Part shown: positions 1 through 64,000 of the stretch, piece by piece
Layout: every line of letters starts with the position of its first letter
How positions within the stretch are numbered: the first letter of the stretch is position 1
Assembly: GCA_001792345.1 (NCBI GenBank)
Contig: MGGJ01000001.1
Span: 292,688-356,687, forward strand
Length of the DNA stretch: 64,000 bases
Reading direction: 5' to 3'
From: Candidatus Woesebacteria bacterium RIFCSPHIGHO2_01_FULL_39_32
GTDB taxonomy: Bacteria > Patescibacteriota > Microgenomatia > UBA8517
Made by a program: the position numbers and the translations under genes
The notes under the pieces: model-generated
The model's input: only the letters and a program-made list of their open reading frames with translations
Told to the model about the DNA's origin: nothing
Databases searched by the model: none

Positions 1-878
1 TTTTCTCTTTTCTCGGGAAATTTTTCAAAATACGTTTCAATGACCTGCTCAGTTGTAAACCAACCGGCTAATGTCTGGACTATTTCATATACCTCTTTGG
101 TTAGACTTTTCATTCTGCCTCTGGTGCTTGGTGTTGGAGAAGGCGGTTCAACCGGGTGGTCCCGGAAAAGACTATACATTTTATAGGGTTTGTCAAAACC
201 CTTGCTTTGAAAGCTGATTACGTTATCGCGTGCAAGCTCATTAATATGATTGCTTAACTGGCCATAAACACCGATATTTAATCTGTCATGAAGGTCCTTC
301 CACGTTATCGGTTGATCAGATGTAGCCAATTCCCAAAAAATTTGAAGCCTAAGGGTCGGTGTTCTGAATTTATAATCTACCGTCCCGATTGAACTTTTTG
401 CCTGTACGGGTTTTGCGTTCGATGAAGTCCCTCCGAATAATTCGCTTAAAGAAATTTCCGAATACCTCTCTGAAAAGGCTAATAATAATCCTGCAAGGGG
501 ATTGCCGATTCTTTCGCCATATCCCGTTTTGGTATATCCATATTCAGTGCCGTTCTCATTTAAAGTTTCCAAAGCTACTAGGCCGATTGGCGATAATGAA
601 TTTTTACAATACCCAAAGGCGTTATTAGTTGACATATTCCAGCCTATGTTATTTCCCTGTAATGCCTTCATTGATTGCTGTAAGTCATATGATGAATATA
701 AAAAACCGACATCCATGGCAATTAATGTAGCTGCTTTTGCTTCATTGTTACCGAAAGCAGATATTAAATTACCCACTTCCTCGGCAGTAAGCCTATCGGG
801 TTTGGCTGTTTTTTCCAGCGACAAAAATGTGGCGACATCAATTTCTTTCACAACACGTATTATATCGTTATTGTGCAA
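1..878 (-). CDS. hypothetical protein, 3' end runs off the left edge; probable non-ATG start (TTG at 878-876 or GTG at 851-849); central segment RLQIFWELATSDQPITWKDLHDRL resembles a winged-helix
   Basis: Manual reverse-strand translation gives an uninterrupted frame from about 878 to position 1 (…DVATFLSLEKTAKPDRL…GYGERIGNPLAGLL…RGRMKSLTKEVYEIVQTLAGWF…). It is absent from the ORF track because there is no ATG start and no stop inside the window. The plus-strand ORFs 389-628 and 502-915 are its antisense shadows. Confidence 0.5.
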   Translation of the reverse strand, partial: MHNNDIIRVVKEIDVATFLSLEKTAKPDRLTAEEVGNLISAFGNNEAKAATLIAMDVGFLYSSYDLQQSMKALQGNNIGWNMSTNNAFGYCKNSLSPIGLVALETLNENGTEYGYTKTGYGERIGNPLAGLLLAFSERYSEISLSELFGGTSSNAKPVQAKSSIGTVDYKFRTPTLRLQIFWELATSDQPITWKDLHDRLNIGVYGQLSNHINELARDNVISFQSKGFDKPYKMYSLFRDHPVEPPSPTPSTRGRMKSLTKEVYEIVQTLAGWFTTEQVIETYFEKFPEKRE

Positions 879-975
879 ACCAATTTATATCTTTCGTAAC
901 AGCTTGCAATTCTGAACTGAAAGCAAACTATCTGAAGCTGGAATTGCTATGATTTTTGTAAATAGTGGTAAGTTT

Positions 976-1422
976 TTAAATGGAAGGCTGTTCCGGAACT
1001 TCGATTTTTGAACCCACTGAAATTATTCCGCCGTTTAAAACTTTGACTCTAAGTCCTCCTCTACTTAAAAAAACTTTAACAAATGCCTGTTGCTCTACAA
1101 TCGGTCTTCCCGAAAGTTGGCCTAGCCTTAGGCAAGGTGTACATGGATCCATTCCTACAACTACAACCTCTCCTATTTTGAATACTTTATCTTTTAAAGA
1201 AGATAATTCTTGATTAGGAATATCTGCAACGATACTCCTGCGCAAATCACCCCATTCGTATGGCCCGAAACCTCCTTTTGTCAACTCTATATTGCCTTCT
1301 GCGATTGCCTGAGAAGAAATAATAACCAATCCTCGATCCTCATCAGGTATTCTTTTACACGAATAAAATCCGCTTTGAGGGTAGCGGTCGCCTTCAAACC
1401 CACCGTTAATTTGCCATAACAT
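976..1422 (-). CDS. MOSC domain-containing protein (short, beta-barrel only)
   Basis: GMDPCTPCLRLG conserved-cysteine segment and GDR...G pattern typical of the MOSC/YiiM family; an in-frame stop lies immediately upstream of the ATG. Confidence 0.65.
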   Translation of the reverse strand: MLWQINGGFEGDRYPQSGFYSCKRIPDEDRGLVIISSQAIAEGNIELTKGGFGPYEWGDLRRSIVADIPNQELSSLKDKVFKIGEVVVVGMDPCTPCLRLGQLSGRPIVEQQAFVKVFLSRGGLRVKVLNGGIISVGSKIEVPEQPSI

Positions 1423-1683
1423 TCTCTTGGCTCACCATTGGTTCACCAGCCGTTGGGCTCGTAAAAATAGCAAGAATTTGCATAGTTGGTGAATACTCTT
1501 CCGGTGTTACACCTTTTTCAGATGAAATATATCTGTCTTTTGACATTCTGGTATTTTACTGTATTAAGGATTTAAGTACAAAAAATTAATACGTAGGACC
1601 CCATTCAGATTCAAAAAGCATTCAAACTTCTTGGGGTGAAGTGAATTTTCTGAAGATGAATTTTCAAGAAAACAAGAATTGCA

Positions 1684-2277
1684 CTAGTCTTCGAAGTTTG
1701 GAGGGAAGCCGAATTCATTCATGATATATTTGTCTACTGATAGGAAACCAAATCCCGTAATTTGATTTTTTGCTATCTCATCTTTTAAATCTTCCCGCAT
1801 CAGAGGAATATAAACTTTGTCCAAAAGTACTAGGGGTTTTTGGTCAAACTTCGAGTAATCAAGAATTAACTTTTTAATTCTTGGTCTATTGTCTTTATCA
1901 AAGCTTGAGGCTTTCTCGTCAATTCCATCCTGAACACCCTCTAAAAGATGGAAAGCAAAATACTCCAAACCCAGCAATTCTTTTTTGCTTTTATCTACCA
2001 TTTTTACAGGAAATTTTTCAAATTTAGTATCGTATTTTTCCATGAGGTCTATTAGTCTTTTGGAATAGAGTGTAAAACCGTGGGAACCTACGTAATTATC
2101 CGGGGGAGTAAACCTGGGATTTATTTGGTATGTTAGTTCGAAATTTACTCCAAAAGGTTCGTCTTGCATTGGACTTTTAATTACCGGCATTTTGCTTAAA
2201 AGTTTTGCCTGTCTTATGCCTCCTCCAGATGTGTAAATATTTGTTTGGTAAACAAAATATTTAGGTCTGCCTTTCAT
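1684..2277 (-). CDS. hypothetical protein
   Basis: 197-aa ORF with protein-like composition and no recognisable motif. Confidence 0.5.
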   Translation of the reverse strand: MKGRPKYFVYQTNIYTSGGGIRQAKLLSKMPVIKSPMQDEPFGVNFELTYQINPRFTPPDNYVGSHGFTLYSKRLIDLMEKYDTKFEKFPVKMVDKSKKELLGLEYFAFHLLEGVQDGIDEKASSFDKDNRPRIKKLILDYSKFDQKPLVLLDKVYIPLMREDLKDEIAKNQITGFGFLSVDKYIMNEFGFPPNFED

Positions 2278-2350
2278 ACGATTATTTTACTCTATTTAGC
2301 TTCAATAAGCATTCGAGTTCAGTTAGAAACATAGGTTTTATGAGAATAAA

Positions 2351-2905
2351 TCAAATCTTAATCATTTCAAATGCGATGCCGGATGTTTTGGCCGTTAGCT
2401 CGTCGTTGGTGGAGTTGCCGACCATTATAAAATCTTTTAAGTTTTCTCCATTCAATATTTTCTGGATTCCCTCAATATCAGGTTTTATAAGAAGTACGTC
2501 ATCCCGTGCAATTATTTGTTCAAACTTATCATAAATGCCATATTTTTTTAAAAGTCCATCCACAAGTTTGTGATTATTACTGGTCAACACAAAATTTCTG
2601 ACGTCTTTTCTTGTTTTAATATAGTCAATAAGTTTTGTATTCGGCAAAACATTTTCGATATTTTCAATTTCATAAGTTTCATTCATCGAGCAGATTTTAT
2701 CCCTTAAAGATTTACCGTACTTTTTTACGTAATCGTTTTGAATATTATTCACCAAGCCTTCTTTCTCAAATGTAGGTTCATGTTCCTTAATAAAAGCTTT
2801 AACCCTGTCATGCCATCCTTTCCAATCCAGATCAAACTTAAAGAGTGTGCCGTCAAAGTCATAAATTATGTTTTTGTAGCTATTCAAAAGTTTAAAATTA
2901 TTCAT
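2351..2905 (-). CDS. HAD-superfamily hydrolase
   Basis: N-terminal YDFDGTL (DxDGT motif I) and a downstream GNSTND-like motif. Confidence 0.75.
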   Translation of the reverse strand: MNNFKLLNSYKNIIYDFDGTLFKFDLDWKGWHDRVKAFIKEHEPTFEKEGLVNNIQNDYVKKYGKSLRDKICSMNETYEIENIENVLPNTKLIDYIKTRKDVRNFVLTSNNHKLVDGLLKKYGIYDKFEQIIARDDVLLIKPDIEGIQKILNGENLKDFIMVGNSTNDELTAKTSGIAFEMIKI

Positions 2906-2940
2906 TATGTTTGTATTCTACTATTCTGAAACTAATTATT

Positions 2941-3273
2941 CTATTTTAAAGTGAGTTGTGAGTAGTGAGAAGTTGGTTTTAAGTAGGAAAAAGTAAAAAA
3001 TAATGAAGATTTATTAACTATCTGGAACTTAATACTAAATTCTTGTCTTTTTTTGTATGCCTCGATAAGTTCTCTTGCTCCCACTTCACCTATAACATCT
3101 GTTAGCAGATGTTGAACAACATCGTAATCGGGATACCTCTGATCTAACATATTCCTTGCATCGTTGATGGGCGGCATTACTGCATTAAGGTCATCTGAAG
3201 CCTCTCCGGGAAGCAATTTTACTCGAATATTGGGCTTCTTATCAGATTCACCAAAATATATTTCCGGAGCCAT
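2941..3273 (-). CDS. hypothetical protein
   Basis: 110-aa ORF with no recognisable domain. Confidence 0.35.
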   Translation of the reverse strand: MAPEIYFGESDKKPNIRVKLLPGEASDDLNAVMPPINDARNMLDQRYPDYDVVQHLLTDVIGEVGARELIEAYKKRQEFSIKFQIVNKSSLFFTFSYLKPTSHYSQLTLK

Positions 3274-3394
3274 TGGCGTATTTTACTCCCTTTATCTCCA
3301 AAAAGCATTTAGGATTGGTTGTCCTTCGACTTCGCTCAGGATAAATAAATGGTGGGTTGTAAGTTGCAGGGTGTGGGAAATTGAAAGGAAGTAG

Positions 3395-3532
3395 TTATTT
3401 TTTACTTTTTCTGACTTTGAAAAATTTCATTAGAAGTGCCGCTAATGATCCAATAACAACGACGGCCTCTAAAATTTTCATTAAACCGGAGGTTTGTCTT
3501 TTGGCTTTTTTCTTTTTCACCTTCCTGCTCAT
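3395..3532 (-). CDS. possible 45-aa basic small membrane protein (MSRKVKKKKAKRQTSGLMKILEAVVVIGSLAALLMKFFKVRKSKK)
   Basis: Manual translation; lysine-rich ends around a hydrophobic core; below the ORF-track size cut-off. Confidence 0.25.
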   Translation of the reverse strand: MSRKVKKKKAKRQTSGLMKILEAVVVIGSLAALLMKFFKVRKSKK

Positions 3533-3632
3533 GTCTATATATAGAATAGACATTTAGGATATTATTCGTCAAGATCGTAAAAACAATCCACTTACGTTTG
3601 ATATCAGATATAAGAAGTAGGAAGTAAGTATT

Positions 3633-3971
3633 TTGAAAGTTCTGTATAATAAGATTATGAAAGTAAATATTAGGCTTATCTATCTTTACTTATTTTCTGC
3701 AGTAGGATTGATTGTAAGCGTTATCGGGAGTGTTCGTTTGGTTGATTTGGGTCTGAAGGTAATAGTTTTCCAGGGAGCAGATAGATACGAGTATTACGCA
3801 CCAAAGCTCGACGGAGAAACCGTAGATCAAGAAGAACAAAGGTTGGTTCAAGAAAGAGAGACCACGAGGCAAAGACAAAGAGAGCTTTCAGGATCAATGG
3901 CGATGATTGTAGTTGGACTTCCACTTTATCTTTATCATTGGAAAACTATACAAAAAGAGAATAAGAGTTAA
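3633..3971 (+). CDS. hypothetical membrane protein
   Basis: ORF with two hydrophobic segments; start may be the internal Met at 3660. Confidence 0.45.
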   Translation: MKVLYNKIMKVNIRLIYLYLFSAVGLIVSVIGSVRLVDLGLKVIVFQGADRYEYYAPKLDGETVDQEEQRLVQERETTRQRQRELSGSMAMIVVGLPLYLYHWKTIQKENKS

Positions 3972-3985
3972 ACTTTACCGAAAGA

Positions 3986-5821
3986 TTAAGCAGATAAAAA
4001 TTGATCGTTTGGTTTTCTTGAAACCCTTCTTCTTTCCAATTCAGTTAAGTGCTTTTTCCTTAAACGAAGAAACTTGGGTGTAATTTCCAAAAGTTCATCT
4101 TTTTCCAAAAAATCCAAAGATTGCTCGAGTGATAGCGTTGTCGCCGGAGTTAATTGAATTACCCCGTCGGATGATTTCGATCTCATATTGGTAAGCTTTT
4201 TTCCTTTACAGACATTTACCGCCATATCTTCATCTTTGGCATTAATTCCCACAATCATACCTTCGTAAACCTTTGTTCCCGGATCAATAAATGTTATTCC
4301 TCTACCTTGCGCGTTTTCCAAGCCATAGGAAAGTGCAACACCACTTTGGCTTGCAATTAATGCACCCTTTCTCATTTTGGGAAGAGTTTTTCCGATCTTT
4401 TCACTCCCGACAATTACCGAATTATAAACAATTGTTCCCTTTGTTTGCGTAAGAAGGAAACTCCTGAGTCCTATAAGAACCCTTGTCGGTGCATGATAAA
4501 TAAACTCAGTTGCTGCATCATTTATCGGCTCCATCTTTATTAATTTTGCCAATCTTTTACCGAACTCTTCGGTTATGATCCCAATGAATTCTCCGGGTAC
4601 AATTACAGAAACTTCTTCAATCGGTTCCGTAACAACTCCTTCGGTTTCGCGCAGTATTACTTCCGGTTTACTCACTTCCAGCTCATATCCTTCGCGTCGG
4701 AGTGTTTCTAGAAGAATTGATAAATGCAGCTCCCCCCTTCCAGCAACAGTTAATTTTCCGTTTCCTATTTTTTCGACCCTAAGACTGAGATTACTTTCCA
4801 GTTCTTTTACAAGTCTTTCTTCAATTTGCCTACTGGTGGTAAATGTTCCTTCCCGGCCTGAAAAAGGGGAGGTGTTGGCTCCAACCTCGATATGAAGAGT
4901 AGGTTCACTTATGACAACTTGGGGAAGGGGACTAGGATCGACCGGGTCCGATACGGTGCTGCCTATTTTTATATCGTTAATACCTGAAAAAGCGACAATT
5001 TCACCGACTGAAGCATCTTCCGTTTCCACTCTTTTCAGTCCTTCAAAAATCGTAATCTTTTCAATAGTTCTTATTCTGGTAGGTTCATCTGTTAGAATAA
5101 CTTTCATTCCTTTTTTAGCACTCCCGCTATATATTTTTCCGATAGCAATTCTACCCAAATGGGAGTCATAATCCAGTGAGCTTATACTTATCTTAAAGCT
5201 TCCGGCATTATATTTCGGTGCAGGTACACTAGAAAGAATTGCCTCGAGAAGGGGTATAATACTGCCATCTGACTCCGGATTTTCAGGAAGCGCTTCAAAG
5301 ACAACTCCGCGTCTTCCGATTGCATACAAAACGGCAAAATCCAGTTGTGCTTGATGGCTAGCCAATTCCAAAAACAGAGACTCAACCTTATTTAGAGTAA
5401 CTTCAGGCCGAGCCAATTTTTTGTCAATCTTATTGATAACTACAATTATTTTTAAACCCAGATCAAGTGCTTTTTTGAGAACGAATCTTGTCTGCGGCAT
5501 AGGTCCGTCAGCGGCATCTACTATTAATAGCGCTCCGTCTGCCATGCCCAGAGTTCTTTCGACTTCGCCCGAAAAATCCGCGTGACCCGGGGTATCAATA
5601 ATATTTATTTTGGTATTTTTGTACCTAATTGAGCAGTTTTTGGCCAAAATTGTTATCCCACGCTCACGCTCGAGCTCATTAGAATCCATTATTTGTGTTT
5701 GAGCCATTTCCTTCTGGTTATCCCGAAATACATGAGTTTGCTTCAATAGGGCATCAACCAAGGTTGTTTTGCCATGGTCAACGTGGGCAATTACGGCAAT
5801 GTTTCGTATATCGGTATTCAT
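3986..5821 (-). CDS. typA: translational GTPase TypA/BipA
   Basis: NIAVIAHVDHGKTTLVDALL G1 motif, DTPGHADF, NKIDK; 611 aa, matching the TypA length and domain order. Confidence 0.95.
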   Translation of the reverse strand: MNTDIRNIAVIAHVDHGKTTLVDALLKQTHVFRDNQKEMAQTQIMDSNELERERGITILAKNCSIRYKNTKINIIDTPGHADFSGEVERTLGMADGALLIVDAADGPMPQTRFVLKKALDLGLKIIVVINKIDKKLARPEVTLNKVESLFLELASHQAQLDFAVLYAIGRRGVVFEALPENPESDGSIIPLLEAILSSVPAPKYNAGSFKISISSLDYDSHLGRIAIGKIYSGSAKKGMKVILTDEPTRIRTIEKITIFEGLKRVETEDASVGEIVAFSGINDIKIGSTVSDPVDPSPLPQVVISEPTLHIEVGANTSPFSGREGTFTTSRQIEERLVKELESNLSLRVEKIGNGKLTVAGRGELHLSILLETLRREGYELEVSKPEVILRETEGVVTEPIEEVSVIVPGEFIGIITEEFGKRLAKLIKMEPINDAATEFIYHAPTRVLIGLRSFLLTQTKGTIVYNSVIVGSEKIGKTLPKMRKGALIASQSGVALSYGLENAQGRGITFIDPGTKVYEGMIVGINAKDEDMAVNVCKGKKLTNMRSKSSDGVIQLTPATTLSLEQSLDFLEKDELLEITPKFLRLRKKHLTELERRRVSRKPNDQFLSA

Positions 5822-5897
5822 AATTCTCCAACAAAAAACCCGACCTCTTATAACTTAATCGGGTAATGACTATTATATCAGATCTGAAGACAGATTT

Positions 5898-6437
5898 TTA
5901 GTAAGCTTCAGCACAGGGGAAAATCATCAGGCAGACAATATCTTTATTGGAGGAACATCGACAAGGATTATGGGGAGGCGTAATTGGTGGATCTGGAGGA
6001 ACTATAACGGGCGGTTCTATTGGTATGACTTCAGGCGGACCTAAAAATTCAGGTTGATCTTTAATTGGTGTTGGCTCTGGGGGTGGAACAATTTCACCTT
6101 CGGCTGCCCCTGGTTCGCAAAGATTACCGCTACAGGGTACTAAAACAGGAGAGTGGTCTACTCCTTGATTTGAGACATTAATAATTACACTTTCGCTTTC
6201 GGTATTGTATGCCTTAACTTTATAGGTATCTTCATTCTCGTTATTTTCATGTTGGGATTCACTGTCCGGTTCTTCATCTTGCTCTAATTCTTCTTGATAA
6301 AAAGCCGTCGGTGTAACTGAAATTATTGGAAAATTTTCTTCAAGCTTTTCAAAAACTATAGTTTTGTCAGGATCATTTGCTACAGAGGGATTAAGAGAAA
6401 GTATAAGTATAAGAAGAGATGCTAGAAATTCGAGCAT
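5898..6437 (-). CDS. secreted acidic / proline-rich protein with C-terminal cysteines
   Basis: N-terminal signal-peptide-like segment, Glu/Asp-rich middle, PPxP repeats. Confidence 0.55.
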   Translation of the reverse strand: MLEFLASLLILILSLNPSVANDPDKTIVFEKLEENFPIISVTPTAFYQEELEQDEEPDSESQHENNENEDTYKVKAYNTESESVIINVSNQGVDHSPVLVPCSGNLCEPGAAEGEIVPPPEPTPIKDQPEFLGPPEVIPIEPPVIVPPDPPITPPHNPCRCSSNKDIVCLMIFPCAEAY

Positions 6438-6768
6438 AGTTTAATACTATAGAAATATTTATATGTAGATAATAAAGATACTTCGTAAGATTGTCAAGCA
6501 TTCTAGTATTTCTAATTTGGTGATTCGTGATATAATTAACTTATCATCAAAAACAATCTTCCGTTAGAAAAGCTTATCGATCTATTCCTACAGAAAGGTG
6601 GAAAGATTAATAAATTCTATCTTGCACAGACACACAGAAGGGGACCCTCTTTAGTATATTTCAAAGGTTGGCATAGCGGTTCTAATGTAAGAGACGCAAT
6701 TCTGAAAGCCCTTCAATAATTCTTTGTTTCTTCAAAAATACATTTCACTGTTGTACAATTAGCTTCAT

Positions 6769-9612
6769 ATGAGTGGCAAAAAACCCTATTTTGATCCCGT
6801 TTCACCGAAAGTAAACTTTCCACTTCTTGAGGAAAAGATAATAAATTTTTGGAAAAAGGAGAAGATTTTTGAAAAATCGGTCGAAGGACGGCCAAAAAAT
6901 AAAAGATGGACTTTTTTGGACGGCCCTCCTTTTATTACCGGCTTACCTCACTATGGAACTCTCCTATCGAGTATTCCTAAAGATATCTTTCCACGATATT
7001 GGACAATGAAGGGTTATAGAGTTCGAAGAGTATGGGGTTGGGATTGCCACGGACTTCCGGCTGAGAATAAAGTTGAAAATAAACTTGGCATTAAAAGTAA
7101 AAAAGAAATCGAGGAAAAAATTGGGATTAAAAAGTTTATAGAAGAATGTAAGCTTTATGTCTCCGAAACTTCATCTGAATGGGAATGGTATATCGATCAT
7201 ATAGGTCGTTGGGTTGATTTTAAAAACGCATATAAAACTATGGATGTGCCCTATATGGAGTCGGTTATGTGGGTTTTTCGTTCGATGTACGATAAAGGTT
7301 ATATTTATAAAGGGCTTCGAGTTTCTCTTTATTGTCCACACTGCGAAACTCCGATTTCGAACTTCGAGGTAGCGATGGATACGGAAAACTATAAAGATTT
7401 AACCGAGCCCGCAACTACTTATAAATACCCACTAGAAGGTGAGGAAAATACTTATCTTTTGGCTTGGTCAACGACTCCCTGGAATAAGATTGCAACACCC
7501 TCATTGGCCGTGAATCCCAACTTGAAGTATGTAAAAGTTCGGCAGGGTAAGGAAAAATACATTTTGGCCAAAGAAACCTTAAAAATTCTTAAGGAGGAGC
7601 CTAAGTACAAAATTCTCGAAGAGTTTAAAGGATCTGAGTTAGTCGGAAGAAAATTCATACCCCACTACGACTATTACAGAGATAAAGTTGATCCGAGTAA
7701 AAAGGTATTTGTTGTTGCCCCTGCAGATTATGTCAGTAGCGATGAGGGAACGGGAATTGTTACTTTGGCCGTCTACGGCGAAGAAGATTTAGACATAATG
7801 GTAAAAGAGAATATTCATATGGAAATGCATGTTAATGATAATGGTTTTATCAAAAAAGATATTCCAAAGTTTGGCGGAATGTATTATATGGACGCTAATG
7901 AGACAGTTGATTCGGATTTGCAGCAGAGGGGTTTAATTTATAAGAAAGAACCTGTAACACACACAATCCCTCACTGTTGGAGATGCGGCACGAGACTTTT
8001 TCATAATCCCCAAAATGCATGGTACATTGATATTCAGGTTTTAAAGCCTGCAATGAAGAAAAATAACAAGAAAATTAATTGGGTTCCAAAACACTTTAAA
8101 TACGGTAGATTTCTAAAAAGCATGGAGGTGGCTCCCGACTGGTGTATTTCAAGGAGTCGATATTGGGGGAGTCCTGTTCCTGTTTGGGAGTGTGAATGCG
8201 GCGAAAGATATATACCTGGTTCAATTGCTGAACTTGAAACTTTTTCAGGAAGAAAAATAACTGATCTTCACAAACCCGAGATAGACGAAGTTACTATTAC
8301 TTGTAAAAATTGCGGCCGTCAGGCGAAACGGGTACCGGAAGTTTTGGATAGCTGGATAGAAGCGGGATCAGCGCCCTTTGCCGAAAGACACTTTCCGTTT
8401 AAGAAGGAGTTGGATCTATCCGAATTTTTCCCGCCGGATTTTGTAGTCGAATATACAGGCCAGATAAGAGCCTGGTTTTATGTTCTGCATGTAATTTCAA
8501 CAGCACTTTATGATAGTCATGCCTTCGAAAATGTTCTTGTAACGGGTGTAATTTTAGGAACAGACGGCAGAAAGATGAGCAAAAACTTCGGAAACTACCC
8601 GGATCCTAAAGAAATGCTTAAAACTTACGGAGGCGATGCCTTAAGACTTTACTTAATGAAGGCTCCTGTAATGAAGGGTGAAGACATAAGGATATCCGAG
8701 CAAGATTACCGCGAGCAGTTAAAAAGCTTTTTACTGCTTTTTTGGAATGTTTATAACTTCTTCGTCACTTATGCGAATCTTGATGGATGGAATCCAGGAC
8801 AAAGGACAAAGGACAAAGGACAAAGTAATAATATTTTGGACAAATGGATAACTTCGCTTTCTTTAAAGTTAAACGAAGACGTTACTAATTCACTAGAAAG
8901 ATTCGATACGATAACAGGGATTCAACTGCTACAAGAATTTTTAAATGATCTTTCCCGTTGGTACATAAGAAGAAGCCGTGATCGAGTGGGGGTTACAGAA
9001 AAAAATTCAGATGATAAAAATTCTTTCTACAAAGTTACATACGAAATTCTTGTAAACTTTTGTAAACTGATTTCAGTTTTTGCTCCTTTTACTAGTGAAG
9101 AAGTTTATAGGAATTTGACAAAAGAAACCTCGATTCATTTGTCCTTTTGGCCTAAGGATAACGAAAAAGTTGATTTAGAACTTCTAAAAAAGATGCAAGC
9201 GATAAGAGATCTCGTAGAAAGGGTGCATTCGCAAAGAAAATTAAAAGGAATTCCAGTGAGGCAGCCCCTCACTTGCTTTAAAACAAATTACCCTAACCCA
9301 GGATCGGATTTGGAAGAGCTGGTAAAAGATGAAGTCAATGTAAAGAATGTGTTGTGGGGAAAACTAAAAGGAAAAGACTTAAAAGTTGAGTTAGATATTA
9401 AGATTACACCTTCACTTTTGGAAGAAGCGAAAACCAGAGAGTTAATCCGAATAATTCAAGAAAAAAGGAAAGAAATGAGAATCGGACTTACTCAAAATAT
9501 TCTTGTTAAAAATCCGTGGATCCCATCGAGCCAAGATCTTATTCAAAAGTTGAAAAAAGTGACATATACAAGCCGTATTTATAAAGGTGATTTTGATGTA
9601 CGTAAGACTTAG
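6769..9612 (+). CDS. ileS: isoleucine--tRNA ligase (eukaryote/archaea-like type 2)
   Basis: PPFITGLPHYGT (HIGH-region variant), WDCHGLP, KMSKNFGNYPDP (KMSKS); 947 aa. Confidence 0.93.
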   Translation: MSGKKPYFDPVSPKVNFPLLEEKIINFWKKEKIFEKSVEGRPKNKRWTFLDGPPFITGLPHYGTLLSSIPKDIFPRYWTMKGYRVRRVWGWDCHGLPAENKVENKLGIKSKKEIEEKIGIKKFIEECKLYVSETSSEWEWYIDHIGRWVDFKNAYKTMDVPYMESVMWVFRSMYDKGYIYKGLRVSLYCPHCETPISNFEVAMDTENYKDLTEPATTYKYPLEGEENTYLLAWSTTPWNKIATPSLAVNPNLKYVKVRQGKEKYILAKETLKILKEEPKYKILEEFKGSELVGRKFIPHYDYYRDKVDPSKKVFVVAPADYVSSDEGTGIVTLAVYGEEDLDIMVKENIHMEMHVNDNGFIKKDIPKFGGMYYMDANETVDSDLQQRGLIYKKEPVTHTIPHCWRCGTRLFHNPQNAWYIDIQVLKPAMKKNNKKINWVPKHFKYGRFLKSMEVAPDWCISRSRYWGSPVPVWECECGERYIPGSIAELETFSGRKITDLHKPEIDEVTITCKNCGRQAKRVPEVLDSWIEAGSAPFAERHFPFKKELDLSEFFPPDFVVEYTGQIRAWFYVLHVISTALYDSHAFENVLVTGVILGTDGRKMSKNFGNYPDPKEMLKTYGGDALRLYLMKAPVMKGEDIRISEQDYREQLKSFLLLFWNVYNFFVTYANLDGWNPGQRTKDKGQSNNILDKWITSLSLKLNEDVTNSLERFDTITGIQLLQEFLNDLSRWYIRRSRDRVGVTEKNSDDKNSFYKVTYEILVNFCKLISVFAPFTSEEVYRNLTKETSIHLSFWPKDNEKVDLELLKKMQAIRDLVERVHSQRKLKGIPVRQPLTCFKTNYPNPGSDLEELVKDEVNVKNVLWGKLKGKDLKVELDIKITPSLLEEAKTRELIRIIQEKRKEMRIGLTQNILVKNPWIPSSQDLIQKLKKVTYTSRIYKGDFDVRKT
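8804..8831 (+). repeat. perfect tandem heptanucleotide repeat (GGACAAA)x4 inside the ileS coding sequence
   Basis: ccaGGACAAAGGACAAAGGACAAAGGACAAAgtaat read directly from the sequence; encodes ...GQRTKDKGQ... Confidence 0.9.
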
Positions 9613-10651
9613 GGAAAAAACATCTGACACTATATTAATTTTGACAATTATTATACTAATAGTTGTTGGAACGTTTGTTTTACGAAGTATTGCGCCTTAC
9701 GTTTTTCCTAGCCACTTTATCTATTTAGGAATTGGAGCGTTCCTTTTTTTTCTCCTTACCCGAATAGATTGGGATATATTTTATATATTTTCTCCGCATC
9801 TTTACATTTTTAGCATATTTTTACTAATTACTACTTTAATAATCGGCCAGGTTACAAGGGGTGCGGTTAGATGGATTCCGCTAGGAGTCGTAAATCTACA
9901 ACCTTCGGAGGTTGTACGAGCTTTTTTATTACTTTATTGGGCCAGATATATTACGGAAAGGGAGATTAATTCTAAAAGACTCATCAAACTTTTCCTACTT
10001 TTTTTCTTGCCTTTTATTCTTATAATTATTCAACCTTCTTTGGGTGTAGCAATCTTGACCGCCATAGGTTTCTTGGGGATATTATTAGCTTCAAGTATTG
10101 AAAAGAAATATTTTCTTATTGGACTAGGCGTATTTGTCGCCATCTTTCCGCTTTTATGGTTTATCCTCCAGCCTTATCAGAAAGCGAGGGTAATTACTTT
10201 TTTAGATCCTGAAAGCGACCCCCTTGGTGCCGGATATAATAGCATCCAGTCAATGATATCTGTTGGATCAGGTAGATTATTCGGTCGAGGTTTGGGAGAG
10301 GGAGTACAGACACAATTGGCGTTTTTGCCTGAAAATCACACTGATTTTATTTTCGCAGCTATATCCGAGGAATTGGGTTTTTTGGGGGCAATTCTTACCA
10401 TAACGCTATCATTTGCCTTGTTTTTGAATTTGATAGGCTATGTTAGTAACGCTCTTGATCCTTCGGCAAGAGCGTATACAACGGGTGTGTTTTTGATTCT
10501 TTTAGCCCAGAGCATTATTCATATAGGAATGAATATGGGCCTTTTTCCGATAACTGGGGTACCACTACCGTTTGTTTCAGCCGGAGGATCTTCTATTGTT
10601 GGGACTTTTATATCTATTGCGATCGTAATTAAATCCAGAAAAGAAGTGTAG
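9587..10651 (+). CDS. FtsW/RodA/SpoVE-family peptidoglycan glycosyltransferase
   Basis: Ten-TM profile with the conserved C-terminal GGSS...G segment typical of SEDS proteins; overlaps the ileS end. Confidence 0.88.
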   Translation: MILMYVRLREKTSDTILILTIIILIVVGTFVLRSIAPYVFPSHFIYLGIGAFLFFLLTRIDWDIFYIFSPHLYIFSIFLLITTLIIGQVTRGAVRWIPLGVVNLQPSEVVRAFLLLYWARYITEREINSKRLIKLFLLFFLPFILIIIQPSLGVAILTAIGFLGILLASSIEKKYFLIGLGVFVAIFPLLWFILQPYQKARVITFLDPESDPLGAGYNSIQSMISVGSGRLFGRGLGEGVQTQLAFLPENHTDFIFAAISEELGFLGAILTITLSFALFLNLIGYVSNALDPSARAYTTGVFLILLAQSIIHIGMNMGLFPITGVPLPFVSAGGSSIVGTFISIAIVIKSRKEV

Positions 10652-10700
10652 CTTGTTTTTCAAAGTCACAAAAGCTAAAATACTTCAAGTTAAAACTAAT

Positions 10701-11003
10701 ATGAAGTACGCGATTTTACGGATAAAAGGAAAACAGTATAGAGTTTCCGATAAAGACGAGATTGTTGTCGATAGATTAGAAGGTAATCCTGAAGCCGAAG
10801 TATTACTTCTGGTAGAAGATGGAAAAGTCAAGATAGGAAAACCAAAGGTTTCCGGTGTAAAAGTAGATTTGAAGGTAATAAACAAAGATGAAAAAGGTGA
10901 AAAAATCAAAATTCTAAAATACAAAGCTAAATCCCGCTACAGAAGAAGAATCGGCTTCAGGTCAGTAAACACGAGAATTCTTGTCAATAAAATACTTTCG
11001 TAA
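10701..11003 (+). CDS. rplU: 50S ribosomal protein L21
   Basis: MKYAILRIKGKQYRVSDKDEIVVDRL matches the L21 N-terminus; ORF trimmed to the internal ATG at 10701. Confidence 0.9.
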   Translation: MKYAILRIKGKQYRVSDKDEIVVDRLEGNPEAEVLLLVEDGKVKIGKPKVSGVKVDLKVINKDEKGEKIKILKYKAKSRYRRRIGFRSVNTRILVNKILS

Positions 11004-11075
11004 GTATATCAATCTACATCTTAATAATCTCTTGACAGTCGTGAAAAGATAAATTATAGTAGGTTATAGAAAAAG

Positions 11076-11321
11076 ATGGCACACAAAAAGCAAGGCGGAA
11101 AACTAACACAACAAACTCGTTCCAGACCAAAGTTTCTGGGAGTAAAGGTTTCTGATGGCCAAAAAGTAACCATTGGCAGTATACTGGTGCGTCAAAGAGG
11201 TACAAAATTTGACGCAGGTAGAGGAGTCAAAGTTGGCCGCGACCATTCCCTTTTTGCTATTCAAGAAGGTACTGTGAAATTTAATAATCGACTAGGTAAA
11301 AAACAAGTTTCGGTAGTTTGA
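11076..11321 (+). CDS. rpmA: 50S ribosomal protein L27
   Basis: MAHKKQGG... start and an 81-aa L27-like sequence. Confidence 0.92.
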   Translation: MAHKKQGGKLTQQTRSRPKFLGVKVSDGQKVTIGSILVRQRGTKFDAGRGVKVGRDHSLFAIQEGTVKFNNRLGKKQVSVV

Positions 11322-12178
11322 TTAAAGTTATGGCTGAAGAAGTAATACAAATTGACGTAAATGAGCTTCAAGCAAATCCCTTACAACCCAGGGGTTCAAT
11401 TACGCCTGAATCCCTTGTTGATCTTGTTGATTCTATAAAAGAGCATGGAATTCTTGAACCTCTAGTTGTTGCTAAAACTCCTGCCGGATACCAAATTATT
11501 GCGGGGGAACGTCGTTGGCGTGCCGCCAAACTTGCAGGGCTAACTCACGTTCCTGCAATTATCCGTGAGACTTCACCAAAGGGAATGCTCGAGATGGCAC
11601 TTGTTGAGAATGTTCAAAGAATAGATCTTAATCCACTCGATAGAGCAAAAGGTTTTGAAAGACTTCAAACAGAGTTTGGACTATCAACCAGTGAGATTGC
11701 AACACGTATAGGAAAATCTGTTGCCTACGTTTCAAATTCACTACGACTTTTGACCCTACCGGATGCCTTAAAAGACGGACTTTTATCGGGACTAATTTCC
11801 GAAGGACACGCAAGGGCTTTGGCAGCAATTGACGATACAAATTTAATGGTAGAGGCCTATAAAATAATTTTAAGAGAGTCGGGTAGTGTAAGGCGTGCGG
11901 AAGAACTGGCACGGCGAATGAAGGCAAAATCCAAGCAGTCAATGAGGCGTGTCGGAATTAGACAGGACCAACTTCGAGTAGTTTCCGAGGAAATCGATAA
12001 AATGCAGGAAGATATGGAAACGGCCCTCATGCCTCAAAACGCGGAGGATGGTAAAACAACTTCGGTAAAACTTGTTCGCTCTCGCAGGGAAACTCGTGTT
12101 ACATTTATTTTTAAGGGAGGTCTTGAGGAAACAGAGGGAAGACTTCAGAAGATTTACAATTCACTTAAAAGAAGTTAG
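11318..12178 (+). CDS. parB: ParB/Spo0J chromosome-partitioning protein
   Basis: GERRWRAAKLAGL ParB box II and a ParB N-terminal domain. Confidence 0.9.
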   Translation: MIKVMAEEVIQIDVNELQANPLQPRGSITPESLVDLVDSIKEHGILEPLVVAKTPAGYQIIAGERRWRAAKLAGLTHVPAIIRETSPKGMLEMALVENVQRIDLNPLDRAKGFERLQTEFGLSTSEIATRIGKSVAYVSNSLRLLTLPDALKDGLLSGLISEGHARALAAIDDTNLMVEAYKIILRESGSVRRAEELARRMKAKSKQSMRRVGIRQDQLRVVSEEIDKMQEDMETALMPQNAEDGKTTSVKLVRSRRETRVTFIFKGGLEETEGRLQKIYNSLKRS

Positions 12179-12741
12179 TTAGTAGCCCCGTAAGTTACTT
12201 TTTCAATTAAACCTACTCTTGGAGGTGGCCAATATACAATCCATGCGCGACCTGTAATGGCGTCTTTTGTTATAAATCCCCAAGTTCGTGAATCGGAAGA
12301 TGCTACTCTATTATCACCCATGACGAAATATTGATTTGATGGAACTGTAACTTCTTGGCCATCTTCTAAAAATGCACTTCCCAAAGTTTGCACAGAATCG
12401 CTTATATAGTTTTCATCCAGGAATTTACTATTTAAGTAAACATCTCCTTCTCTTAGTGACACCTTATCTCCAGGAAGCCCAAGAATTCTTTTTATAAACT
12501 CGTCGCCGTTGGTTCCGGGAGCCTCAAAGACAATGACATCACCGCGTTCGGGCTCTCTGAATCTATAAGTGACTTTATCCGTAAGTAGAAATTCACCATC
12601 GGCGAAATTAGGATCCATTGATAAACCCTTTATTTTATGGGGTTGGAGAACGAGAAGATATATAAAAAGAAATATCGCAATTGCAAAAACAACAACCTCC
12701 AAAATGTCCAAAAAAAATGCTGTAAGACGTTTAATTAACAT
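12175..12741 (-). CDS. lepB: signal peptidase I
   Basis: GLSMDPNF (Ser box), GDVIVF, VMGDNRVASSDSR. Confidence 0.9.
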   Translation of the reverse strand: MLIKRLTAFFLDILEVVVFAIAIFLFIYLLVLQPHKIKGLSMDPNFADGEFLLTDKVTYRFREPERGDVIVFEAPGTNGDEFIKRILGLPGDKVSLREGDVYLNSKFLDENYISDSVQTLGSAFLEDGQEVTVPSNQYFVMGDNRVASSDSRTWGFITKDAITGRAWIVYWPPPRVGLIEKVTYGATN

Positions 12742-12790
12742 GGATTCATTATATTCAATCTAACTTTCTTTTTCAAAAGGAATAACTTTA

Positions 12791-14497
12791 TTAGGTATTG
12801 AAATTGCCGTGAGCTTCAGATAAATACTGGGTTTTTTCTGACATAATTCGCAAAAATTCGCGCTTGTCTTTTGAAAGAAAAGTTCTTAATTCAAAAATAT
12901 TTTCAACCCCAAGATCAGCTAAAGTTCTGGCAGCGTGACGAAGATATTCGTTAATCCAAAAAGCCATAGAGCAAGCTTTTGCTTCGTAATACATAAGGCC
13001 TGGTTTGCCCTCTGTGTAGTAGGTCCTACCGGCAGCATCAGTTCTCTTTACTCGTAATTGTCCATCTTCGGATTCTATAATTTGAGTGACTGGACTTGCC
13101 GTACCTGGATAAGGCTGACATATCTTGTCTTTATTATTTAGTACAAATAAGTCTCCGGTTTCAATTGTACCTCTAACAAATTTTTGATTACCCAAAACTG
13201 CATCAACACCAATTATTAATGCGGTTCCAATGGATCTTCCAACGCCCCCCTCAAGTAAAATCGAGGTATTATTGAACTTTCGGTCTAATGTTAACTCATA
13301 TACATCTTCCAAAGTTGTTATAGCCATACCGTTAATAGCAGAGGTGCATTGTTGTCCTCCTCCATGTCCAAATATTAGTCCGTCTACTGCGATATCGGGG
13401 GTGACCAACCTTTCAGATTGATTTTTGTCTGCAACTTGGCCTACAAAGATTTCAACTTCGCGCCCAAACTTTTGTCTAAGAAGTTTGGCGGTTTGGATTA
13501 CTCTTGGATCGGAACCGATCGTGTAGATTCTAAAGACGCTTATTCCTGCTTCGTTGTGAAGCCTTATGGCCATTTTAAGCTCTTCTTTGGGATTTTCAGC
13601 TCCGAGTGCAGCTCCGACATTTCTAAAAACTTTTTCTTTCCATCCTGTTTCAATTTGAAGTCCGTCTATTATATCTCGAGTCTTTTTAGCCAGTTTTATT
13701 CTATCTTCAAAATTTAATGCAAAAACACTACTTCTCGGGATGAAAGAAATCATATGTCCTATGGCTGACATGACTAATGTGTCAATCCAACCCGAGATAG
13801 GAGGCATGGCGCCTAAGCCTATTATTTTCCTTGGATATTTTCCTACTATGTTAAAAAGACCGGTTCCAACGATTTCTCTCCTACTAAGAAGTTTATATGA
13901 ACTTATTTTTTTGTAGCCAAGTTCTGAGATGGCGGGTGTGTAAAGGGCGGGTTTGCCGGGACCTTTTATGCCAAGTGCCTCTTCGATTGTGGGGGAACGT
14001 CGATTCGATCTGGAGGGAATTTTTAACTTACCTCTTTCAAGTTTTTCAATTTCCGTATAAATATTTTCGTTGTGATTATCATCAAAAAAAAGTGCCCTTT
14101 GAGCTAAAGCCAAAGTTCTTCGTGCCGGACCCATTTGAAAAAATACAGGTTCTCCATTGCCATTTCTTTGAATTCTACCGAAATCAATATTTGTTAGAAC
14201 GACTCCAATGCTGGGTGAATCTACTGAAAATCTGTACCGAGAGTAGAAGTCACTTTGAGTTTTTATAATCGGCCGATAATGGTTAGCTTTAAGTTTCCGA
14301 GTCTTTGGAGTATTTTCGGCTAATGTCTCAAGACTGTATGCAAAATTTACACCAGCGCTACTTAATTCATTAAATCTGATTCGTTGCATTTCCTCTGAGT
14401 AAGGCTCGTTAAGTTGATAGATCGGAGTTTTAACTTTTTTACCTTTTATTTCTGCAACGGAATAATTAATAGCTTTAGTTTTTGGCATGGCAGACAA
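12791..14497 (-). CDS. IMPDH/GMP-reductase-fold TIM-barrel protein, divergent, with an N-terminal extension of about 215 aa
   Basis: VGQVADKNQSERLVTPDIAVDGLIFGHGGGQQCTS aligns with the IMPDH loop ...GNVAT...VKVGIGPGSICTTR (catalytic Cys retained); C-terminal EGGVGRSIGTALIIGVDAVLGN resembles the IMPDH phosphate-binding GGIR..GDIAKALAAGA. Confidence 0.6.
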   Translation of the reverse strand: MSAMPKTKAINYSVAEIKGKKVKTPIYQLNEPYSEEMQRIRFNELSSAGVNFAYSLETLAENTPKTRKLKANHYRPIIKTQSDFYSRYRFSVDSPSIGVVLTNIDFGRIQRNGNGEPVFFQMGPARRTLALAQRALFFDDNHNENIYTEIEKLERGKLKIPSRSNRRSPTIEEALGIKGPGKPALYTPAISELGYKKISSYKLLSRREIVGTGLFNIVGKYPRKIIGLGAMPPISGWIDTLVMSAIGHMISFIPRSSVFALNFEDRIKLAKKTRDIIDGLQIETGWKEKVFRNVGAALGAENPKEELKMAIRLHNEAGISVFRIYTIGSDPRVIQTAKLLRQKFGREVEIFVGQVADKNQSERLVTPDIAVDGLIFGHGGGQQCTSAINGMAITTLEDVYELTLDRKFNNTSILLEGGVGRSIGTALIIGVDAVLGNQKFVRGTIETGDLFVLNNKDKICQPYPGTASPVTQIIESEDGQLRVKRTDAAGRTYYTEGKPGLMYYEAKACSMAFWINEYLRHAARTLADLGVENIFELRTFLSKDKREFLRIMSEKTQYLSEAHGNFNT

Positions 14498-14607
14498 AAA
14501 AATCCCCCTTCAAATTATGATGGGGGTTACTTTCTCCCTTTTTCAGAATATCCTCTATTTATAAGTATTTGTCAACAGCCCAAATTTATTTTAAACTTGG
14601 GGTTATT

Positions 14608-15156
14608 ATGAAAAAGCTTTATTTTGCAACTACGAATGAGGGAAAGTTAAAAGAGGCGAAATCCATACTTAAGGTTGAAGTTGTCGGAACGCCTTTAGAG
14701 ATAGATGAAGTTCAATCCATGGACCCGATAGAGGTTGCTACAAAAAAAGCCCGTTTATACTTCGAAAAATTAAGAAAACCAATATTTGTAGAGGATGTAT
14801 CGGTTTTCATTAAGGCATTAAACGGTTTACCGGGTCCTTATATTGACGCATTTATGAAAACTTTGGGAAATGAGGGAATTGTTAAGTTATTGCGGGGTGC
14901 TAATGAAAGAAGTGTAACTGCCCAGGCAACAGTTGTTTATATTCCGAAAATGGGAGTTGAAGAAGTTTTTATAGGAGAAGTCGAAGGTACAATTTCAGAT
15001 AAACCAAGAGGCGAAGGGTTTGGCTGGGACCCAATATTTATTCCTAAAGGAGAAAAGAAAACTTTTGGGGAAATTACTTTGGAAGAAAAAAATAAATATT
15101 CAATGCGCGCAAAAGCATTGAAGAAATTTAAAAAATGGCTTGAGAAAGAAATGTAA
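14608..15156 (+). CDS. rdgB: non-canonical purine NTP pyrophosphatase (RdgB/HAM1 ITPase)
   Basis: LYFATTNEGKLKEA..., FVEDVSVF and GLPGPY motifs; start trimmed to the Met at 14608. Confidence 0.9.
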   Translation: MKKLYFATTNEGKLKEAKSILKVEVVGTPLEIDEVQSMDPIEVATKKARLYFEKLRKPIFVEDVSVFIKALNGLPGPYIDAFMKTLGNEGIVKLLRGANERSVTAQATVVYIPKMGVEEVFIGEVEGTISDKPRGEGFGWDPIFIPKGEKKTFGEITLEEKNKYSMRAKALKKFKKWLEKEM

Positions 15157-15198
15157 ATGTGAACGTTTTTGAACAAATTCGAATGTATTTCAAAGGTA

Positions 15199-15299
15199 GC
15201 GGCGGCTGACCGCACCAGCCGCCGCACTATCTGTACGCTCGACCTGCGGTCTCGCTTATTTTCAGCGCGCGCGACTTGCTATCTCGTCCTTCGGACGAG
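15199..15299. other. GC-rich structured element (candidate ncRNA or cis-regulatory RNA): 10-bp perfect hairpin GCGGCGGCTG-accgcac-CAGCCGCCGC (15199-15225) and a UUCG-tetraloop hairpin CTCGTCC-ttcg-GGACGAG (15283-15299)
   Basis: Read directly from the sequence; local GC far above the roughly 35% background; no U-tract follows on either strand, so it is not a canonical terminator. Confidence 0.3.
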
Positions 15300-15343
15300 A
15301 AAGGATAAGTACAAAATACATGATTTTATAATACAATACAAAT

Positions 15344-16372
15344 ATGGGTGAATTTTCCGAACAAATTATACACGAGGCCAATAGACTGGCTATCGAAGAT
15401 CCTCGCAGAAATTTGGGAATTGCACTGGGCGATTTAATTGGAACTGAATCACCAACGAGGGATACAATGTTGGACGTTTTAGCATCAAGACAGCAATTTA
15501 CCCCAGAACATTTGCCCCCCCTACTTTTCTCCTCGTTACAATACTTGGCGTTAAAAGACCATGCTGATATTTCCGGTTTCGCGACAATGAATCCTGAACA
15601 GTGGAAAAAATACATTGAAGGAACTGTAAATACACATAGGCTTGATTTAACAAAATTACTTAAAGAACGAAATGTTCAATCATTTATTCTTAGGCGTTAT
15701 TTTCCGGCAAAACTACTTGCTAGGGTGGCCTATGGCGACTCGACAGTGTCCATGTTAGATATAGGTTCTTCATTAAATCTTGGCTTGGCGGCAGTTGCTG
15801 GAGACAACTCAGGAGAAATGTTTAATGGTATTGAATTAAATGGAGTGCCAAAAAATTTATATAGTGGTAGAGTAAATTTGGCAAGTGGAATAGGAGTGGA
15901 CTTATTTGAACCAGACAAAGAATGGGTGAAAGCATGTATATGGCCTGGCCATGAAGATGAGAGAGATACAATAGAACGTGCTAGCGCATCATTGAGGGAT
16001 AGGACGCCTCAGTTATCTTTTAGAAAACTTGACGCGCTGAAGATGGGTGAAGTACCAGATTTACAAGATAGATTTGATATTGCAGTCGCAAGTGGAATGA
16101 TATATCAACTTCAGCCTGACCTAAAAGACAAATTTTTAGATGCCGTGCGTAAAGTAACAAAAAGAAAAGGTTTTCTTTTGGTAAATGATTATCCTCCCGA
16201 CGTAAACGCCAAGGATTCCTTCACATACTCTACAGAGGTTTTTCCGATTGTCGATGGATCAATTCAAACACCGCTAAAAATACTGAAAGCTGAAAGTCCA
16301 TTTTATAGAAAAATTAAATTGGGAGCAGACTTTCAGCAATTTGTTGATAGCCATACAAAAAAAGCTCTTTAA
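15344..16372 (+). CDS. hypothetical protein, weakly SAM-methyltransferase-like, with GC content above its neighbours
   Basis: VSMLDIGSSLNLGLAAVAG (motif-I-like) and FDIAVASGMIYQL / GFLLVNDY; flanked by GC-rich hairpins and a tRNA. Confidence 0.5.
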   Translation: MGEFSEQIIHEANRLAIEDPRRNLGIALGDLIGTESPTRDTMLDVLASRQQFTPEHLPPLLFSSLQYLALKDHADISGFATMNPEQWKKYIEGTVNTHRLDLTKLLKERNVQSFILRRYFPAKLLARVAYGDSTVSMLDIGSSLNLGLAAVAGDNSGEMFNGIELNGVPKNLYSGRVNLASGIGVDLFEPDKEWVKACIWPGHEDERDTIERASASLRDRTPQLSFRKLDALKMGEVPDLQDRFDIAVASGMIYQLQPDLKDKFLDAVRKVTKRKGFLLVNDYPPDVNAKDSFTYSTEVFPIVDGSIQTPLKILKAESPFYRKIKLGADFQQFVDSHTKKAL

Positions 16373-16501
16373 AATTTTTGCGTTTTTCTTCATTCTTTTT
16401 ATTACGGCAACTCTCGGCGAATTTGAATTATGCCTTTGCAGCGCTGTCTGCGGAGGGGGGCGCAGCCAGCGCTGCTCCCACTTCCGACTCGATTTCCTTT
16501 T

Positions 16502-16577
16502 TGGTGACCGCTGAAGGATTCGAACCTTCGACCTCTTCGATGTGAACGAAGCGCTCTTCCGGCTGAGCTAAGCGGTC
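16502..16577 (-). tRNA. tRNA-Val (anticodon CAC), CCA encoded
   Basis: Manual fold of GACCGCTTAGCTCAGCCGGAAGAGCGCTTCGTTCACATCGAAGAGGTCGAAGGTTCGAATCCTTCAGCGGTCACCA: 7-bp acceptor, D-arm, anticodon loop TTCACAT, T-loop TTCGAAT. Confidence 0.9.
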
Positions 16578-16601
16578 TTACAGTGTTTATTTTACCAAAA
16601 T

Positions 16602-17528
16602 CTAAATCAAAATTCTTTGCGAGAAATAGTATGCGAGATTTGTATCGGGGCTAAAACCTTCTCTGTAATGTCTCTCAATTCCTCTTCTTTCCATTTCTTC
16701 ATAAATTTTCGGAATTGCTGCGTTACCACTTTTGTATCCCAGCCAAACATCATCAGGATCAAATACTGCTGTGGCCAGGCGATTATTTCTTGCATACAAA
16801 CTGGGTGATATTAAAATTCCATCATAATTTATATTAGGAGGTTTTCTGCTAAGGTTCACCGATATCTTGAGAGAATCGGGAGCAATAAGTTTAGCGATGT
16901 TGAAAGGTAGGTCGTTAACTCTTATAAATCCGCCATCTACTAAGGGATAATATTCTTTAATAATTGGGTAGCTGATAAAAAACGGAACACTACAAGAAGC
17001 TTGAACGGCTTTTCCTATTAAATCCGAACTTTCCTCCCAGAATATTCTTGCACTCTTTCTTAACCTAGATATCTGGGTAGTTACTATGAGGCAAGGCGTG
17101 TATTTAGTGGGATCTTTCAAATCATTTTGGTGGGAGTTTATGTATCCAGATAACCTGTCGAAGCATACAAATCCGCCATTTTTTAAAAATGTTAGTTGAC
17201 TTATTTGGTTCCAACTCATTCTTTCAGCTAAGTATTTTGTTTTGAGTAACTCCGACAATGATCCTACCTTGGATGCGATAGCACCAACCGCGCCAGCACT
17301 TGTTCCAACTGCCATATCCAAAGGAACTCCCGCTTCAAGTAATGCTGCTATTACTCCGATATGTTGAGGGGATTTAGCTCCACCGCCTCCCAGAACAATA
17401 ACTAGAGCTTGGTCACCTTTATCTATTACATCCCTAATTCTTTTTGGTATAGACTCTGGATTATTATTTTTTATTGATTCGAATTCGGAGAGTAATATGC
17501 TTGAAGAGATAGATTTTCTTTCAGGCAT
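16602..17528 (-). CDS. patatin-like phospholipase
   Basis: GGGGAKSPQHIGV (oxyanion GGGxK/R), GTSAGA (GxSxG nucleophile), DGG. Confidence 0.85.
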   Translation of the reverse strand: MPERKSISSSILLSEFESIKNNNPESIPKRIRDVIDKGDQALVIVLGGGGAKSPQHIGVIAALLEAGVPLDMAVGTSAGAVGAIASKVGSLSELLKTKYLAERMSWNQISQLTFLKNGGFVCFDRLSGYINSHQNDLKDPTKYTPCLIVTTQISRLRKSARIFWEESSDLIGKAVQASCSVPFFISYPIIKEYYPLVDGGFIRVNDLPFNIAKLIAPDSLKISVNLSRKPPNINYDGILISPSLYARNNRLATAVFDPDDVWLGYKSGNAAIPKIYEEMERRGIERHYREGFSPDTNLAYYFSQRILI

Positions 17529-17565
17529 TTAAAAATATTACATTAGGTATTTGTTATACTAAAGT

Positions 17566-18255
17566 ATGAGTATTACTGTAAGAAGATATATTTTCTACAC
17601 TATTTGGTTTTTTATTATCCTTTCTGGTCCGATTACTGTTTTTAGGAATACTTCTGCCGAATCCTTCTTCTCAAGCAGTATTGTAATGACAAATACTTTT
17701 CAAAGGCTGACTGGTCTTTTAGCATTTTCGCTAATCTTTATTCAAATAGCACTTGGGGCTCATATGAACAGATTTATTCAAATAATAGGTGCTAAAGCAT
17801 ATAGAATTCATACTCTTCAGGGATTAGTTACTTATGGATTTATGTTTGTACATCCTCTTTTTCAAAATATAATTGTCTATCAAGTTTCTAAAAGTTTTAC
17901 AGAATCGTTATTGGTTTTTGTGCCAAGTATGGGGAGTCAAAGAGATGTGCTGCTTGTTTTTGGAAGAATGGCATTTTTGTTGGGAACTATTTCAGTAATT
18001 GCTGCTTATTTCAGAACAAAATCTTTTTTCAGAAGGAATTGGAGGGCTTTTCATATTCTAAACTATTTAGTTTTTTACTTAGTTTTTTATCACGCTCGGG
18101 TTGGAAGCGACCTGGCCTCTCAGCCTTTTGATTTGGTGTATTGGGCGGCATTCATTTTTGTTAGCGGTACAATTTTTTATAGATTTACTTTTCGGTTGGT
18201 GAAAAAATTTATTCCTGTCAGGGCTGTTAACGAGAAATTACCTACACAAAAGTGA
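17566..18255 (+). CDS. multi-pass membrane protein, possibly ferric-reductase-like / MsrQ-like haem-binding transmembrane protein
   Basis: Six hydrophobic segments with conserved His pairs (AYRIHTL...FVHPLF...YHARV). Confidence 0.45.
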   Translation: MSITVRRYIFYTIWFFIILSGPITVFRNTSAESFFSSSIVMTNTFQRLTGLLAFSLIFIQIALGAHMNRFIQIIGAKAYRIHTLQGLVTYGFMFVHPLFQNIIVYQVSKSFTESLLVFVPSMGSQRDVLLVFGRMAFLLGTISVIAAYFRTKSFFRRNWRAFHILNYLVFYLVFYHARVGSDLASQPFDLVYWAAFIFVSGTIFYRFTFRLVKKFIPVRAVNEKLPTQK

Positions 18256-18270
18256 TATTATAGAAATATT

Positions 18271-18942
18271 ATGGATGATGTGTCTCGTTGGGATTTAATT
18301 CATCAAAAGGCTCATAAAGAGGATGAGTGGCACTCTGTCTACGCTGAGGAAAAAGAGAAACTTTTTCCGAGAAATGCAATGATTATTGAACTTGGTTCCG
18401 GGACAGGTGCAGACGCAATATACTTTTTAAAACAGGGTCACAGCGTTATTGCCCTTGATATATCCACATTTGCTTTAAATGCGCTTGAAACCCGAGTAAA
18501 AAAAGAAAATCTTGCCCAAAAGCTTACAACACAACAAGTTGATTTTGGTTTACACGATTTGCCCATAAAAGAAGGTTCTGTAGATGTTGCTTATTCCAGA
18601 ATTTCTTTAAATTATTTTGGAGCGAAACATACAACAAAACTTTTTAGTGATATTTACAGGATGTTAAAGCCAGGAGGAGCGGCATATCTATCTTTTCGCT
18701 CTCCGGAGGATGCGAATGAGATGGAATATTTTGAGAAGAGTTCGGTTTTATATGAGCCAAATGTATTCATAGAAGGGGAAATACTACGTAGTAGATTCAC
18801 AGCTACCCAACTTGAACAGATGCTAATAAACGCCGGTATACCACAATTTAGCGTAGAAGCCTATCAAGAAGATTTGTCTGCAAAAGGAGAGAATCATCAT
18901 CCAATTTTATACGTAAATGACATATACTTTATGAAACAATGA
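18271..18942 (+). CDS. class I SAM-dependent methyltransferase
   Basis: IELGSGTGADAIYF motif I, LKPGGAAYLSF. Confidence 0.85.
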   Translation: MDDVSRWDLIHQKAHKEDEWHSVYAEEKEKLFPRNAMIIELGSGTGADAIYFLKQGHSVIALDISTFALNALETRVKKENLAQKLTTQQVDFGLHDLPIKEGSVDVAYSRISLNYFGAKHTTKLFSDIYRMLKPGGAAYLSFRSPEDANEMEYFEKSSVLYEPNVFIEGEILRSRFTATQLEQMLINAGIPQFSVEAYQEDLSAKGENHHPILYVNDIYFMKQ

Positions 18943-20111
18943 TGAAGAAGGTCTTCTATCTAATTTTTGTCTTTCTAGTGTTTTCGGTTACTTTATTGCC
19001 TGGAAAAGTTGGTGCACAAACTGAAAGAAGGTCCATTAAAGTTGCTACGGTTCCTACAGGAACGGTTGTAGATGAAAATTTTGTGATAAAAGCTGGAGAA
19101 TCTGTGGAAATTTCTGGTGAAGTAAACGGCGAAGTCATAGTTGCCGGTGGAGAAGTACTGGTTGATGGAAAAATTAACGGAGACTTGTTAGTTGCAGGAG
19201 GAACGGTAATGATTTCAGGTGAGGTTACTCAAGACTTAAGAGTAGCAGGTGGTCAAGTAACGATAATCGGGACTGTTGGAGGAAATGTGACAGTCGCAGG
19301 AGGAAATGTTGAAATCACCCAATCAGCCAAACTTGGTGGGGGAGTAGTAACATTCGCGGGAAATACTCTATTATCAAGTGTTGTCCCGGGAGATGTTCAT
19401 ATCTTTGGTGGTTCTCTGACATTGGCAAGTGATGTCAGAGGTAGTATCAATGCATTTGTAGAGAACCTACGTGTAAAATCCTCAGCCAAAGTGGGTGGTG
19501 ATATTAATTACACCAGCGAAAACGAAGCCTCAATTGATCCGGGTGCCAGTATATCCGGAAAGCTTGTAAGGAGTCCACTACCTGTGTCTTTAAGATCACA
19601 AAATCTTTCTTCTTCACGGCAATTTTTTAGAGGATTCGGTTTACAAGTAAAACTTTTTAGCTTTGTGATAGCATTTTATATGGGGCTTTTGCTGTTGAGA
19701 TTTCTGCCCAATTTTACTTTAAACGTTTCTAAAATAGTTGGAGAAAGGCCATTAAAGTCGGTCCTATACGGATTTACTTCTCTGATAATTACCCCTTTTA
19801 TAATTTTTGTTTTTCTTATAACAATTGTCGGGATACCGCTGGGACTCATTTTGATTTTTTCCTATATCTTGAGTTTATATTTAGCCAAAATATACGTTTC
19901 ATATTGGTTAGGCAGGACTCTTTTTGGAAAAGAAGTTGCAAATAGGCGCTATCTGCCGTATGGTTTGGGGCTTATTACACTATATGCAATTTCTTTTATA
20001 CCTTTTTTTGGGGGACTTATAAGTTTTATCGCTTTAATTTTGGGTTTTGGTGCTGCAATTTTTGGCTCGCTTGAGCTTTATCAAAAAGCCTTAAAAGTCA
20101 AAGTCATTTGA
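18939..20111 (+). CDS. membrane protein with N-terminal signal peptide, bactofilin-like beta-helical G-x-V repeats and a C-terminal multi-TM domain
   Basis: Repeats GGEVLVDGKINGDLLVAGGTVMISGEV... / VAGGQVTIIGTVGGNVTVAGGNVEI; three or four C-terminal TM helices. Confidence 0.55.
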   Translation: MMKKVFYLIFVFLVFSVTLLPGKVGAQTERRSIKVATVPTGTVVDENFVIKAGESVEISGEVNGEVIVAGGEVLVDGKINGDLLVAGGTVMISGEVTQDLRVAGGQVTIIGTVGGNVTVAGGNVEITQSAKLGGGVVTFAGNTLLSSVVPGDVHIFGGSLTLASDVRGSINAFVENLRVKSSAKVGGDINYTSENEASIDPGASISGKLVRSPLPVSLRSQNLSSSRQFFRGFGLQVKLFSFVIAFYMGLLLLRFLPNFTLNVSKIVGERPLKSVLYGFTSLIITPFIIFVFLITIVGIPLGLILIFSYILSLYLAKIYVSYWLGRTLFGKEVANRRYLPYGLGLITLYAISFIPFFGGLISFIALILGFGAAIFGSLELYQKALKVKVI

Positions 20112-20439
20112 GAACGTCTGCTTCTTTTTCGTATCGTTTGAGATATTTCCATAAGTACCAACAAAAAAGTGCAATGATGGGTCCGGCCGGAGTCATTAAT
20201 AAAAATTCCCAGTTAAAAATCACTGCCAACACAATGGAAATTAAGCTTGGAATACTACCAAGTATTAGCCAGTTTTTCAAGAAAGACCAGTCATTTGTTG
20301 TCAATTGAGGTCCTTCTTTTTTTACTCTTTTTATTTCATGGACGTTGACGAGGCTCAGTGAAACCGGCTGGCTATTAATTTTTTCCTTCTCTTTTTCAAT
20401 TTCAAATGAAGTTTTTGACGTTCCGGGAATATCTGTCAT
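20104..20439 (-). CDS. hypothetical small membrane protein
   Basis: ORF with two TM segments. Confidence 0.4.
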   Translation of the reverse strand: MTDIPGTSKTSFEIEKEKEKINSQPVSLSLVNVHEIKRVKKEGPQLTTNDWSFLKNWLILGSIPSLISIVLAVIFNWEFLLMTPAGPIIALFCWYLWKYLKRYEKEADVLK

Positions 20440-20495
20440 TAACCTAGTATATCATCGTACGAAAGATATTTATTCCTTTGAATGATTCACCGGCT

Positions 20496-21107
20496 TCATA
20501 TTAAATTTTTTCTAGCTACAATTTTTCTTTTGTTGTAAGAAATTAAATTTTGCCTTTCAAATGACTTCATTTGTCGACTTATGGTTTCTCTACTCACACC
20601 TAACCAATTTGCTAAGTCTTTATGAGTAAAAGGAATCTGAATCGAATAACCCCTTTTTCCCTCCCTAGCGAAGTTTTTAACAAAGTGAGCTAAAAGTGAA
20701 AGCAGCCGTTTTCGAACGTCGTTGCCTAAAGTATTCTCTAAACGATTCACCATTCCATTTAGGCCAAGTGAGAGGCGTTTTGTAAGATCATATAATACAT
20801 CGGGTTCGCTCTTAAGAAAATTTATAACTTTTTGAGGATTCACAGCTTTTAGAGAGACGCTGGTAAGAGTTTCAAAATAAAATCTGTTTTGCGACTTTGC
20901 GATAAAAAGCATTATAGGAAAGAAAGAACCTGGTTTAAAAATATGAATGTTAATTTCTTCTCCACTCGAAGTTAGTAAATACTGACGAACGTTACCTTTC
21001 AGAAGAAAAAAAATTTTTTCAATAGGTTCACCACCCTTAATTAGAACTTTTTCTTTTTTATATGTTTTGGCAGGAACATTTTTAAGAAATAAATCTATTT
21101 CTTTCAT
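20496..21107 (-). CDS. Crp/Fnr-family transcriptional regulator
   Basis: cNMP-binding beta-roll (…KGGEPIEKIFFLLKGNV…) and C-terminal HTH (RETISRQMK). Confidence 0.85.
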   Translation of the reverse strand: MKEIDLFLKNVPAKTYKKEKVLIKGGEPIEKIFFLLKGNVRQYLLTSSGEEINIHIFKPGSFFPIMLFIAKSQNRFYFETLTSVSLKAVNPQKVINFLKSEPDVLYDLTKRLSLGLNGMVNRLENTLGNDVRKRLLSLLAHFVKNFAREGKRGYSIQIPFTHKDLANWLGVSRETISRQMKSFERQNLISYNKRKIVARKNLI

Positions 21108-21115
21108 TATGCCGA

Positions 21116-21141
21116 ATTATATCACTGATTTTATAGTGATA
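21116..21141. promoter_or_regulatory. perfect 9-bp inverted repeat TATATCACT-N8-AGTGATATA 10-35 bp upstream of the Crp/Fnr-family gene start
   Basis: Read directly from the sequence; arms contain TCAC/GTGA cores reminiscent of CRP-family half-sites. Confidence 0.4.
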
Positions 21142-21217
21142 TAATTTTTCGCAATTAAAAGTGTACTACAATTAATTTATTGTTGAAAATAATGTACTTT
21201 AGGTATATAAATAAGGC

Positions 21218-21538
21218 ATGGAATATTTTGCAAAAGCCAGGAACTATTTATCTACGGTTGATTCTGCAAAAGCCGATCTCTTGGATAAAAAAGCAAATGA
21301 GCTTTTGTACGATGAAGATGCGTATGAGCGAGCCTCCCAGGCTCTGAGAAGAAGGTTTTCAAGGGGAGCCGGAGAGGTTGAAGGTATTGATCGAGGTATA
21401 AGAACAACCAAAATAAAAAGAGAACGGATTGGAGGAAAATATAAATATATGGTGCAAGGATCTGACGGTAACTGGTTTGAACCCGATGAGAGAATTTGGG
21501 TAGTATCAATGTATGCCCTCTGGCAAGATTCGAAGTAG
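21218..21538 (+). CDS. hypothetical protein
   Basis: 106-aa ORF, divergent from the Crp-family gene. Confidence 0.45.
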   Translation: MEYFAKARNYLSTVDSAKADLLDKKANELLYDEDAYERASQALRRRFSRGAGEVEGIDRGIRTTKIKRERIGGKYKYMVQGSDGNWFEPDERIWVVSMYALWQDSK

Positions 21539-23114
21539 TACACATTTCCATAACTTTTTATTCCTTTTATTAATCTTCCTGATTAGTCTGTGGAGTTTAA
21601 AGCCAATATTAAATTCCCCCGGTAGAACTTTAGTTGATGCGGGCGATGATATACTAATTACCTGGATAATTAATCAAAATATCCAGAAAATTCCATATGA
21701 TCTTGACGCAATCTTCGAAGGGAACATTTTTTACCCTTACAAAAATACCCTTTCTTACTCTGAACATTTTTTACCATCAGCTATTTTGTCTTTCCTTCCG
21801 GTAAAGATTTCAGGTCTTCCAATTTTGGCTTACAACTTTAATCTTATTTTCGGTCAAATAGCGACAGTGACGGTATTATATTTATGGTTTTCTGAAATGA
21901 CTAAAGATAAATTTTCCTCTTTCGTCGCTGCAACTGCACTTGGAGTATCACAAATTAGAATATTTTACTTTGCACATCTTCAGATGTGGAATATGCAGTG
22001 GTGGCTAATCGCCCTTTGGATGATTTGGAGGTTCAGAACATACTCTAAAGTAAAACACTTGTATCTGGCGGGAATTTTTTCTGCAATTCAGTTTTGGGAA
22101 AGTGTTCTTCCACTATATTTTATATTTTTCGGTTTTTTATTAATGTTTTTTTCTCGAATGAAAATACTGATCAAAAATTATAGACACATCTTAGGCGCTT
22201 TACTAACTTTCTCGATTTTTACTATGCCTTTAATTAATAGCTATTTAAAAGTATCGCAAGAATTTAGGTATGTTCGTTCTATTCGTGATGCGGCCCATTT
22301 TTCAATGAGCGTAGATGAATTGTGGGGAAGATTTTTTAGCCCCGGTCTTTTTGGTCTGACTCTAATTTCGGTTTTATTATTTGACAAGAAAGTCTTCAAT
22401 AAAATAAAAGATTTGAAATGGGTCATTTTATTAACAATGTTTGCTTTTGTTATGTCTTTGGGGCCTGTCTTAAAATGGCAAGGGGAAACATTTAAAATTT
22501 GGGAGAGAATCTTTATACCCCTTCCATACGGAGTGTTTTATTACATAATCCCCGGATTTGGATCTTTAAGAACACCGCTTCGTTGGTTATGGCTTTTTGC
22601 TTTGGGGTTATCGATTTTTTCTGTAATCTCACTTTCGTTATATAAGTCGAAACTTAGAAATATTATTCTAGCAGGTTGTTTATTGGTCGTATTATTTGGT
22701 GGAGCGCGGATAAGAAAAGTGTATTATGCTCCGGTTCCTTCTCAATACCCACAAGTGTATAAGTTTCTAAGAAACCAAGAGAAGGAAGTCGTAATCGAGT
22801 TACCTATGTATAACTGGGCTTTCGGAGAACCCGCTAAAAATGAATTTTGGCGAATGCTTTACAGTTTAGAGCATAGAAAGAAGTTGGTTAATGGAGCATC
22901 AGGATTTGCTCCACCGGAATACGAAGCTTTGGCGGATATTCTTTGGAGTAGATTTCCTTCAATTGAGCTCGAAAGTAAACTAAAAGAAATTGGTGTAAAT
23001 TATATTGTAGTTCATAAGAAGGAATTTGATTCCGAAAAATTACAAGAAATATCCAATTGGGGTAAAGAAAAAATTATTTATGAAGATGATAAAGAGTCTG
23101 TCTACGAGATATAA
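21513..23114 (+). CDS. large polytopic membrane protein, GT-C-like / YfhO-like putative glycosyltransferase
   Basis: More than ten TM segments followed by a soluble C-terminal domain; the true start is possibly a non-ATG codon downstream of 21513. Confidence 0.5.
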   Translation: MPSGKIRSSTHFHNFLFLLLIFLISLWSLKPILNSPGRTLVDAGDDILITWIINQNIQKIPYDLDAIFEGNIFYPYKNTLSYSEHFLPSAILSFLPVKISGLPILAYNFNLIFGQIATVTVLYLWFSEMTKDKFSSFVAATALGVSQIRIFYFAHLQMWNMQWWLIALWMIWRFRTYSKVKHLYLAGIFSAIQFWESVLPLYFIFFGFLLMFFSRMKILIKNYRHILGALLTFSIFTMPLINSYLKVSQEFRYVRSIRDAAHFSMSVDELWGRFFSPGLFGLTLISVLLFDKKVFNKIKDLKWVILLTMFAFVMSLGPVLKWQGETFKIWERIFIPLPYGVFYYIIPGFGSLRTPLRWLWLFALGLSIFSVISLSLYKSKLRNIILAGCLLVVLFGGARIRKVYYAPVPSQYPQVYKFLRNQEKEVVIELPMYNWAFGEPAKNEFWRMLYSLEHRKKLVNGASGFAPPEYEALADILWSRFPSIELESKLKEIGVNYIVVHKKEFDSEKLQEISNWGKEKIIYEDDKESVYEI

Positions 23115-23168
23115 TGTTTATACTTATTGTAACTTATATCGTTTTTGGTTTAGGATAGGAATAGTACC

Positions 23169-23618
23169 ATGCTGAAGATAAGAAGGGTTTTTCTTAGTTT
23201 TAAAAAATTCCTGCCTAAGAATTTTAGAAAAGCATTTCTACTGCTTTATATATTTGGTTTGGTTTTAGGGTTAATTCTGACACTTGTTTACGCTTTTGTT
23301 CCGTCGTTTGTAACTTGTGCTTCTTTTTTCGCAGAAAATTTTTGTACTCCGGCGGGTATATTTTTGATTTTAGCTTTGTCTTTGCCTGGGTATCTTGTTG
23401 CGGGTAATATTTTAGCACTTTTACCTGAAATACCTTGGGTACCTTCCCTTATAATCGTTATCGTCACATCTGGAGCATTCTACTTTCTCATCGGTTTACT
23501 TATTGATAAAAAACGAAGGAAAAAGATTTCAGTTTCGGGGATTAATAAGCTAGTTATTTATTTATCTTTTGGGCTACTTCTTCTTTTTTTAATTTCCTTG
23601 TTGCAAGCAATCATTTAA
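23169..23618 (+). CDS. small membrane protein
   Basis: Four hydrophobic segments. Confidence 0.45.
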   Translation: MLKIRRVFLSFKKFLPKNFRKAFLLLYIFGLVLGLILTLVYAFVPSFVTCASFFAENFCTPAGIFLILALSLPGYLVAGNILALLPEIPWVPSLIIVIVTSGAFYFLIGLLIDKKRRKKISVSGINKLVIYLSFGLLLLFLISLLQAII

Positions 23619-25483
23619 TGCTGAAAAAGTTACTACTTATCACTTTCCTTTTCCTTTTTGTATTAATACCAAAAAAAATTTCAGCGCAGCAAGAATTTTC
23701 CGGAGATTTTTACGCAATAACAGACTTCAGCTCCGTTATTGAAGTACAAAAAGATACAACACTTCTGATAACCGAAACAATAAGTGTAAATTTTCCTGAC
23801 TACAGACACGGAATTTATAGGGTTATACCCATTACATACTCGGTTAGAGGTAAAACGCTAAATTCAAGGTTGAAAGTTTTAAGAATTACGGATGGAGAAG
23901 GAAAATCGGTTCATTACGAAAAAAGTAGGCGGGGACAAAGTGTAAGTTTAAAAATTGGAGATCCCGACATTACTCTAACCGGTTTACAAACATATGTAAT
24001 TACTTATACCGTTGACAGAGTGATCCAAAGATATGAAACACATGATGAAGTTTACTGGAATATTACCGGAAGCGAATGGGATACGGATATTCTAAAAGCT
24101 AGTGCAGTAGTTAGATCTTCTTTTGCGGAAATAGAAAGAAGTGAATGTTTTGGGGGACCCATTGGAACTACTAGTAAAGAGTGTAGAGCAGAAAGCTCTG
24201 AAAAAGAAAGTTCTTTTTCGGCAACAACTCAACTGGGATATGGGCAAGATTTCACAGTTGTGGTTGCACTTGACAAGAATAGTGAACTTATTTTTCCTGG
24301 GAGGTTTGAGACACTGCTTTTAATATCTGCCGACAATTGGGGTTATCCTATTTCGTTAATACCCTTTGGAATAATGATTTATTTTTGGTTTAAAAAGGGA
24401 CGTGACAAGCGCTTCCTTGCTGATACCGTTTATTACAAACCCAAAGACGCAAAAGAAACAACGGTAAGTCCTTTCGCGCGTAAATTCCTACCTATGGTTT
24501 ATCATCCAATTGACGGTTTTACACCTTCTCAAATCGGAACAATTGTTGATGAAAAGGTGGATATCCACGATATTGTTGCAGAAATAGTCGAGCTAGCTAG
24601 ACTTGGATTTTTACGTATTGAAAAAATTGAGAAAGATAAGTTAATTGGCAAAGAAACCGACTATGCGATATATAAACTTGAAAAAGACGTGGCTAAATTA
24701 AATGAGTATCAACTATATCTCTTGGATAAGCTATTTGATAAAGACTACACTTCTGCTTCAATCAAAGGGATCGAACGATTGTTTAAAGATAATGACAGAA
24801 GGTTGAAAGATTTATTAAAACTTACAACAAATGAGAATATTGTGCTTATATCTTCACTCAAAAATAAATTTTACGCACATTTAGAAGAATTCAGAAAAGA
24901 ACTTTATAAGTCGCTTGGTAACGAAAAGATATTTGACGGAAAAGTTGATCAAGTTCGAGGAAAGTGGATTGCGATATTTGTTGGTTTAGATGCTGTCGTG
25001 GCGATTCTACTTTTTAATTTTGTAAATATAACCGCAAATTTCTTTCCTTTAATAATCTTTGGATTATTATCAGTTCCATCCTTTTTCTTTGCATACGCAA
25101 TGCCTCGAAAAACAGCTTGGGGATACTCACTCTATCAGCAAATTAGAGGTTTAGCATATTACCTGAAAAAAGGTAAATGGAGGCACGAAATTGCTGAAAA
25201 ACACCTCTTTTTCGAAGAAATGATTCCATTGGCAATCTCTTTGGAAGTGATAGACAAATTAGCAAAGGACATGCAGGACTTGGGTGTCAAACCACCCTCT
25301 TATTTTGCTGGAACGGCAACAGGTACTCTCTATTCCGATTTAAGCACTTTTGAATCTCGCGCTTCGACAAATCTAGTATCCGCCCCAGGAGGGAAAGGGT
25401 CATCCTCTTGGTCGGGTGGTTCCGGTTTTTCGGGAGGAGGATCCGGCGGTGGTTTTGGTGGCGGTGGAGGAGGAAGTTGGTAA
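23618..25483 (+). CDS. DUF2207-family membrane protein with C-terminal glycine-rich tail
   Basis: Signal peptide, extracellular beta-rich N-terminal domain, TM helices, C-terminal GGGSGGGFGGGGGGSW. Confidence 0.8.
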   Translation: MLKKLLLITFLFLFVLIPKKISAQQEFSGDFYAITDFSSVIEVQKDTTLLITETISVNFPDYRHGIYRVIPITYSVRGKTLNSRLKVLRITDGEGKSVHYEKSRRGQSVSLKIGDPDITLTGLQTYVITYTVDRVIQRYETHDEVYWNITGSEWDTDILKASAVVRSSFAEIERSECFGGPIGTTSKECRAESSEKESSFSATTQLGYGQDFTVVVALDKNSELIFPGRFETLLLISADNWGYPISLIPFGIMIYFWFKKGRDKRFLADTVYYKPKDAKETTVSPFARKFLPMVYHPIDGFTPSQIGTIVDEKVDIHDIVAEIVELARLGFLRIEKIEKDKLIGKETDYAIYKLEKDVAKLNEYQLYLLDKLFDKDYTSASIKGIERLFKDNDRRLKDLLKLTTNENIVLISSLKNKFYAHLEEFRKELYKSLGNEKIFDGKVDQVRGKWIAIFVGLDAVVAILLFNFVNITANFFPLIIFGLLSVPSFFFAYAMPRKTAWGYSLYQQIRGLAYYLKKGKWRHEIAEKHLFFEEMIPLAISLEVIDKLAKDMQDLGVKPPSYFAGTATGTLYSDLSTFESRASTNLVSAPGGKGSSSWSGGSGFSGGGSGGGFGGGGGGSW

Positions 25484-25524
25484 ACAAATGGTAGTTAGTT
25501 GCGAGTAGTTAGCAGTTGGAAAAA

Positions 25525-27261
25525 TTACTTTTTATAATTTCTTATCAGCATCAAAACTCCTATGAGAAATACCGATAAAAAACTCAAGAGTAAAGAGTAA
25601 TATCTGACCGGTGTATCTCTAAATAAAAGATTAATCGTGTGTAGTCCAGGTTCAACTGCAAATAAAATAATTCCGGGATAATATTCATCTTCGTAATTTA
25701 TTTCTTTAATAATTCCATCAATTTTCAGCTCCCAACCTGGAAAATAGTAAGTATTTTCTTTCAAATAGCTTTTTTCTTTGACATTAATAATATATGCATG
25801 TCTGATATTTGATCTATTTTCTGATAGGATTTGTGCTTCACCTTTTATGACTTTAAGATGTGTTTTCGGAATTTCTTTTTGCCACATAGCAGTAGCCGGT
25901 ACCCAAACTGGAGCTGCGGGTCCCAAACCTTCACCTCTGGCTGTCCATAACGGCAACTCTCCGGCAATTATTTTATCTTTAATTTCAGGTACATTTCCTC
26001 TGTTTCCCCAATTTAATATTGTTGATCCGATAGCTAAAGTTAATAAAAAATAATAAATTTTTTTATTTTTAATATTTTGTACAACAAAAGCAGCTAGTGA
26101 GGATGAAACAAAAATAATAATTGAAAGGATTCGAAAGGGAAATTGTATTTTTCGTAAATTTGTAAACACCCCCCATATTGGTTTACTTACACTTTGTGTT
26201 AAAAATAAATAAAAACAAAAAGAAATGAAGAGAAATAGAATGAATTTATTACGGTTTCTTTTTACGATAATTAAATACGCTGCTATTAAAATGATAATCC
26301 AATGTGCGTATCCGACTATTGGAGCTAACTCGCCCATTGGTCCTTGGAAAAGAAATCCTAATCGCCATGGAGAGTAAAGTAGATCGGATAATTTTGGAAA
26401 TATGATTTGACTTTGAATTTCGGTTAATTGGTGAGTGAATTTGCCTTCTAAAAGAACGGGAATCCAGTAGTAAGCGCTGAACAATAGACCTAGTATGAAG
26501 GGAAAGAAGGAATTTAATAAATTCTTCATTTTTTTCTTTTTAGTGATAAGTATCGAATAAAGAAAAAGGAAAGGTATGCCGAGAAGAGAAACCGCTTGAT
26601 GGGAAAGTATAAGAGCCGCAATGCATAATCCTGTTAAAAATTTCCAAATAAAAGCGTTTCTTTCTTTTACCCCGTTTATTAAAGACAAAGAAAGTGGTAA
26701 AAAGACAAATGCCAGCATTTCTCCGATATCTACTCTGAAGTGCATATCGACTAAGTGGTACGGCGCGAAGAGGTAAAATATCGCCCCAAAGAATGCAGCT
26801 TCTTTTGTAACGTGATTTTTTAGCCAAAGATACATTGCGATTCCTGAGGTGATGTAAGAAGTGATTAGAACAAGTTTTAGACTATTTAAAAAGTTAAGAC
26901 CAAGAAAGTGATAGAAAGATCCGAGATAATAGGGCAGGGGATAGGCGAAAATAAAATTAGGATATCCATAGGTTGCATTCAAATCTCCTGCCCAGCGTGG
27001 AATAAGTTGGCCGTCCGTTAATGCCTTATAAAATGACATCAGTTTAACTATATTTATTGTTAAGTCCCCGCTTTCATAAGATCCCTGTCGAAGGATACTA
27101 ATAATGGGGAGGGTAGAAAATCCAAGCAGGATTAAAATATTGCTTAGAGGTTTTTTACGATAAATCTTAAGTAATAATAGAAAGGTTAGGTAAACAAAGG
27201 TAGCAACTAGACTTACAAAAACCATTCTATAGGACTTGTGATTTAGGATTGATAAATACAT
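25525..27261 (-). CDS. polytopic membrane protein, GT-C-fold (YfhO/PMT/ArnT-like) putative glycosyltransferase
   Basis: About 13 TM helices and a C-terminal soluble domain. Confidence 0.55.
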   Translation of the reverse strand: MYLSILNHKSYRMVFVSLVATFVYLTFLLLLKIYRKKPLSNILILLGFSTLPIISILRQGSYESGDLTINIVKLMSFYKALTDGQLIPRWAGDLNATYGYPNFIFAYPLPYYLGSFYHFLGLNFLNSLKLVLITSYITSGIAMYLWLKNHVTKEAAFFGAIFYLFAPYHLVDMHFRVDIGEMLAFVFLPLSLSLINGVKERNAFIWKFLTGLCIAALILSHQAVSLLGIPFLFLYSILITKKKKMKNLLNSFFPFILGLLFSAYYWIPVLLEGKFTHQLTEIQSQIIFPKLSDLLYSPWRLGFLFQGPMGELAPIVGYAHWIIILIAAYLIIVKRNRNKFILFLFISFCFYLFLTQSVSKPIWGVFTNLRKIQFPFRILSIIIFVSSSLAAFVVQNIKNKKIYYFLLTLAIGSTILNWGNRGNVPEIKDKIIAGELPLWTARGEGLGPAAPVWVPATAMWQKEIPKTHLKVIKGEAQILSENRSNIRHAYIINVKEKSYLKENTYYFPGWELKIDGIIKEINYEDEYYPGIILFAVEPGLHTINLLFRDTPVRYYSLLLSFLSVFLIGVLMLIRNYKK

Positions 27262-27291
27262 TTTGAGATTAATCCGTAGTATAGTTATTTT

Positions 27292-28068
27292 GTGGAAATA
27301 CCAAAAGACCCTTTTAGGTTAGATGAACTAAGAAATGAGCTTGCATTTAGAAGGAAACTTAAAGAACTTAAAGCAACATATTCAAAACGATTTCCTGAGA
27401 TTCCGGACTGGAATACCCCGACTTTGTGGGATAAATTAAATCCTGAATACATTGTTACAAAAGAGTCAAATCCAATAGCTTACGATAGGTTTAGAACGTT
27501 TACTAAGCTTTTAAAAAAAATCAAAGGGAAAGTTGTTGATGTGGGAGCGGGATCGGGTGTTTTAGAAGGATTTATAGAAAAGGAGGGATTAAATTTAGAT
27601 TGGTACGGAGTAGATATTGCTCCCAAATCGATCCAACAATTAAAGAAAAAATATCCTTATTGGAATTTCAGTATCGGAGATGCTAAAAAACTACCTTTTA
27701 AAAATAATCTTTTTGATTGTGTTATCGTTTCAGAAGTATTAGAACATATTCCACCTAAATATACGTTTAAAGCACTTTCGGAGGTACAACGGGTATTAAA
27801 ACATAACGGAAAACTTATTATTTCCGTGCCGCTTAACGAAGGCCTTCCTGAAATGATTAAGAAGGGAATAAATCCGAATGCCCACACACGGGCTTATACG
27901 ATCTATTTACTTAAAGCGGAGTTGGAATTGGCCGGCTTTAAAGTTGACTGGCAAAAAGAACTATACGCCTTCAGTAATAACTACACTCTAAAAACTTTCA
28001 TTGTAAAATATGTTCTGCCCGGAATAAGGCAACCGAATAATGTTATATTGCTGGCAAGAAAAATATGA
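27292..28068 (+). CDS. class I SAM-dependent methyltransferase
   Basis: VVDVGAGSGVLEGF, DCVIVSEVLEHIP, NGKLIISVP. Confidence 0.8.
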   Translation: MEIPKDPFRLDELRNELAFRRKLKELKATYSKRFPEIPDWNTPTLWDKLNPEYIVTKESNPIAYDRFRTFTKLLKKIKGKVVDVGAGSGVLEGFIEKEGLNLDWYGVDIAPKSIQQLKKKYPYWNFSIGDAKKLPFKNNLFDCVIVSEVLEHIPPKYTFKALSEVQRVLKHNGKLIISVPLNEGLPEMIKKGINPNAHTRAYTIYLLKAELELAGFKVDWQKELYAFSNNYTLKTFIVKYVLPGIRQPNNVILLARKI

Positions 28069-29066
28069 AAATTCTATTTTTTACACGTTTATATTGGCCG
28101 CATGTGGGGGGAGTAGAAAAACACTTAGAGCAACTAAGTTTAAGACTAAAAGGTAAGGGCAATGATGTAACAATAGTTACAACAAAACATTCTTCAGATT
28201 TAGACAGCGAGCAAATATACCGAAAGATAAAGATAATCCGCTTTAACCAACCGCAAATTAAGTATTTTGGGCTAATTTACACCTGGCTTTGGCTTTTAAG
28301 AAATCGTAGTTTAATTAAAGAAAGTGATGTTATTCATATTCACGACGTTTTTATCTGGTCTTTACCCTTTAAAGTATTATTTCCCAAAAAGAAAGTTTAC
28401 GTAACATTCCACGGCCAGTGGGGGAAATATCCGATTTCCCGGCAGGATATTTTGCAAAAAAGGCTTGGAGCAAAGCTAGCGAACGGGGTGATTTGTATCG
28501 GAGATTATATTCCCAAAAATTACGGCATTAAAGCCGATATTGTCTCTTTCGGCGCAACAGATATACCGAAAACGAAGTATAAAAAGGAAAATAAGTCTAT
28601 CGTTTATGTCGGTCGATTGGACCAAAGTATCTCTCTTAATACCTTTTTCGAGGTATTCAAGAATTTAAAGGGCTACCAAATTGAATTTTGCGGGGAAGGA
28701 GAGCTGTCCTACGAAGCAAATTTGTACGGCAGTGTAAAAGGCTTTGTAGATCCTGGGCCTTACTATAAAAAGGCAAAATATTGTTTTGCATCGGGGTACC
28801 TAACCGTTTTAGAGGCGCTTGCACACAAATGTCTTCTATTTGTTGCTTATAACAATCCGCTTCAGAAAGATTATTACGAGATGACTCCGTTCAGAAAATT
28901 TATTATTTGCTCGGCAAACTCAATGGAGTTGATGGAGAGGTTTAATTACTATCAAAAAAGACCAAAAGTCGCAGAAAAGTTAATCTTATCGGGTTTCGCG
29001 TGGGTAAAAACACAAACTTGGGAAAAGTTGGTAGAAGACTATCTGAAGTTATGGAAGGCTAATTAA
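28065..29066 (+). CDS. glycosyltransferase (GT-B, GT4-like)
   Basis: N-terminal MKILFFTRLYWPHVGGVEKH typical of GT4. Confidence 0.7.
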   Translation: MKILFFTRLYWPHVGGVEKHLEQLSLRLKGKGNDVTIVTTKHSSDLDSEQIYRKIKIIRFNQPQIKYFGLIYTWLWLLRNRSLIKESDVIHIHDVFIWSLPFKVLFPKKKVYVTFHGQWGKYPISRQDILQKRLGAKLANGVICIGDYIPKNYGIKADIVSFGATDIPKTKYKKENKSIVYVGRLDQSISLNTFFEVFKNLKGYQIEFCGEGELSYEANLYGSVKGFVDPGPYYKKAKYCFASGYLTVLEALAHKCLLFVAYNNPLQKDYYEMTPFRKFIICSANSMELMERFNYYQKRPKVAEKLILSGFAWVKTQTWEKLVEDYLKLWKAN

Positions 29067-30011
29067 ATGAAAGTATCTATCTGCATTACCGTTTTTAATG
29101 AAGAGAAAAGTATAAAAAAACTGCTGGAGAGTTTGTTAAATCAGAGCAAAAAGGCAGACGAAATCGTAATAGTTGACGGTGGATCAAAAGACAGGACAGC
29201 AGAGATAATACGCCATCTCCAGAAAAAAAATCAAAAGATAAAACTTCTTATTGAAAGATGTACAAGAGCTAGGGGAAGAAATTTGTCCGTTGATTTGGCA
29301 AAAAACGAAATAATAGCTATTACGGATGCTGATTGTACTGCAAGAAAAGATTGGCTTGAAAATGTCACGGAACCTTTTACAAATTCTAAAGTGGATGTGG
29401 TAGCAGGTTTTTACCACATGATTGCTGAGAATTCTTTCCAGAAAGCAGAGTCGGTTTTTTTGGGAGTTCTACCATCAAGGTTTGATATGAATTTTCTGCC
29501 TTCCACAAGATCTATGGCTTTTCGAAAAAAAATTTGGGAGGAGATTGGGGGATTTCCGGAGCGGGATAATAATTCTGCGGAGGATACAGATTTTAACTAT
29601 AGAGCAATAAAACTTGGAGCTAAATATGAGGCCGTAAAAGATGCGCAAGTAGAGTGGAGGATACCTAGTTCATATAGCGTATTTGTTAAAAAAATTTATT
29701 CTTATGCAAAATGGGATGCGGATTATGGTATATGGTGGCATCCGGCTAAAGGTCTTTCGTCGCACAATATAAAAGCGGTTTTAATATTTGTACGCTATCT
29801 GTTGGGTGGAATTTTATTGTTTTACGGTTTTTATAATCCTCTGATACTTTTGGTACCTTTAATACTTTTGACACTTTACATTTTCTGGTCTTTTCGCAAA
29901 GTCTATGTCGAGTATAGAGACTGGAAAGCTGGATTATGGGGAATAGTTTTGCAATTTACTTCCGACTTTTCTGTTATGTTCGGCTTTCTGAAGGGTTTGG
30001 CGCTCAACTGA
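29067..30011 (+). CDS. glycosyltransferase family 2 with C-terminal TM helices
   Basis: SICITVFNEE...IVIVDGGSKD...DADC. Confidence 0.85.
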   Translation: MKVSICITVFNEEKSIKKLLESLLNQSKKADEIVIVDGGSKDRTAEIIRHLQKKNQKIKLLIERCTRARGRNLSVDLAKNEIIAITDADCTARKDWLENVTEPFTNSKVDVVAGFYHMIAENSFQKAESVFLGVLPSRFDMNFLPSTRSMAFRKKIWEEIGGFPERDNNSAEDTDFNYRAIKLGAKYEAVKDAQVEWRIPSSYSVFVKKIYSYAKWDADYGIWWHPAKGLSSHNIKAVLIFVRYLLGGILLFYGFYNPLILLVPLILLTLYIFWSFRKVYVEYRDWKAGLWGIVLQFTSDFSVMFGFLKGLALN

Positions 30012-30099
30012 ACAAATCGAATCCGTTTTGGGGAGGCTAATAGGATTCGAACTATTCTAATTACTCCAATACCAATTTTGCTGGTAAAATCAATGTGTA

Positions 30100-31326
30100 G
30101 TGGGATATTTTAAAGATACAATAAAGGGTATTTCGTGGATGGGGGCTTTAAGAGGAACTACTCGTGCAATCGCTTTTATCAAAATAGGATTTTTGGCACG
30201 AATTTTGAGTCCTTTTGAGTTTGGTCTCTTTGGAATAGCTTCTTTAGTTTTGGCTTTTCTGGAAATATTAACAGAAACAGGAATTAATGCTTTTCTTGTT
30301 CAGGAAGAATCCGACATTAAAGAATATATTAACTCTGCATGGATTGTTTCTTTAGTTCGAGGTTTTTTAATCGCGTTCCTAATTTTAATTTTAGCAATAC
30401 CGGTATCAACTTTTTTCAACTCTCCCGAATCCATTAGATTGCTCTTTCTGATAAGCACAGTTCCTTTTCTACGAGGTTTTATAAATCCTGCAGTTGTCAA
30501 TTTTCAAAAGAAACTTCAATTTAATAAGGAATTCAATTTCCGTTTGACAATATTCACATTTGATGCAATTGTTACGATTTTTTTAGCAATTTTACTGAAA
30601 TCGGCGGAGAGTTTGGTTTGGGGCATGATTGCAGGATCACTACTAGAGATTATTTTATCTTGGTTATTGGTGCGACCATTACCGAGGTTTAATATTGAAT
30701 CTGTCAAAGTTAAAAAAGTATTTCAGAGGGGTAAATGGATTACTCTTGCAGGAATTTTTGATTATTTATTCCACAATATTGACGACGCCCTTGTAGGTAG
30801 GTTGATAAACACAACATCGCTCGGCCTTTATCAAATTGCTTACAAAATATCTACTTTACCAATAACGGAAGGTGGAGAGGTTGTGAGTAAGGTGGTATTC
30901 CCAGTTTATACAAGAATTTATGGAGACAGAGAAAGACTTAGAACTGCATATTTTAAAGTTTTGGGGTCAATTACTCTAGTGACAATACCTTTCGGATTAT
31001 TTCTTATTATTTTTGCAGAACCATTTGTATTATTATTTTTGGGTTCAAAATGGCTGGAAATAATACCTGCCCTAAAGGTTTTATCAGTATTTGGTGTAGT
31101 TAGAGCTATTTCAGGGTCAACTTCGGCACTCTTCCTGGCAATTAAAAAGCAGGAGTATATAACATTAGTTACCTTTGTGAGTATTGCAGGACTTTCCATG
31201 ACGGCCTTGCCTTTAATAAGCAGATTCGGCATGTTGGGGGCTGCGTATGCATCATTGATTGGTGCATTCGTGTCGATTCCTGTCATGTTTCACTTCGCGA
31301 GGAAGGTTCTTTATGAGAAGGGTTAA
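30100..31326 (+). CDS. Wzx-type oligosaccharide flippase (PST/MOP family)
   Basis: 12-TM protein with a polysaccharide-biosynthesis-protein N-terminus (…IAFIKIGFLARILSPFEFGLFG…). Confidence 0.8.
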   Translation: MGYFKDTIKGISWMGALRGTTRAIAFIKIGFLARILSPFEFGLFGIASLVLAFLEILTETGINAFLVQEESDIKEYINSAWIVSLVRGFLIAFLILILAIPVSTFFNSPESIRLLFLISTVPFLRGFINPAVVNFQKKLQFNKEFNFRLTIFTFDAIVTIFLAILLKSAESLVWGMIAGSLLEIILSWLLVRPLPRFNIESVKVKKVFQRGKWITLAGIFDYLFHNIDDALVGRLINTTSLGLYQIAYKISTLPITEGGEVVSKVVFPVYTRIYGDRERLRTAYFKVLGSITLVTIPFGLFLIIFAEPFVLLFLGSKWLEIIPALKVLSVFGVVRAISGSTSALFLAIKKQEYITLVTFVSIAGLSMTALPLISRFGMLGAAYASLIGAFVSIPVMFHFARKVLYEKG

Positions 31327-32152
31327 CCCCAAGCATTATTCAGAAGAGTATTACCTGACTGACGCTTCTGGATATGATGAGTTCAAAATATCGTGGGGAA
31401 AAATTCTAGAACCTAGACTTAGCAGGATAGCTAAAGAAATACCATCTGTTTACGGAAGAAAAGTTTTGGATATCGGGTGCGGGAGAGGTGAATTAGCATT
31501 TTGGTCTGCAAGAAATGGGGCGAAGGAAGTCGTTGGAATTGATTATTCAAGAAATGCAATAAAATTAGCCAACGAAGCAAAAAAACATTATTCAAGAGCA
31601 GTACAAAAGAAAGTTACTTTTAAGATTGGCGATGCAAAAAATCTTAGATTTAAAAACAACGGGTTTGAGGTTGTTATTTTAACAGAAGTCTTAGAACACC
31701 TATACCCTGAAGAACAGTTGATAGTTTTCCAACAAATACGACGAATCTTAACGGATGGCGGATTTGTATTTATACATGCTGCTCCAAGTAAGTGGTTCAA
31801 TGATTTTACTTATCGCTTTTGGTGTTATCCCTTAAGTACAATCATCGTTGGGGTAAATAATTTAATGACCAATGGGGATTACGGAAACTTAGATAAACCC
31901 TTAAAAATAAGAACTCGTTATCACAAAATTATGCATGTAAATGAGCCAAACTATTTTTCATTGAAAAGAATTTTCAAAGAAAGTGGCTTTGAAGGTAAAA
32001 TACGATCAACTAATATCACAATAAACAAACCTGAAATAACGTGGAAAGATAAATTATTTAATTTCCTTGTCTTCCTTTATCCTTTAAGTAAAAATGTTCC
32101 GTTTAATATTCTCTGGGGTAATGACTATTTTGCTGTTCTTAGGAAAAAATGA
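31313..32152 (+). CDS. class I SAM-dependent methyltransferase
   Basis: VLDIGCGRGELAF, FEVVILTEVLEHL; start trimmed to the internal Met. Confidence 0.8.
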   Translation: MRRVNPKHYSEEYYLTDASGYDEFKISWGKILEPRLSRIAKEIPSVYGRKVLDIGCGRGELAFWSARNGAKEVVGIDYSRNAIKLANEAKKHYSRAVQKKVTFKIGDAKNLRFKNNGFEVVILTEVLEHLYPEEQLIVFQQIRRILTDGGFVFIHAAPSKWFNDFTYRFWCYPLSTIIVGVNNLMTNGDYGNLDKPLKIRTRYHKIMHVNEPNYFSLKRIFKESGFEGKIRSTNITINKPEITWKDKLFNFLVFLYPLSKNVPFNILWGNDYFAVLRKK

Positions 32153-32976
32153 TAGACGAAAAGATAGTTTTATTGCAGGATGAAAAAAACATTAATAAAG
32201 TTGTAAAAGATTTTGTTGATGATTTTTGGTTTGTTCCACAAGATGTTTTGTTAAGATCCGTAGAAACACTTATTTGGGCAAAAAGATATTTTGAACCCCC
32301 AGTTTTAGATATCGGGATTGGGAATGGTTCGAATAGTAAGCATCTTTTTTCAATGAATCAGATTATTGATGTGGGAATTGATAACGACCCCAAAGGGGTT
32401 AAACTCGCCAAAAATTGTGGAATGTATAGAAAAGTTGAAGTTGTTGATGCAACGAAAATGACTCTTAAGTCTTCTTCGTTTAACACAGTAGTTAGTAATA
32501 GTACCTTTGAACATATAGCAAATGATTTAAGTGCGGTTGCCGAGGTGTCTAGGGTGCTGAAAGACAACGGTTTGTTTTATTTAACTGTTCCCTCGCCTGA
32601 GCATATAAAATTTCTTCAAGACTTAGGTGTCAATAAGTTTGAGTTAGATAAATATAACGAAAGAGTTGACCACTTTCATTTCAGAAGTAAAAATGAATGG
32701 GGAAAAATCTTTCTAGATAATGGTTTAAAAATTATCTTCCATGAAACATATTTTCCAAAGAAAGTTGTTAATATCTGGTATAAGTTACATAAAATCGCGA
32801 CATTCCGACCTTATAAAAGGGAGTTGTGGTCTTACTTAAAAGACTCACCTTACGGGAAGCTATTTCCAGTTGTTATTGTTAAACCATTGTTAACACAATT
32901 AATTAGTAAAAATGTAAAGATTTCTTACAAAAGTAAGGGTGCAATGCAGTTTTTTATTACCCAAAAAATCAAATGA
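32149..32976 (+). CDS. class I SAM-dependent methyltransferase (Methyltransf_11-like)
   Basis: VLDIGIGNGSN, FNTVVSNSTFEHI, NGLFYLTVP. Confidence 0.8.
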   Translation: MIDEKIVLLQDEKNINKVVKDFVDDFWFVPQDVLLRSVETLIWAKRYFEPPVLDIGIGNGSNSKHLFSMNQIIDVGIDNDPKGVKLAKNCGMYRKVEVVDATKMTLKSSSFNTVVSNSTFEHIANDLSAVAEVSRVLKDNGLFYLTVPSPEHIKFLQDLGVNKFELDKYNERVDHFHFRSKNEWGKIFLDNGLKIIFHETYFPKKVVNIWYKLHKIATFRPYKRELWSYLKDSPYGKLFPVVIVKPLLTQLISKNVKISYKSKGAMQFFITQKIK

Positions 32977-34091
32977 AATTGGCAGTTTTTCACAACCTTC
33001 CGTTCGGCGGCGCTGACAGAACTTTATATGAACAACTTAAATATTTATCCGATAACCACGTAATTCATTTGTATTTATTAAGTTTTAAAAGCAAAGAAAA
33101 TAAATTAACAAAATTTGCAGACAAAGTTTACGTTTATAATTTTGAAGTAAACAGTCTCCTTCCATCGTTCTTAAACAGATTAGAGAAAGATGTTGATAAT
33201 TTTATTAATTTAAAATTTGTTCAAAAAAAAATAGCAGATGATATTAATAGAAGGTATTATGATGCAGTATTAGTTCACAGCGATATGTATACAGAGGCTC
33301 CTTTCCTCCTTCGTTATTTGAAAATTCCCAATGTATACCATTGTCACGAGTTACTGAGAATTGCTTATGAAAGAGTATTGAAATTTAATGACAATACTTC
33401 TTTTTATAAGCGAATCTACGAAAGTCTTACCAGGAAGATTCGCAAAGACATAGACAAAAGAAACGCAAAGGCTTCTGACTATATACTGACAAGTTCCTAC
33501 TATATTGCCGACAAAGTCAGAAGTACTTATGAAAAAGAACCGTTTACATGTCACCTCGGTGTGGATTCAAATGTATTTAGAAAAAAAAACTCAAAAAAAA
33601 TTCCGCAAATATTATTTATTGGAGGAAGAAATAAATTAAAAGGCTATTATTTAGCTAGGAAAGCATTCGATATAGTTGAACAAAAACATAAAGCGAATTT
33701 AAAAGTTTTGGGTTACGGTAAAGGGGACTTTACGATTAGCGATGATAATGAATTAGCGGAAGAATATTCTCGCTCGGTCGCGACTTTGTGTAGTGCATAT
33801 TCCGAACCATTCGGTTTAGTTGCTCTAGAATCTATGTCATGCGAAACACCCGTTCTTGCTGTGAATGAGGGCGGCTATAAGGAATCTGTGATTGATGGTA
33901 AAACCGGATTTCTGTTGAAACGTAATGCAAAAGAATTTGCTAATAAGATTATTTACTTAATAGAGCATCCGAAAATTGTTAAAAGTATGGGGAAGGCAGG
34001 TAGAAAACATGTAATTAATAACTTTAGCTGGGAAAAACACGGCGCATGCGTTGAAAAACATCTATTGAAAATAGCTGGTAAGGAAAAATGA
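32973..34091 (+). CDS. glycosyltransferase family 1 (GT4)
   Basis: EPFGLVALESMSCETPVLAVNEGGYKE...GKTGFL. Confidence 0.85.
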   Translation: MKLAVFHNLPFGGADRTLYEQLKYLSDNHVIHLYLLSFKSKENKLTKFADKVYVYNFEVNSLLPSFLNRLEKDVDNFINLKFVQKKIADDINRRYYDAVLVHSDMYTEAPFLLRYLKIPNVYHCHELLRIAYERVLKFNDNTSFYKRIYESLTRKIRKDIDKRNAKASDYILTSSYYIADKVRSTYEKEPFTCHLGVDSNVFRKKNSKKIPQILFIGGRNKLKGYYLARKAFDIVEQKHKANLKVLGYGKGDFTISDDNELAEEYSRSVATLCSAYSEPFGLVALESMSCETPVLAVNEGGYKESVIDGKTGFLLKRNAKEFANKIIYLIEHPKIVKSMGKAGRKHVINNFSWEKHGACVEKHLLKIAGKEK

Positions 34092-36289
34092 CGAAATCAA
34101 AAGTTTCTTTTATTATCGTTTTCTATAAACATTTGCGTTTGATGAACAAGTGTTTAAGCTCAATTAGACGAAGTAAATCGAAAATTAAATACGAAGTTAT
34201 AGTAGTTGACAATAGCGAATCGGGTATATCTGAAAATAAATTAAAATACCCTAGAGGCATACGATATATAAAAAGCCCTAGAAATGTCGGGTATGGGGCA
34301 GGAAATAATTTAGGTGAAAGACAAGCAAAAGGAGAATATATTTTCATCCTAAACCCCGATACTGAATTAAGTCCCAAAGCATTAGATAATCTGGTTTCGT
34401 TTTTAGATAAACACAAAGATGTTGCCATTGTTGCACCTAATCTTATTCACGAAACCGGCAAAGTTTTTGAGGATATAGGCACGAGTGCTTTAACTCCTTT
34501 GAGAGCTATTTTCGGGCTATCTTTCATAAACAAAGTTTTTTCGAGAAATAGAATCTCCCGAGGATATTGGTTAAAAGATATTCCCAAAAATAAAATGCGT
34601 GAAGTCGATGTTGTTCCGGGTTCTGCTTTTCTGATTCGGAAAAGTATTTTTGAAAAAATTGGGGGGTTCGATGAAAATTTCTTTTTATACTTTGAGGAAA
34701 ACGATTTGTGTAAAAGAGTTAAAGATTTGGGATATAAAATTTATATGATTCCCGAGGCGGAAGTAATTCATTACTGGAAACCTGCTGAGGGCGGTGAGAA
34801 ACATAAAAAAATATTTGAAAAAAGCCGATTTTATCATTTTAAAAAACATTTTGGAATATTTAGTGCACTATTCGTAGAGGCCTTTTTAAGACTTAATAAA
34901 AGAAGTGCGATATTATTATCAGCTCTAGCAGTGGCTTCATTTTTACGCTTTTATAGATTATCGGAATTAATGGCTTTTATTGGAGATTTTGGATGGTACT
35001 ACCTTTCTGCGCGGGATTTTTTACTGACCGGTAATATTCCTTTGGTCGGGATCCCTTCTAGCGTGCCGATTTTAAGCCAGGGAGCGATATTTACTTGGCT
35101 TTTGGCGGGAACACTCAAATTATTTAACTTTAATCCTGTATCGGGAGCATACTTAACGTCCTTTCTAGGAGTAATATCTACCTTTTTAACATTTAAGCTC
35201 GTTTCTGAATGGTTTGGCAAGAGAGTTGGGCTTATTGCTTGCCTAATTACCGCAACTTCACCCTTTATGGTCGAAATTGATCGACTCCCTTTCGTCGTCG
35301 GACCGATTTACTTACTTACTCTTTTTGCTGCTTGGTCTTTTACACAAATAAACAAAAAAAATTCAAAACACTTCTTTTTTTTGGGCCTTTGGCTAGCGAT
35401 ACTTTATCAATTTGAGTTGGCGGGATTTATTTTATTACCAATAATTATTCTTGCCTTCTTGTGGAACAAGATTCAAATAAAAAGAAAACAAATCCTCCGC
35501 TTTATTTTAGGTGGACTAGTAGGATTACTTCCGTTTATTATTTACGACCTGCAAAAAGGTGTTTATTTACAAACCTTGGGTTTTTTGGGCTGGTTTGCTA
35601 CCAAAATCTTCGAGGGTTTTACCTCTATCTTTACAGGGGGAAGAAACGTTGTCCCATTTACTCCTTTTGTTTCTTTCTTGCAAAGATTTATATATCCAAA
35701 TTCAGATAATTTTGCTCTAGCGATAATATCTTTTGCAATACTTTTTTTCCTTAATAAATTTAAAAAACAAAAAAAGTCAGTATTTGCTAACAAATTTATT
35801 TTATTGTGGCTTTTCATAACCATATTAGGTTTTTTTATAAGAGGAGTTTTTTCCGAAGCTTATATGCCGCTCACTTATCTACCCATCATAGTGATAATGT
35901 CTTTACTTTTTAATTTTCTGATTGAAAAACTTAAACGAGCTGGTTTTATAATACTTACGATTATTATTGTCGGAAATATTTGGTTTTTATTAAATAATAA
36001 TTTTATTTCTGAGAAGCGTGATTATATTACTTTTAAACAAAGGTTGGAAACAGTTGATTTCATTATTGAAGACACTAAAAATGAGAACTTTGATCTTGTT
36101 TTTCGAGGGCCAGGATATATGTTCCACTCGGCAGATAACCATTATCAGTATTTACTTTGGTGGAAAGGGAACGAACCGGTCAAAAATTCCGAAAAGTCTT
36201 ACGCAATTTTCGAATATCCATATAGTTCACTCAAAAAGTTTGAGAAAGTGTTCGATAAAGGCTATGTTAAAGTTGGGGTACGAAAATGA
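34088..36289 (+). CDS. fusion protein: N-terminal GT2 glycosyltransferase plus C-terminal GT-C-like polytopic membrane domain
   Basis: SFIIVFYKHL...IVVDNSE...NVGYGAGNN (GT2), then roughly 11 TM helices (…GDFGWYYLSARDF…). Confidence 0.8.
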   Translation: MTKSKVSFIIVFYKHLRLMNKCLSSIRRSKSKIKYEVIVVDNSESGISENKLKYPRGIRYIKSPRNVGYGAGNNLGERQAKGEYIFILNPDTELSPKALDNLVSFLDKHKDVAIVAPNLIHETGKVFEDIGTSALTPLRAIFGLSFINKVFSRNRISRGYWLKDIPKNKMREVDVVPGSAFLIRKSIFEKIGGFDENFFLYFEENDLCKRVKDLGYKIYMIPEAEVIHYWKPAEGGEKHKKIFEKSRFYHFKKHFGIFSALFVEAFLRLNKRSAILLSALAVASFLRFYRLSELMAFIGDFGWYYLSARDFLLTGNIPLVGIPSSVPILSQGAIFTWLLAGTLKLFNFNPVSGAYLTSFLGVISTFLTFKLVSEWFGKRVGLIACLITATSPFMVEIDRLPFVVGPIYLLTLFAAWSFTQINKKNSKHFFFLGLWLAILYQFELAGFILLPIIILAFLWNKIQIKRKQILRFILGGLVGLLPFIIYDLQKGVYLQTLGFLGWFATKIFEGFTSIFTGGRNVVPFTPFVSFLQRFIYPNSDNFALAIISFAILFFLNKFKKQKKSVFANKFILLWLFITILGFFIRGVFSEAYMPLTYLPIIVIMSLLFNFLIEKLKRAGFIILTIIIVGNIWFLLNNNFISEKRDYITFKQRLETVDFIIEDTKNENFDLVFRGPGYMFHSADNHYQYLLWWKGNEPVKNSEKSYAIFEYPYSSLKKFEKVFDKGYVKVGVRK

Positions 36290-36340
36290 TAAAAAAATTT
36301 CTTTTTAAATAAATTTTTGTAGCATACAAATTTTAAAACT

Positions 36341-37105
36341 ATGGCAAATTTGTCTGTTAGCGCAGTTGTATTAACCAAAAACGAAGAGAGTAACATCAAA
36401 GATTGTATTGAATCTTTGAAATTTTGTGATGAAATAATAGTAGTTGATGATAACTCGAAAGATGAGACAACATCAATTGCAGAAAAACTTGGTGCCAAAG
36501 TCTATAAAAGGTATATGGATATGAATTATTCAGAACAAAGCAATTTCGGAATGGAGAAAGCGCAGAATAAATGGGTTTTATTTTTGGATGCTGATGAGCG
36601 GATAACTGATAATCTCTCGAAAGATATAGTTAATACGCTTGGGAGAAACGAACAAATTAAGGGCTACTATTTCAGAAGGGTAGATTATATGTGGGGTTCT
36701 TGGCTAAAACATGGTGAATCGGGGTATTCAACGGTTCTACGGCTAGTAAGGAAAGGGTCCGGAAACTGGGTAAGAAGGGTCCACCCACGCTTTGAAATTA
36801 GAGGTCGGACCTCTGAATTTTCTTACCCAATAAAACATTATCCTCATCAGAGTGTAGGAGCGTTTATTGAGTCTGTGGATAGGTGGTCAACTTGGCATGC
36901 GGTAGCAAATAATGAGGAAGGCAAAAGTTCATCGGTCATTAAAATTTTGTTTTGGCCGGCGGCGCATTTTGTGAAAAATTTCATAATACGAATGGGATTT
37001 CTGGACGGTATACAAGGATTTGTCTTTGCTATTGTTATGAGTTTTCACTCATATTTGGCCTGGAGTAAACTATGGATGCTTCAAAAAAGATTTATCAAAA
37101 ACTAG
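36341..37105 (+). CDS. glycosyltransferase family 2
   Basis: VSAVVLTKNEESNI...IIVVDDNSKDET...LDADE. Confidence 0.85.
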   Translation: MANLSVSAVVLTKNEESNIKDCIESLKFCDEIIVVDDNSKDETTSIAEKLGAKVYKRYMDMNYSEQSNFGMEKAQNKWVLFLDADERITDNLSKDIVNTLGRNEQIKGYYFRRVDYMWGSWLKHGESGYSTVLRLVRKGSGNWVRRVHPRFEIRGRTSEFSYPIKHYPHQSVGAFIESVDRWSTWHAVANNEEGKSSSVIKILFWPAAHFVKNFIIRMGFLDGIQGFVFAIVMSFHSYLAWSKLWMLQKRFIKN

Positions 37106-38256
37106 GTGTAGGAATAGTTTTTTTATATTTATTATTCTACCCTTTCGGTCAGCTACTTCGTTTTAACTTTCAGCTAACGAGTGAGGAAATCCCAATACAC
37201 GCCGTTGATATAATAGCTTTGATATCTATTCCTTTAATTATAGTGGCCCGATCTAAAAAACCTAATATAGACCGTGCAATAAAATCCTTTCTAATAATCG
37301 CTTTTTTTTCAAACGTACTGTCCTTATATTTTTTTCCGCTGAATGAAGTTTTAGTGAATTCACTTTATTTATTAAGAATTTTTGCTTACTACTCATTTTT
37401 CGTATTAGTGTGGAACCTGATTGTCAGAAAGGCGTTAGATAAAAAGATACTTTACGCTGGTCTAATTTCATTGTCAGTTTTTGCAGCGATATTCGGTTGG
37501 ATTCAGTATTTTTGGCTACCAGATCTCACCTCGCTTAAATATATTGGATGGGATGATCATTTATACCGACTTGTCGGGACGTATTTAGATCCAGGATTTA
37601 CAGGTATTATCCTTGTTATGGGTTTTTTATTGGTTAGTAATTTGTTTTTGCAAGAGAAAGGGAAGTATCAGTTGGTAATTGCTTTTTTTCTTTTTATCTC
37701 GGTTCTTTTCACTTACTCTCGCGCATCATACCTGGCGCTATTATTAGGAATGTTCACATTGGCTTGGTTGAAGAAAAAGAAAAAACTGCTAACTTTAATG
37801 GTTCTTGCATTTATTTTCATTGTTCCACTTTTACCCCGGCCGAAAAGTGAAGGTGCTAGGCTTGAGCGAACCCAAAGTGTTTATGCAAGATTAAATAACT
37901 ACAGACAGACCTTTTCAATAATTAGCGAATACCCGCTATTTGGAGTAGGTTTTAATAACATCTGTAGTGCTCGTATTGAAATGTTCGGAGGAAGTAATGA
38001 CTCACATGCCTGTAGTGGCGCCGATTCGAGTTTGCTTTTTGTGACCGCAACAACGGGAGTTTTAGGTTTAATAACCTTTTTATATATGGGTTTAAAAGTA
38101 TTTAACAGTATTAATTTTGATTTGTATCGGAACACTTTTCTAACACTGGCATTTACAATTGTTGGTCATAGTTTTTTCGTTAACAGTATGTTTTATCCTT
38201 GGGTAATGGGGTTTATGGCAATCCTCTTTGCTTGCGCGATTAAGGAGCATACGTAA
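37072..38256 (+). CDS. O-antigen ligase / Wzy-like polymerase family membrane protein
   Basis: LFTYSRASYLALLLG and PLFGVGFNN...H...SLLF motifs of the Wzy_C domain. Confidence 0.75.
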   Translation: MDASKKIYQKLGVGIVFLYLLFYPFGQLLRFNFQLTSEEIPIHAVDIIALISIPLIIVARSKKPNIDRAIKSFLIIAFFSNVLSLYFFPLNEVLVNSLYLLRIFAYYSFFVLVWNLIVRKALDKKILYAGLISLSVFAAIFGWIQYFWLPDLTSLKYIGWDDHLYRLVGTYLDPGFTGIILVMGFLLVSNLFLQEKGKYQLVIAFFLFISVLFTYSRASYLALLLGMFTLAWLKKKKKLLTLMVLAFIFIVPLLPRPKSEGARLERTQSVYARLNNYRQTFSIISEYPLFGVGFNNICSARIEMFGGSNDSHACSGADSSLLFVTATTGVLGLITFLYMGLKVFNSINFDLYRNTFLTLAFTIVGHSFFVNSMFYPWVMGFMAILFACAIKEHT

Positions 38257-38944
38257 CTTTAAGGTTTTTTTCAACCTTATTTCTGGCTTCGTCTTCGGCT
38301 TTAACTGTAAAATTATTTTGGCCTTCTGAAAGAGTTGTTACGAAAGAAAAGGTTCCGTCGCTCTCTACAACAACCACTCTATCGTTTATTTGAACTTTGG
38401 CGTTTTCTTCAACCTTTCCTTCAATAATTAACTGCCGCTGACGAGATCCGAAAAACTCTGATTCATCTTCTGGTTTTGAGATTTCTAAACTGGGTTCGTC
38501 ATTATCTAAAATAATTTCTGTTTCGGTTTTTTGGCTAACATTACCTGAATTATCTTTTGCATAAGCAACAATAATATTTATACCTTCCGAAAGATTTATC
38601 GTTAAAAGAAATCTTCCCTGACTATTGGCAAGTACTTCTTCTTTTTTGCCGTTAACCGTAATATTTACAGTTGATCCTGCTTCAGTTGAACCTTTTAATT
38701 CAAGGCTGTCTTGATTAGTAGCGGATGGTTGCGAATCGAATCTTGGTGGTGGTGGAGGAGTGGAATCTGAGACCTCTACCTCTTCCGAACCGCGTCTTAA
38801 GTCAAGCAAAAAGGCAGAGAATTTTGCAGCACCAGTAAGCCCGTAGAAAAAAATAAGTATAATTAATCCCAATGTTATTACAATTAATGTATAAGCTCTT
38901 TTCTTATTCTTCCTCTCTTCGATTGTAAGTCGTCTTGAGTACAT
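38240..38944 (-). CDS. membrane-anchored protein with Pro-rich linker and two Ig-like (Big-type) domains
   Basis: N-terminal TM helix, PPPPPRF, two repeats ...VNGKKEEVLANSQGRF... / ...INDRVVVVESDGTFSF... Confidence 0.55.
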   Translation of the reverse strand: MYSRRLTIEERKNKKRAYTLIVITLGLIILIFFYGLTGAAKFSAFLLDLRRGSEEVEVSDSTPPPPPRFDSQPSATNQDSLELKGSTEAGSTVNITVNGKKEEVLANSQGRFLLTINLSEGINIIVAYAKDNSGNVSQKTETEIILDNDEPSLEISKPEDESEFFGSRQRQLIIEGKVEENAKVQINDRVVVVESDGTFSFVTTLSEGQNNFTVKAEDEARNKVEKNLKVTYAP

Positions 38945-38948
38945 AAAG

Positions 38949-39021
38949 AGCCAGGAGTGGGAATTGAACCCACGACCTCGGCTTTACGAAAGCCTTGCTC
39001 TACCGTCTGAGCTATCCTGGC
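38949..39021 (-). tRNA. tRNA-Thr (anticodon CGT)
   Basis: GCCAGGATAGCTCAGACGGTAGAGCAAGGCTTTCGTAAAGCCGAGGTCGTGGGTTCAATTCCCACTCCTGGCT: 7-bp acceptor, T-loop TTCAATT, anticodon loop TTCGTAA; no CCA encoded. Confidence 0.85.
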
Positions 39022-39045
39022 GCATAGCAATTATACCACTGAAGT

Positions 39046-39768
39046 TTAATATCCGGTGAATTTCTCGGCTCGGAGTTTATCTGAGGTAATTTTCATTGAA
39101 CCCAAAACTTTTTCCACTGCTTCGACCATAGGGGGAGGACCACAGAGCCAGTAGGTTGGAGATGAGATGTGGGAAGTGAGACGCGTGATCATATCTGCAT
39201 CAATGCGACGGGTTAATCCTATCCATTTTTGTTTGGACTCTTCAGGTCGAGATATTGTAAAGTCTACTTTAATATTGTCGTATTTTTTATCCCACGACTC
39301 TAACTCTTTTCTGAAAGTAATTTCGGAAGGGGTGGAATTAGCGTAAATAAGATGAATACTTATTTTTGTCAGCTTTTTGTCAATGTTGTATTTGATAAAG
39401 CTCCTGAATGGTGTGATTCCTATCCCACCAGCTATAAGTATATGTGTTCCAATCTCTTTTTCATCCAGTATATAAGTTCCATTGGGCCCCTCACCTTCAA
39501 TGATGCTTCCGATAGAAAGACTGTCAAGAGTTTGTTTATATCCTGAATTATCTCTGATTCGAGTAGTCAGGCAAATGTTTGGTCCTTCAGTAGGAGAAAG
39601 AGATATAGTGAAATGTCTTGTAGATCCTCGCGGGTCCGGCTGAGAGAGTTTGGGAAGAGTAAAATAAAAATATTGTCCTGGAAGCCAAGAAACCGGTTTT
39701 TCAGTTTCCCAAAAAAAAGATTTTGTATCTTTAGCCTCCTCGACTTTTCGAATAAGTTTCAGTTTCAT
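39046..39768 (-). CDS. FAD/NAD(P)-binding oxidoreductase (ferredoxin-NADP reductase-like)
   Basis: RHFTIS (RxYS-like FAD motif), ILIAGGIGITPFRS NAD-binding motif. Confidence 0.8.
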   Translation of the reverse strand: MKLKLIRKVEEAKDTKSFFWETEKPVSWLPGQYFYFTLPKLSQPDPRGSTRHFTISLSPTEGPNICLTTRIRDNSGYKQTLDSLSIGSIIEGEGPNGTYILDEKEIGTHILIAGGIGITPFRSFIKYNIDKKLTKISIHLIYANSTPSEITFRKELESWDKKYDNIKVDFTISRPEESKQKWIGLTRRIDADMITRLTSHISSPTYWLCGPPPMVEAVEKVLGSMKITSDKLRAEKFTGY

Positions 39769-39773
39769 TTAAT

Positions 39774-40088
39774 TCATTTAAACTCATTTAAACACTCCCG
39801 TTTTACGGTCTCGTAGGAAAAGTCGTTATTATTGATACTATACCTTTTACCTAATATGTCACTTGAATTGGCTGCAACTTCACTACAACTTGTTTCAACA
39901 AGCATTGGTCTATACCGAACAAATACTGCCCAGCCGATTAATGAAGCAACAGCCAGGACTAAAAGAAGATACAGTTTACTTTTGTGTTCTGGCGTGTACA
40001 TATTCTTTGAGTGGGATACGGGAGTCCCTTCGATTTCACTCAGGGTAAAATTCTCCTCCTGTATCTCGTTGTGTTTCGTCAGTCTCAC
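39774..40088 (-). CDS. small membrane protein
   Basis: 104-aa ORF with one TM helix. Confidence 0.4.
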   Translation of the reverse strand: MRLTKHNEIQEENFTLSEIEGTPVSHSKNMYTPEHKSKLYLLLVLAVASLIGWAVFVRYRPMLVETSCSEVAANSSDILGKRYSINNNDFSYETVKRECLNEFK

Positions 40089-40113
40089 GCGAATGCTGAG
40101 CCTGTCGAACCAG

Positions 40114-40184
40114 AGCGGGATACGGGAGTCGAACCCGTCTTCCTACCTTGGGAAGGTAGTGTTGAACCGCTCAACTAATCCCGC
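40114..40184 (-). tRNA. tRNA-Gly (anticodon CCC)
   Basis: GCGGGATTAGTTGAGCGGTTCAACACTACCTTCCCAAGGTAGGAAGACGGGTTCGACTCCCGTATCCCGCT: 7-bp acceptor, anticodon loop TTCCCAA, T-loop TTCGACT. Confidence 0.85.
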
Positions 40185-40258
40185 ATAAACACCTGATATC
40201 ATTATTACCACATAACTTCCTATCGTTCAAGGTAGTTTTAAACGAGTATTTTTGCGGT

Positions 40259-41059
40259 TTAGCGAGGGAGTTTAAAAGAGTTGCCAGGATGTATTAACGC
40301 AGGGTTCAAAAGATTATTTTCTTTAGCGATATCTGACCAGCGGTATCCATCACCGTAGGCCCGAACAGCAATTTTCCAAAGAGAATCTCCTTGTTTTACG
40401 GTATAAGAACCACCAGAAATTGCCTCTGCCTCGGAAAGTGATTTTGGGCTATCTACAACTGTAGCTAATTTGAACTCAACAGAAGGTATATTAAGCTTTT
40501 GTCCTTCATTGATAATACCAGGATTTTCTAAATTATTTTCTTTTGCAATATCTACCCAGTTGTAACCAGATTTATAGTACTTTTCTGCTATTACCCAAAG
40601 TGTTTCCCCCTTTGCCACCGTATGTTGACTACCAACTGTCGTCATAACAACTTCTTCTGATTGAGTGGGTGTTGGTGATTTTTCTTCTTTTGTAGGTTGA
40701 TCCTGAGCTATTTCAGCACTTGCCGTACCAGGAATAATTAATGTTTGTCCAGATCTTATTTGATTTGGATCGGTAATGTTATTGGCTTGGGCAATTTTAC
40801 TCCACTCAAATCCTGTTCCATAATATTGCTCGGAAATTTTCCAAAGATCCTCGCCTTCCTGAACAACATGGGTTGTACCTTCCGTTAATTCTCCCTCTAT
40901 TTCCAAAGGTGGAACTATTTCTCCTTTCCTACTAGAGAAATAATTAATAAGAAGCACTCCCGCGACGACAATAACAAAAGCCCCAAGTATCATACTAATC
41001 GTTGATTCGTGTAGCTTTATAGACTTTAGTGTTGACTTAAGATTCAAGATATTCACCAC
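40259..41059 (-). CDS. LysM peptidoglycan-binding protein (three LysM repeats, N-terminal TM)
   Basis: Three repeats of ...Y.V..GD.LW.IA..YY..G..W..IA..NN...P..I..GQ.L.IP. Confidence 0.85.
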   Translation of the reverse strand: MVNILNLKSTLKSIKLHESTISMILGAFVIVVAGVLLINYFSSRKGEIVPPLEIEGELTEGTTHVVQEGEDLWKISEQYYGTGFEWSKIAQANNITDPNQIRSGQTLIIPGTASAEIAQDQPTKEEKSPTPTQSEEVVMTTVGSQHTVAKGETLWVIAEKYYKSGYNWVDIAKENNLENPGIINEGQKLNIPSVEFKLATVVDSPKSLSEAEAISGGSYTVKQGDSLWKIAVRAYGDGYRWSDIAKENNLLNPALIHPGNSFKLPR

Positions 41060-41433
41060 CTTTCAGGAGCAGTTATCGGAGCAGCTTTTCAACAGTCTGA
41101 ATTTAAACTATGAGCTTAGTTTTGTCAAGCCCCGCAAATAATACGAATATTATTGTTGAAATTTTGATTCCATAAAAATAAATATTATATTTCACAACAT
41201 CTTTCACGATTAAAATTAACTATTTATAATATTTCACGACCCTTTTCATATTTTGTATTGATAAAATTATACAAAAGATATTTAACTTTTGGTATTAATA
41301 AATGTATACAAATATAGTTCATTAGATTCAGTTGTTTTTAAAGCCTTTGCTTCTATATAAAAAATGTGCCTTGAAAAAATTAAGATACACTTTTCCATAA
41401 TTTACTGTATAATTAAAGAATAAAAGTAATCAA

Positions 41434-41712
41434 ATGGAAGCGCCAAAACTTAGACAAATAGATAATGTGGATGGATCAGGGGTATTCTGGGTTGTAATTT
41501 TTCAAGGACGAATTTCTTACACAACCAAGATTTTAAGATGCGGACATTGTCATAAAATTTCAGATTACTTGATTTATGAAAATAACTCCAATAATAAACA
41601 AAGCAAAGGAGTATTACTGTGTACAAAGAAAGAATGTGTAGACTGGGGTTCTGATTGGAGAAAGGATAAGAAAGCAGAAATGTTAGGTGTAAAGTTTTTG
41701 AATGATATCTAA
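41434..41712 (+). CDS. hypothetical small Cys-containing protein
   Basis: CGHCH and CTKKEC pairs suggest a zinc ribbon. Confidence 0.4.
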   Translation: MEAPKLRQIDNVDGSGVFWVVIFQGRISYTTKILRCGHCHKISDYLIYENNSNNKQSKGVLLCTKKECVDWGSDWRKDKKAEMLGVKFLNDI

Positions 41713-41737
41713 AGTTTTATCTCCTAAGAAATTTGGT

Positions 41738-42244
41738 TTATAACTCAGCACGAAGTCTGTTAATTATCGTTCCTGAATTTGTAACTCTTTTACTCTTGTC
41801 CAGGATGAAAGTGATATTATTTTCTTTTGCAATTTTCTTTTTCTTTAACCAATGTTTATCACATAATCTGTGGGTAAAAATATGTGACGGGGAGACTTGC
41901 TTTACAATTTTCTTATAAGTTTCAAGGGCTTCTTCGCTGTCGTGATGAGATACTGACTTAATTTCAAAGATTTTATCTATGGTTTCTAAGTCAGAAAGTA
42001 ATTCACTTCTTCTTCTAAGGTTGTTAATTGGGCGATTTTTCCCTTTTACTAACTTAATTGTTTCATCGTTATCTAAACCAACAATAAGTACGTCTACATA
42101 TCTTTTTGCAAAACGAAAAAGTTTAATATGTCCTAAATGAAGAATGTCAAAACTTCCTACTACTAATCCCACTCTTCTACCATTATCTTTGTTTATTTTT
42201 GAAAAGTGCGATGCACCGTATAAAGAAGTAATTTTCTCCATCAT
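41738..42244 (-). CDS. cytidylyltransferase-like nucleotidyltransferase (HxGH family)
   Basis: GLVVGSFDILHLGHIKLF. Confidence 0.8.
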   Translation of the reverse strand: MMEKITSLYGASHFSKINKDNGRRVGLVVGSFDILHLGHIKLFRFAKRYVDVLIVGLDNDETIKLVKGKNRPINNLRRRSELLSDLETIDKIFEIKSVSHHDSEEALETYKKIVKQVSPSHIFTHRLCDKHWLKKKKIAKENNITFILDKSKRVTNSGTIINRLRAEL

Positions 42245-42386
42245 AAGCTGATTATATCAACGAATAGCGCCTTTTTCTTATCACTCAAAACTGAATCCCA
42301 ACACCGGGTGTTAATTACGTTCAAACAATGGGTTATTATTTAAGATTTTTTAAGAATTCAATTTTTTGCGGGTATTACCTCGCCGA

Positions 42387-42434
42387 CGCTTCAAGTAGCT
42401 GCGAAGTTGTCTTCGCTAAAGCTACGACGAAGCG
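42387..42434. other. compact GC-rich nested stem-loop: CGCTTC-aa-GTAGC-t-[GCGAAG-ttgt-CTTCGC]-taaa-GCTAC-gac-GAAGCG
   Basis: Read directly from the sequence; sits in a 254-bp intergenic region between two minus-strand genes; no U-tract on either strand. Confidence 0.3.
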
Positions 42435-42498
42435 AGGGCGGCTCTAGTGAACTATCTCCGGAACATTTATTTCAAATATCCAATTAAACACGAAGAGA

Positions 42499-42852
42499 TT
42501 AATCTAAGTCCACATCGGGAGCTTCGTAAATTTTCGGAGTAGAGCCGAGAGTTCTCTCTAAAACTATTAAATTTTCTCCAGATTCAATCACGCTTTTCGG
42601 ACCATCAACTTGGAGAGTGCCCCAAAGCTGATCACCTACAGATGCTGCCTCTAATAAAAATTCGCTCAAGCGAGGAACAATACCTTTACCGCTCCTTGGA
42701 AATGCGTATACAGTATACCTTGCACCACTCCCGTCAGCTTTTTCAACAAATGCACTATCAATTTCATCAGGACAGTATTTTGCGTCAAACAACTTCAGTC
42801 TTTCTTGTAAAGGAAGTTCGCTGTTTCTGATGTCCAACCGTTCATTTGCCAT
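42499..42852 (-). CDS. hypothetical protein
   Basis: ORF trimmed to the Met in MANERLDIR...; no recognisable motif. Confidence 0.45.
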   Translation of the reverse strand: MANERLDIRNSELPLQERLKLFDAKYCPDEIDSAFVEKADGSGARYTVYAFPRSGKGIVPRLSEFLLEAASVGDQLWGTLQVDGPKSVIESGENLIVLERTLGSTPKIYEAPDVDLD

Positions 42853-42910
42853 GTTGGTATTATAACTATAAGACAAATAAAAGTAAATCAATGAGCAAAC
42901 TTGCAGCTAA

Positions 42911-42930
42911 TTTGCGGGGCTGAAGGGACT
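42911..42930. repeat. 20-bp exact duplicate of the tRNA-Asp 3' end (TTTGCGGGGCTGAAGGGACT; second copy at 43012-43031 inside the tRNA)
   Basis: Exact direct repeat read from the sequence, 81 bp apart. Confidence 0.6.
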
Positions 42931-42970
42931 ACCATTCGACTGCGCTCAGGGTAAACTTCTCGTCCGGTCC

Positions 42971-43006
42971 ATAAAACTAAAAACCCTCACCCTTTGGTGG
43001 GGATTT
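42971..43006 (-). terminator. Rho-independent terminator downstream of tRNA-Asp
   Basis: Minus-strand hairpin AAAATCCCCACC-aaag-GGTGAGGGTTTT followed by TAGTTTTAT. Confidence 0.5.
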
Positions 43007-43015
43007 TCTAGTTTG

Positions 43016-43089
43016 CGGGGCTGAAGGGACTCGAACCCTCGACCTTCCGCGTGACAGGCGGACGCTCTAACCAACTGAGCTACAACCCC
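43016..43089 (-). tRNA. tRNA-Asp (anticodon GTC)
   Basis: GGGGTTGTAGCTCAGTTGGTTAGAGCGTCCGCCTGTCACGCGGAAGGTCGAGGGTTCGAGTCCCTTCAGCCCCG: anticodon loop CTGTCAC, T-loop TTCGAGT. Confidence 0.9.
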
Positions 43090-43172
43090 TTAATTTAAGG
43101 AAGATTATATCTCAAAAAGTATTGCAGGACAACTTCTCAATCGAATTCGCTGTGAGGTATAATCAAATAAAG

Positions 43173-44966
43173 ATGAGAATGCATAAAGCGATGACGAATC
43201 TGGAAATTGCGGAACTTTTGAGAGCTGTGGCTGCGGCATATCAACTCCAAAGTGAATCGAAAAATCGGTTTAGAATTATTGCATATCAGCGAGCAGCAGA
43301 TTCAGTTGAGCATTCTTCAAGTGAACTTAAAGATCTTTGGGACGAAGGAAAGTTAAATGAAATTGCAGGAATTGGACCAAGTATTTCAAAACACTTGGAT
43401 GAACTTTTTAAAAAGGGTTCATCAAGCCATTTTAGTCAAGTTATGAAAGGACTTCCTCCGCAGATGTTTGAGCTAATGATTATTCCAGGAATTGGAGCAA
43501 AAACAGCTTATAAGTTGGTAACAGAGTTTGGATCTAAAATTTCAGAAAAGAACCCAATTGGGGATTTAGAGGAATTAGCTAAAGAAGGGAAAATATCAAC
43601 TATTGAAAATTTTGGGCAAGAGTCGGAAAAAGATATTCTTCGCTCGATCGCTGAAGTCAAAGGGAGATCTAAAAGACACCTACTACCATATGCAGATAGA
43701 ATTGCCGATGAGGTTATTGAGTGGTTAAAAAAAGAAAATGAGGTTTTGAAAGCCGACCCCTTAGGAAGTTTAAGAAGATGTGCTTCAACGGTAGGAGACG
43801 TTGATATAGCAGTTGCAACGAAAAATCCTCAAAAAGTATTAAATCATTTTACTAAGTTTCCTAAAGCTCAAAGAATATTGGAAAAGGGAGGAGCAACTTC
43901 TTCAATTGTTGTTCCAAGTGATATGCAAGTTGATTTAATGGTTCAACCGCAGGATCGATATGGGGCACTTTTGCAACATTTTACTGGAAGTAAACACCAC
44001 AATATTGCTTTAAGAGAATTTGCCTTAAAGAAAAATTACAGTCTTTCAGAATACGGTATTAGAAAAAGAGGAGCAAAAGGGTTAAAGAAATTTGCAACAG
44101 AAGAAAGTTTTTATAATTTTTTAGGATTAGACTGGATTCCACCAGAACTCAGGGAGGATACGGGAGAAATTAAGGCTGCTTTGAATCATCAACTTCCTAA
44201 ACTAGTCGAAGTCCGAGAGATTAAGGCAGATCTTCAAATCCACTCTTCTTTTGATGTGGAGACAAGTCACGATCTAGGAGAATCTAGCATGGAAGAGATT
44301 GTTAATAAAGCGAATAGTATGGGCTATGAGTACGTTGCTTTTACTGAGCACAACCCAAGTCATAGTAGACATAGTGAAGGACAAATTGTCGATATTTTAA
44401 GACGAAAGAAGGAAGCGATTGCGAAGTTAAATGAAAGTATCAAAGGCGTCAAAAGTATCAAAGGCGCCAAAAGAGTTTATAACTCCTTAGAAATAGACAT
44501 TCTACCATCGGGAAAGCTACCCGTAACTGAAAAGGGTTTAGAAACTTTGGATTTTGCATTGGTGTCAATACACTCAAGCTTTCGCTTGTCGAAAAGCCAG
44601 ATGACTAAAAGGGTTATATCAGGATTAATGCATCCTAAAGTTAAGATTTTTGCTCACCCTACAGCTAGGAAACTAACTCAAAGAGAAGGAATTGATTTGG
44701 ATTGGGAGAAGATCTTTGACTTTTGCATAAAACATGACATATGGGTGGAAATTAACTGTGATCCAATGAGACTGGACTTGCCCGACTTTCTAGTAAAAGA
44801 AGCTGTTGGTTTGGGAATTAAATTAACTTTAGGAACAGATTCGCACCACGTCGATCATATGGATAATATGGAATTTGGAGTTTCTGTTGCTAGACGTGGC
44901 TGGGCAGAGAAAAAAGATATTATAAATACGAGGAGTTTAGAAGAGTTTGAAAAGATGATAAAATGA
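43173..44966 (+). CDS. DNA polymerase X family protein with C-terminal PHP domain
   Basis: HhH motifs (GIGPSISKHL, GIGAKTAYKL), Pol-beta-like palm (GSLRRC...VGDVDIAV), PHP domain (LQIHSSFD...HS...H); start Met uncertain (43173, 43179 or 43191). Confidence 0.85.
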   Translation: MRMHKAMTNLEIAELLRAVAAAYQLQSESKNRFRIIAYQRAADSVEHSSSELKDLWDEGKLNEIAGIGPSISKHLDELFKKGSSSHFSQVMKGLPPQMFELMIIPGIGAKTAYKLVTEFGSKISEKNPIGDLEELAKEGKISTIENFGQESEKDILRSIAEVKGRSKRHLLPYADRIADEVIEWLKKENEVLKADPLGSLRRCASTVGDVDIAVATKNPQKVLNHFTKFPKAQRILEKGGATSSIVVPSDMQVDLMVQPQDRYGALLQHFTGSKHHNIALREFALKKNYSLSEYGIRKRGAKGLKKFATEESFYNFLGLDWIPPELREDTGEIKAALNHQLPKLVEVREIKADLQIHSSFDVETSHDLGESSMEEIVNKANSMGYEYVAFTEHNPSHSRHSEGQIVDILRRKKEAIAKLNESIKGVKSIKGAKRVYNSLEIDILPSGKLPVTEKGLETLDFALVSIHSSFRLSKSQMTKRVISGLMHPKVKIFAHPTARKLTQREGIDLDWEKIFDFCIKHDIWVEINCDPMRLDLPDFLVKEAVGLGIKLTLGTDSHHVDHMDNMEFGVSVARRGWAEKKDIINTRSLEEFEKMIK

Positions 44967-45113
44967 ATTTACCTAATTAACCTAATTTCTAATTAACCTA
45001 AATAATTACCAAGCACCAATAACCAATTTTGTTTGGGATTTAGAAATTAGGATTTATTTAGAAATTAGAGCAATTAGAATAATTAGAAATTCTCAGAAGG
45101 GTGGTGAAAAATA

Positions 45114-45701
45114 ATGAGTTTATTATGGATTTTAGTAATAGTTGCAGTAGCTTTGGTAGCTTGGGTCATATCGGTCTATAACTTTTTTGTATCCAGTAAA
45201 GCAAGAATAAAAGCAGCTGTTCAAGAAATTGGAAACCAACTTAAAAGGCAGGTTGACCTGATACCAAACCTTGAGGAGTCTGCTAAGGGTTACCTAAAAC
45301 ACGAGAAAGGTGTTTACGAAGCTCTTACTGAGGCAAGAAAATCAATTACTTCCGCAATTAAATCCGGTGACGTTCAAAAAATGGCAGATGCAGGTAGTCA
45401 ACTTGCTTCAGTATTACCAAATATTCAAGTTGTTGTAGAGAGTAATCCTGAGTTAAAGGCATCAGAAGTTGTCTCAAAGTTAATGGATGAATTGAGAGAT
45501 ACTTCCGATAAAGTAATGTTTGCTCGACGCTTAGTCATCGATTTAACAGCAGACTATAACGTTAAAAGAGTAAGTGTTCCTTCAAATATTGTAGCCATGC
45601 TATTTAAATTTGAGGAACAGCCCGGATTGATAACACCAACCGAAGGTGAACACGTAAGCGTTGGAGAGGGTGAATTAAAGACCCCTAAAGTGAGTCTTTA
45701 A
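45114..45701 (+). CDS. lemA: LemA family protein
   Basis: N-terminal TM helix and a LemA-like core (…YNFFVSSKARIKAAVQEIGNQLKRQVDLIPNL…). Confidence 0.85.
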   Translation: MSLLWILVIVAVALVAWVISVYNFFVSSKARIKAAVQEIGNQLKRQVDLIPNLEESAKGYLKHEKGVYEALTEARKSITSAIKSGDVQKMADAGSQLASVLPNIQVVVESNPELKASEVVSKLMDELRDTSDKVMFARRLVIDLTADYNVKRVSVPSNIVAMLFKFEEQPGLITPTEGEHVSVGEGELKTPKVSL

Positions 45702-45705
45702 ATTT

Positions 45706-46659
45706 ATGCAGAATATTTACGAAGCTGTCGCTTCTAACAAGAGGAAAAGCGCTCTTATACTAATTGTCTTTTTACTGTTTACGACGGTAGTTATATATGT
45801 TTTGGCCCAAGCTTTTGCCGTTTATATGGGTTATGAACCCGGAGGGCTTGGGTTTGTAGGTATTGCACTAATTTTTTCGGGTTTAGTAAGTTTTTCTAGC
45901 TATTGGTATTCCGACAAAATAGTTCTGGCGATTTCATCAGCACGTCCGGCAGACAGAAAGAAAGAGTTTGACTTTTATACTGTAGCTGAGAATTTGGCAA
46001 TTGGAACTGGTTTACTAAAACCAAAACTTTATGTAATTGAAGATACTGCTCCAAATGCTTTTGCGACTGGTCGCGATCCCGAACACGCCGTTATCTGTGC
46101 TACCACAGGATTACTTCAAAAGTTAAGTAGAACTGAACTTGAGGGAGTGATTGCACACGAACTTTCTCACATTAGAAACTATGACATACGGCTAATGAGT
46201 ATTGTTGCTGTTTTGGTTGGGACTGTTGCTTTGATGGCTGATTGGTTTTTGAGAATAAGCTTCCGAGGAGGTAGAAGGGATGATAGGGATAAAAGTCAAT
46301 TGGCGGCTTTATTTTTGCTTCTAGGTTTGATATTTGCGATTTTGTCACCGTTGATAGCTCAACTAATTCAACTTGCAATATCTCGAAGACGAGAATTTAC
46401 TGCGGATGCGTCAGCTGTGGGAATTACTCGTCAACCCTCCGGGTTGATAACAGCGTTAGAAAAAATCGCAACGGATCATGAGCCCCTTGAAGCAGCCAAC
46501 AAAGCAACAGCACACCTTTATATTATTAATCCATTTAAGTTTGACTCAAAAAGGGCTTACCCTGAGCGAAGTCGAAGGGCAGTTAACTGGTTCTCGGGTT
46601 TATTCAATACTCACCCACCTGTAGAAGAAAGAATTAAAGTTCTCCAAAGTATGGTTTGA
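45706..46659 (+). CDS. htpX: M48-family zinc metalloprotease HtpX-like
   Basis: HELSHIRNYD (HExxH), four TM segments, C-terminal ...E..AD motif. Confidence 0.85.
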   Translation: MQNIYEAVASNKRKSALILIVFLLFTTVVIYVLAQAFAVYMGYEPGGLGFVGIALIFSGLVSFSSYWYSDKIVLAISSARPADRKKEFDFYTVAENLAIGTGLLKPKLYVIEDTAPNAFATGRDPEHAVICATTGLLQKLSRTELEGVIAHELSHIRNYDIRLMSIVAVLVGTVALMADWFLRISFRGGRRDDRDKSQLAALFLLLGLIFAILSPLIAQLIQLAISRRREFTADASAVGITRQPSGLITALEKIATDHEPLEAANKATAHLYIINPFKFDSKRAYPERSRRAVNWFSGLFNTHPPVEERIKVLQSMV

Positions 46660-47234
46660 TAATAAAGTAACTTTTCTGTAACGATATTTAAGTCTAATTT
46701 TTGCGTAATATTCTTGATCTTTCATCACAATGAAAGATCGTGAAAAACAAGTTAAAATTCGCAGGTAAATACATTAAATTAAGATTTATGAATAAGCCCA
46801 TAATTAATTGAGCTAAAGGATATTTTTTAGGTAGAATAATAAAAATAATACGAATTTTAGTATTGTTTTACAGTAATATCAATTCATATATATAATATCT
46901 TATAATTATATACTTATTGCAATTATTTGGTAAAAAGGTCGAGGAAAATATTTTAGCACTTTTTACCCCACAGTGATTAGTGTCGTGCGTGATTTATATC
47001 AATTTATGCTTGAGGTAAAAATGATAATTATTTTGATTAACAACTTTCTTTATAGAAAGTAAGTATGATGATTTTATTGTACGTCTATAGTTAACGTGTT
47101 GTAATTAATCGAAATAAGATAATGAAAACTATGTAAATGAAACATTGTACTTTTTATTTATATTTATAATGTTATAGGTTACAACAAAAATGTTACAAAC
47201 AAATATGGGTAAATATATTGTACAGACACTATGA

Positions 47235-47750
47235 TTAAATATTTTGTTCATTGTCAGCAATTCTTTTTCCAAAGAATACATAACCCTTCCGATAGATACT
47301 TATGAGTATCTGGGGCCGCTCTTTATTAACATCTATCTTTTGTCTTAAGCGTAAAATAGTGATACGAATAGAATTTGGAGAAACTGATTTATTTGCCCAT
47401 AAATGTTGCCGGATTTCTTTCTTAGTTATTATCCTAATATTATTTCCTGTTGATTCATTGGAAGCAAAGAGCGAAAAGAGCCTATTCTCAATAGTTGTAA
47501 GAGAAACTGCTGAGTTTCCAAATACTATTACTCCTTCCTCTTGGTAATATCTGTAAGGAAAAGGTTTAAAAAAGCTTCCGGGAATGGAATGAATTGACTC
47601 GTTTTTTACGATCCGATCTACGAAGCCTTCGTTTTCAATTTTTTGTTTTAGTATACTCGCAAGTTCAACTGCCTTTTTTGCTTGTTTTATATCACCTTCT
47701 TCGAGAGCTTTACGATATATGGCAAAGATACTGTCCTCAATTAGCCCCAT
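47235..47750 (-). CDS. transcriptional regulator with OmpR/PhoB-type winged-helix C-terminal domain and no receiver domain
   Basis: C-terminus EIRQHLWANKSVSPNSIRITILRLRQKI...YRKGYVF resembles trans_reg_C. Confidence 0.5.
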   Translation of the reverse strand: MGLIEDSIFAIYRKALEEGDIKQAKKAVELASILKQKIENEGFVDRIVKNESIHSIPGSFFKPFPYRYYQEEGVIVFGNSAVSLTTIENRLFSLFASNESTGNNIRIITKKEIRQHLWANKSVSPNSIRITILRLRQKIDVNKERPQILISIYRKGYVFFGKRIADNEQNI

Positions 47751-47783
47751 AATATGTATTTTACATGACTATTGAGGGAGGTT

Positions 47784-48113
47784 TCAACGCGCTACAATAA
47801 TATATAGCTTTCTTAAAGCAACTAAAGTAATTCCCCAGGCAATAGGAAGCCAGATTGGCAACAAGGTAAAGATTTGTATATCAACGTCCAATTTCCAATT
47901 AGTTAGGGAAAAGGAAGCTCCGATGAGCGAAATGATTACCCCAAGCCAAAACAAAAAAAAGTCGCCCCTTTCCCTTAATAAAGTAAAGTAAAAAAGAACT
48001 ATCCCAATCGAAATGTACTCTAGGGTTCTCGTTTGGGAAGTAAGGTAGGTTATTAAAAATAGCCATGAAAAGTAAAGAATATAAAAAACTACGATAAGGG
48101 TTTCTTTCTTCAC
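47784..48113 (-). CDS. small membrane protein
   Basis: 109 aa, three TM segments. Confidence 0.4.
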   Translation of the reverse strand: MKKETLIVVFYILYFSWLFLITYLTSQTRTLEYISIGIVLFYFTLLRERGDFFLFWLGVIISLIGASFSLTNWKLDVDIQIFTLLPIWLPIAWGITLVALRKLYIIVAR

Positions 48114-48281
48114 TTTATTTAGTCTACAACATTTGACAAGGAAAAAAATATATGTACAATTTAGAAAAATGAAAATTAATAGAGAGCAACAGAACCAGAA
48201 TTCTTCCTAATTACGGAAGCTGGTTTTATATATAAAATTTAGGTAAAATCAAACTAGCTTCTAAAAGAGCTAGTTTTTTTA

Positions 48282-49859
48282 ATGAAAAAAACAATCTTAT
48301 CAAAAGATAAAATCAAACACATTGCTAAGTTGGCAAACTTGTCTTTAGGCGAGAAAGAGCTTCAGAAGTACACAGAACAACTATCCTCTGTTTTGAATTA
48401 CGTGGAAATTCTCCGACAAGTCCGCACAAGAAATGTTCCTCCTACTTATCAAGTTTTAGATGAAACTAAGAATATTTTTCGGGAAGATGAGATTAAAGAA
48501 AGTTTTTCACAGAAGGATGCACTTGCCCAATCCAAAGCTACGCATAACGGTTATTTTTTAGCTAGAAATGTATTTGAAGAAAGAGAAACTTCGACTAAAA
48601 TCCTAAAACACAAAAAAAGAAAGGTAATAGATAAATACAATGCGATTTTATCCTTAGTAAATTCAAAGGGAAATGTTGGTCACAAAGACTTATTCATAAC
48701 AAAAGGAATTGAAACAACTGCAGGTTCGAGAGTTTTAGAAGGTTATATACCGCAGTACAATTCTTCTGTCGTTTCTGACTTTATAGAGGCTGGTTTTATA
48801 ACAAAATATAAACTAAATCAAGATGCTTGGGGGCATGGGGCAAGCGGTGAAAACTCTGACTTTGGACCAACGAAAAATCCGTGGAACATAAAGAAAGTTG
48901 CCGGTGGTTCCTCAAGTGGAAGCGCGGTGGTTGTCGCAACCAGAAAGGTTGATGTCGCGACGGCAACCGATACCTGCGGTTCTATTCGAATGCCTTCTGC
49001 CTACAATAACGTATGCGGAATAAAGCCAACTTATGGGGCAGTTAGTAGGTATGGAGTCATAGCTTTTGCAAGCAGCTTAGATTGTCCCGGGTTATTATCA
49101 ACTTCAGTTGGAAAACTAAAAAAGTTTTTTAATTTAATAAATAAAAAGGATCTATTTGATGCAACAAGTCAAAGTAAAAGTCGCGGACGAAATTTAGGTA
49201 AACAAAAAGGAATTATCGGAATTCCTATAGAGTTTTTAAGCGATGGGATTGACAGCGAGATCAAAAAAATATTTATGCAAGCCGTGGATACTTTTAAAAA
49301 AGCCAATTTTAAAATTAAAAAAGTATCGCTTCCCCATACGAAATACGGAATTGCCGCTTACTACATTATTGCTCCTACCGAAGCTGCTAGTAACTTGGCA
49401 AGGTACGATGGAGTTCGATATGGAAATGATAGAAACTATTTTGGGCCCGAAGCAAAAAGGAGAATAATGTTGGGAACCTTTGCATCTTCTGCAGGTTATA
49501 CTGGCAGATATTATGAGAAAGCTGCCCGCGTTAGGACACTTTTTATTAGAGATCTAGAAAAAGCTTATAAGAAAGTTGACGCAATTTTAGCTCCAGTTTC
49601 TCCAATACCGCCTTTTGATATTGGTGAGAAATCGGGCGACCCATTGCAACTTTATTTAATGGATATCTACGCCACCCCATCAAGCTTGTCAGGTACGCCA
49701 TCGCTTTCTATTCCCTGCGGTTTTACAAAGAATGATCTTCCAGTTGGAATGCAAATTATGGGTCCAAGATGGTCAGAGGAAATGCTTTTTGATCTAGGGG
49801 AGAAATATCAAAGGCTAACTGACTGGCACAAAAGAAAACCAAACCTAGCTGATGAATAA
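48282..49859 (+). CDS. gatA: Asp/Glu-tRNA amidotransferase: GatC fused in-frame to GatA
   Basis: N-terminal 95 aa IKHIAKLANLSLGEKELQKYTEQLSSVLNYVEIL...NVPPT...REDE matches GatC; followed by the GatA amidase signature GGSSSGSAVVVA...GSIRMPSAYNNVCGIKPTYG. Confidence 0.85.
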   Translation: MKKTILSKDKIKHIAKLANLSLGEKELQKYTEQLSSVLNYVEILRQVRTRNVPPTYQVLDETKNIFREDEIKESFSQKDALAQSKATHNGYFLARNVFEERETSTKILKHKKRKVIDKYNAILSLVNSKGNVGHKDLFITKGIETTAGSRVLEGYIPQYNSSVVSDFIEAGFITKYKLNQDAWGHGASGENSDFGPTKNPWNIKKVAGGSSSGSAVVVATRKVDVATATDTCGSIRMPSAYNNVCGIKPTYGAVSRYGVIAFASSLDCPGLLSTSVGKLKKFFNLINKKDLFDATSQSKSRGRNLGKQKGIIGIPIEFLSDGIDSEIKKIFMQAVDTFKKANFKIKKVSLPHTKYGIAAYYIIAPTEAASNLARYDGVRYGNDRNYFGPEAKRRIMLGTFASSAGYTGRYYEKAARVRTLFIRDLEKAYKKVDAILAPVSPIPPFDIGEKSGDPLQLYLMDIYATPSSLSGTPSLSIPCGFTKNDLPVGMQIMGPRWSEEMLFDLGEKYQRLTDWHKRKPNLADE

Positions 49860-51180
49860 TAGACTTGAGCCGACTATTGGGCTGGAAATACATGCTGAGT
49901 TGCGAACAAACTCAAAAATGTTTTGTGGATGTACAGCTGATCACTTTGGGAAAATCCCAAATACTCAAACATGCCCCGTTTGTTTGGGCCTTCCCGGAGC
50001 ACTCCCAGTACCAAATAAGAAAGCAGTAGAGTGGACAATAATGTTGGGTCTCGCCTTAAACTGTAAAGTTAATCGCGTCTCTAAATTTGACAGAAAGCAT
50101 TACTTTTATCCGGACTTACCAAAAGGATATCAAATTAGCCAATATGATGAACCACTAGCTATAAATGGATGGCTAGAAATCCAAAATCCAAATTCTAAAA
50201 TCCCAGAAAAAATTAGAATCACTAGAGTTCACCTCGAGGAAGATACGGGAAAACTTCAACACACAACTTTGGATGGGAAGAGAGTCACTTTAGTTGATTT
50301 TAATAGAAGCGGAGTTGCCTTGGTTGAGATTGTGACCGAGCCTGATATTCATTCGGGATCACAAACCAAAGAATTCGCTCAAAAACTTCAAAATATTATC
50401 CGTTATCTTGGTATATCGGATTGTGACATGGAAAAAGGCTCTATGCGGCTTGAGGCAAACACATCCTGGGGGTTAGATCTTGGCTATAAAGTTGAAATTA
50501 AAAATCTAAACTCCTTTAGATTTGTTGAAAAAGCCGTTGATTATGATTTGGTGAGGCAAAAAGCGATGCTGGACAAAGGCGAAACCCCAAGACAAGAAAC
50601 GAGGGGCTGGAGTGAGAAAGAAGGAAAAACTGTGACGCAAAGGTATAAAGAAACTGCTGCTGACTACCGATATTTCCCGGAACCTGACATTCCTCCAATG
50701 ATTTTTGATAAAGCATTTATTGAAAGAATCGGAAAATCTATTCCCGAATTACCTGAAACAATGTTAAACCGTTTCGTTAAGCAATATGCTATAAGAAAGG
50801 ATTATGCCGAGATACTCACAACTGAAAAAAATCTTGCTAACTTTACGGAAAAGGTGTTTAAACTTGCATATTCCAACAAAATTCCTTTGGACAAAGTTGC
50901 GGGTTACATCGTAAATTCGAAAATTGATTACAAAAAAGTTGAACCCAAAGAAATCATTACCCTCATACAAAAGAAAAAAGCCGGAAAGGTTGAGAACGAG
51001 GAAGCGATTGTAAAATGGATAGATGCAGTATTAAAGCTAAATCCCCAGGCTGTGGCAGATTATAAAAAGGGTAAATTAAACGCAATCTCAGTTCTTATTG
51101 GAAACGTTATGAAAATATCAAAAGGTTCTGCTAATCCTATGAAAGTTAGGCAGCTAATTGAAAAGAAACTCTCCGATTAG
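49852..51180 (+). CDS. gatB: Asp/Glu-tRNA amidotransferase subunit B
   Basis: PTIGLEIHAEL...KMFCGC...CPVCLGLPGALP. Confidence 0.9.
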   Translation: MNNRLEPTIGLEIHAELRTNSKMFCGCTADHFGKIPNTQTCPVCLGLPGALPVPNKKAVEWTIMLGLALNCKVNRVSKFDRKHYFYPDLPKGYQISQYDEPLAINGWLEIQNPNSKIPEKIRITRVHLEEDTGKLQHTTLDGKRVTLVDFNRSGVALVEIVTEPDIHSGSQTKEFAQKLQNIIRYLGISDCDMEKGSMRLEANTSWGLDLGYKVEIKNLNSFRFVEKAVDYDLVRQKAMLDKGETPRQETRGWSEKEGKTVTQRYKETAADYRYFPEPDIPPMIFDKAFIERIGKSIPELPETMLNRFVKQYAIRKDYAEILTTEKNLANFTEKVFKLAYSNKIPLDKVAGYIVNSKIDYKKVEPKEIITLIQKKKAGKVENEEAIVKWIDAVLKLNPQAVADYKKGKLNAISVLIGNVMKISKGSANPMKVRQLIEKKLSD

Positions 51181-51230
51181 TTTGGTGTATCATTAATCGA
51201 TGATAAGCGGAGCTTGTCACCAACTAGTTT

Positions 51231-52478
51231 ATGATAACCGAGTACGCCGGCCTTTTTTCCAATAGGAAATTTTTATATCTTTGGACTTCACAGATTCTTT
51301 CACAACTGACAATTCAGATAATGAATTTTACTCTCCTTATTTTACTTTTCGATAGGACAGGTTCAACTATTGCGACTTCATTTTTGTGGATCTCATATGC
51401 TCTTCCCGCTATTTTTATAGGTCCGTTTGCTGCGGCCTCAATAGACGTCACAGACAAAAGGAAAGTGCTTATCATAACCAATTTTCTGCAGTCTTTACTT
51501 ATTTTTCTATACGCCTTGGTCCAGCACACTTCTGTCTTTTTACTTTACGGCATAGCAATACTTTATTCTCTATTAAATCAATTCTATGTGCCCGCAGAGC
51601 TAAGTAGCTTACCAACTCTAATCAAAAAAGAGTTTTTATCACAGGCAAACGGTTTATTTTTCATTACCCAGCAAGCAGCATTAATCATTGGTTTTGGTAT
51701 AGCCTCTCCCTTTTATACATATTTAGGTTTTAAAAATACTCTTTTAATATGTTCAATGCTTTTATTGTTGGCTTCGGTCTCTACAGTATTTCTTCCGCGT
51801 ATGATAGTGATTGAAAGGCAAACTAAATTATTAGAAAAAAATCTATTGGCCTTTGTTAAAAAAATCTTGGAAGGCTACGAACTGATAAGGGAAAACAGAA
51901 ACGTTTTAGCACCGTTTTTACTACTGATGAGTCTCCAAATTGCTCTCGCTATCGCAGTTGTTAATGCTCCCGTAATTGCCACTGCCATATTCGGCATTCC
52001 CATTAACTTGATCGGACTTTTCTTAATTGTTCCGGCCGGTGTTGGATCAGCAATTGGGGCCTTTATAATTCCCAGACTATTAAGAAAAAATGTAAGGAAA
52101 ATAAAGCTTATCCAAAATTTTCTTTTTGTTTTGTCTTTAGTCCTTTTCACACTGATCTTTATTCTACCTAACTTTCCGCAGCCACAAAGATTGGTTATCG
52201 GAATGATCACGCTTATCCTCTCTGGAATATCCTTCGTTGGTGTATTTATCCCATCGCAAACATTTCTTCAGGAAAAAACTCCCGGAGGATTTCGTGGTAG
52301 AGTTTTTGGTAATTATTGGTTTTTGGTCACCATAGCAACAGTGTTTCCTGTAATTTTTTCGGGAACAATAACTGAACTTTTCGGTATTAAAATTTTGCTT
52401 TTCATACTAGCAATAGGGTTAGCTAGTTTGTTTGTTTTCATTCGCAACCGAGGAGAAGCTTTTTTATCGAGTATCTAA
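51231..52478 (+). CDS. MFS transporter
   Basis: 12 TM segments, RK-rich loop between TM2 and TM3. Confidence 0.8.
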   Translation: MITEYAGLFSNRKFLYLWTSQILSQLTIQIMNFTLLILLFDRTGSTIATSFLWISYALPAIFIGPFAAASIDVTDKRKVLIITNFLQSLLIFLYALVQHTSVFLLYGIAILYSLLNQFYVPAELSSLPTLIKKEFLSQANGLFFITQQAALIIGFGIASPFYTYLGFKNTLLICSMLLLLASVSTVFLPRMIVIERQTKLLEKNLLAFVKKILEGYELIRENRNVLAPFLLLMSLQIALAIAVVNAPVIATAIFGIPINLIGLFLIVPAGVGSAIGAFIIPRLLRKNVRKIKLIQNFLFVLSLVLFTLIFILPNFPQPQRLVIGMITLILSGISFVGVFIPSQTFLQEKTPGGFRGRVFGNYWFLVTIATVFPVIFSGTITELFGIKILLFILAIGLASLFVFIRNRGEAFLSSI

Positions 52479-52508
52479 TGGTGAAAATATTTTGCTAAAA
52501 TAGTTAAT

Positions 52509-53234
52509 ATGGACGATCTAGCAGAACAACCTTCAAGAAGAAAATATGAAGAAAGGCACAAAAGTTTAGCAAAACGAACCCACAATTTACTGATGGACGT
52601 AATAAAAAGACAGCATTTTGAGTTGACTCATGACAGCCACATTCCCGAGCTACTTAATCCAAGAGGATTTGAAGAAATAGTAATTCCTGCTACCGAGATG
52701 TTCTTGCAAGAGGGCGATCAAGTTGTGTTTGGATTTATTGATATGGACAAAATGAAGGCAATAAATGATAAATACGGTCATCCAAAGGGAGATGAAGTAA
52801 TAAAAATGCTTGCAGAAGTATTGCAAAAATATTTTAAAAGAGAAACAGACATTATTGCCTTAAATCATCCCAAAGAAGGAGAAAAACCCCAAGGTGGTTT
52901 AGCTAGGCGGGGTGGTGATGAATTTCTTTTAGCTATTGCTTTGACCGACATAGAGAGAGTAAAAATGTTTTTACAAGATGCCAAGGAAGAATTTGAAAAA
53001 GAGGCACAAAAGATAACTCCAGAAATTGTTCCTAGTTTTAGCTTTGGCCTAGCTAGTATGAGAGAAAAACTCGAAGAAATATATGACAGGGATAAAATAC
53101 AAGAAGGAAATCTCGCGGTCTCACAAATTGAAGCAGTAGACGCCGAGCCTTCCTATTTGATGGTATCTGCACTTCAAGTCGCTGAAATGAGAATGTACAA
53201 AGATAAATCAGAAAGGGGACAGGCAAGAACCTAA
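52509..53234 (+). CDS. GGDEF-domain protein (putative diguanylate cyclase) without sensor domain
   Basis: FGFIDMDKMKAINDKYGH...GDEV and RRGGDEF active-site motif. Confidence 0.8.
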   Translation: MDDLAEQPSRRKYEERHKSLAKRTHNLLMDVIKRQHFELTHDSHIPELLNPRGFEEIVIPATEMFLQEGDQVVFGFIDMDKMKAINDKYGHPKGDEVIKMLAEVLQKYFKRETDIIALNHPKEGEKPQGGLARRGGDEFLLAIALTDIERVKMFLQDAKEEFEKEAQKITPEIVPSFSFGLASMREKLEEIYDRDKIQEGNLAVSQIEAVDAEPSYLMVSALQVAEMRMYKDKSERGQART

Positions 53235-56200
53235 TGGCTGATAAATTCGTTCATCTACATGTTCATACTGAATACTCTCTTCTTGATGGATTATCAAATA
53301 TTAAGAAATTGGCTTCTTATGTAAAAGAAAACGACATGGATGCAGTCGCAATAACCGACCATGGAGTAATGTACGGTGTAATTGAATTTTATAAAAAAAT
53401 GAAAAAAGAGGAGATTAAACCAATCATTGGTATGGAAGCTTATACCACCGAAGGTGATTTAAGAAACCGTCCGGAAAGATCAAAACTCAAAAATTACCAC
53501 CTATTACTTCTGGCAAAAAACGAGGTTGGCTACAAAAATCTAATGAAACTTACTTCAATCGGACATTTAGAGGGATATTATTACCGTCCCAGAGTCGACA
53601 GAGATACTCTTAAGAAATACTCGGAAGGTCTCATTTGTACGTCAGCCTGTCCACAAGGAGAAATAGCCCGTGCGCTGTTAGATTCCGACTACAAAAAAGC
53701 AAGAGAGATTGCTATCTGGTTTCTGGACGTTTTTAAAGATGATTATTACTTGGAGATTCAAAGACACGAATATGAAAAGTTTATAAAAAGTGCGGAAAAC
53801 GAGGAAATTAAAAAAAATCTTGCTGAGCTTTCTGACAATGAAAAGCTAGTTAACGATCAAATTATTAAACTCAGTCGCGATTTGGGAATTCCACTTGTGG
53901 CAACAAACGATGCCCACTATATAAAAAAGCAGGATGCAGAAGCCCAAGATGCACTTGTCTGTATTGCAACAGGCAAAAATGTATCCGATCTTAAAAGACT
54001 TCGTTTCATTGATGCTCAAACATTCTATATCCGCACACCCAACGAGATGTATGAGTTGTTTGAGGATTTAGAAGATGCATGTAAAAACACGCTTTTAATT
54101 GCTGATAAATGCGGTATAAATATAACTTTAGATAAATGGTACTTTCCTAAATATCAACTTGAAGCAAAAACTCCGGAGGCGGAACTGGACGAAAAATCTT
54201 GGGCAGGACTCAGGCAGCGCATAGAAAAAATCACTCCTGAAATAAAAGAGCGCCTAACATATGAGCTAGACATAATTAAAAAGAAAGGTTATGCAACATA
54301 TTTTTTGATTGTTTCCGACATGGCTTCTTGGTGTAACGAAAATGGGATTGTCACAAATACAAGAGGCTCTACGGCAGGATCGTTAACAGCATATTCTTTA
54401 GGAATTGTGAATATTAATCCGATGATTTATGATCTTCCTTTTGAACGTTTCTTAACTCCTTGGAGGCCATCTCCACCTGATATAGATTTTGATATCGCGG
54501 ATGATAGACGCGATGAAGTAATCAATTATATAACCGGAAAATACGGGAAAGATAAAGTCGCCCAAATTTGCACTTTCGGTCGAATGCTCGCACGTGCTTC
54601 TGTTCGGGATATTGCCAGAGTACTGGGTTTTCCTTATGCGACAGGAGATAGGATTTCAAAAATTATACCAATAGGTTCTCAAGGGTTTCCGATGACTATA
54701 GAGCACGCTCTGACTATTTCTCCCGAACTTAAAAATATTTATGAAAACGATAAAGACTCTAAAAAAATAATAGACCTTGCAAGGCACGTTGAGGGAAGTG
54801 CAAGGCACATCTCTGTCCACGCAGCAGGAGTTGTAATTGCTCCTTCCGAAATAACGAATTTTACTCCGGTGCAACTTGATCCCGAGGGTAAAAAAATAAT
54901 TACGCAGTACGATATGGATGCATTGGATCCTAATGTATCGCCAGGAGAAGCTGTAGGTTTACTGAAATTTGATCTACTAGGACTAAGAAATCTCTCTATT
55001 TTAGGAGCTGTCATAGATATCGTCCAAAGGCAACAAGAAGTCGAAATAAAATTAATAGATTTACCACTTAACGACAAAAAGACTTTCGAAATGCTCTCTA
55101 AAGGAGATACAATGGGTGTCTTTCAACTCTCGGGAGCTGGTATGACGCGGTATTTAAAGGAACTAAAACCGACTAGGGTTGAGGATCTTATGGCGATGGT
55201 AGCACTTTACCGACCAGGCCCAATGTCGCAGATCCCCGAGTATATAGAGAGGAAAAATAATCCGCAAAAAGTTACATACTTTGACAATAGGATGAAAGAG
55301 TACTTGGACAAATCCTATGGACTGCTAGTTTATCAGGATGATGTGTTTCTTACCGCGATTAATATCGCCGGCTACACGTGGGAAGAAGCGGATAAATTCA
55401 GAAAAGCTGTAGGAAAGAAAATTCCTCAAGAAATGGAGAAACAAAGAGATAGGTTCATTGATGGTGCCGTTAAAAATGGTACAACAAAGGATAAGGCGGA
55501 AGAGCTTTTTAAACTAATCGAGCCTTTTTCGGGATACGGATTTAATAAAGCACATGCGGCAAGCTATGGTATGGTCGCATATTGGACTGGCTACATGAAG
55601 GCTAATTACCCAGTTGAATTTATGGCCGCACTTTTAACCGCAGAGTCAAAAGATAGCGAGAAGATTTCATCCGCCGTCCACGAGTGTCGCAGAATGGGAA
55701 TGAAAGTGCTTCCCCCAGATATCAACGAAAGCGATGTTGGATTTAAAATCGTTCTTGATAACGATTCATTGGAAAAAAAGGCAATAAGATTTGGTTTTGA
55801 TGCTATAAAAAATGTAGGAAAAGCGGCTATTGATGCTATTTTGGAAGCCCGAAGTGAATCCTCCTTTATGACATTCACCGATTTTCTTTCACGGGTTGAT
55901 GCAAGGCGGGTAAACAAAAAAGTCCTGGAAAGTCTAATAAAGGTGGGAGCTCTATCTAAGTTTGGTGGCCGCGCCGCTCTCATCGGTTCAATCGATGCTG
56001 TCAGGGAAAGGGTTGGTAAACCTAAAGGCCCAACTAATCAGGAAGGACTTTTCCAGGAAGACGATATCAAAAAGGCAAGTATTAGCGAACTTATTGAAAA
56101 GATTGCCAACGTTAACGAGTTTAATGAAGACGAGATTCAGGCTCTTGAGCGCCAGCTTCTTGGATTTTCTCTTTCCGCAAAACCGATAAATGAAATTTTA

Positions 56201-56743
56201 GAGCCTATTGAACACATGGCAACACATAAAATTCAGGAAATATTTAGTGACACACAGCCAGATCTGAGTGTAAGAATTGCGGCAATTGTTTCGGACGTAC
56301 GCGTAATAATTACTAAAAAAAGCGGCCAGGAAATGGCTTTCGTAAAAGTCAGAGACGAAACAGGAGTTATCGAGTTGGTAGTTTTTCCTAAAGTATTTCA
56401 AAGTACACGAAATGCTTGGGTAGATAATAGGCCTTTGGTTATTTCCGGACGTGTTGATACGAGAGATGAAGAACCCTCAATATTGGTAAACGAAATTTCA
56501 ACACAAGAGGAGGCAGAGAACTTAAAAGGCAGACTTTTTATTAAAATTCCTAAAGAAACACATGTTGATAGTCTAAGGAAACTGAAAGAAATTTTTTTAG
56601 AAAATCCTGGCAAACAGTCTGTAACTTTAATTTTTGAAGCAGGGAGCCGAAGAACTGTAGATCTACCCGTTCGAATTAGCTGGAGCGAGGACCTATCAAG
56701 ACAAATTTCGAATATACTTGAGTTGAAAAACTCTTTAGATTGA
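53234..56743 (+). CDS. dnaE: DNA polymerase III alpha subunit
   Basis: N-terminal PHP (HLHVHTEYSLLDG), polymerase core, 1169 aa. Confidence 0.95.
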   Translation: MADKFVHLHVHTEYSLLDGLSNIKKLASYVKENDMDAVAITDHGVMYGVIEFYKKMKKEEIKPIIGMEAYTTEGDLRNRPERSKLKNYHLLLLAKNEVGYKNLMKLTSIGHLEGYYYRPRVDRDTLKKYSEGLICTSACPQGEIARALLDSDYKKAREIAIWFLDVFKDDYYLEIQRHEYEKFIKSAENEEIKKNLAELSDNEKLVNDQIIKLSRDLGIPLVATNDAHYIKKQDAEAQDALVCIATGKNVSDLKRLRFIDAQTFYIRTPNEMYELFEDLEDACKNTLLIADKCGINITLDKWYFPKYQLEAKTPEAELDEKSWAGLRQRIEKITPEIKERLTYELDIIKKKGYATYFLIVSDMASWCNENGIVTNTRGSTAGSLTAYSLGIVNINPMIYDLPFERFLTPWRPSPPDIDFDIADDRRDEVINYITGKYGKDKVAQICTFGRMLARASVRDIARVLGFPYATGDRISKIIPIGSQGFPMTIEHALTISPELKNIYENDKDSKKIIDLARHVEGSARHISVHAAGVVIAPSEITNFTPVQLDPEGKKIITQYDMDALDPNVSPGEAVGLLKFDLLGLRNLSILGAVIDIVQRQQEVEIKLIDLPLNDKKTFEMLSKGDTMGVFQLSGAGMTRYLKELKPTRVEDLMAMVALYRPGPMSQIPEYIERKNNPQKVTYFDNRMKEYLDKSYGLLVYQDDVFLTAINIAGYTWEEADKFRKAVGKKIPQEMEKQRDRFIDGAVKNGTTKDKAEELFKLIEPFSGYGFNKAHAASYGMVAYWTGYMKANYPVEFMAALLTAESKDSEKISSAVHECRRMGMKVLPPDINESDVGFKIVLDNDSLEKKAIRFGFDAIKNVGKAAIDAILEARSESSFMTFTDFLSRVDARRVNKKVLESLIKVGALSKFGGRAALIGSIDAVRERVGKPKGPTNQEGLFQEDDIKKASISELIEKIANVNEFNEDEIQALERQLLGFSLSAKPINEILEPIEHMATHKIQEIFSDTQPDLSVRIAAIVSDVRVIITKKSGQEMAFVKVRDETGVIELVVFPKVFQSTRNAWVDNRPLVISGRVDTRDEEPSILVNEISTQEEAENLKGRLFIKIPKETHVDSLRKLKEIFLENPGKQSVTLIFEAGSRRTVDLPVRISWSEDLSRQISNILELKNSLD

Positions 56744-56792
56744 ACAGAAATTGAAAAACTATGCTCTTTTGTTGTAGAATAATCAGGTTTGT

Positions 56793-57164
56793 TTGAAAAA
56801 TATTATGGCACTTTTTGCATCTCACAAAGAAACACAGTTTGGTGTCGGAGACAGAATAAGAGTAATTCAAAAAATAAAGGAAGGGGAAAGAACTAGATCT
56901 TACTCGTTTGAGGGTATGGTATTAGGTATAAAAGGAAGGGATGTAAACCGCTCTTTCACTGTTCGACGCATAGGTGCCGGTCATATAGGTATTGAGCGAA
57001 TATATCCGCTTGCATCTCCGACAATTGAAAAAATTGAGGTTCTCAGGCGCGGGAAGGAAGGAGTTAGACATGCAAAACTTTACTACAGTCGAGATAAGTC
57101 AAAAAAAGAAATAGAGAAAATATTCTCCAGAGCTGCTAGAAAAATCAAGGCCAAAAAGAAGTAG
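56793..57164 (+). CDS. rplS: 50S ribosomal protein L19
   Basis: VGDRIRVIQKIKEGERTRSYSFEGMVLGIKG...FTVRRI..GIGIERIYPL. Confidence 0.9.
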   Translation: MKNIMALFASHKETQFGVGDRIRVIQKIKEGERTRSYSFEGMVLGIKGRDVNRSFTVRRIGAGHIGIERIYPLASPTIEKIEVLRRGKEGVRHAKLYYSRDKSKKEIEKIFSRAARKIKAKKK

Positions 57165-57176
57165 TATTAATAACTT

Positions 57177-57551
57177 ATGAAGGGTAAACGTGGATGGGGA
57201 CAGGCAGGAGAAGAATACGCCACAGAACTTCTCAAGAAAAACGGTTACACGATTCTAGAAAGAAACTACAAAAGCGTTATCGGTGAAATAGATATTATTG
57301 CACTTGACCCTTCGACAGGCTCAGGGCCTGACGGTACGCTGGTTTTTGTTGAAGTAAAGACTAGATGGAGCCCAAAATTTGGAACTCCTCAGGAAGCTGT
57401 AAATTCCCGAAAACTATATAAAATTAAAAGGGTAGGGGAATACTATTTGATGACACATCCGACTTCTCCTCGAAAGCTTCGGATCGATGTTGTAGCAATT
57501 GAAATGGATAAGGCAACTGTCAAAAGCTCTAAAATTATTAAAGTAGTCTGA
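57177..57551 (+). CDS. yraN: YraN-family (UPF0102) endonuclease
   Basis: GEEYATELLKKNGYTILERNYKSVIGEIDIIA...VFVEVKTR. Confidence 0.85.
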   Translation: MKGKRGWGQAGEEYATELLKKNGYTILERNYKSVIGEIDIIALDPSTGSGPDGTLVFVEVKTRWSPKFGTPQEAVNSRKLYKIKRVGEYYLMTHPTSPRKLRIDVVAIEMDKATVKSSKIIKVV

Positions 57552-57570
57552 AACTGATATAATTATCTCT

Positions 57571-57792
57571 ATGGCAGAAAAAGCAAAAAAGAACAAACGC
57601 ACCAACATACACTTCAGGCAAACTTCAAAGGAATTTAGAGCTCAGAAACAAAATCAAGTCTACTCTGTGATGAATAGAAATTTACCTTACAGGGTATATA
57701 ATTTTTCCAAAAATCTTTTTAATGATCAACTTCAAAAATTGAAATTAAAAGCTACTAAAAAACCGGCGCCCTCTCGCAGAGTCAATTTCTGA
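57571..57792 (+). CDS. hypothetical small basic protein
   Basis: 73-aa lysine-rich ORF. Confidence 0.25.
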   Translation: MAEKAKKNKRTNIHFRQTSKEFRAQKQNQVYSVMNRNLPYRVYNFSKNLFNDQLQKLKLKATKKPAPSRRVNF

Positions 57793-57846
57793 ATCCGCTG
57801 AGTAACACCGGCAGCATATACTAGCATATAATCAAATTCCTTCATA

Positions 57847-58647
57847 CTACGGCTTTATACAAAAGTAACTTCCAATAGTCGAAATCTCGGTTAGTTTGAT
57901 AAGGTTTGTAATAAATGCAGAATGACTTCCTCCATCAAGATTAATTGCGTCTTTAATTTCAAATGCAGTATTTTTCTGTAAGTCTGATAACACACTTGGT
58001 ACTTCAGTAAGTTTAGGACCCAAAAGTGTGTTTGATTTATCATAAATTGCTATAAAAACTACTTCACCTTTGTCTGTTACAGCTGCGATAATTCTTCTTG
58101 CATTTTCGTCACGTTCTAAACTTATTGTCAGGGTATCTTCGTCTCTCATGAGTATAGGGCCGGATTGAACAGCAATTTTTGGATTTTGCGGAGGAGCGGA
58201 TGAAATAAAAGCAACGTTTTCTTCATCAATGAAAAAATAACCATTAAAAGTTGTATTTTCTTGAGCTTCACTTAACTTAACAAAGTTTGTTACAAAAAGT
58301 CCTATATGAGTGTTTTTCTCGGAATAAAAAGAGCCGGATAAAAGATGATTACAACTATGTTTAGATAGAGCATCGCCTGAGGGAAGATCTTCTTCTAGGT
58401 TTGAAAAAAGCTCTATTTTATCCGTATCACGAATTATTACCCAAACTGTTTTATATTGCGGATTATCAATAGGTTCAAATTGTGTTCCTGGCGTGGGACT
58501 AAAATCAATTTTGGGTGTTGTTTCAAAACTTCCTTCAGATGTTTTATCGGGAAAATTGTTTCCGCTTCTTTTTATAAAGTTACTAATTATTAAATAAGCT
58601 AAGATTATAGTTATGACTGAAGCTATGATTGTTAATACTTTTTTCAC
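57847..58647 (-). CDS. phosphodiester glycosidase (NAGPA/DUF2233-like) family protein with N-terminal TM
   Basis: C-terminal ...AINLDGGSHSAF... motif. Confidence 0.6.
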   Translation of the reverse strand: MKKVLTIIASVITIILAYLIISNFIKRSGNNFPDKTSEGSFETTPKIDFSPTPGTQFEPIDNPQYKTVWVIIRDTDKIELFSNLEEDLPSGDALSKHSCNHLLSGSFYSEKNTHIGLFVTNFVKLSEAQENTTFNGYFFIDEENVAFISSAPPQNPKIAVQSGPILMRDEDTLTISLERDENARRIIAAVTDKGEVVFIAIYDKSNTLLGPKLTEVPSVLSDLQKNTAFEIKDAINLDGGSHSAFITNLIKLTEISTIGSYFCIKP

Positions 58648-58712
58648 TCTATAAGCATAACAATATTTAGTGTTTTTGGAAATATTAGTATTAGTGATAC
58701 AATACTAAGAAT

Positions 58713-58952
58713 ATGGCGAAAAGATTGAAACCTTCTGCCCAAGAAGTTAGTTTCAATACCACACTTTTTTTATTCACTCTTTCATTTTTCCTTATTACAG
58801 TGGTGACATATCAATTTAAAAAAATTACTTATAATCTTGCTTACTATCAACTATCGGCTATAGAACAAAAGTGTCGTGTATATCCAAAAAACCCTAAGGT
58901 ATTAAAGTGGACAGAAGCCGAACTTCATCAAAAGTGTAGGATATTACGTTAG
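58713..58952 (+). CDS. hypothetical small membrane protein
   Basis: 79-aa ORF. Confidence 0.3.
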   Translation: MAKRLKPSAQEVSFNTTLFLFTLSFFLITVVTYQFKKITYNLAYYQLSAIEQKCRVYPKNPKVLKWTEAELHQKCRILR

Positions 58953-58960
58953 AATCCGCT

Positions 58961-59236
58961 ATGAAGAAAAATTGGTCGGGAGAAGTTACGAAACATTCAA
59001 TTGCACTTGATTTGGAAGAAGGAGTTTTTACTTGGAAAGATTCCAAGAAAATAGCGATTTCCCTTAAAAATTCTGCTGAAGATAGTATTAGAAAGAAAGC
59101 AAAAACTCCATATCAGTCGGCCATGAGTATGCTTAATTTTTATATAAACCGCGCAGGAAAAAAGCTAGAACCAAAACAAAAAAGGGTTTTAACTATTGCA
59201 AAAGTTGAGCTTCGAAAAATTTTTGGAAAATTGTAA
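58961..59236 (+). CDS. DUF3175-like small protein
   Basis: SAEDSIRKKAKTPYQSAMSMLNFYINRAGKKL resembles the DUF3175 core. Confidence 0.5.
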   Translation: MKKNWSGEVTKHSIALDLEEGVFTWKDSKKIAISLKNSAEDSIRKKAKTPYQSAMSMLNFYINRAGKKLEPKQKRVLTIAKVELRKIFGKL

Positions 59237-59251
59237 TATAATTGCGTTATA

Positions 59252-59491
59252 ATGCGGGGAAATAGAACGTTTCGCTATTTTTCTGCCCACATTCTAAATC
59301 TGCCTCATCTTTCTTCAAAAGAAAAAGATGTATTGATACGCAGGCTAAAAACTATAACACTAGAAAATATTGGAAAAAAGTACCAAGTTACAGAAGGTAG
59401 GATCCGTCAAATTGAACGAGAAGCACTCAGAAAAGTAAAGAGCAAATCATATCAACAAAGACTATTCAAGGATAAAAGCGGTAACAATTAA
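59252..59491 (+). CDS. stand-alone sigma-70 region-4-like HTH protein
   Basis: LENIGKKYQVTEGRIRQIEREALRKV matches the sigma region 4 recognition helix. Confidence 0.5.
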   Translation: MRGNRTFRYFSAHILNLPHLSSKEKDVLIRRLKTITLENIGKKYQVTEGRIRQIEREALRKVKSKSYQQRLFKDKSGNN

Positions 59492-59871
59492 TGTTCTAGT
59501 TTTTCTGCTTCTTCGGCTTCTTTTTTAGTCGGATGAACTGTTCCTTCAGGATGATTCGGAGGTGAATAAATTGTATAAAGTTTCAATTCTTCTTTCTCCG
59601 AAGAATTTATAATATTATGCTCGCTACCGGCGGGAATAATAACTACGTCGTCTTGATGAACATTAAGTTCCTGTCCGTCAATTAGAACTTTACCCTCACC
59701 TTGTTCAAATCTGAAAAATTGGTCAACCTTTGGGTGAACCTCAAGGCCGATTTCTTCCCTAGGCTTTAAACTCATAACAACCAGCTGACAATATTTTGCA
59801 GTAAAGAGAACCTTCCTGAAGTTTGTATTTGACAGCGACAGCTTTTCAATATTTGCATGGTATCCTTTCAT
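59488..59871 (-). CDS. cupin-domain protein
   Basis: G.E.H.H......F...G + ...GQELNVHQDDVVIIPAGSEHNIIN. Confidence 0.7.
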   Translation of the reverse strand: MKGYHANIEKLSLSNTNFRKVLFTAKYCQLVVMSLKPREEIGLEVHPKVDQFFRFEQGEGKVLIDGQELNVHQDDVVIIPAGSEHNIINSSEKEELKLYTIYSPPNHPEGTVHPTKKEAEEAEKLEH

Positions 59872-59915
59872 TTTTTATCACCCCCACTACTCTGTATAAT
59901 AATATATTAGACTTT

Positions 59916-60437
59916 ATGAAAAGGTTATATATAATTACCTTTTGTTTAGGAATATTATTCGGTTACCAAGGAATGCGAGCGATTCGATTAAAGGTAACGG
60001 TAAAAGGTGACGTTCTTTCACAAAGTTTAGAGGCAACTATTACTCCTACTCCAACACTTTCCCCAACACCTACGACAAGTCCGACGCTGACATTAACGCC
60101 TACGCAGATAACTCCTACACTCAAACAAACACTGATTGTTATAGCACCAAACGACTTGGAACCTTTATTTAGGCAATATTCTACAACTTATAACGTCGAC
60201 GAATACAGGCTTAAAAAGATTGCTTATTGCGAGTCTCATTTTAATACGGGAGTATATAAAGACCCTTACGCGGGGATGTATCAATTTAGTGAAAACACAT
60301 GGTCTAAGTATCGCAATATGATGGGAAAAGATCCTAATTCCGATCTTCGCTTCGGAGCAAGAGAATCGATAGAAACAGCGGCTTTCGTTATTTCTCTAGG
60401 ACAAGATGCTATTTGGCCTTCGTGTACTGAGTTTTGA
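59916..60437 (+). CDS. secreted transglycosylase-like (Rpf/SLT-like) protein with Thr/Pro-rich linker
   Basis: Signal peptide, TPTPTLSPTPTTSPTLTLTPT linker, IAYCESHFNTGVYKDPYAGMYQFSENTWSKY. Confidence 0.65.
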   Translation: MKRLYIITFCLGILFGYQGMRAIRLKVTVKGDVLSQSLEATITPTPTLSPTPTTSPTLTLTPTQITPTLKQTLIVIAPNDLEPLFRQYSTTYNVDEYRLKKIAYCESHFNTGVYKDPYAGMYQFSENTWSKYRNMMGKDPNSDLRFGARESIETAAFVISLGQDAIWPSCTEF

Positions 60438-60678
60438 GGGTTGATTGGTTTTTCCCTTTAAATCTTTCGGAATAGTAAGAAAAAGGTTTTTGTTGCAAGC
60501 GTGCTCTCGCTTCCTTCTCTTTAGCCAATTGTAACTCTAATCCTTTCTGGCACACAGAATCCGTACAAGACATTTGAGTTGTGGTAACCATAGAATTTCC
60601 TACTAATTCTTTTGTTACTTTAATTACAATTAGCTGCCTACCGCATCTTGCACACAAATCTAGTGATTTTTTCGTCAA
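60409..60678 (-). CDS. possible small zinc-ribbon protein (CxxC...CxxxxC), start uncertain (TTG at 60678 or an upstream ATG overlapping the RRM gene)
   Basis: ORF 60409-60777 overlaps the RRM gene by 98 nt; an in-frame TTG at 60678-60676 removes the overlap. Confidence 0.3.
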   Translation of the reverse strand: MTKKSLDLCARCGRQLIVIKVTKELVGNSMVTTTQMSCTDSVCQKGLELQLAKEKEARARLQQKPFSYYSERFKGKNQSTLKTQYTKAK

Positions 60679-60679
60679 A

Positions 60680-61009
60680 TTAATATCCTTTTCTGCCTCT
60701 ACCTTTTCCTCTACCTGCATCAAATGATCTGCCCCGGTCGAAGTTTCTTGGACTTCTTTCCTCCATTGGTCTGGCAACGTTTACAATTATTTTTCTTCCG
60801 CCGATTTCAGTACCATTGAGTTTTTCAATAGCTTTATCGGCTTCTGAGTCATCATCCATATCTACAAACCCAAATCCTTTACTCTGACCTGAGTACTTGT
60901 CGGTTATAATATTACAAGAAGTAACTTTACCGTTTTGCGCGAAAATTTCCTCCAATTGTGTATTAGTTACACTGTAAGGGAGTCCTCCTACAAATAATCT
61001 TTTAGACAC
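60680..61009 (-). CDS. RRM-type RNA-binding protein with RGG tail
   Basis: RNP-2 LFVGGL, RNP-1 KGFGFVDM, C-terminal RGR/GRG repeats. Confidence 0.9.
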   Translation of the reverse strand: MSKRLFVGGLPYSVTNTQLEEIFAQNGKVTSCNIITDKYSGQSKGFGFVDMDDDSEADKAIEKLNGTEIGGRKIIVNVARPMEERSPRNFDRGRSFDAGRGKGRGRKGY

Positions 61010-61219
61010 TTTTTATCACCGTCCTCATATTTACAAAACTCTAATTTTATTAGGTGATAAAATGCGCTTGAAGAAAGCTTTTTTTATCGAACTATGAAAA
61101 ACTGAGTGTAAATTATACTTTTTAAAAGTATGACCAAGTATAACACAAATAACAAAGTTTAGACAGAGACGGGTTAATTTGACTGGATACTCGTAAGATG
61201 TATACTAAATTAAGTATCG

Positions 61220-61810
61220 GTGCAAAAAATGACACGACCCTTATCTGTCTTACTTTTTTCAATACCTCTTATTATTTTAATTTTGTTTGTTGTGCAAGTT
61301 GTACTTATTAAGTCTAGTAAAAATTCATACTATATTATTGAGCCCAGTCCTTCTATCGGCAGGAGTCAGGAAGTAAGTGATTTTGAATCTTGTGCATCCT
61401 CCGGATATCCTGTTTTGGAATCATATCCCAGAAGATGTATCGCAAATGGCAATTCTTTCGTAGAAGAAATTGGGAACGAAATTGAAAAAATGGATTTAAT
61501 AATAGTTGACGATCCTCGTCCGAAGCAAGAAATATCAAGTCCTCTAAAACTAACAGGTCAAGCACGGGGAAATTGGTATTTTGAAGCTAGTTTTCCTGTG
61601 TATTTGTATGATGAAGAAGGAAATGAAATTGGAACAGCTATAGCCCAAGCTCAAAGTGACTGGATGACAGAAGAGTTTGTACCTTTTTCGGTAAACTTAG
61701 AATTCGATAAACCAGAAACGCTACAAGGGGAGTTGGTTTTACAGAAGGCAAATCCTTCCGGTTTATCTGAAAACGAAGACTCTCTTACTATTCCGGTACG
61801 GTTCAAATAA
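61220..61810 (+). CDS. membrane-anchored Gmad2 Ig-like domain protein
   Basis: N-terminal TM helix; C-terminal ...LKLTGQARGNWYFEASFPVYLYDEEGNEIG... typical of Gmad2. Confidence 0.5.
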   Translation: MQKMTRPLSVLLFSIPLIILILFVVQVVLIKSSKNSYYIIEPSPSIGRSQEVSDFESCASSGYPVLESYPRRCIANGNSFVEEIGNEIEKMDLIIVDDPRPKQEISSPLKLTGQARGNWYFEASFPVYLYDEEGNEIGTAIAQAQSDWMTEEFVPFSVNLEFDKPETLQGELVLQKANPSGLSENEDSLTIPVRFK

Positions 61811-61819
61811 CTTCAGGAA

Positions 61820-62881
61820 ATGGCTCGCCTAACATACGAAGAATTGATCAAAAAGCATCTAAAAATACTCAGAAGCTTGAAAACTAAGTCTGGCCTTTTT
61901 TTGGCTTCCAAAAGTGGAATTTCAACAGGATATGACAAAAGCTGGTTGAGAGATAATTTTTACGAGACAATCGCTTTTGAAGTTATGGGTGATTGGGATA
62001 CAGTAGAAAAAACTTACAGGTCAATATTGGAAATATTTCTTAAATACGAAGAAAAAATTGACTGGGCTATCAGAGAAAAACCAAAGGAGTCCTACAAAAG
62101 AATACACGCGCGATTTCACCCGGAAACATTTGAAGAATTTTGGGAAGAATGGGGAAATAAGCAAAATGATGCGATAGGATGCATTTTATTCAGATTGGGG
62201 GAGTTGGAAATAAATCAAAAACGCTCAGTAATAAATACGCCCGACAAAACCCGAATTGTAAATAAGCTCGTCAGATACCTTGATGCAATAGAATATTGGC
62301 ATGATGCCGACTCAGGAATTTGGGAGATTGAAGAAGAAGTTCACGCATCTTCGATAGGAGCCTGTATCGCGGGGTTGAAATCCGTTGCAAGACTGCCCCA
62401 CATAGAAGTTTCATTAGGATTGATAAAAAGGGGGGAGCATGCACTTCATAATCTTCTTCCGAGGGAATCCGAGAAAAAATTTGTTGATCTCTCTCTTTTA
62501 TCGTTAATTTGGCCGTATGACATTGTGCAAAAAGAGGAGGGAGATGCAATTCTTGATAACGTAGAATATCATTTATTAAGGGATAGGGGCGTCATCAGGT
62601 TTAAAGGAGATTATTATTACAATAAAAATGAAGACCAGAAAAGTGAAGAGGCTGAATGGACTTTTGGACTTTCCTGGCTTGCAATAATTTATCAAAATCT
62701 GAGAAATGAAGAGAAAGCGATTGAGCTAATTAAGAATTTGATAACAATAGATACTTCCGAGGGAATGCCAGAGCTCTACTTTTCAAACTCTCCCGAATAT
62801 AATGAAAATACTCCACTCGGTTGGAGCGAGTCTTTATTTATAGTTGCTTTATATGAAATGAATGAAAGACTTGAGCATTGA
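61820..62881 (+). CDS. glycoside hydrolase family 15-like (glucoamylase/glucodextranase alpha-alpha toroid) protein
   Basis: WLRDN..., DADSGIWEIEEE, GWSESLF motifs resemble the GH15 catalytic core. Confidence 0.55.
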   Translation: MARLTYEELIKKHLKILRSLKTKSGLFLASKSGISTGYDKSWLRDNFYETIAFEVMGDWDTVEKTYRSILEIFLKYEEKIDWAIREKPKESYKRIHARFHPETFEEFWEEWGNKQNDAIGCILFRLGELEINQKRSVINTPDKTRIVNKLVRYLDAIEYWHDADSGIWEIEEEVHASSIGACIAGLKSVARLPHIEVSLGLIKRGEHALHNLLPRESEKKFVDLSLLSLIWPYDIVQKEEGDAILDNVEYHLLRDRGVIRFKGDYYYNKNEDQKSEEAEWTFGLSWLAIIYQNLRNEEKAIELIKNLITIDTSEGMPELYFSNSPEYNENTPLGWSESLFIVALYEMNERLEH

Positions 62882-63423
62882 GCCTAATGAAAAAGAGAGT
62901 ATTCATTGGAATTCCGGCTTCTAGTTTATTAAAAAAAGAAATTCTAAACTGGCAAAAATTTTATCTTAATGGTTACAGAGTAAGAAGGATAGAGCCTCAA
63001 AATCTTCATATAACTTTAATTCCTCCGTGGTATGAGCAAAACTTAGATGATGTAATAAAAAAACTTGTTTCTTTTAAAAAGTTAGCAAAGCCTTTCCCAA
63101 TACTTTTTTCTAAAGTCGAGTTAGGACCTAAAGGCCAAAAAAAAAGACTTGTTTGGTTACACTCCGAAACTCCGAGACAACTTACCAATTTGCAGGTAGA
63201 ATTGTATGATGTTTTTAAATATAAATTTAAATATAAACAGGAAAGACAATTTATTACACACTTAACCATAATGCGCTGGAATCCTAAAAAGATGAAGGTA
63301 AATAAACAACATTTTCCCGAAATTTCTTGGAAAATGGCTGTTGATCGAATATGCCTATATGAATCTAAACTTACCCCAAAGGGAGCACAATATGATATTT
63401 TAAGTGAGCATAAACTTAAATAA
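62878..63423 (+). CDS. 2H phosphoesterase (LigT/ThpR-like RNA 2',3'-cyclic phosphodiesterase)
   Basis: Two HxT motifs: HITLIPPW and THLTIMRW. Confidence 0.8.
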   Translation: MSLMKKRVFIGIPASSLLKKEILNWQKFYLNGYRVRRIEPQNLHITLIPPWYEQNLDDVIKKLVSFKKLAKPFPILFSKVELGPKGQKKRLVWLHSETPRQLTNLQVELYDVFKYKFKYKQERQFITHLTIMRWNPKKMKVNKQHFPEISWKMAVDRICLYESKLTPKGAQYDILSEHKLK

Positions 63424-63473
63424 TACCCATTGTAGAAAATTTAGTTGAAGATATACTTAAAATCTAAGTATAT

Positions 63474-63728
63474 ATGGAAATTCAAGTAAGAAAGCGAGAC
63501 GGAAACTTAGAACCTTGGAGTTATGATAAATTGGTAGCTGCGATTGGCAAGGCGGGAATTCCCGTCCAAGAGGCAGAAGAAATTGCTAGTAGTGTTCAAT
63601 CTTGGGCGCAACAGTCGGCTGTAGACGGTAATATTGATTCTACACAAATCCGCGACAAAGTTATTGAAGCACTAAAATCACAATTTCCTTCCGAATCAAG
63701 AAACTTTGAAACTTACAAAAAGGAGTAA
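63474..63728 (+). CDS. ATP-cone domain protein
   Basis: MEIQVRKRDGNLEPWSYDKLVAAIGKAG resembles the NrdR/RNR ATP-cone. Confidence 0.6.
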   Translation: MEIQVRKRDGNLEPWSYDKLVAAIGKAGIPVQEAEEIASSVQSWAQQSAVDGNIDSTQIRDKVIEALKSQFPSESRNFETYKKE

Positions 63729-64000
63729 TTAGTGTAAGAGCGATTTGACTTTTTCTACAATCTGATCAAGATTAGTATTTGCTTTAATAATATAGTCCAC
63801 AGCTCCCAAATTCAGCGCTTCATCCTTTTCTGTATCAAGATTTGTCAGTACTACGACTGGAATATTTTTTAGAGCTTCATCTTCTTTAAGGTTTTTAAGA
63901 AGTTCAAACCCATTCATTTTTCCGGGAAGCATTATATCCAAAAGTATTAAATCGGGCTTCTCTTTTTTTAGTTCAGTAAGCCCTTGGGTAGCATCAACAG
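63729..64000 (-). CDS. response-regulator receiver domain protein (C-terminal part; gene continues beyond the window)
   Basis: …PDLILLDIMLPGKMNGFELLK...IPVVVLT...GAVDYIIK pattern read on the reverse strand to the window edge. Confidence 0.8.
   Translation of the reverse strand, partial: VDATQGLTELKKEKPDLILLDIMLPGKMNGFELLKNLKEDEALKNIPVVVLTNLDTEKDEALNLGAVDYIIKANTNLDQIVEKVKSLLH

Follow-up and report, generated by a model that had tools for sequence, protein, structure and literature searches.

A conserved GC-rich hairpin module at the far end of a putative tRNA-associated cargo cassette in a Woesebacteria genome

The locus and its GC-rich hairpins

The window (the whole stretch of DNA that was analysed, 64,000 nucleotides) carries a methyltransferase-like DUF2332 gene (15344-16372, plus strand; 342 aa; Pfam PF10094, E = 1e-9), flanked on one side by an ITPase gene and on the other by the 3' end of a tRNA-Val(cac) gene (16502-16577, minus strand; ARAGORN and Rfam); close relatives of the DUF2332 protein form only 4 clusters in the protein database. 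The 187-nt spacer ahead of this gene contains a GC-rich island. The strong GC enrichment reported in the initial annotation was borne out: the GC content of 15200-15299 (100 nt) is 64%, versus 36.4% for the whole window, and the highest 80-nt GC value of the entire 64 kb (0.66; mean of the 80-nt windows, 0.364; sd, 0.068) falls in the island. The gene behind it, which had been called GC-elevated, has 38.9% GC (GC3, 0.289), close to its neighbours (36-38.8% GC; GC3, 0.29-0.30). The proposed folding was checked on the entire spacer, which was more stable than its shuffles on both strands (z = -3.4 and -3.3).

The island is real, and the conserved unit is larger than the 15186-15310 first outlined. 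It starts sharply at 15159 (GTGAACG), where homology with ~90 other loci and with L009, the only diverged DUF2332 locus, begins exactly, the flanks beyond being unrelated; this adds 40 nt of AT-rich sequence, here called B1 (15159-15198, plus strand; pairwise diversity, 0.049), the outer arm of the module and the outer limit of the insertion. A conserved GGTAG just precedes HP1 (15199-15225, plus strand), the perfect 10-bp GC stem already noticed in the initial annotation (GCGGCGGCTG at 15199-15208 and CAGCCGCCGC at 15216-15225), which encloses a 7-nt loop and has a folding energy of -23.0 kcal/mol (z = -6.1 versus shuffles). A variable linker (ACTATCTGTAC; 15226-15236, plus strand; diversity, 0.21) follows; 5 of 8 positions differ from L009, and the minus-strand minimum free energy fold, which relies on this linker, was dropped. 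HP2 (GCTCGACC-TGC-GGTCTCGC; 15237-15255, plus strand), a weak hairpin (-5.9 kcal/mol; z = -0.45) whose loop letters vary across the family, had been overlooked when two hairpins were counted. Core C (15256-15275, plus strand) consists of TTATTTT (15256-15262) and the palindromic (GC)n sequence CAGCGCGCGCGAC (15263-15275), the latter as annotated; the former is a U-tract directly 3' of HP2, contrary to the statement that neither strand has one. HP3 (15282-15300, plus strand), a cassette-specific hairpin a few nucleotides 3' of core C, had been read as a UUCG tetraloop from a transcription with one extra G; the hairpin is present, and its real reading is CTCGTCC-TTC-GGACGAG (15283-15299), a 7-bp stem (8 bp counting T15282/A15300) with a 3-nt loop (-13.7 kcal/mol; z = -4.1).

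The remaining AT-rich spacer (15301-15343, plus strand) lacks a Shine-Dalgarno sequence and has a TATAAT box (15327-15332) 11 nt 5' of the ATG, which probably serves the cargo gene as its promoter; the resulting mRNA would be nearly leaderless. Because the box stands between the hairpins and the ATG, the hairpins may lie upstream of the promoter and outside the cargo transcript. A scan of B1 and C for promoters, together with inspection by eye, found only poor hexamers.

Conservation and structural constraint of the module

The ~145-nt module B1-HP1-HP2-core C-HP3 was found at >90% identity in ~90 loci of Woese-, Roizman-, Gottesman- and Amesbacteria and WWE3, and the non-coding arms are 93-98% identical across at least five class-level lineages. 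Among species-representative genomes, the exact core C 20-mer occurs in 16 loci of Microgenomates/Patescibacteria type and once by chance, in Rhizobiaceae (L028), where none of the other modules is present; a B1 26-mer matched 74 metagenome stretches. Pairwise diversity was 0.024 in HP1 and 0.02 in core C (core C and B1 were themselves patterns of the search, so part of their conservation is due to ascertainment; this does not apply to HP1, HP2 or the module order), as compared with ~0.35 at third codon (synonymous) positions of the recombinase described below, where it drops to 0.108 in the part in which the modules HP_L and C fall inside the recombinase ORF. The spacer of the window is 91% identical to that of L009, versus 71% at third codon positions. 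Two B copies in one locus are 97.6% identical versus 92.9% between loci (concerted evolution). The HP1 loop has a 1-nt indel in about half of the copies, and coding is therefore excluded. The module occurs once in the window (nhmmer E = 3.7e-47; next match, E = 0.58) and, in the loci mapped, never outside a fixed grammar of modules A to E. With blastn, the spacer had no more than chance matches of 24-39 nt in phage and plasmid collections; since viral contigs scanned with the B, C and A patterns gave no matches, a phage origin was dropped.

The conservation and compensatory changes anticipated in relatives were found. In an alignment of 40 main-family copies, covariation was detected at 6/6 pairs of HP3 and 2/6 pairs of HP2; the observed scores were matched by 0/500 shuffles, and slid controls were lower. 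The HP2 pair A15242/T15250 is replaced by G/C in L009. HP3, with 43 distinct arms, folds with at least 5 bp in 53 of the 64 unique copies (mean dG, -10.5 versus -3.3 for shuffles), and its strong covariation indicates a constraint on structure only, not on sequence. HP1 had no compensatory change among the 40 main-family copies, in which the variants break pairs; across sub-families, the hairpin is kept with other stems or an enlarged loop, so that covariation of HP1 appears at the between-sub-family level only. In the 64 HP3 copies, no strand preference of G·U versus A·C pairs was seen (G·U, 17 on the plus and 12 on the minus strand; ddG Wilcoxon p = 0.48), and the UG and CA counts in the alignment were equal; thus, the pairing could equally act in DNA. 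As for known RNA families, the whole window gave 4 tRNAs and nothing else against Rfam 15 at the gathering threshold, so that no family matches the spacer; the best scores for 15050-15450 at E<=10 were 15-20 bits versus thresholds of 44-70, and positions 1200-4450 of a full array (L088) gave a tRNA only at E<=0.1. The secondary structure of the island is therefore conserved, as the initial annotation supposed, but the view that it is a structured leader RNA belonging to the 15344 gene finds no support, given the Rfam result and the unrelated cargo genes described below.

Cassette architecture, tRNA target and recombinase

The module is one end of a 1.34-kb, cargo-only unit (15159-16501) that separates the ITPase gene from the tRNA-Val(cac) 3' end. 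At the other end, module E (GAAAAACGCAAAAATTTTA; 16370-16388, minus strand; 19/19 match), whose complement holds the stop codon of the cargo gene, forms the other limit of the replaceable slot, and module A (16395-16501, minus strand), with a GC hairpin at 16438-16475 (-27.7 kcal/mol), is the tRNA-proximal arm. Module A is 93% identical to the tRNA-Glu-proximal module of L025 and, on the plus strand, keeps the reading frame of the C-terminal tail of the recombinase (tblastn, 75% over 48 aa, E = 4e-5). The short form, tRNA / A E (cargo) HP C B / host, was seen in the window and in two further loci (L023 and L042); the full array reads tRNA / A D hp C HP (recombinase) E A / B D hp2 E (cargo) HP C B / host. 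In all cases, our module is the far end of the islet, which on its opposite side borders a tRNA-Val, -Glu or -Lys 3' end through module A. Partner statistics place core C at the junction where alternative upstream modules (B, or D with a hairpin) meet the cassette. Within the full arrays there are an intact but inverted internal rc(B)/A junction and inverted A..A and B..B pairs, an arrangement that is not explained by a single attP x attB event; derivation of the short form from a full array needs at least an A-A inversion and an E-E deletion, and the inverted state was absent among ~20 arrays. An excised-circle junction would join ..CGTTCAC directly to CCAAAAAGGAAATCG.

The module points toward the cargo gene in every case, and the cargo differs by locus, comprising at least 12 unrelated gene families (DUF2332, APH kinase, EEP nuclease, Glycos_transf_3, GT2, MFS, ABC and EamA transporters, nucleoside hydrolase (IU_nuc_hydro), creatininase, a TAT-signal protein and unknowns). 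The cargo ORF starts 43-96 nt 3' of C in all family members, and rc(E) starts 0-22 nt past the stop codon in most cassettes. The module is absent from DUF2332 homologues at 60-63% identity.

A defined insertion target and an unoccupied site were both found. In a relative (L106) with the same downstream genes as the window, 8 nt separate the ITPase stop codon from the tRNA-Val 3' end. Every A module directly borders the 3' end of a tRNA-Val, -Glu or -Lys gene or its rc(B) mimic, the target tRNAs all end in TCAC(CA), and the tRNA/A and rc(B)/A junctions align. The complement of B1 (..TTCGAATTTGTTCAAAAACGTTCAC) resembles the T-loop-to-3'-end portion of the target tRNAs (..GGTTCGAATCC..GGTCAC); against the tRNA end ..TTCGAATCCTTCAGCGGTCAC, only TTCGAAT and TCAC are common to both, so that the distal end is a loose mimic, not an exact duplicate. 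In some loci, the first 16-35 nt of A are repeated as well, and no target-site duplication was seen. A tRNA-like fold of rc(B) was considered and dropped; ARAGORN and Rfam returned nothing, and the putative T-stem and acceptor are unpaired by eye.

The fuller arrays encode, between two inverted A modules, a large serine recombinase of 511 aa (Pfam Resolvase, Recombinase and Zn_ribbon_recom domains) that is 80-86% identical across >17 loci and is the only recombinase identified among the genes annotated in the arrays. Its closest solved relative is the SPbeta integrase (9dxh, E = 6e-16; also 4kis); the best NCBIfam matches are CcrB and XisF, the CcrB score being far below the cutoff. Similarity to the solved recombinases stops near residue 417, before the HP_L, C, D and A modules, through which the ORF reads on into the tRNA, and the last residues of the tail differ with the target tRNA. 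HP1, C, D and the GGTTCGAGCC motifs are candidate recombinase-binding sequences. The 64-kb window contains no recombinase, only the tail relic encoded by A; the mobility of the window copy is thus historical at best. The link between recombinase and cassette is inferred from their co-occurrence.

Interpretation and comparison with known systems

We consider it probable (roughly 0.7) that the GC hairpin cluster (15159-15300) forms the far end, conserved and non-coding, of a mobile cassette of 1.34 kb that holds cargo only and is inserted at tRNA-Val(cac). On the basis of sequence comparison, the module would act as a recombination arm and boundary of the cassette, possibly as a terminator or insulator too. 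The recombinase would insert the element where a tRNA 3' end closes with ..TTCGA..TCAC(CA). In B1, the outer ~30 nt mimic such an end and would be the arm used for recombination on the element's side, and rc(B) joined to A would form an attP-like junction. HP1 and core C, being constrained in sequence, may be read by a protein (the recombinase, an accessory factor or RNA polymerase); in the case of RNA polymerase, the hairpin with TTATTTT would serve as a terminator or insulator shielding the cargo promoter. HP3 would be a structure-only hairpin travelling with each cassette. The window copy, because no recombinase lies within the 64 kb, may be non-autonomous or a fossil, the vehicle by which the DUF2332 gene arrived here.

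That the hairpins are mainly an intrinsic terminator or insulator, protecting the cargo promoter against read-through from the host gene, is a minority possibility worth keeping and is compatible with the cassette reading. It would suit a module that always faces incoming transcription just upstream of the cargo promoter region, with TTATTTT following HP2 or, in the tRNA-proximal module, following the interchangeable hairpin hp; a terminator scan flagged hp+TTATTTTCAG and HP1+ACTATTTGTA as terminator-like in L025. However, the scan did not flag the window's own copy, in which HP2 is weak and the tail of HP1 is U-poor, the T-run is 5' of HP3 rather than 3', and structure suffices for terminators, yet the sequences of HP1 and (GC)n are near-invariant. 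The host gene here is the ITPase gene, deprived of its convergent tRNA neighbour. A module that is transcribed and works as RNA (an sRNA, a structured 5' region for cassette or recombinase expression, or an RNA cofactor of recombination) seems unlikely. Conservation is far above the needs of a simple att site, C and E are complementary between the cargo and recombinase transcripts, HP3 and, across sub-families, HP1 stay paired while the sequence changes, a hairpin with a U-rich tail is present, and two one-sided changes in L009 are G·U-compatible on the plus strand only. On the other hand, the strand symmetry of the 64 HP3 copies, the pair-breaking HP1 variants of the main family and the negative Rfam searches are not what such an RNA predicts, and a conserved promoter upstream is lacking, as homology begins at B1, which has no good -35/-10.

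The other explanations have far less in their favour. A decayed recombinase coding sequence is very improbable: the complement of core C does encode ..KVARAEN.. inside the recombinase ORF, this ORF continues via HP_L, C, D and A into the tRNA, and in the window that frame stays open across rc(C+B), giving the stop-free translation VARAENKRDRRSSVQIVRRLVRSAAATFEIHSNLFKNVH, but the HP1 loop indel, third positions that are more conserved there than in the rest of the gene, the end of homology to solved recombinases ahead of the modules (at ~residue 417) and the variation of the last tail residues with the target tRNA all stand against it. Even less credible is the view that the module regulates the DUF2332 gene in cis, as a leader or riboswitch. 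The module is directly upstream on the same strand and is co-inherited with this gene in L009 (91% identity), but its occurrence before the unrelated cargo families, not a single one, already contradicts a DUF2332-specific leader; the homologues lacking the module, the TATAAT box 3' of the hairpins and the missing Rfam match also speak against it. REP elements have GTAG ahead of a GC-rich palindrome, as does the window, and inverted B..B pairs flank the cargo; a REP- or MITE-like selfish repeat unrelated to the recombinase is nevertheless hardly tenable for a module present as a single copy, not many, in 64 kb, confined to the fixed module grammar and showing no target-site duplication.

The cassette reading may be set against several known systems. 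SCC elements of staphylococci (SCCmec and the ccr-less pseudo-SCC) use the large serine recombinases CcrA/CcrB, carry variable cargo in 20-60 kb and are inserted at the 3' end of rlmH. Our elements likewise combine a large serine recombinase, the 3' end of a conserved host gene and variable cargo, and have recombinase-less, cargo-only derivatives and composite tandem arrays with the same ends; they differ in their target (a tRNA 3' end, not rlmH), in their size (1.3-4 kb), in arms of ~100 nt with GC hairpins instead of short direct repeats, and in a recombinase ORF that crosses the junction into the target gene. Phage serine integrases (SPbeta SprA/YokA, A118 and phiC31), which share the domain architecture and include the closest solved structures, perform unidirectional attP x attB integration leaving hybrid attL/attR sites; in contrast to them, phage genes are lacking here, no match was obtained in viral, phage or plasmid collections, the conserved arms are bigger, and the distal end mimics a tRNA end. 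Large serine recombinases normally need just ~40-50-bp simple sites, and the ~100-nt arms with hairpins therefore exceed what our model requires. Intrinsic (Rho-independent) terminators resemble the module in having, on the strand of incoming transcription, a GC-rich hairpin with a T-rich run behind it; unlike them, the module is near-invariant in sequence, and its strongest hairpin (HP1) has a poor U-tract while the good U-tract follows a weak hairpin.

With integron cassettes (attC), the family shares one promoter-proximal ORF per cassette, very diverse accessory cargo and a hairpin (HP3) that is conserved in structure, not in sequence, beside a conserved junction. Here, however, the hairpin is 5' of the ORF, there is usually one cargo slot per array instead of dozens, long conserved arms (A and B) flank the slot, and the recombinase identified among the annotated array genes is of the serine type; no GTTRRRY-type core or extrahelical-base pattern was seen beside HP3. 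It is a doubtful idea that the A/B/C/D/E modules and the cassette-specific hairpins constitute an undescribed integron-like platform of CPR (candidate-phyla-radiation) bacteria. Its large serine recombinase, not an IntI tyrosine recombinase, would exchange cassettes of one gene each in the slot that core C, with its hairpin, and E delimit; the platform itself would dock at tRNA 3' ends, and the folded GC hairpins HP1, HP3 and that of A would be among the features recognised by the enzyme or a cofactor.

A literature search on serine-recombinase tRNA elements of Microgenomates or other candidate-phyla-radiation (CPR) bacteria yielded nothing directly relevant, with tycheposons as one conceptual analogue; the cassette family with its serine recombinase is apparently undescribed. 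Of the 501 tycheposons described in Prochlorococcus, 474 have a tRNA-associated tyrosine recombinase, and they pile up by tRNA genes and decay, leaving cargo and partial tRNAs (bioRxiv 10.1101/2020.12.28.424599). Both are small cargo-carrying elements of streamlined genomes with few specific tRNA genes as sites; the present elements differ in their smaller size, their large serine recombinase and their fixed grammar of non-coding modules, and the passages considered on tycheposons describe no conserved hairpin modules.

Candidate-phyla-radiation bacteria have tiny genomes, and their gain of accessory genes is poorly understood. If our reading is correct, these cassettes would be compact, very widespread carriers that bring transporters, kinases, nucleases and enzymes of nucleoside salvage to tRNA-linked hot spots. 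The module would then give annotators a marker for delimiting recently acquired genes in Microgenomates, and genome engineers may take an interest in the small serine recombinase (511 aa), whose arms are defined and whose tRNA-end target seems to be generic. The case would also be a warning that GC-rich hairpin islands in AT-rich genomes can be the ends of mobile elements, not RNA genes.

The GC-rich spacer and the leader question

The GC content of the whole window, from Candidatus Woesebacteria bacterium RIFCSPHIGHO2_01_FULL_39_32, is 36.4%, and the 187-nt spacer that separates the Ham1/ITPase gene (14599-15156) from the DUF2332 methyltransferase-like gene (15344-16372) holds the GC-richest 80-nt stretch in the 64 kb (0.66; mean 0.364, sd 0.068 for 80-nt windows), in agreement with the initial annotation. 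The perfect 10-bp stem noted there is HP1 (15199-15208/15216-15225, -23.0 kcal/mol, z -6.1), and the palindromic core corresponds to a (GC)n run within 15263-15275. The third hairpin, HP3, was also found (15282-15300, -13.7 kcal/mol, z -4.1), but with a 3-nt TTC loop instead of the UUCG tetraloop. A weak fourth hairpin, HP2 (15237-15255), had been overlooked; it is followed by a T-run, TTATTTT (15256-15262), where no U-tract had been reported. The downstream gene, described as GC-elevated, is on par with its neighbours (38.9% GC, GC3 0.289). The Rfam search proposed for the hairpin element matched no family on either strand.

Copies of the module were collected with two queries. The exact 20-mer TTATTTTCAGCGCGCGCGAC ("core C", the centre of the element) matched 17 stretches among the species-representative genomes, one by chance and 16 in low-GC contigs of Microgenomates/Patescibacteria type (Woese-, Roizman-, Gottesman- and Amesbacteria, WWE3 and two apparently mis-binned contigs); a 26-mer of the AT-rich 5' part matched 74 metagenome stretches. 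Both searches together gave 60 complete copies (43 unique), and alignment A1 comprised 40. The order common to the copies was B1 (GTGAACGTTTT(T/C)GAACAAATTCGAACGTATTTCAAAGGTAG), HP1, a variable linker, HP2 (loop letters vary), core C, a T-run and HP3 (sequence varies), and the sequence to the left of B1 was unrelated between copies. Within the window the module occurs once (nhmmer E 3.7e-47; next match E 0.58). In nearly all copies a same-strand ORF stands behind the module, starting 43-96 nt past C, and module E (complement, TAAAATTTTTGCGTTTTTC) overlaps its stop codon or lies closely behind. These cargo ORFs encode DUF2332, APH kinases, EEP nucleases/phosphatases, a family-3 glycosyltransferase/phosphoribosyltransferase, GT2, a nucleoside hydrolase, a creatininase-like amidohydrolase, a TAT-signal protein and transporters of the MFS, ABC and EamA types, and several are unknowns.

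The element had been read as the leader RNA of the gene at 15344, and the comparison of relatives suggested at that time did reveal conservation. Only three diverged relatives of the DUF2332 protein were present in the protein database. The closest (87% aa identity) belongs to Microgenomates Gr01-1014_16 (loci L009/L022), in which the spacer has 170/187 identities to the window and zero indels, and just 70.6% of the third codon positions of the DUF2332 gene are identical; the differences include a compensatory change in HP2 (A-U to G-C), and HP3 covaries among copies. The upstream gene there differs, the homology starting with GTGAACG at exactly 15159, and the element is absent at both more distant DUF2332 homologues (60-63% aa). 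The spacer is thus constrained, yet no obligatory partner of DUF2332. A gene-specific riboswitch or leader is ruled out because functionally unrelated ORFs stand behind the same module, which indicates a cassette boundary.

Full arrays, the short form and expression

Tracing the hairpins and the conserved modules A, B, C, D and E, six in all, through every locus gave one recurring order. In the proximal part of a full array, the tRNA gene is followed by A, D, a hairpin, C and HP, the recombinase gene on the opposite strand, E and an inverted A; in the distal part, B, an inverted D, a hairpin and E are followed by the cargo on the opposite strand, and then by HP, C and B, all inverted, and the host sequence. 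This order was found in more than 17 loci and in both orientations. A..A and B..B pairs in inverted orientation occur in the full arrays, as does an internal, likewise inverted attP-like junction, and the B copies are 97.6% alike within one locus versus 92.9% between loci. The target tRNAs are Val(cac), Glu(ctc/ttc) and Lys(ctt/ttt), every one of which ends with ..TCAC(CA).

The recombinase (509-525 residues; 80-86% identity between loci) has Resolvase, Recombinase and zinc-ribbon domains. Among solved structures, the SPbeta prophage integrase is nearest to it (aligned residues 4-417), and the best NCBIfam matches, CcrB and XisF, were both under the cutoffs. The ORF has no stop of its own: it crosses the hairpin, C, D and A and ends in the antisense tRNA gene (1308-2843, minus strand, in locus L088; 2162-3691, minus strand, in locus L025; at least 15 other loci), so that its final ~10-25 residues vary with the target tRNA.

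Arrays also exist in a short form that has no recombinase unit (tRNA, A, E, cargo, HP, C, B, host), and this is exactly the arrangement of the window, where tRNA-Val (16577-16502), module A (16501-16395; the second GC island of the window) and module E (16388-16370), all on the minus strand, are followed on that strand by the DUF2332 gene in antisense and then HP3, C and B to 15159. The same form was found at tRNA-Glu (L023) and tRNA-Lys (L042). A recombinase was not detected within the 64-kb window, the sole remnant being the module A stretch that encodes the C-terminal tail on the complement (75% over 48 aa).

A TATAAT box (15327-15332) lies 11 nt 5' of the DUF2332 ATG, with no Shine-Dalgarno sequence, and comparable boxes lie 3-12 nt upstream of other cargo ATGs; from these motifs, the cargo is probably expressed from its own promoter. 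The same combination of absent Shine-Dalgarno sequence and a TATAAT-like box 3-12 nt 5' of the start codon was seen in cargo and recombinase genes alike (window 15301-15346 and the corresponding spacers of other cassettes; L088 2843-2890), which suggests that the mRNAs of the island genes may be leaderless; the host ITPase gene, unlike these, starts behind a GGGG run. We also observed a diverged sub-family (L102, 100-1400, minus strand; also L017 and L019) with its own module B (..GGTAGACACGGCGAGTGGCCGGCTGCACTCGCCGCGCC.. and an extra hairpin) and core C (TTATTTTTTGCGCGCGCGAT). A GT2 cassette headed by this sub-family is arranged in tandem with one of the main family, which shows that an array is not limited to a single cargo slot.

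Constraint on the parts and proposed mechanism

Pairwise diversity was 0.024 for HP1 and 0.02 for core C, about 0.35 for recombinase synonymous sites, 0.21 for the linker and 0.44 for HP3. The conservation of HP1 is free of ascertainment effect, since HP1 was no retrieval query. In recombinase codons 421-450, the part of the ORF that spans HP and C, third-position diversity drops to 0.108, which is nucleotide-level constraint beyond coding. In the main family, HP1 variants disrupt pairs and none is compensated (0/13 pairs covary); the sub-families retain a GC hairpin whose stems differ or whose loop is expanded by 20 nt. About half of the copies carry a 1-nt indel in the loop, which excludes a coding role of the HP1 region. 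This constraint on sequence beside structure suggests that HP1 and core C may be a site recognised by a protein.

HP3 is constrained in structure only: at least 5 bp form within 34 nt past C in 53/64 unique copies, with 43 different arms, mostly 3-nt loops and a mean dG of -10.5 versus -3.3 kcal/mol in shuffles, and all six aligned pairs covary (0/500 shuffles as high; slid controls lower). It goes with the cassette, the recombinase unit always having GCGCCTG(C/T)AAGGCGC and each cargo type its own version. Core C stands behind B where cargo follows (44 unique cases), and behind D and a hairpin where it adjoins the 3' end of the recombinase gene (12 unique cases, and 2 further ones beside diverged recombinases), with one exception each way (L020, L074); C and E thus bound a slot with content differing by locus. 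G·U-compatible and A·C-type mismatches were about as frequent on one strand as on the other (17 vs 12; p 0.48), a comparison that gives no evidence of selection on one transcript. TTATTTT lies 3' of HP2 and, in the proximal module, 3' of an interchangeable 9-11-bp hairpin; a terminator scan flagged the proximal hairpin and HP1+ACTATTTGTA in L025, and left the window copy, with its weak HP2, unflagged.

The reverse complement of B1 (..ACGTTCGAATTTGTTC(G/A)AAAACGTTCAC) precedes module A within full arrays, in exactly the position that a true tRNA 3' end (..GGTTCGA..CC..TCAC) takes at the proximal end. We infer that the rc(B)|A junction may be the attP-like site of the element, which would explain the sharp boundary at 15159. 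Module order across the family, tRNA linkage, an empty site, cargo diversity, recombinase co-occurrence and the constraint pattern were established by the comparison, and we give the hairpin cluster a probability of roughly 0.7-0.85 of being the end of a mobile cassette; for the specific roles of single hairpins our confidence is much lower. The recombinase would integrate and mobilise the platform, with B1 as its element-side arm; HP1 and C would be accessory recognition sites and/or terminator elements; and cargo in the C...E slot would be exchanged in a site-specific manner or else through homologous recombination of the conserved arms with one another.

Insertion at tRNA genes and likeness to known systems

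In a relative (L106; ITPase 73% identical), the ITPase stop is followed by 8 nt and the tRNA-Val(cac) 3' end, and then by the ferric-reductase-like and methyltransferase genes found downstream in the window. By reference to this empty site, the window is longer by 1,343 bases (15159-16501), which lie precisely where the ITPase gene meets the 3' end of the tRNA. In two other relatives the same spot carries different inserts, namely two genes and a disrupted pseudo-tRNA-Val in L103, and an inverted tRNA-Val and a 521-aa ORF in L105, both without A-E modules; the ITPase/tRNA-Val junction is an integration hot spot. The L103 region (5550-8100) reads 293-aa ORF, pseudo-tRNA, APH gene and GIY-YIG gene, and the L105 ORF (region 5640-7400) had no Pfam match. 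On the 5' side of tRNA-Val in the window, a patatin-like phospholipase gene (16602-17528, minus strand) is missing in the syntenic region of L103, L105 and L106, and hence is a second insertion at this tRNA that is specific to the lineage.

Two further tRNA genes of the window are followed by repeats. At tRNA-Gly(ccc) (40012-40184, minus strand), a ~90-nt insert ending with TTTTACCCTGAGTGAAATCGAAGGG is followed by 15 nt that directly repeat the 3' end of the tRNA (ACTCCCGTATCCCAC; ACTCCCGTATCCCGC in the tRNA itself), and it looks like a scar, or a mini-element, from another family that targets tRNAs. The same design was seen at tRNA-Asp(gtc) (42907-43089, minus strand), with a canonical terminator, ..GTTTACCCTGAGCGCAGTCGAATGG and then 24 nt that repeat the 3' end of the tRNA (AGTCCCTTCAGCCCCGCAAATTAG). 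A dispersed ~25-nt motif, CCCTTCGACTTCGCTCAGGGTAA, occurs in the window on either strand (3320-3344, 40026-40062, 42932-42968, 46557-46583) and adjoins cassette arrays elsewhere (flanks of L074 and L084); it has GAAATCGAAG in common with the start of module A. An intergenic GC island (42365-42462, up to 57.5% GC) 3' of a minus-strand ORF (42499-42891) forms a long imperfect hairpin (..CTCGCTTCGTCGTAGCTTTAGCGAAGACAACTTCGCAGCTACTTGAAGCGTCGGCGAGG..) and had no Rfam match.

By analogy, the cassette would work most like three known systems, and the full set of defining features was matched for none: SCC elements, generally known for a Ccr-type large serine recombinase, one chromosomal docking site, ccr-less derivatives and composites; tycheposons, outlined in bioRxiv 10.1101/2020.12.28.424599 as tRNA-targeted cargo elements decaying in place in streamlined genomes; and integron cassettes, each with a structure-conserved hairpin adjoining a conserved junction. 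The searches of phage, plasmid and viral collections found no member of the family, and no description of it was found in the searchable literature. The element is real and goes beyond an ordinary hairpin, but rather than a leader RNA it is the module at the far end of a tRNA-Val-targeted, cargo-only cassette, whose family looks like undescribed serine-recombinase cassettes in Microgenomates.
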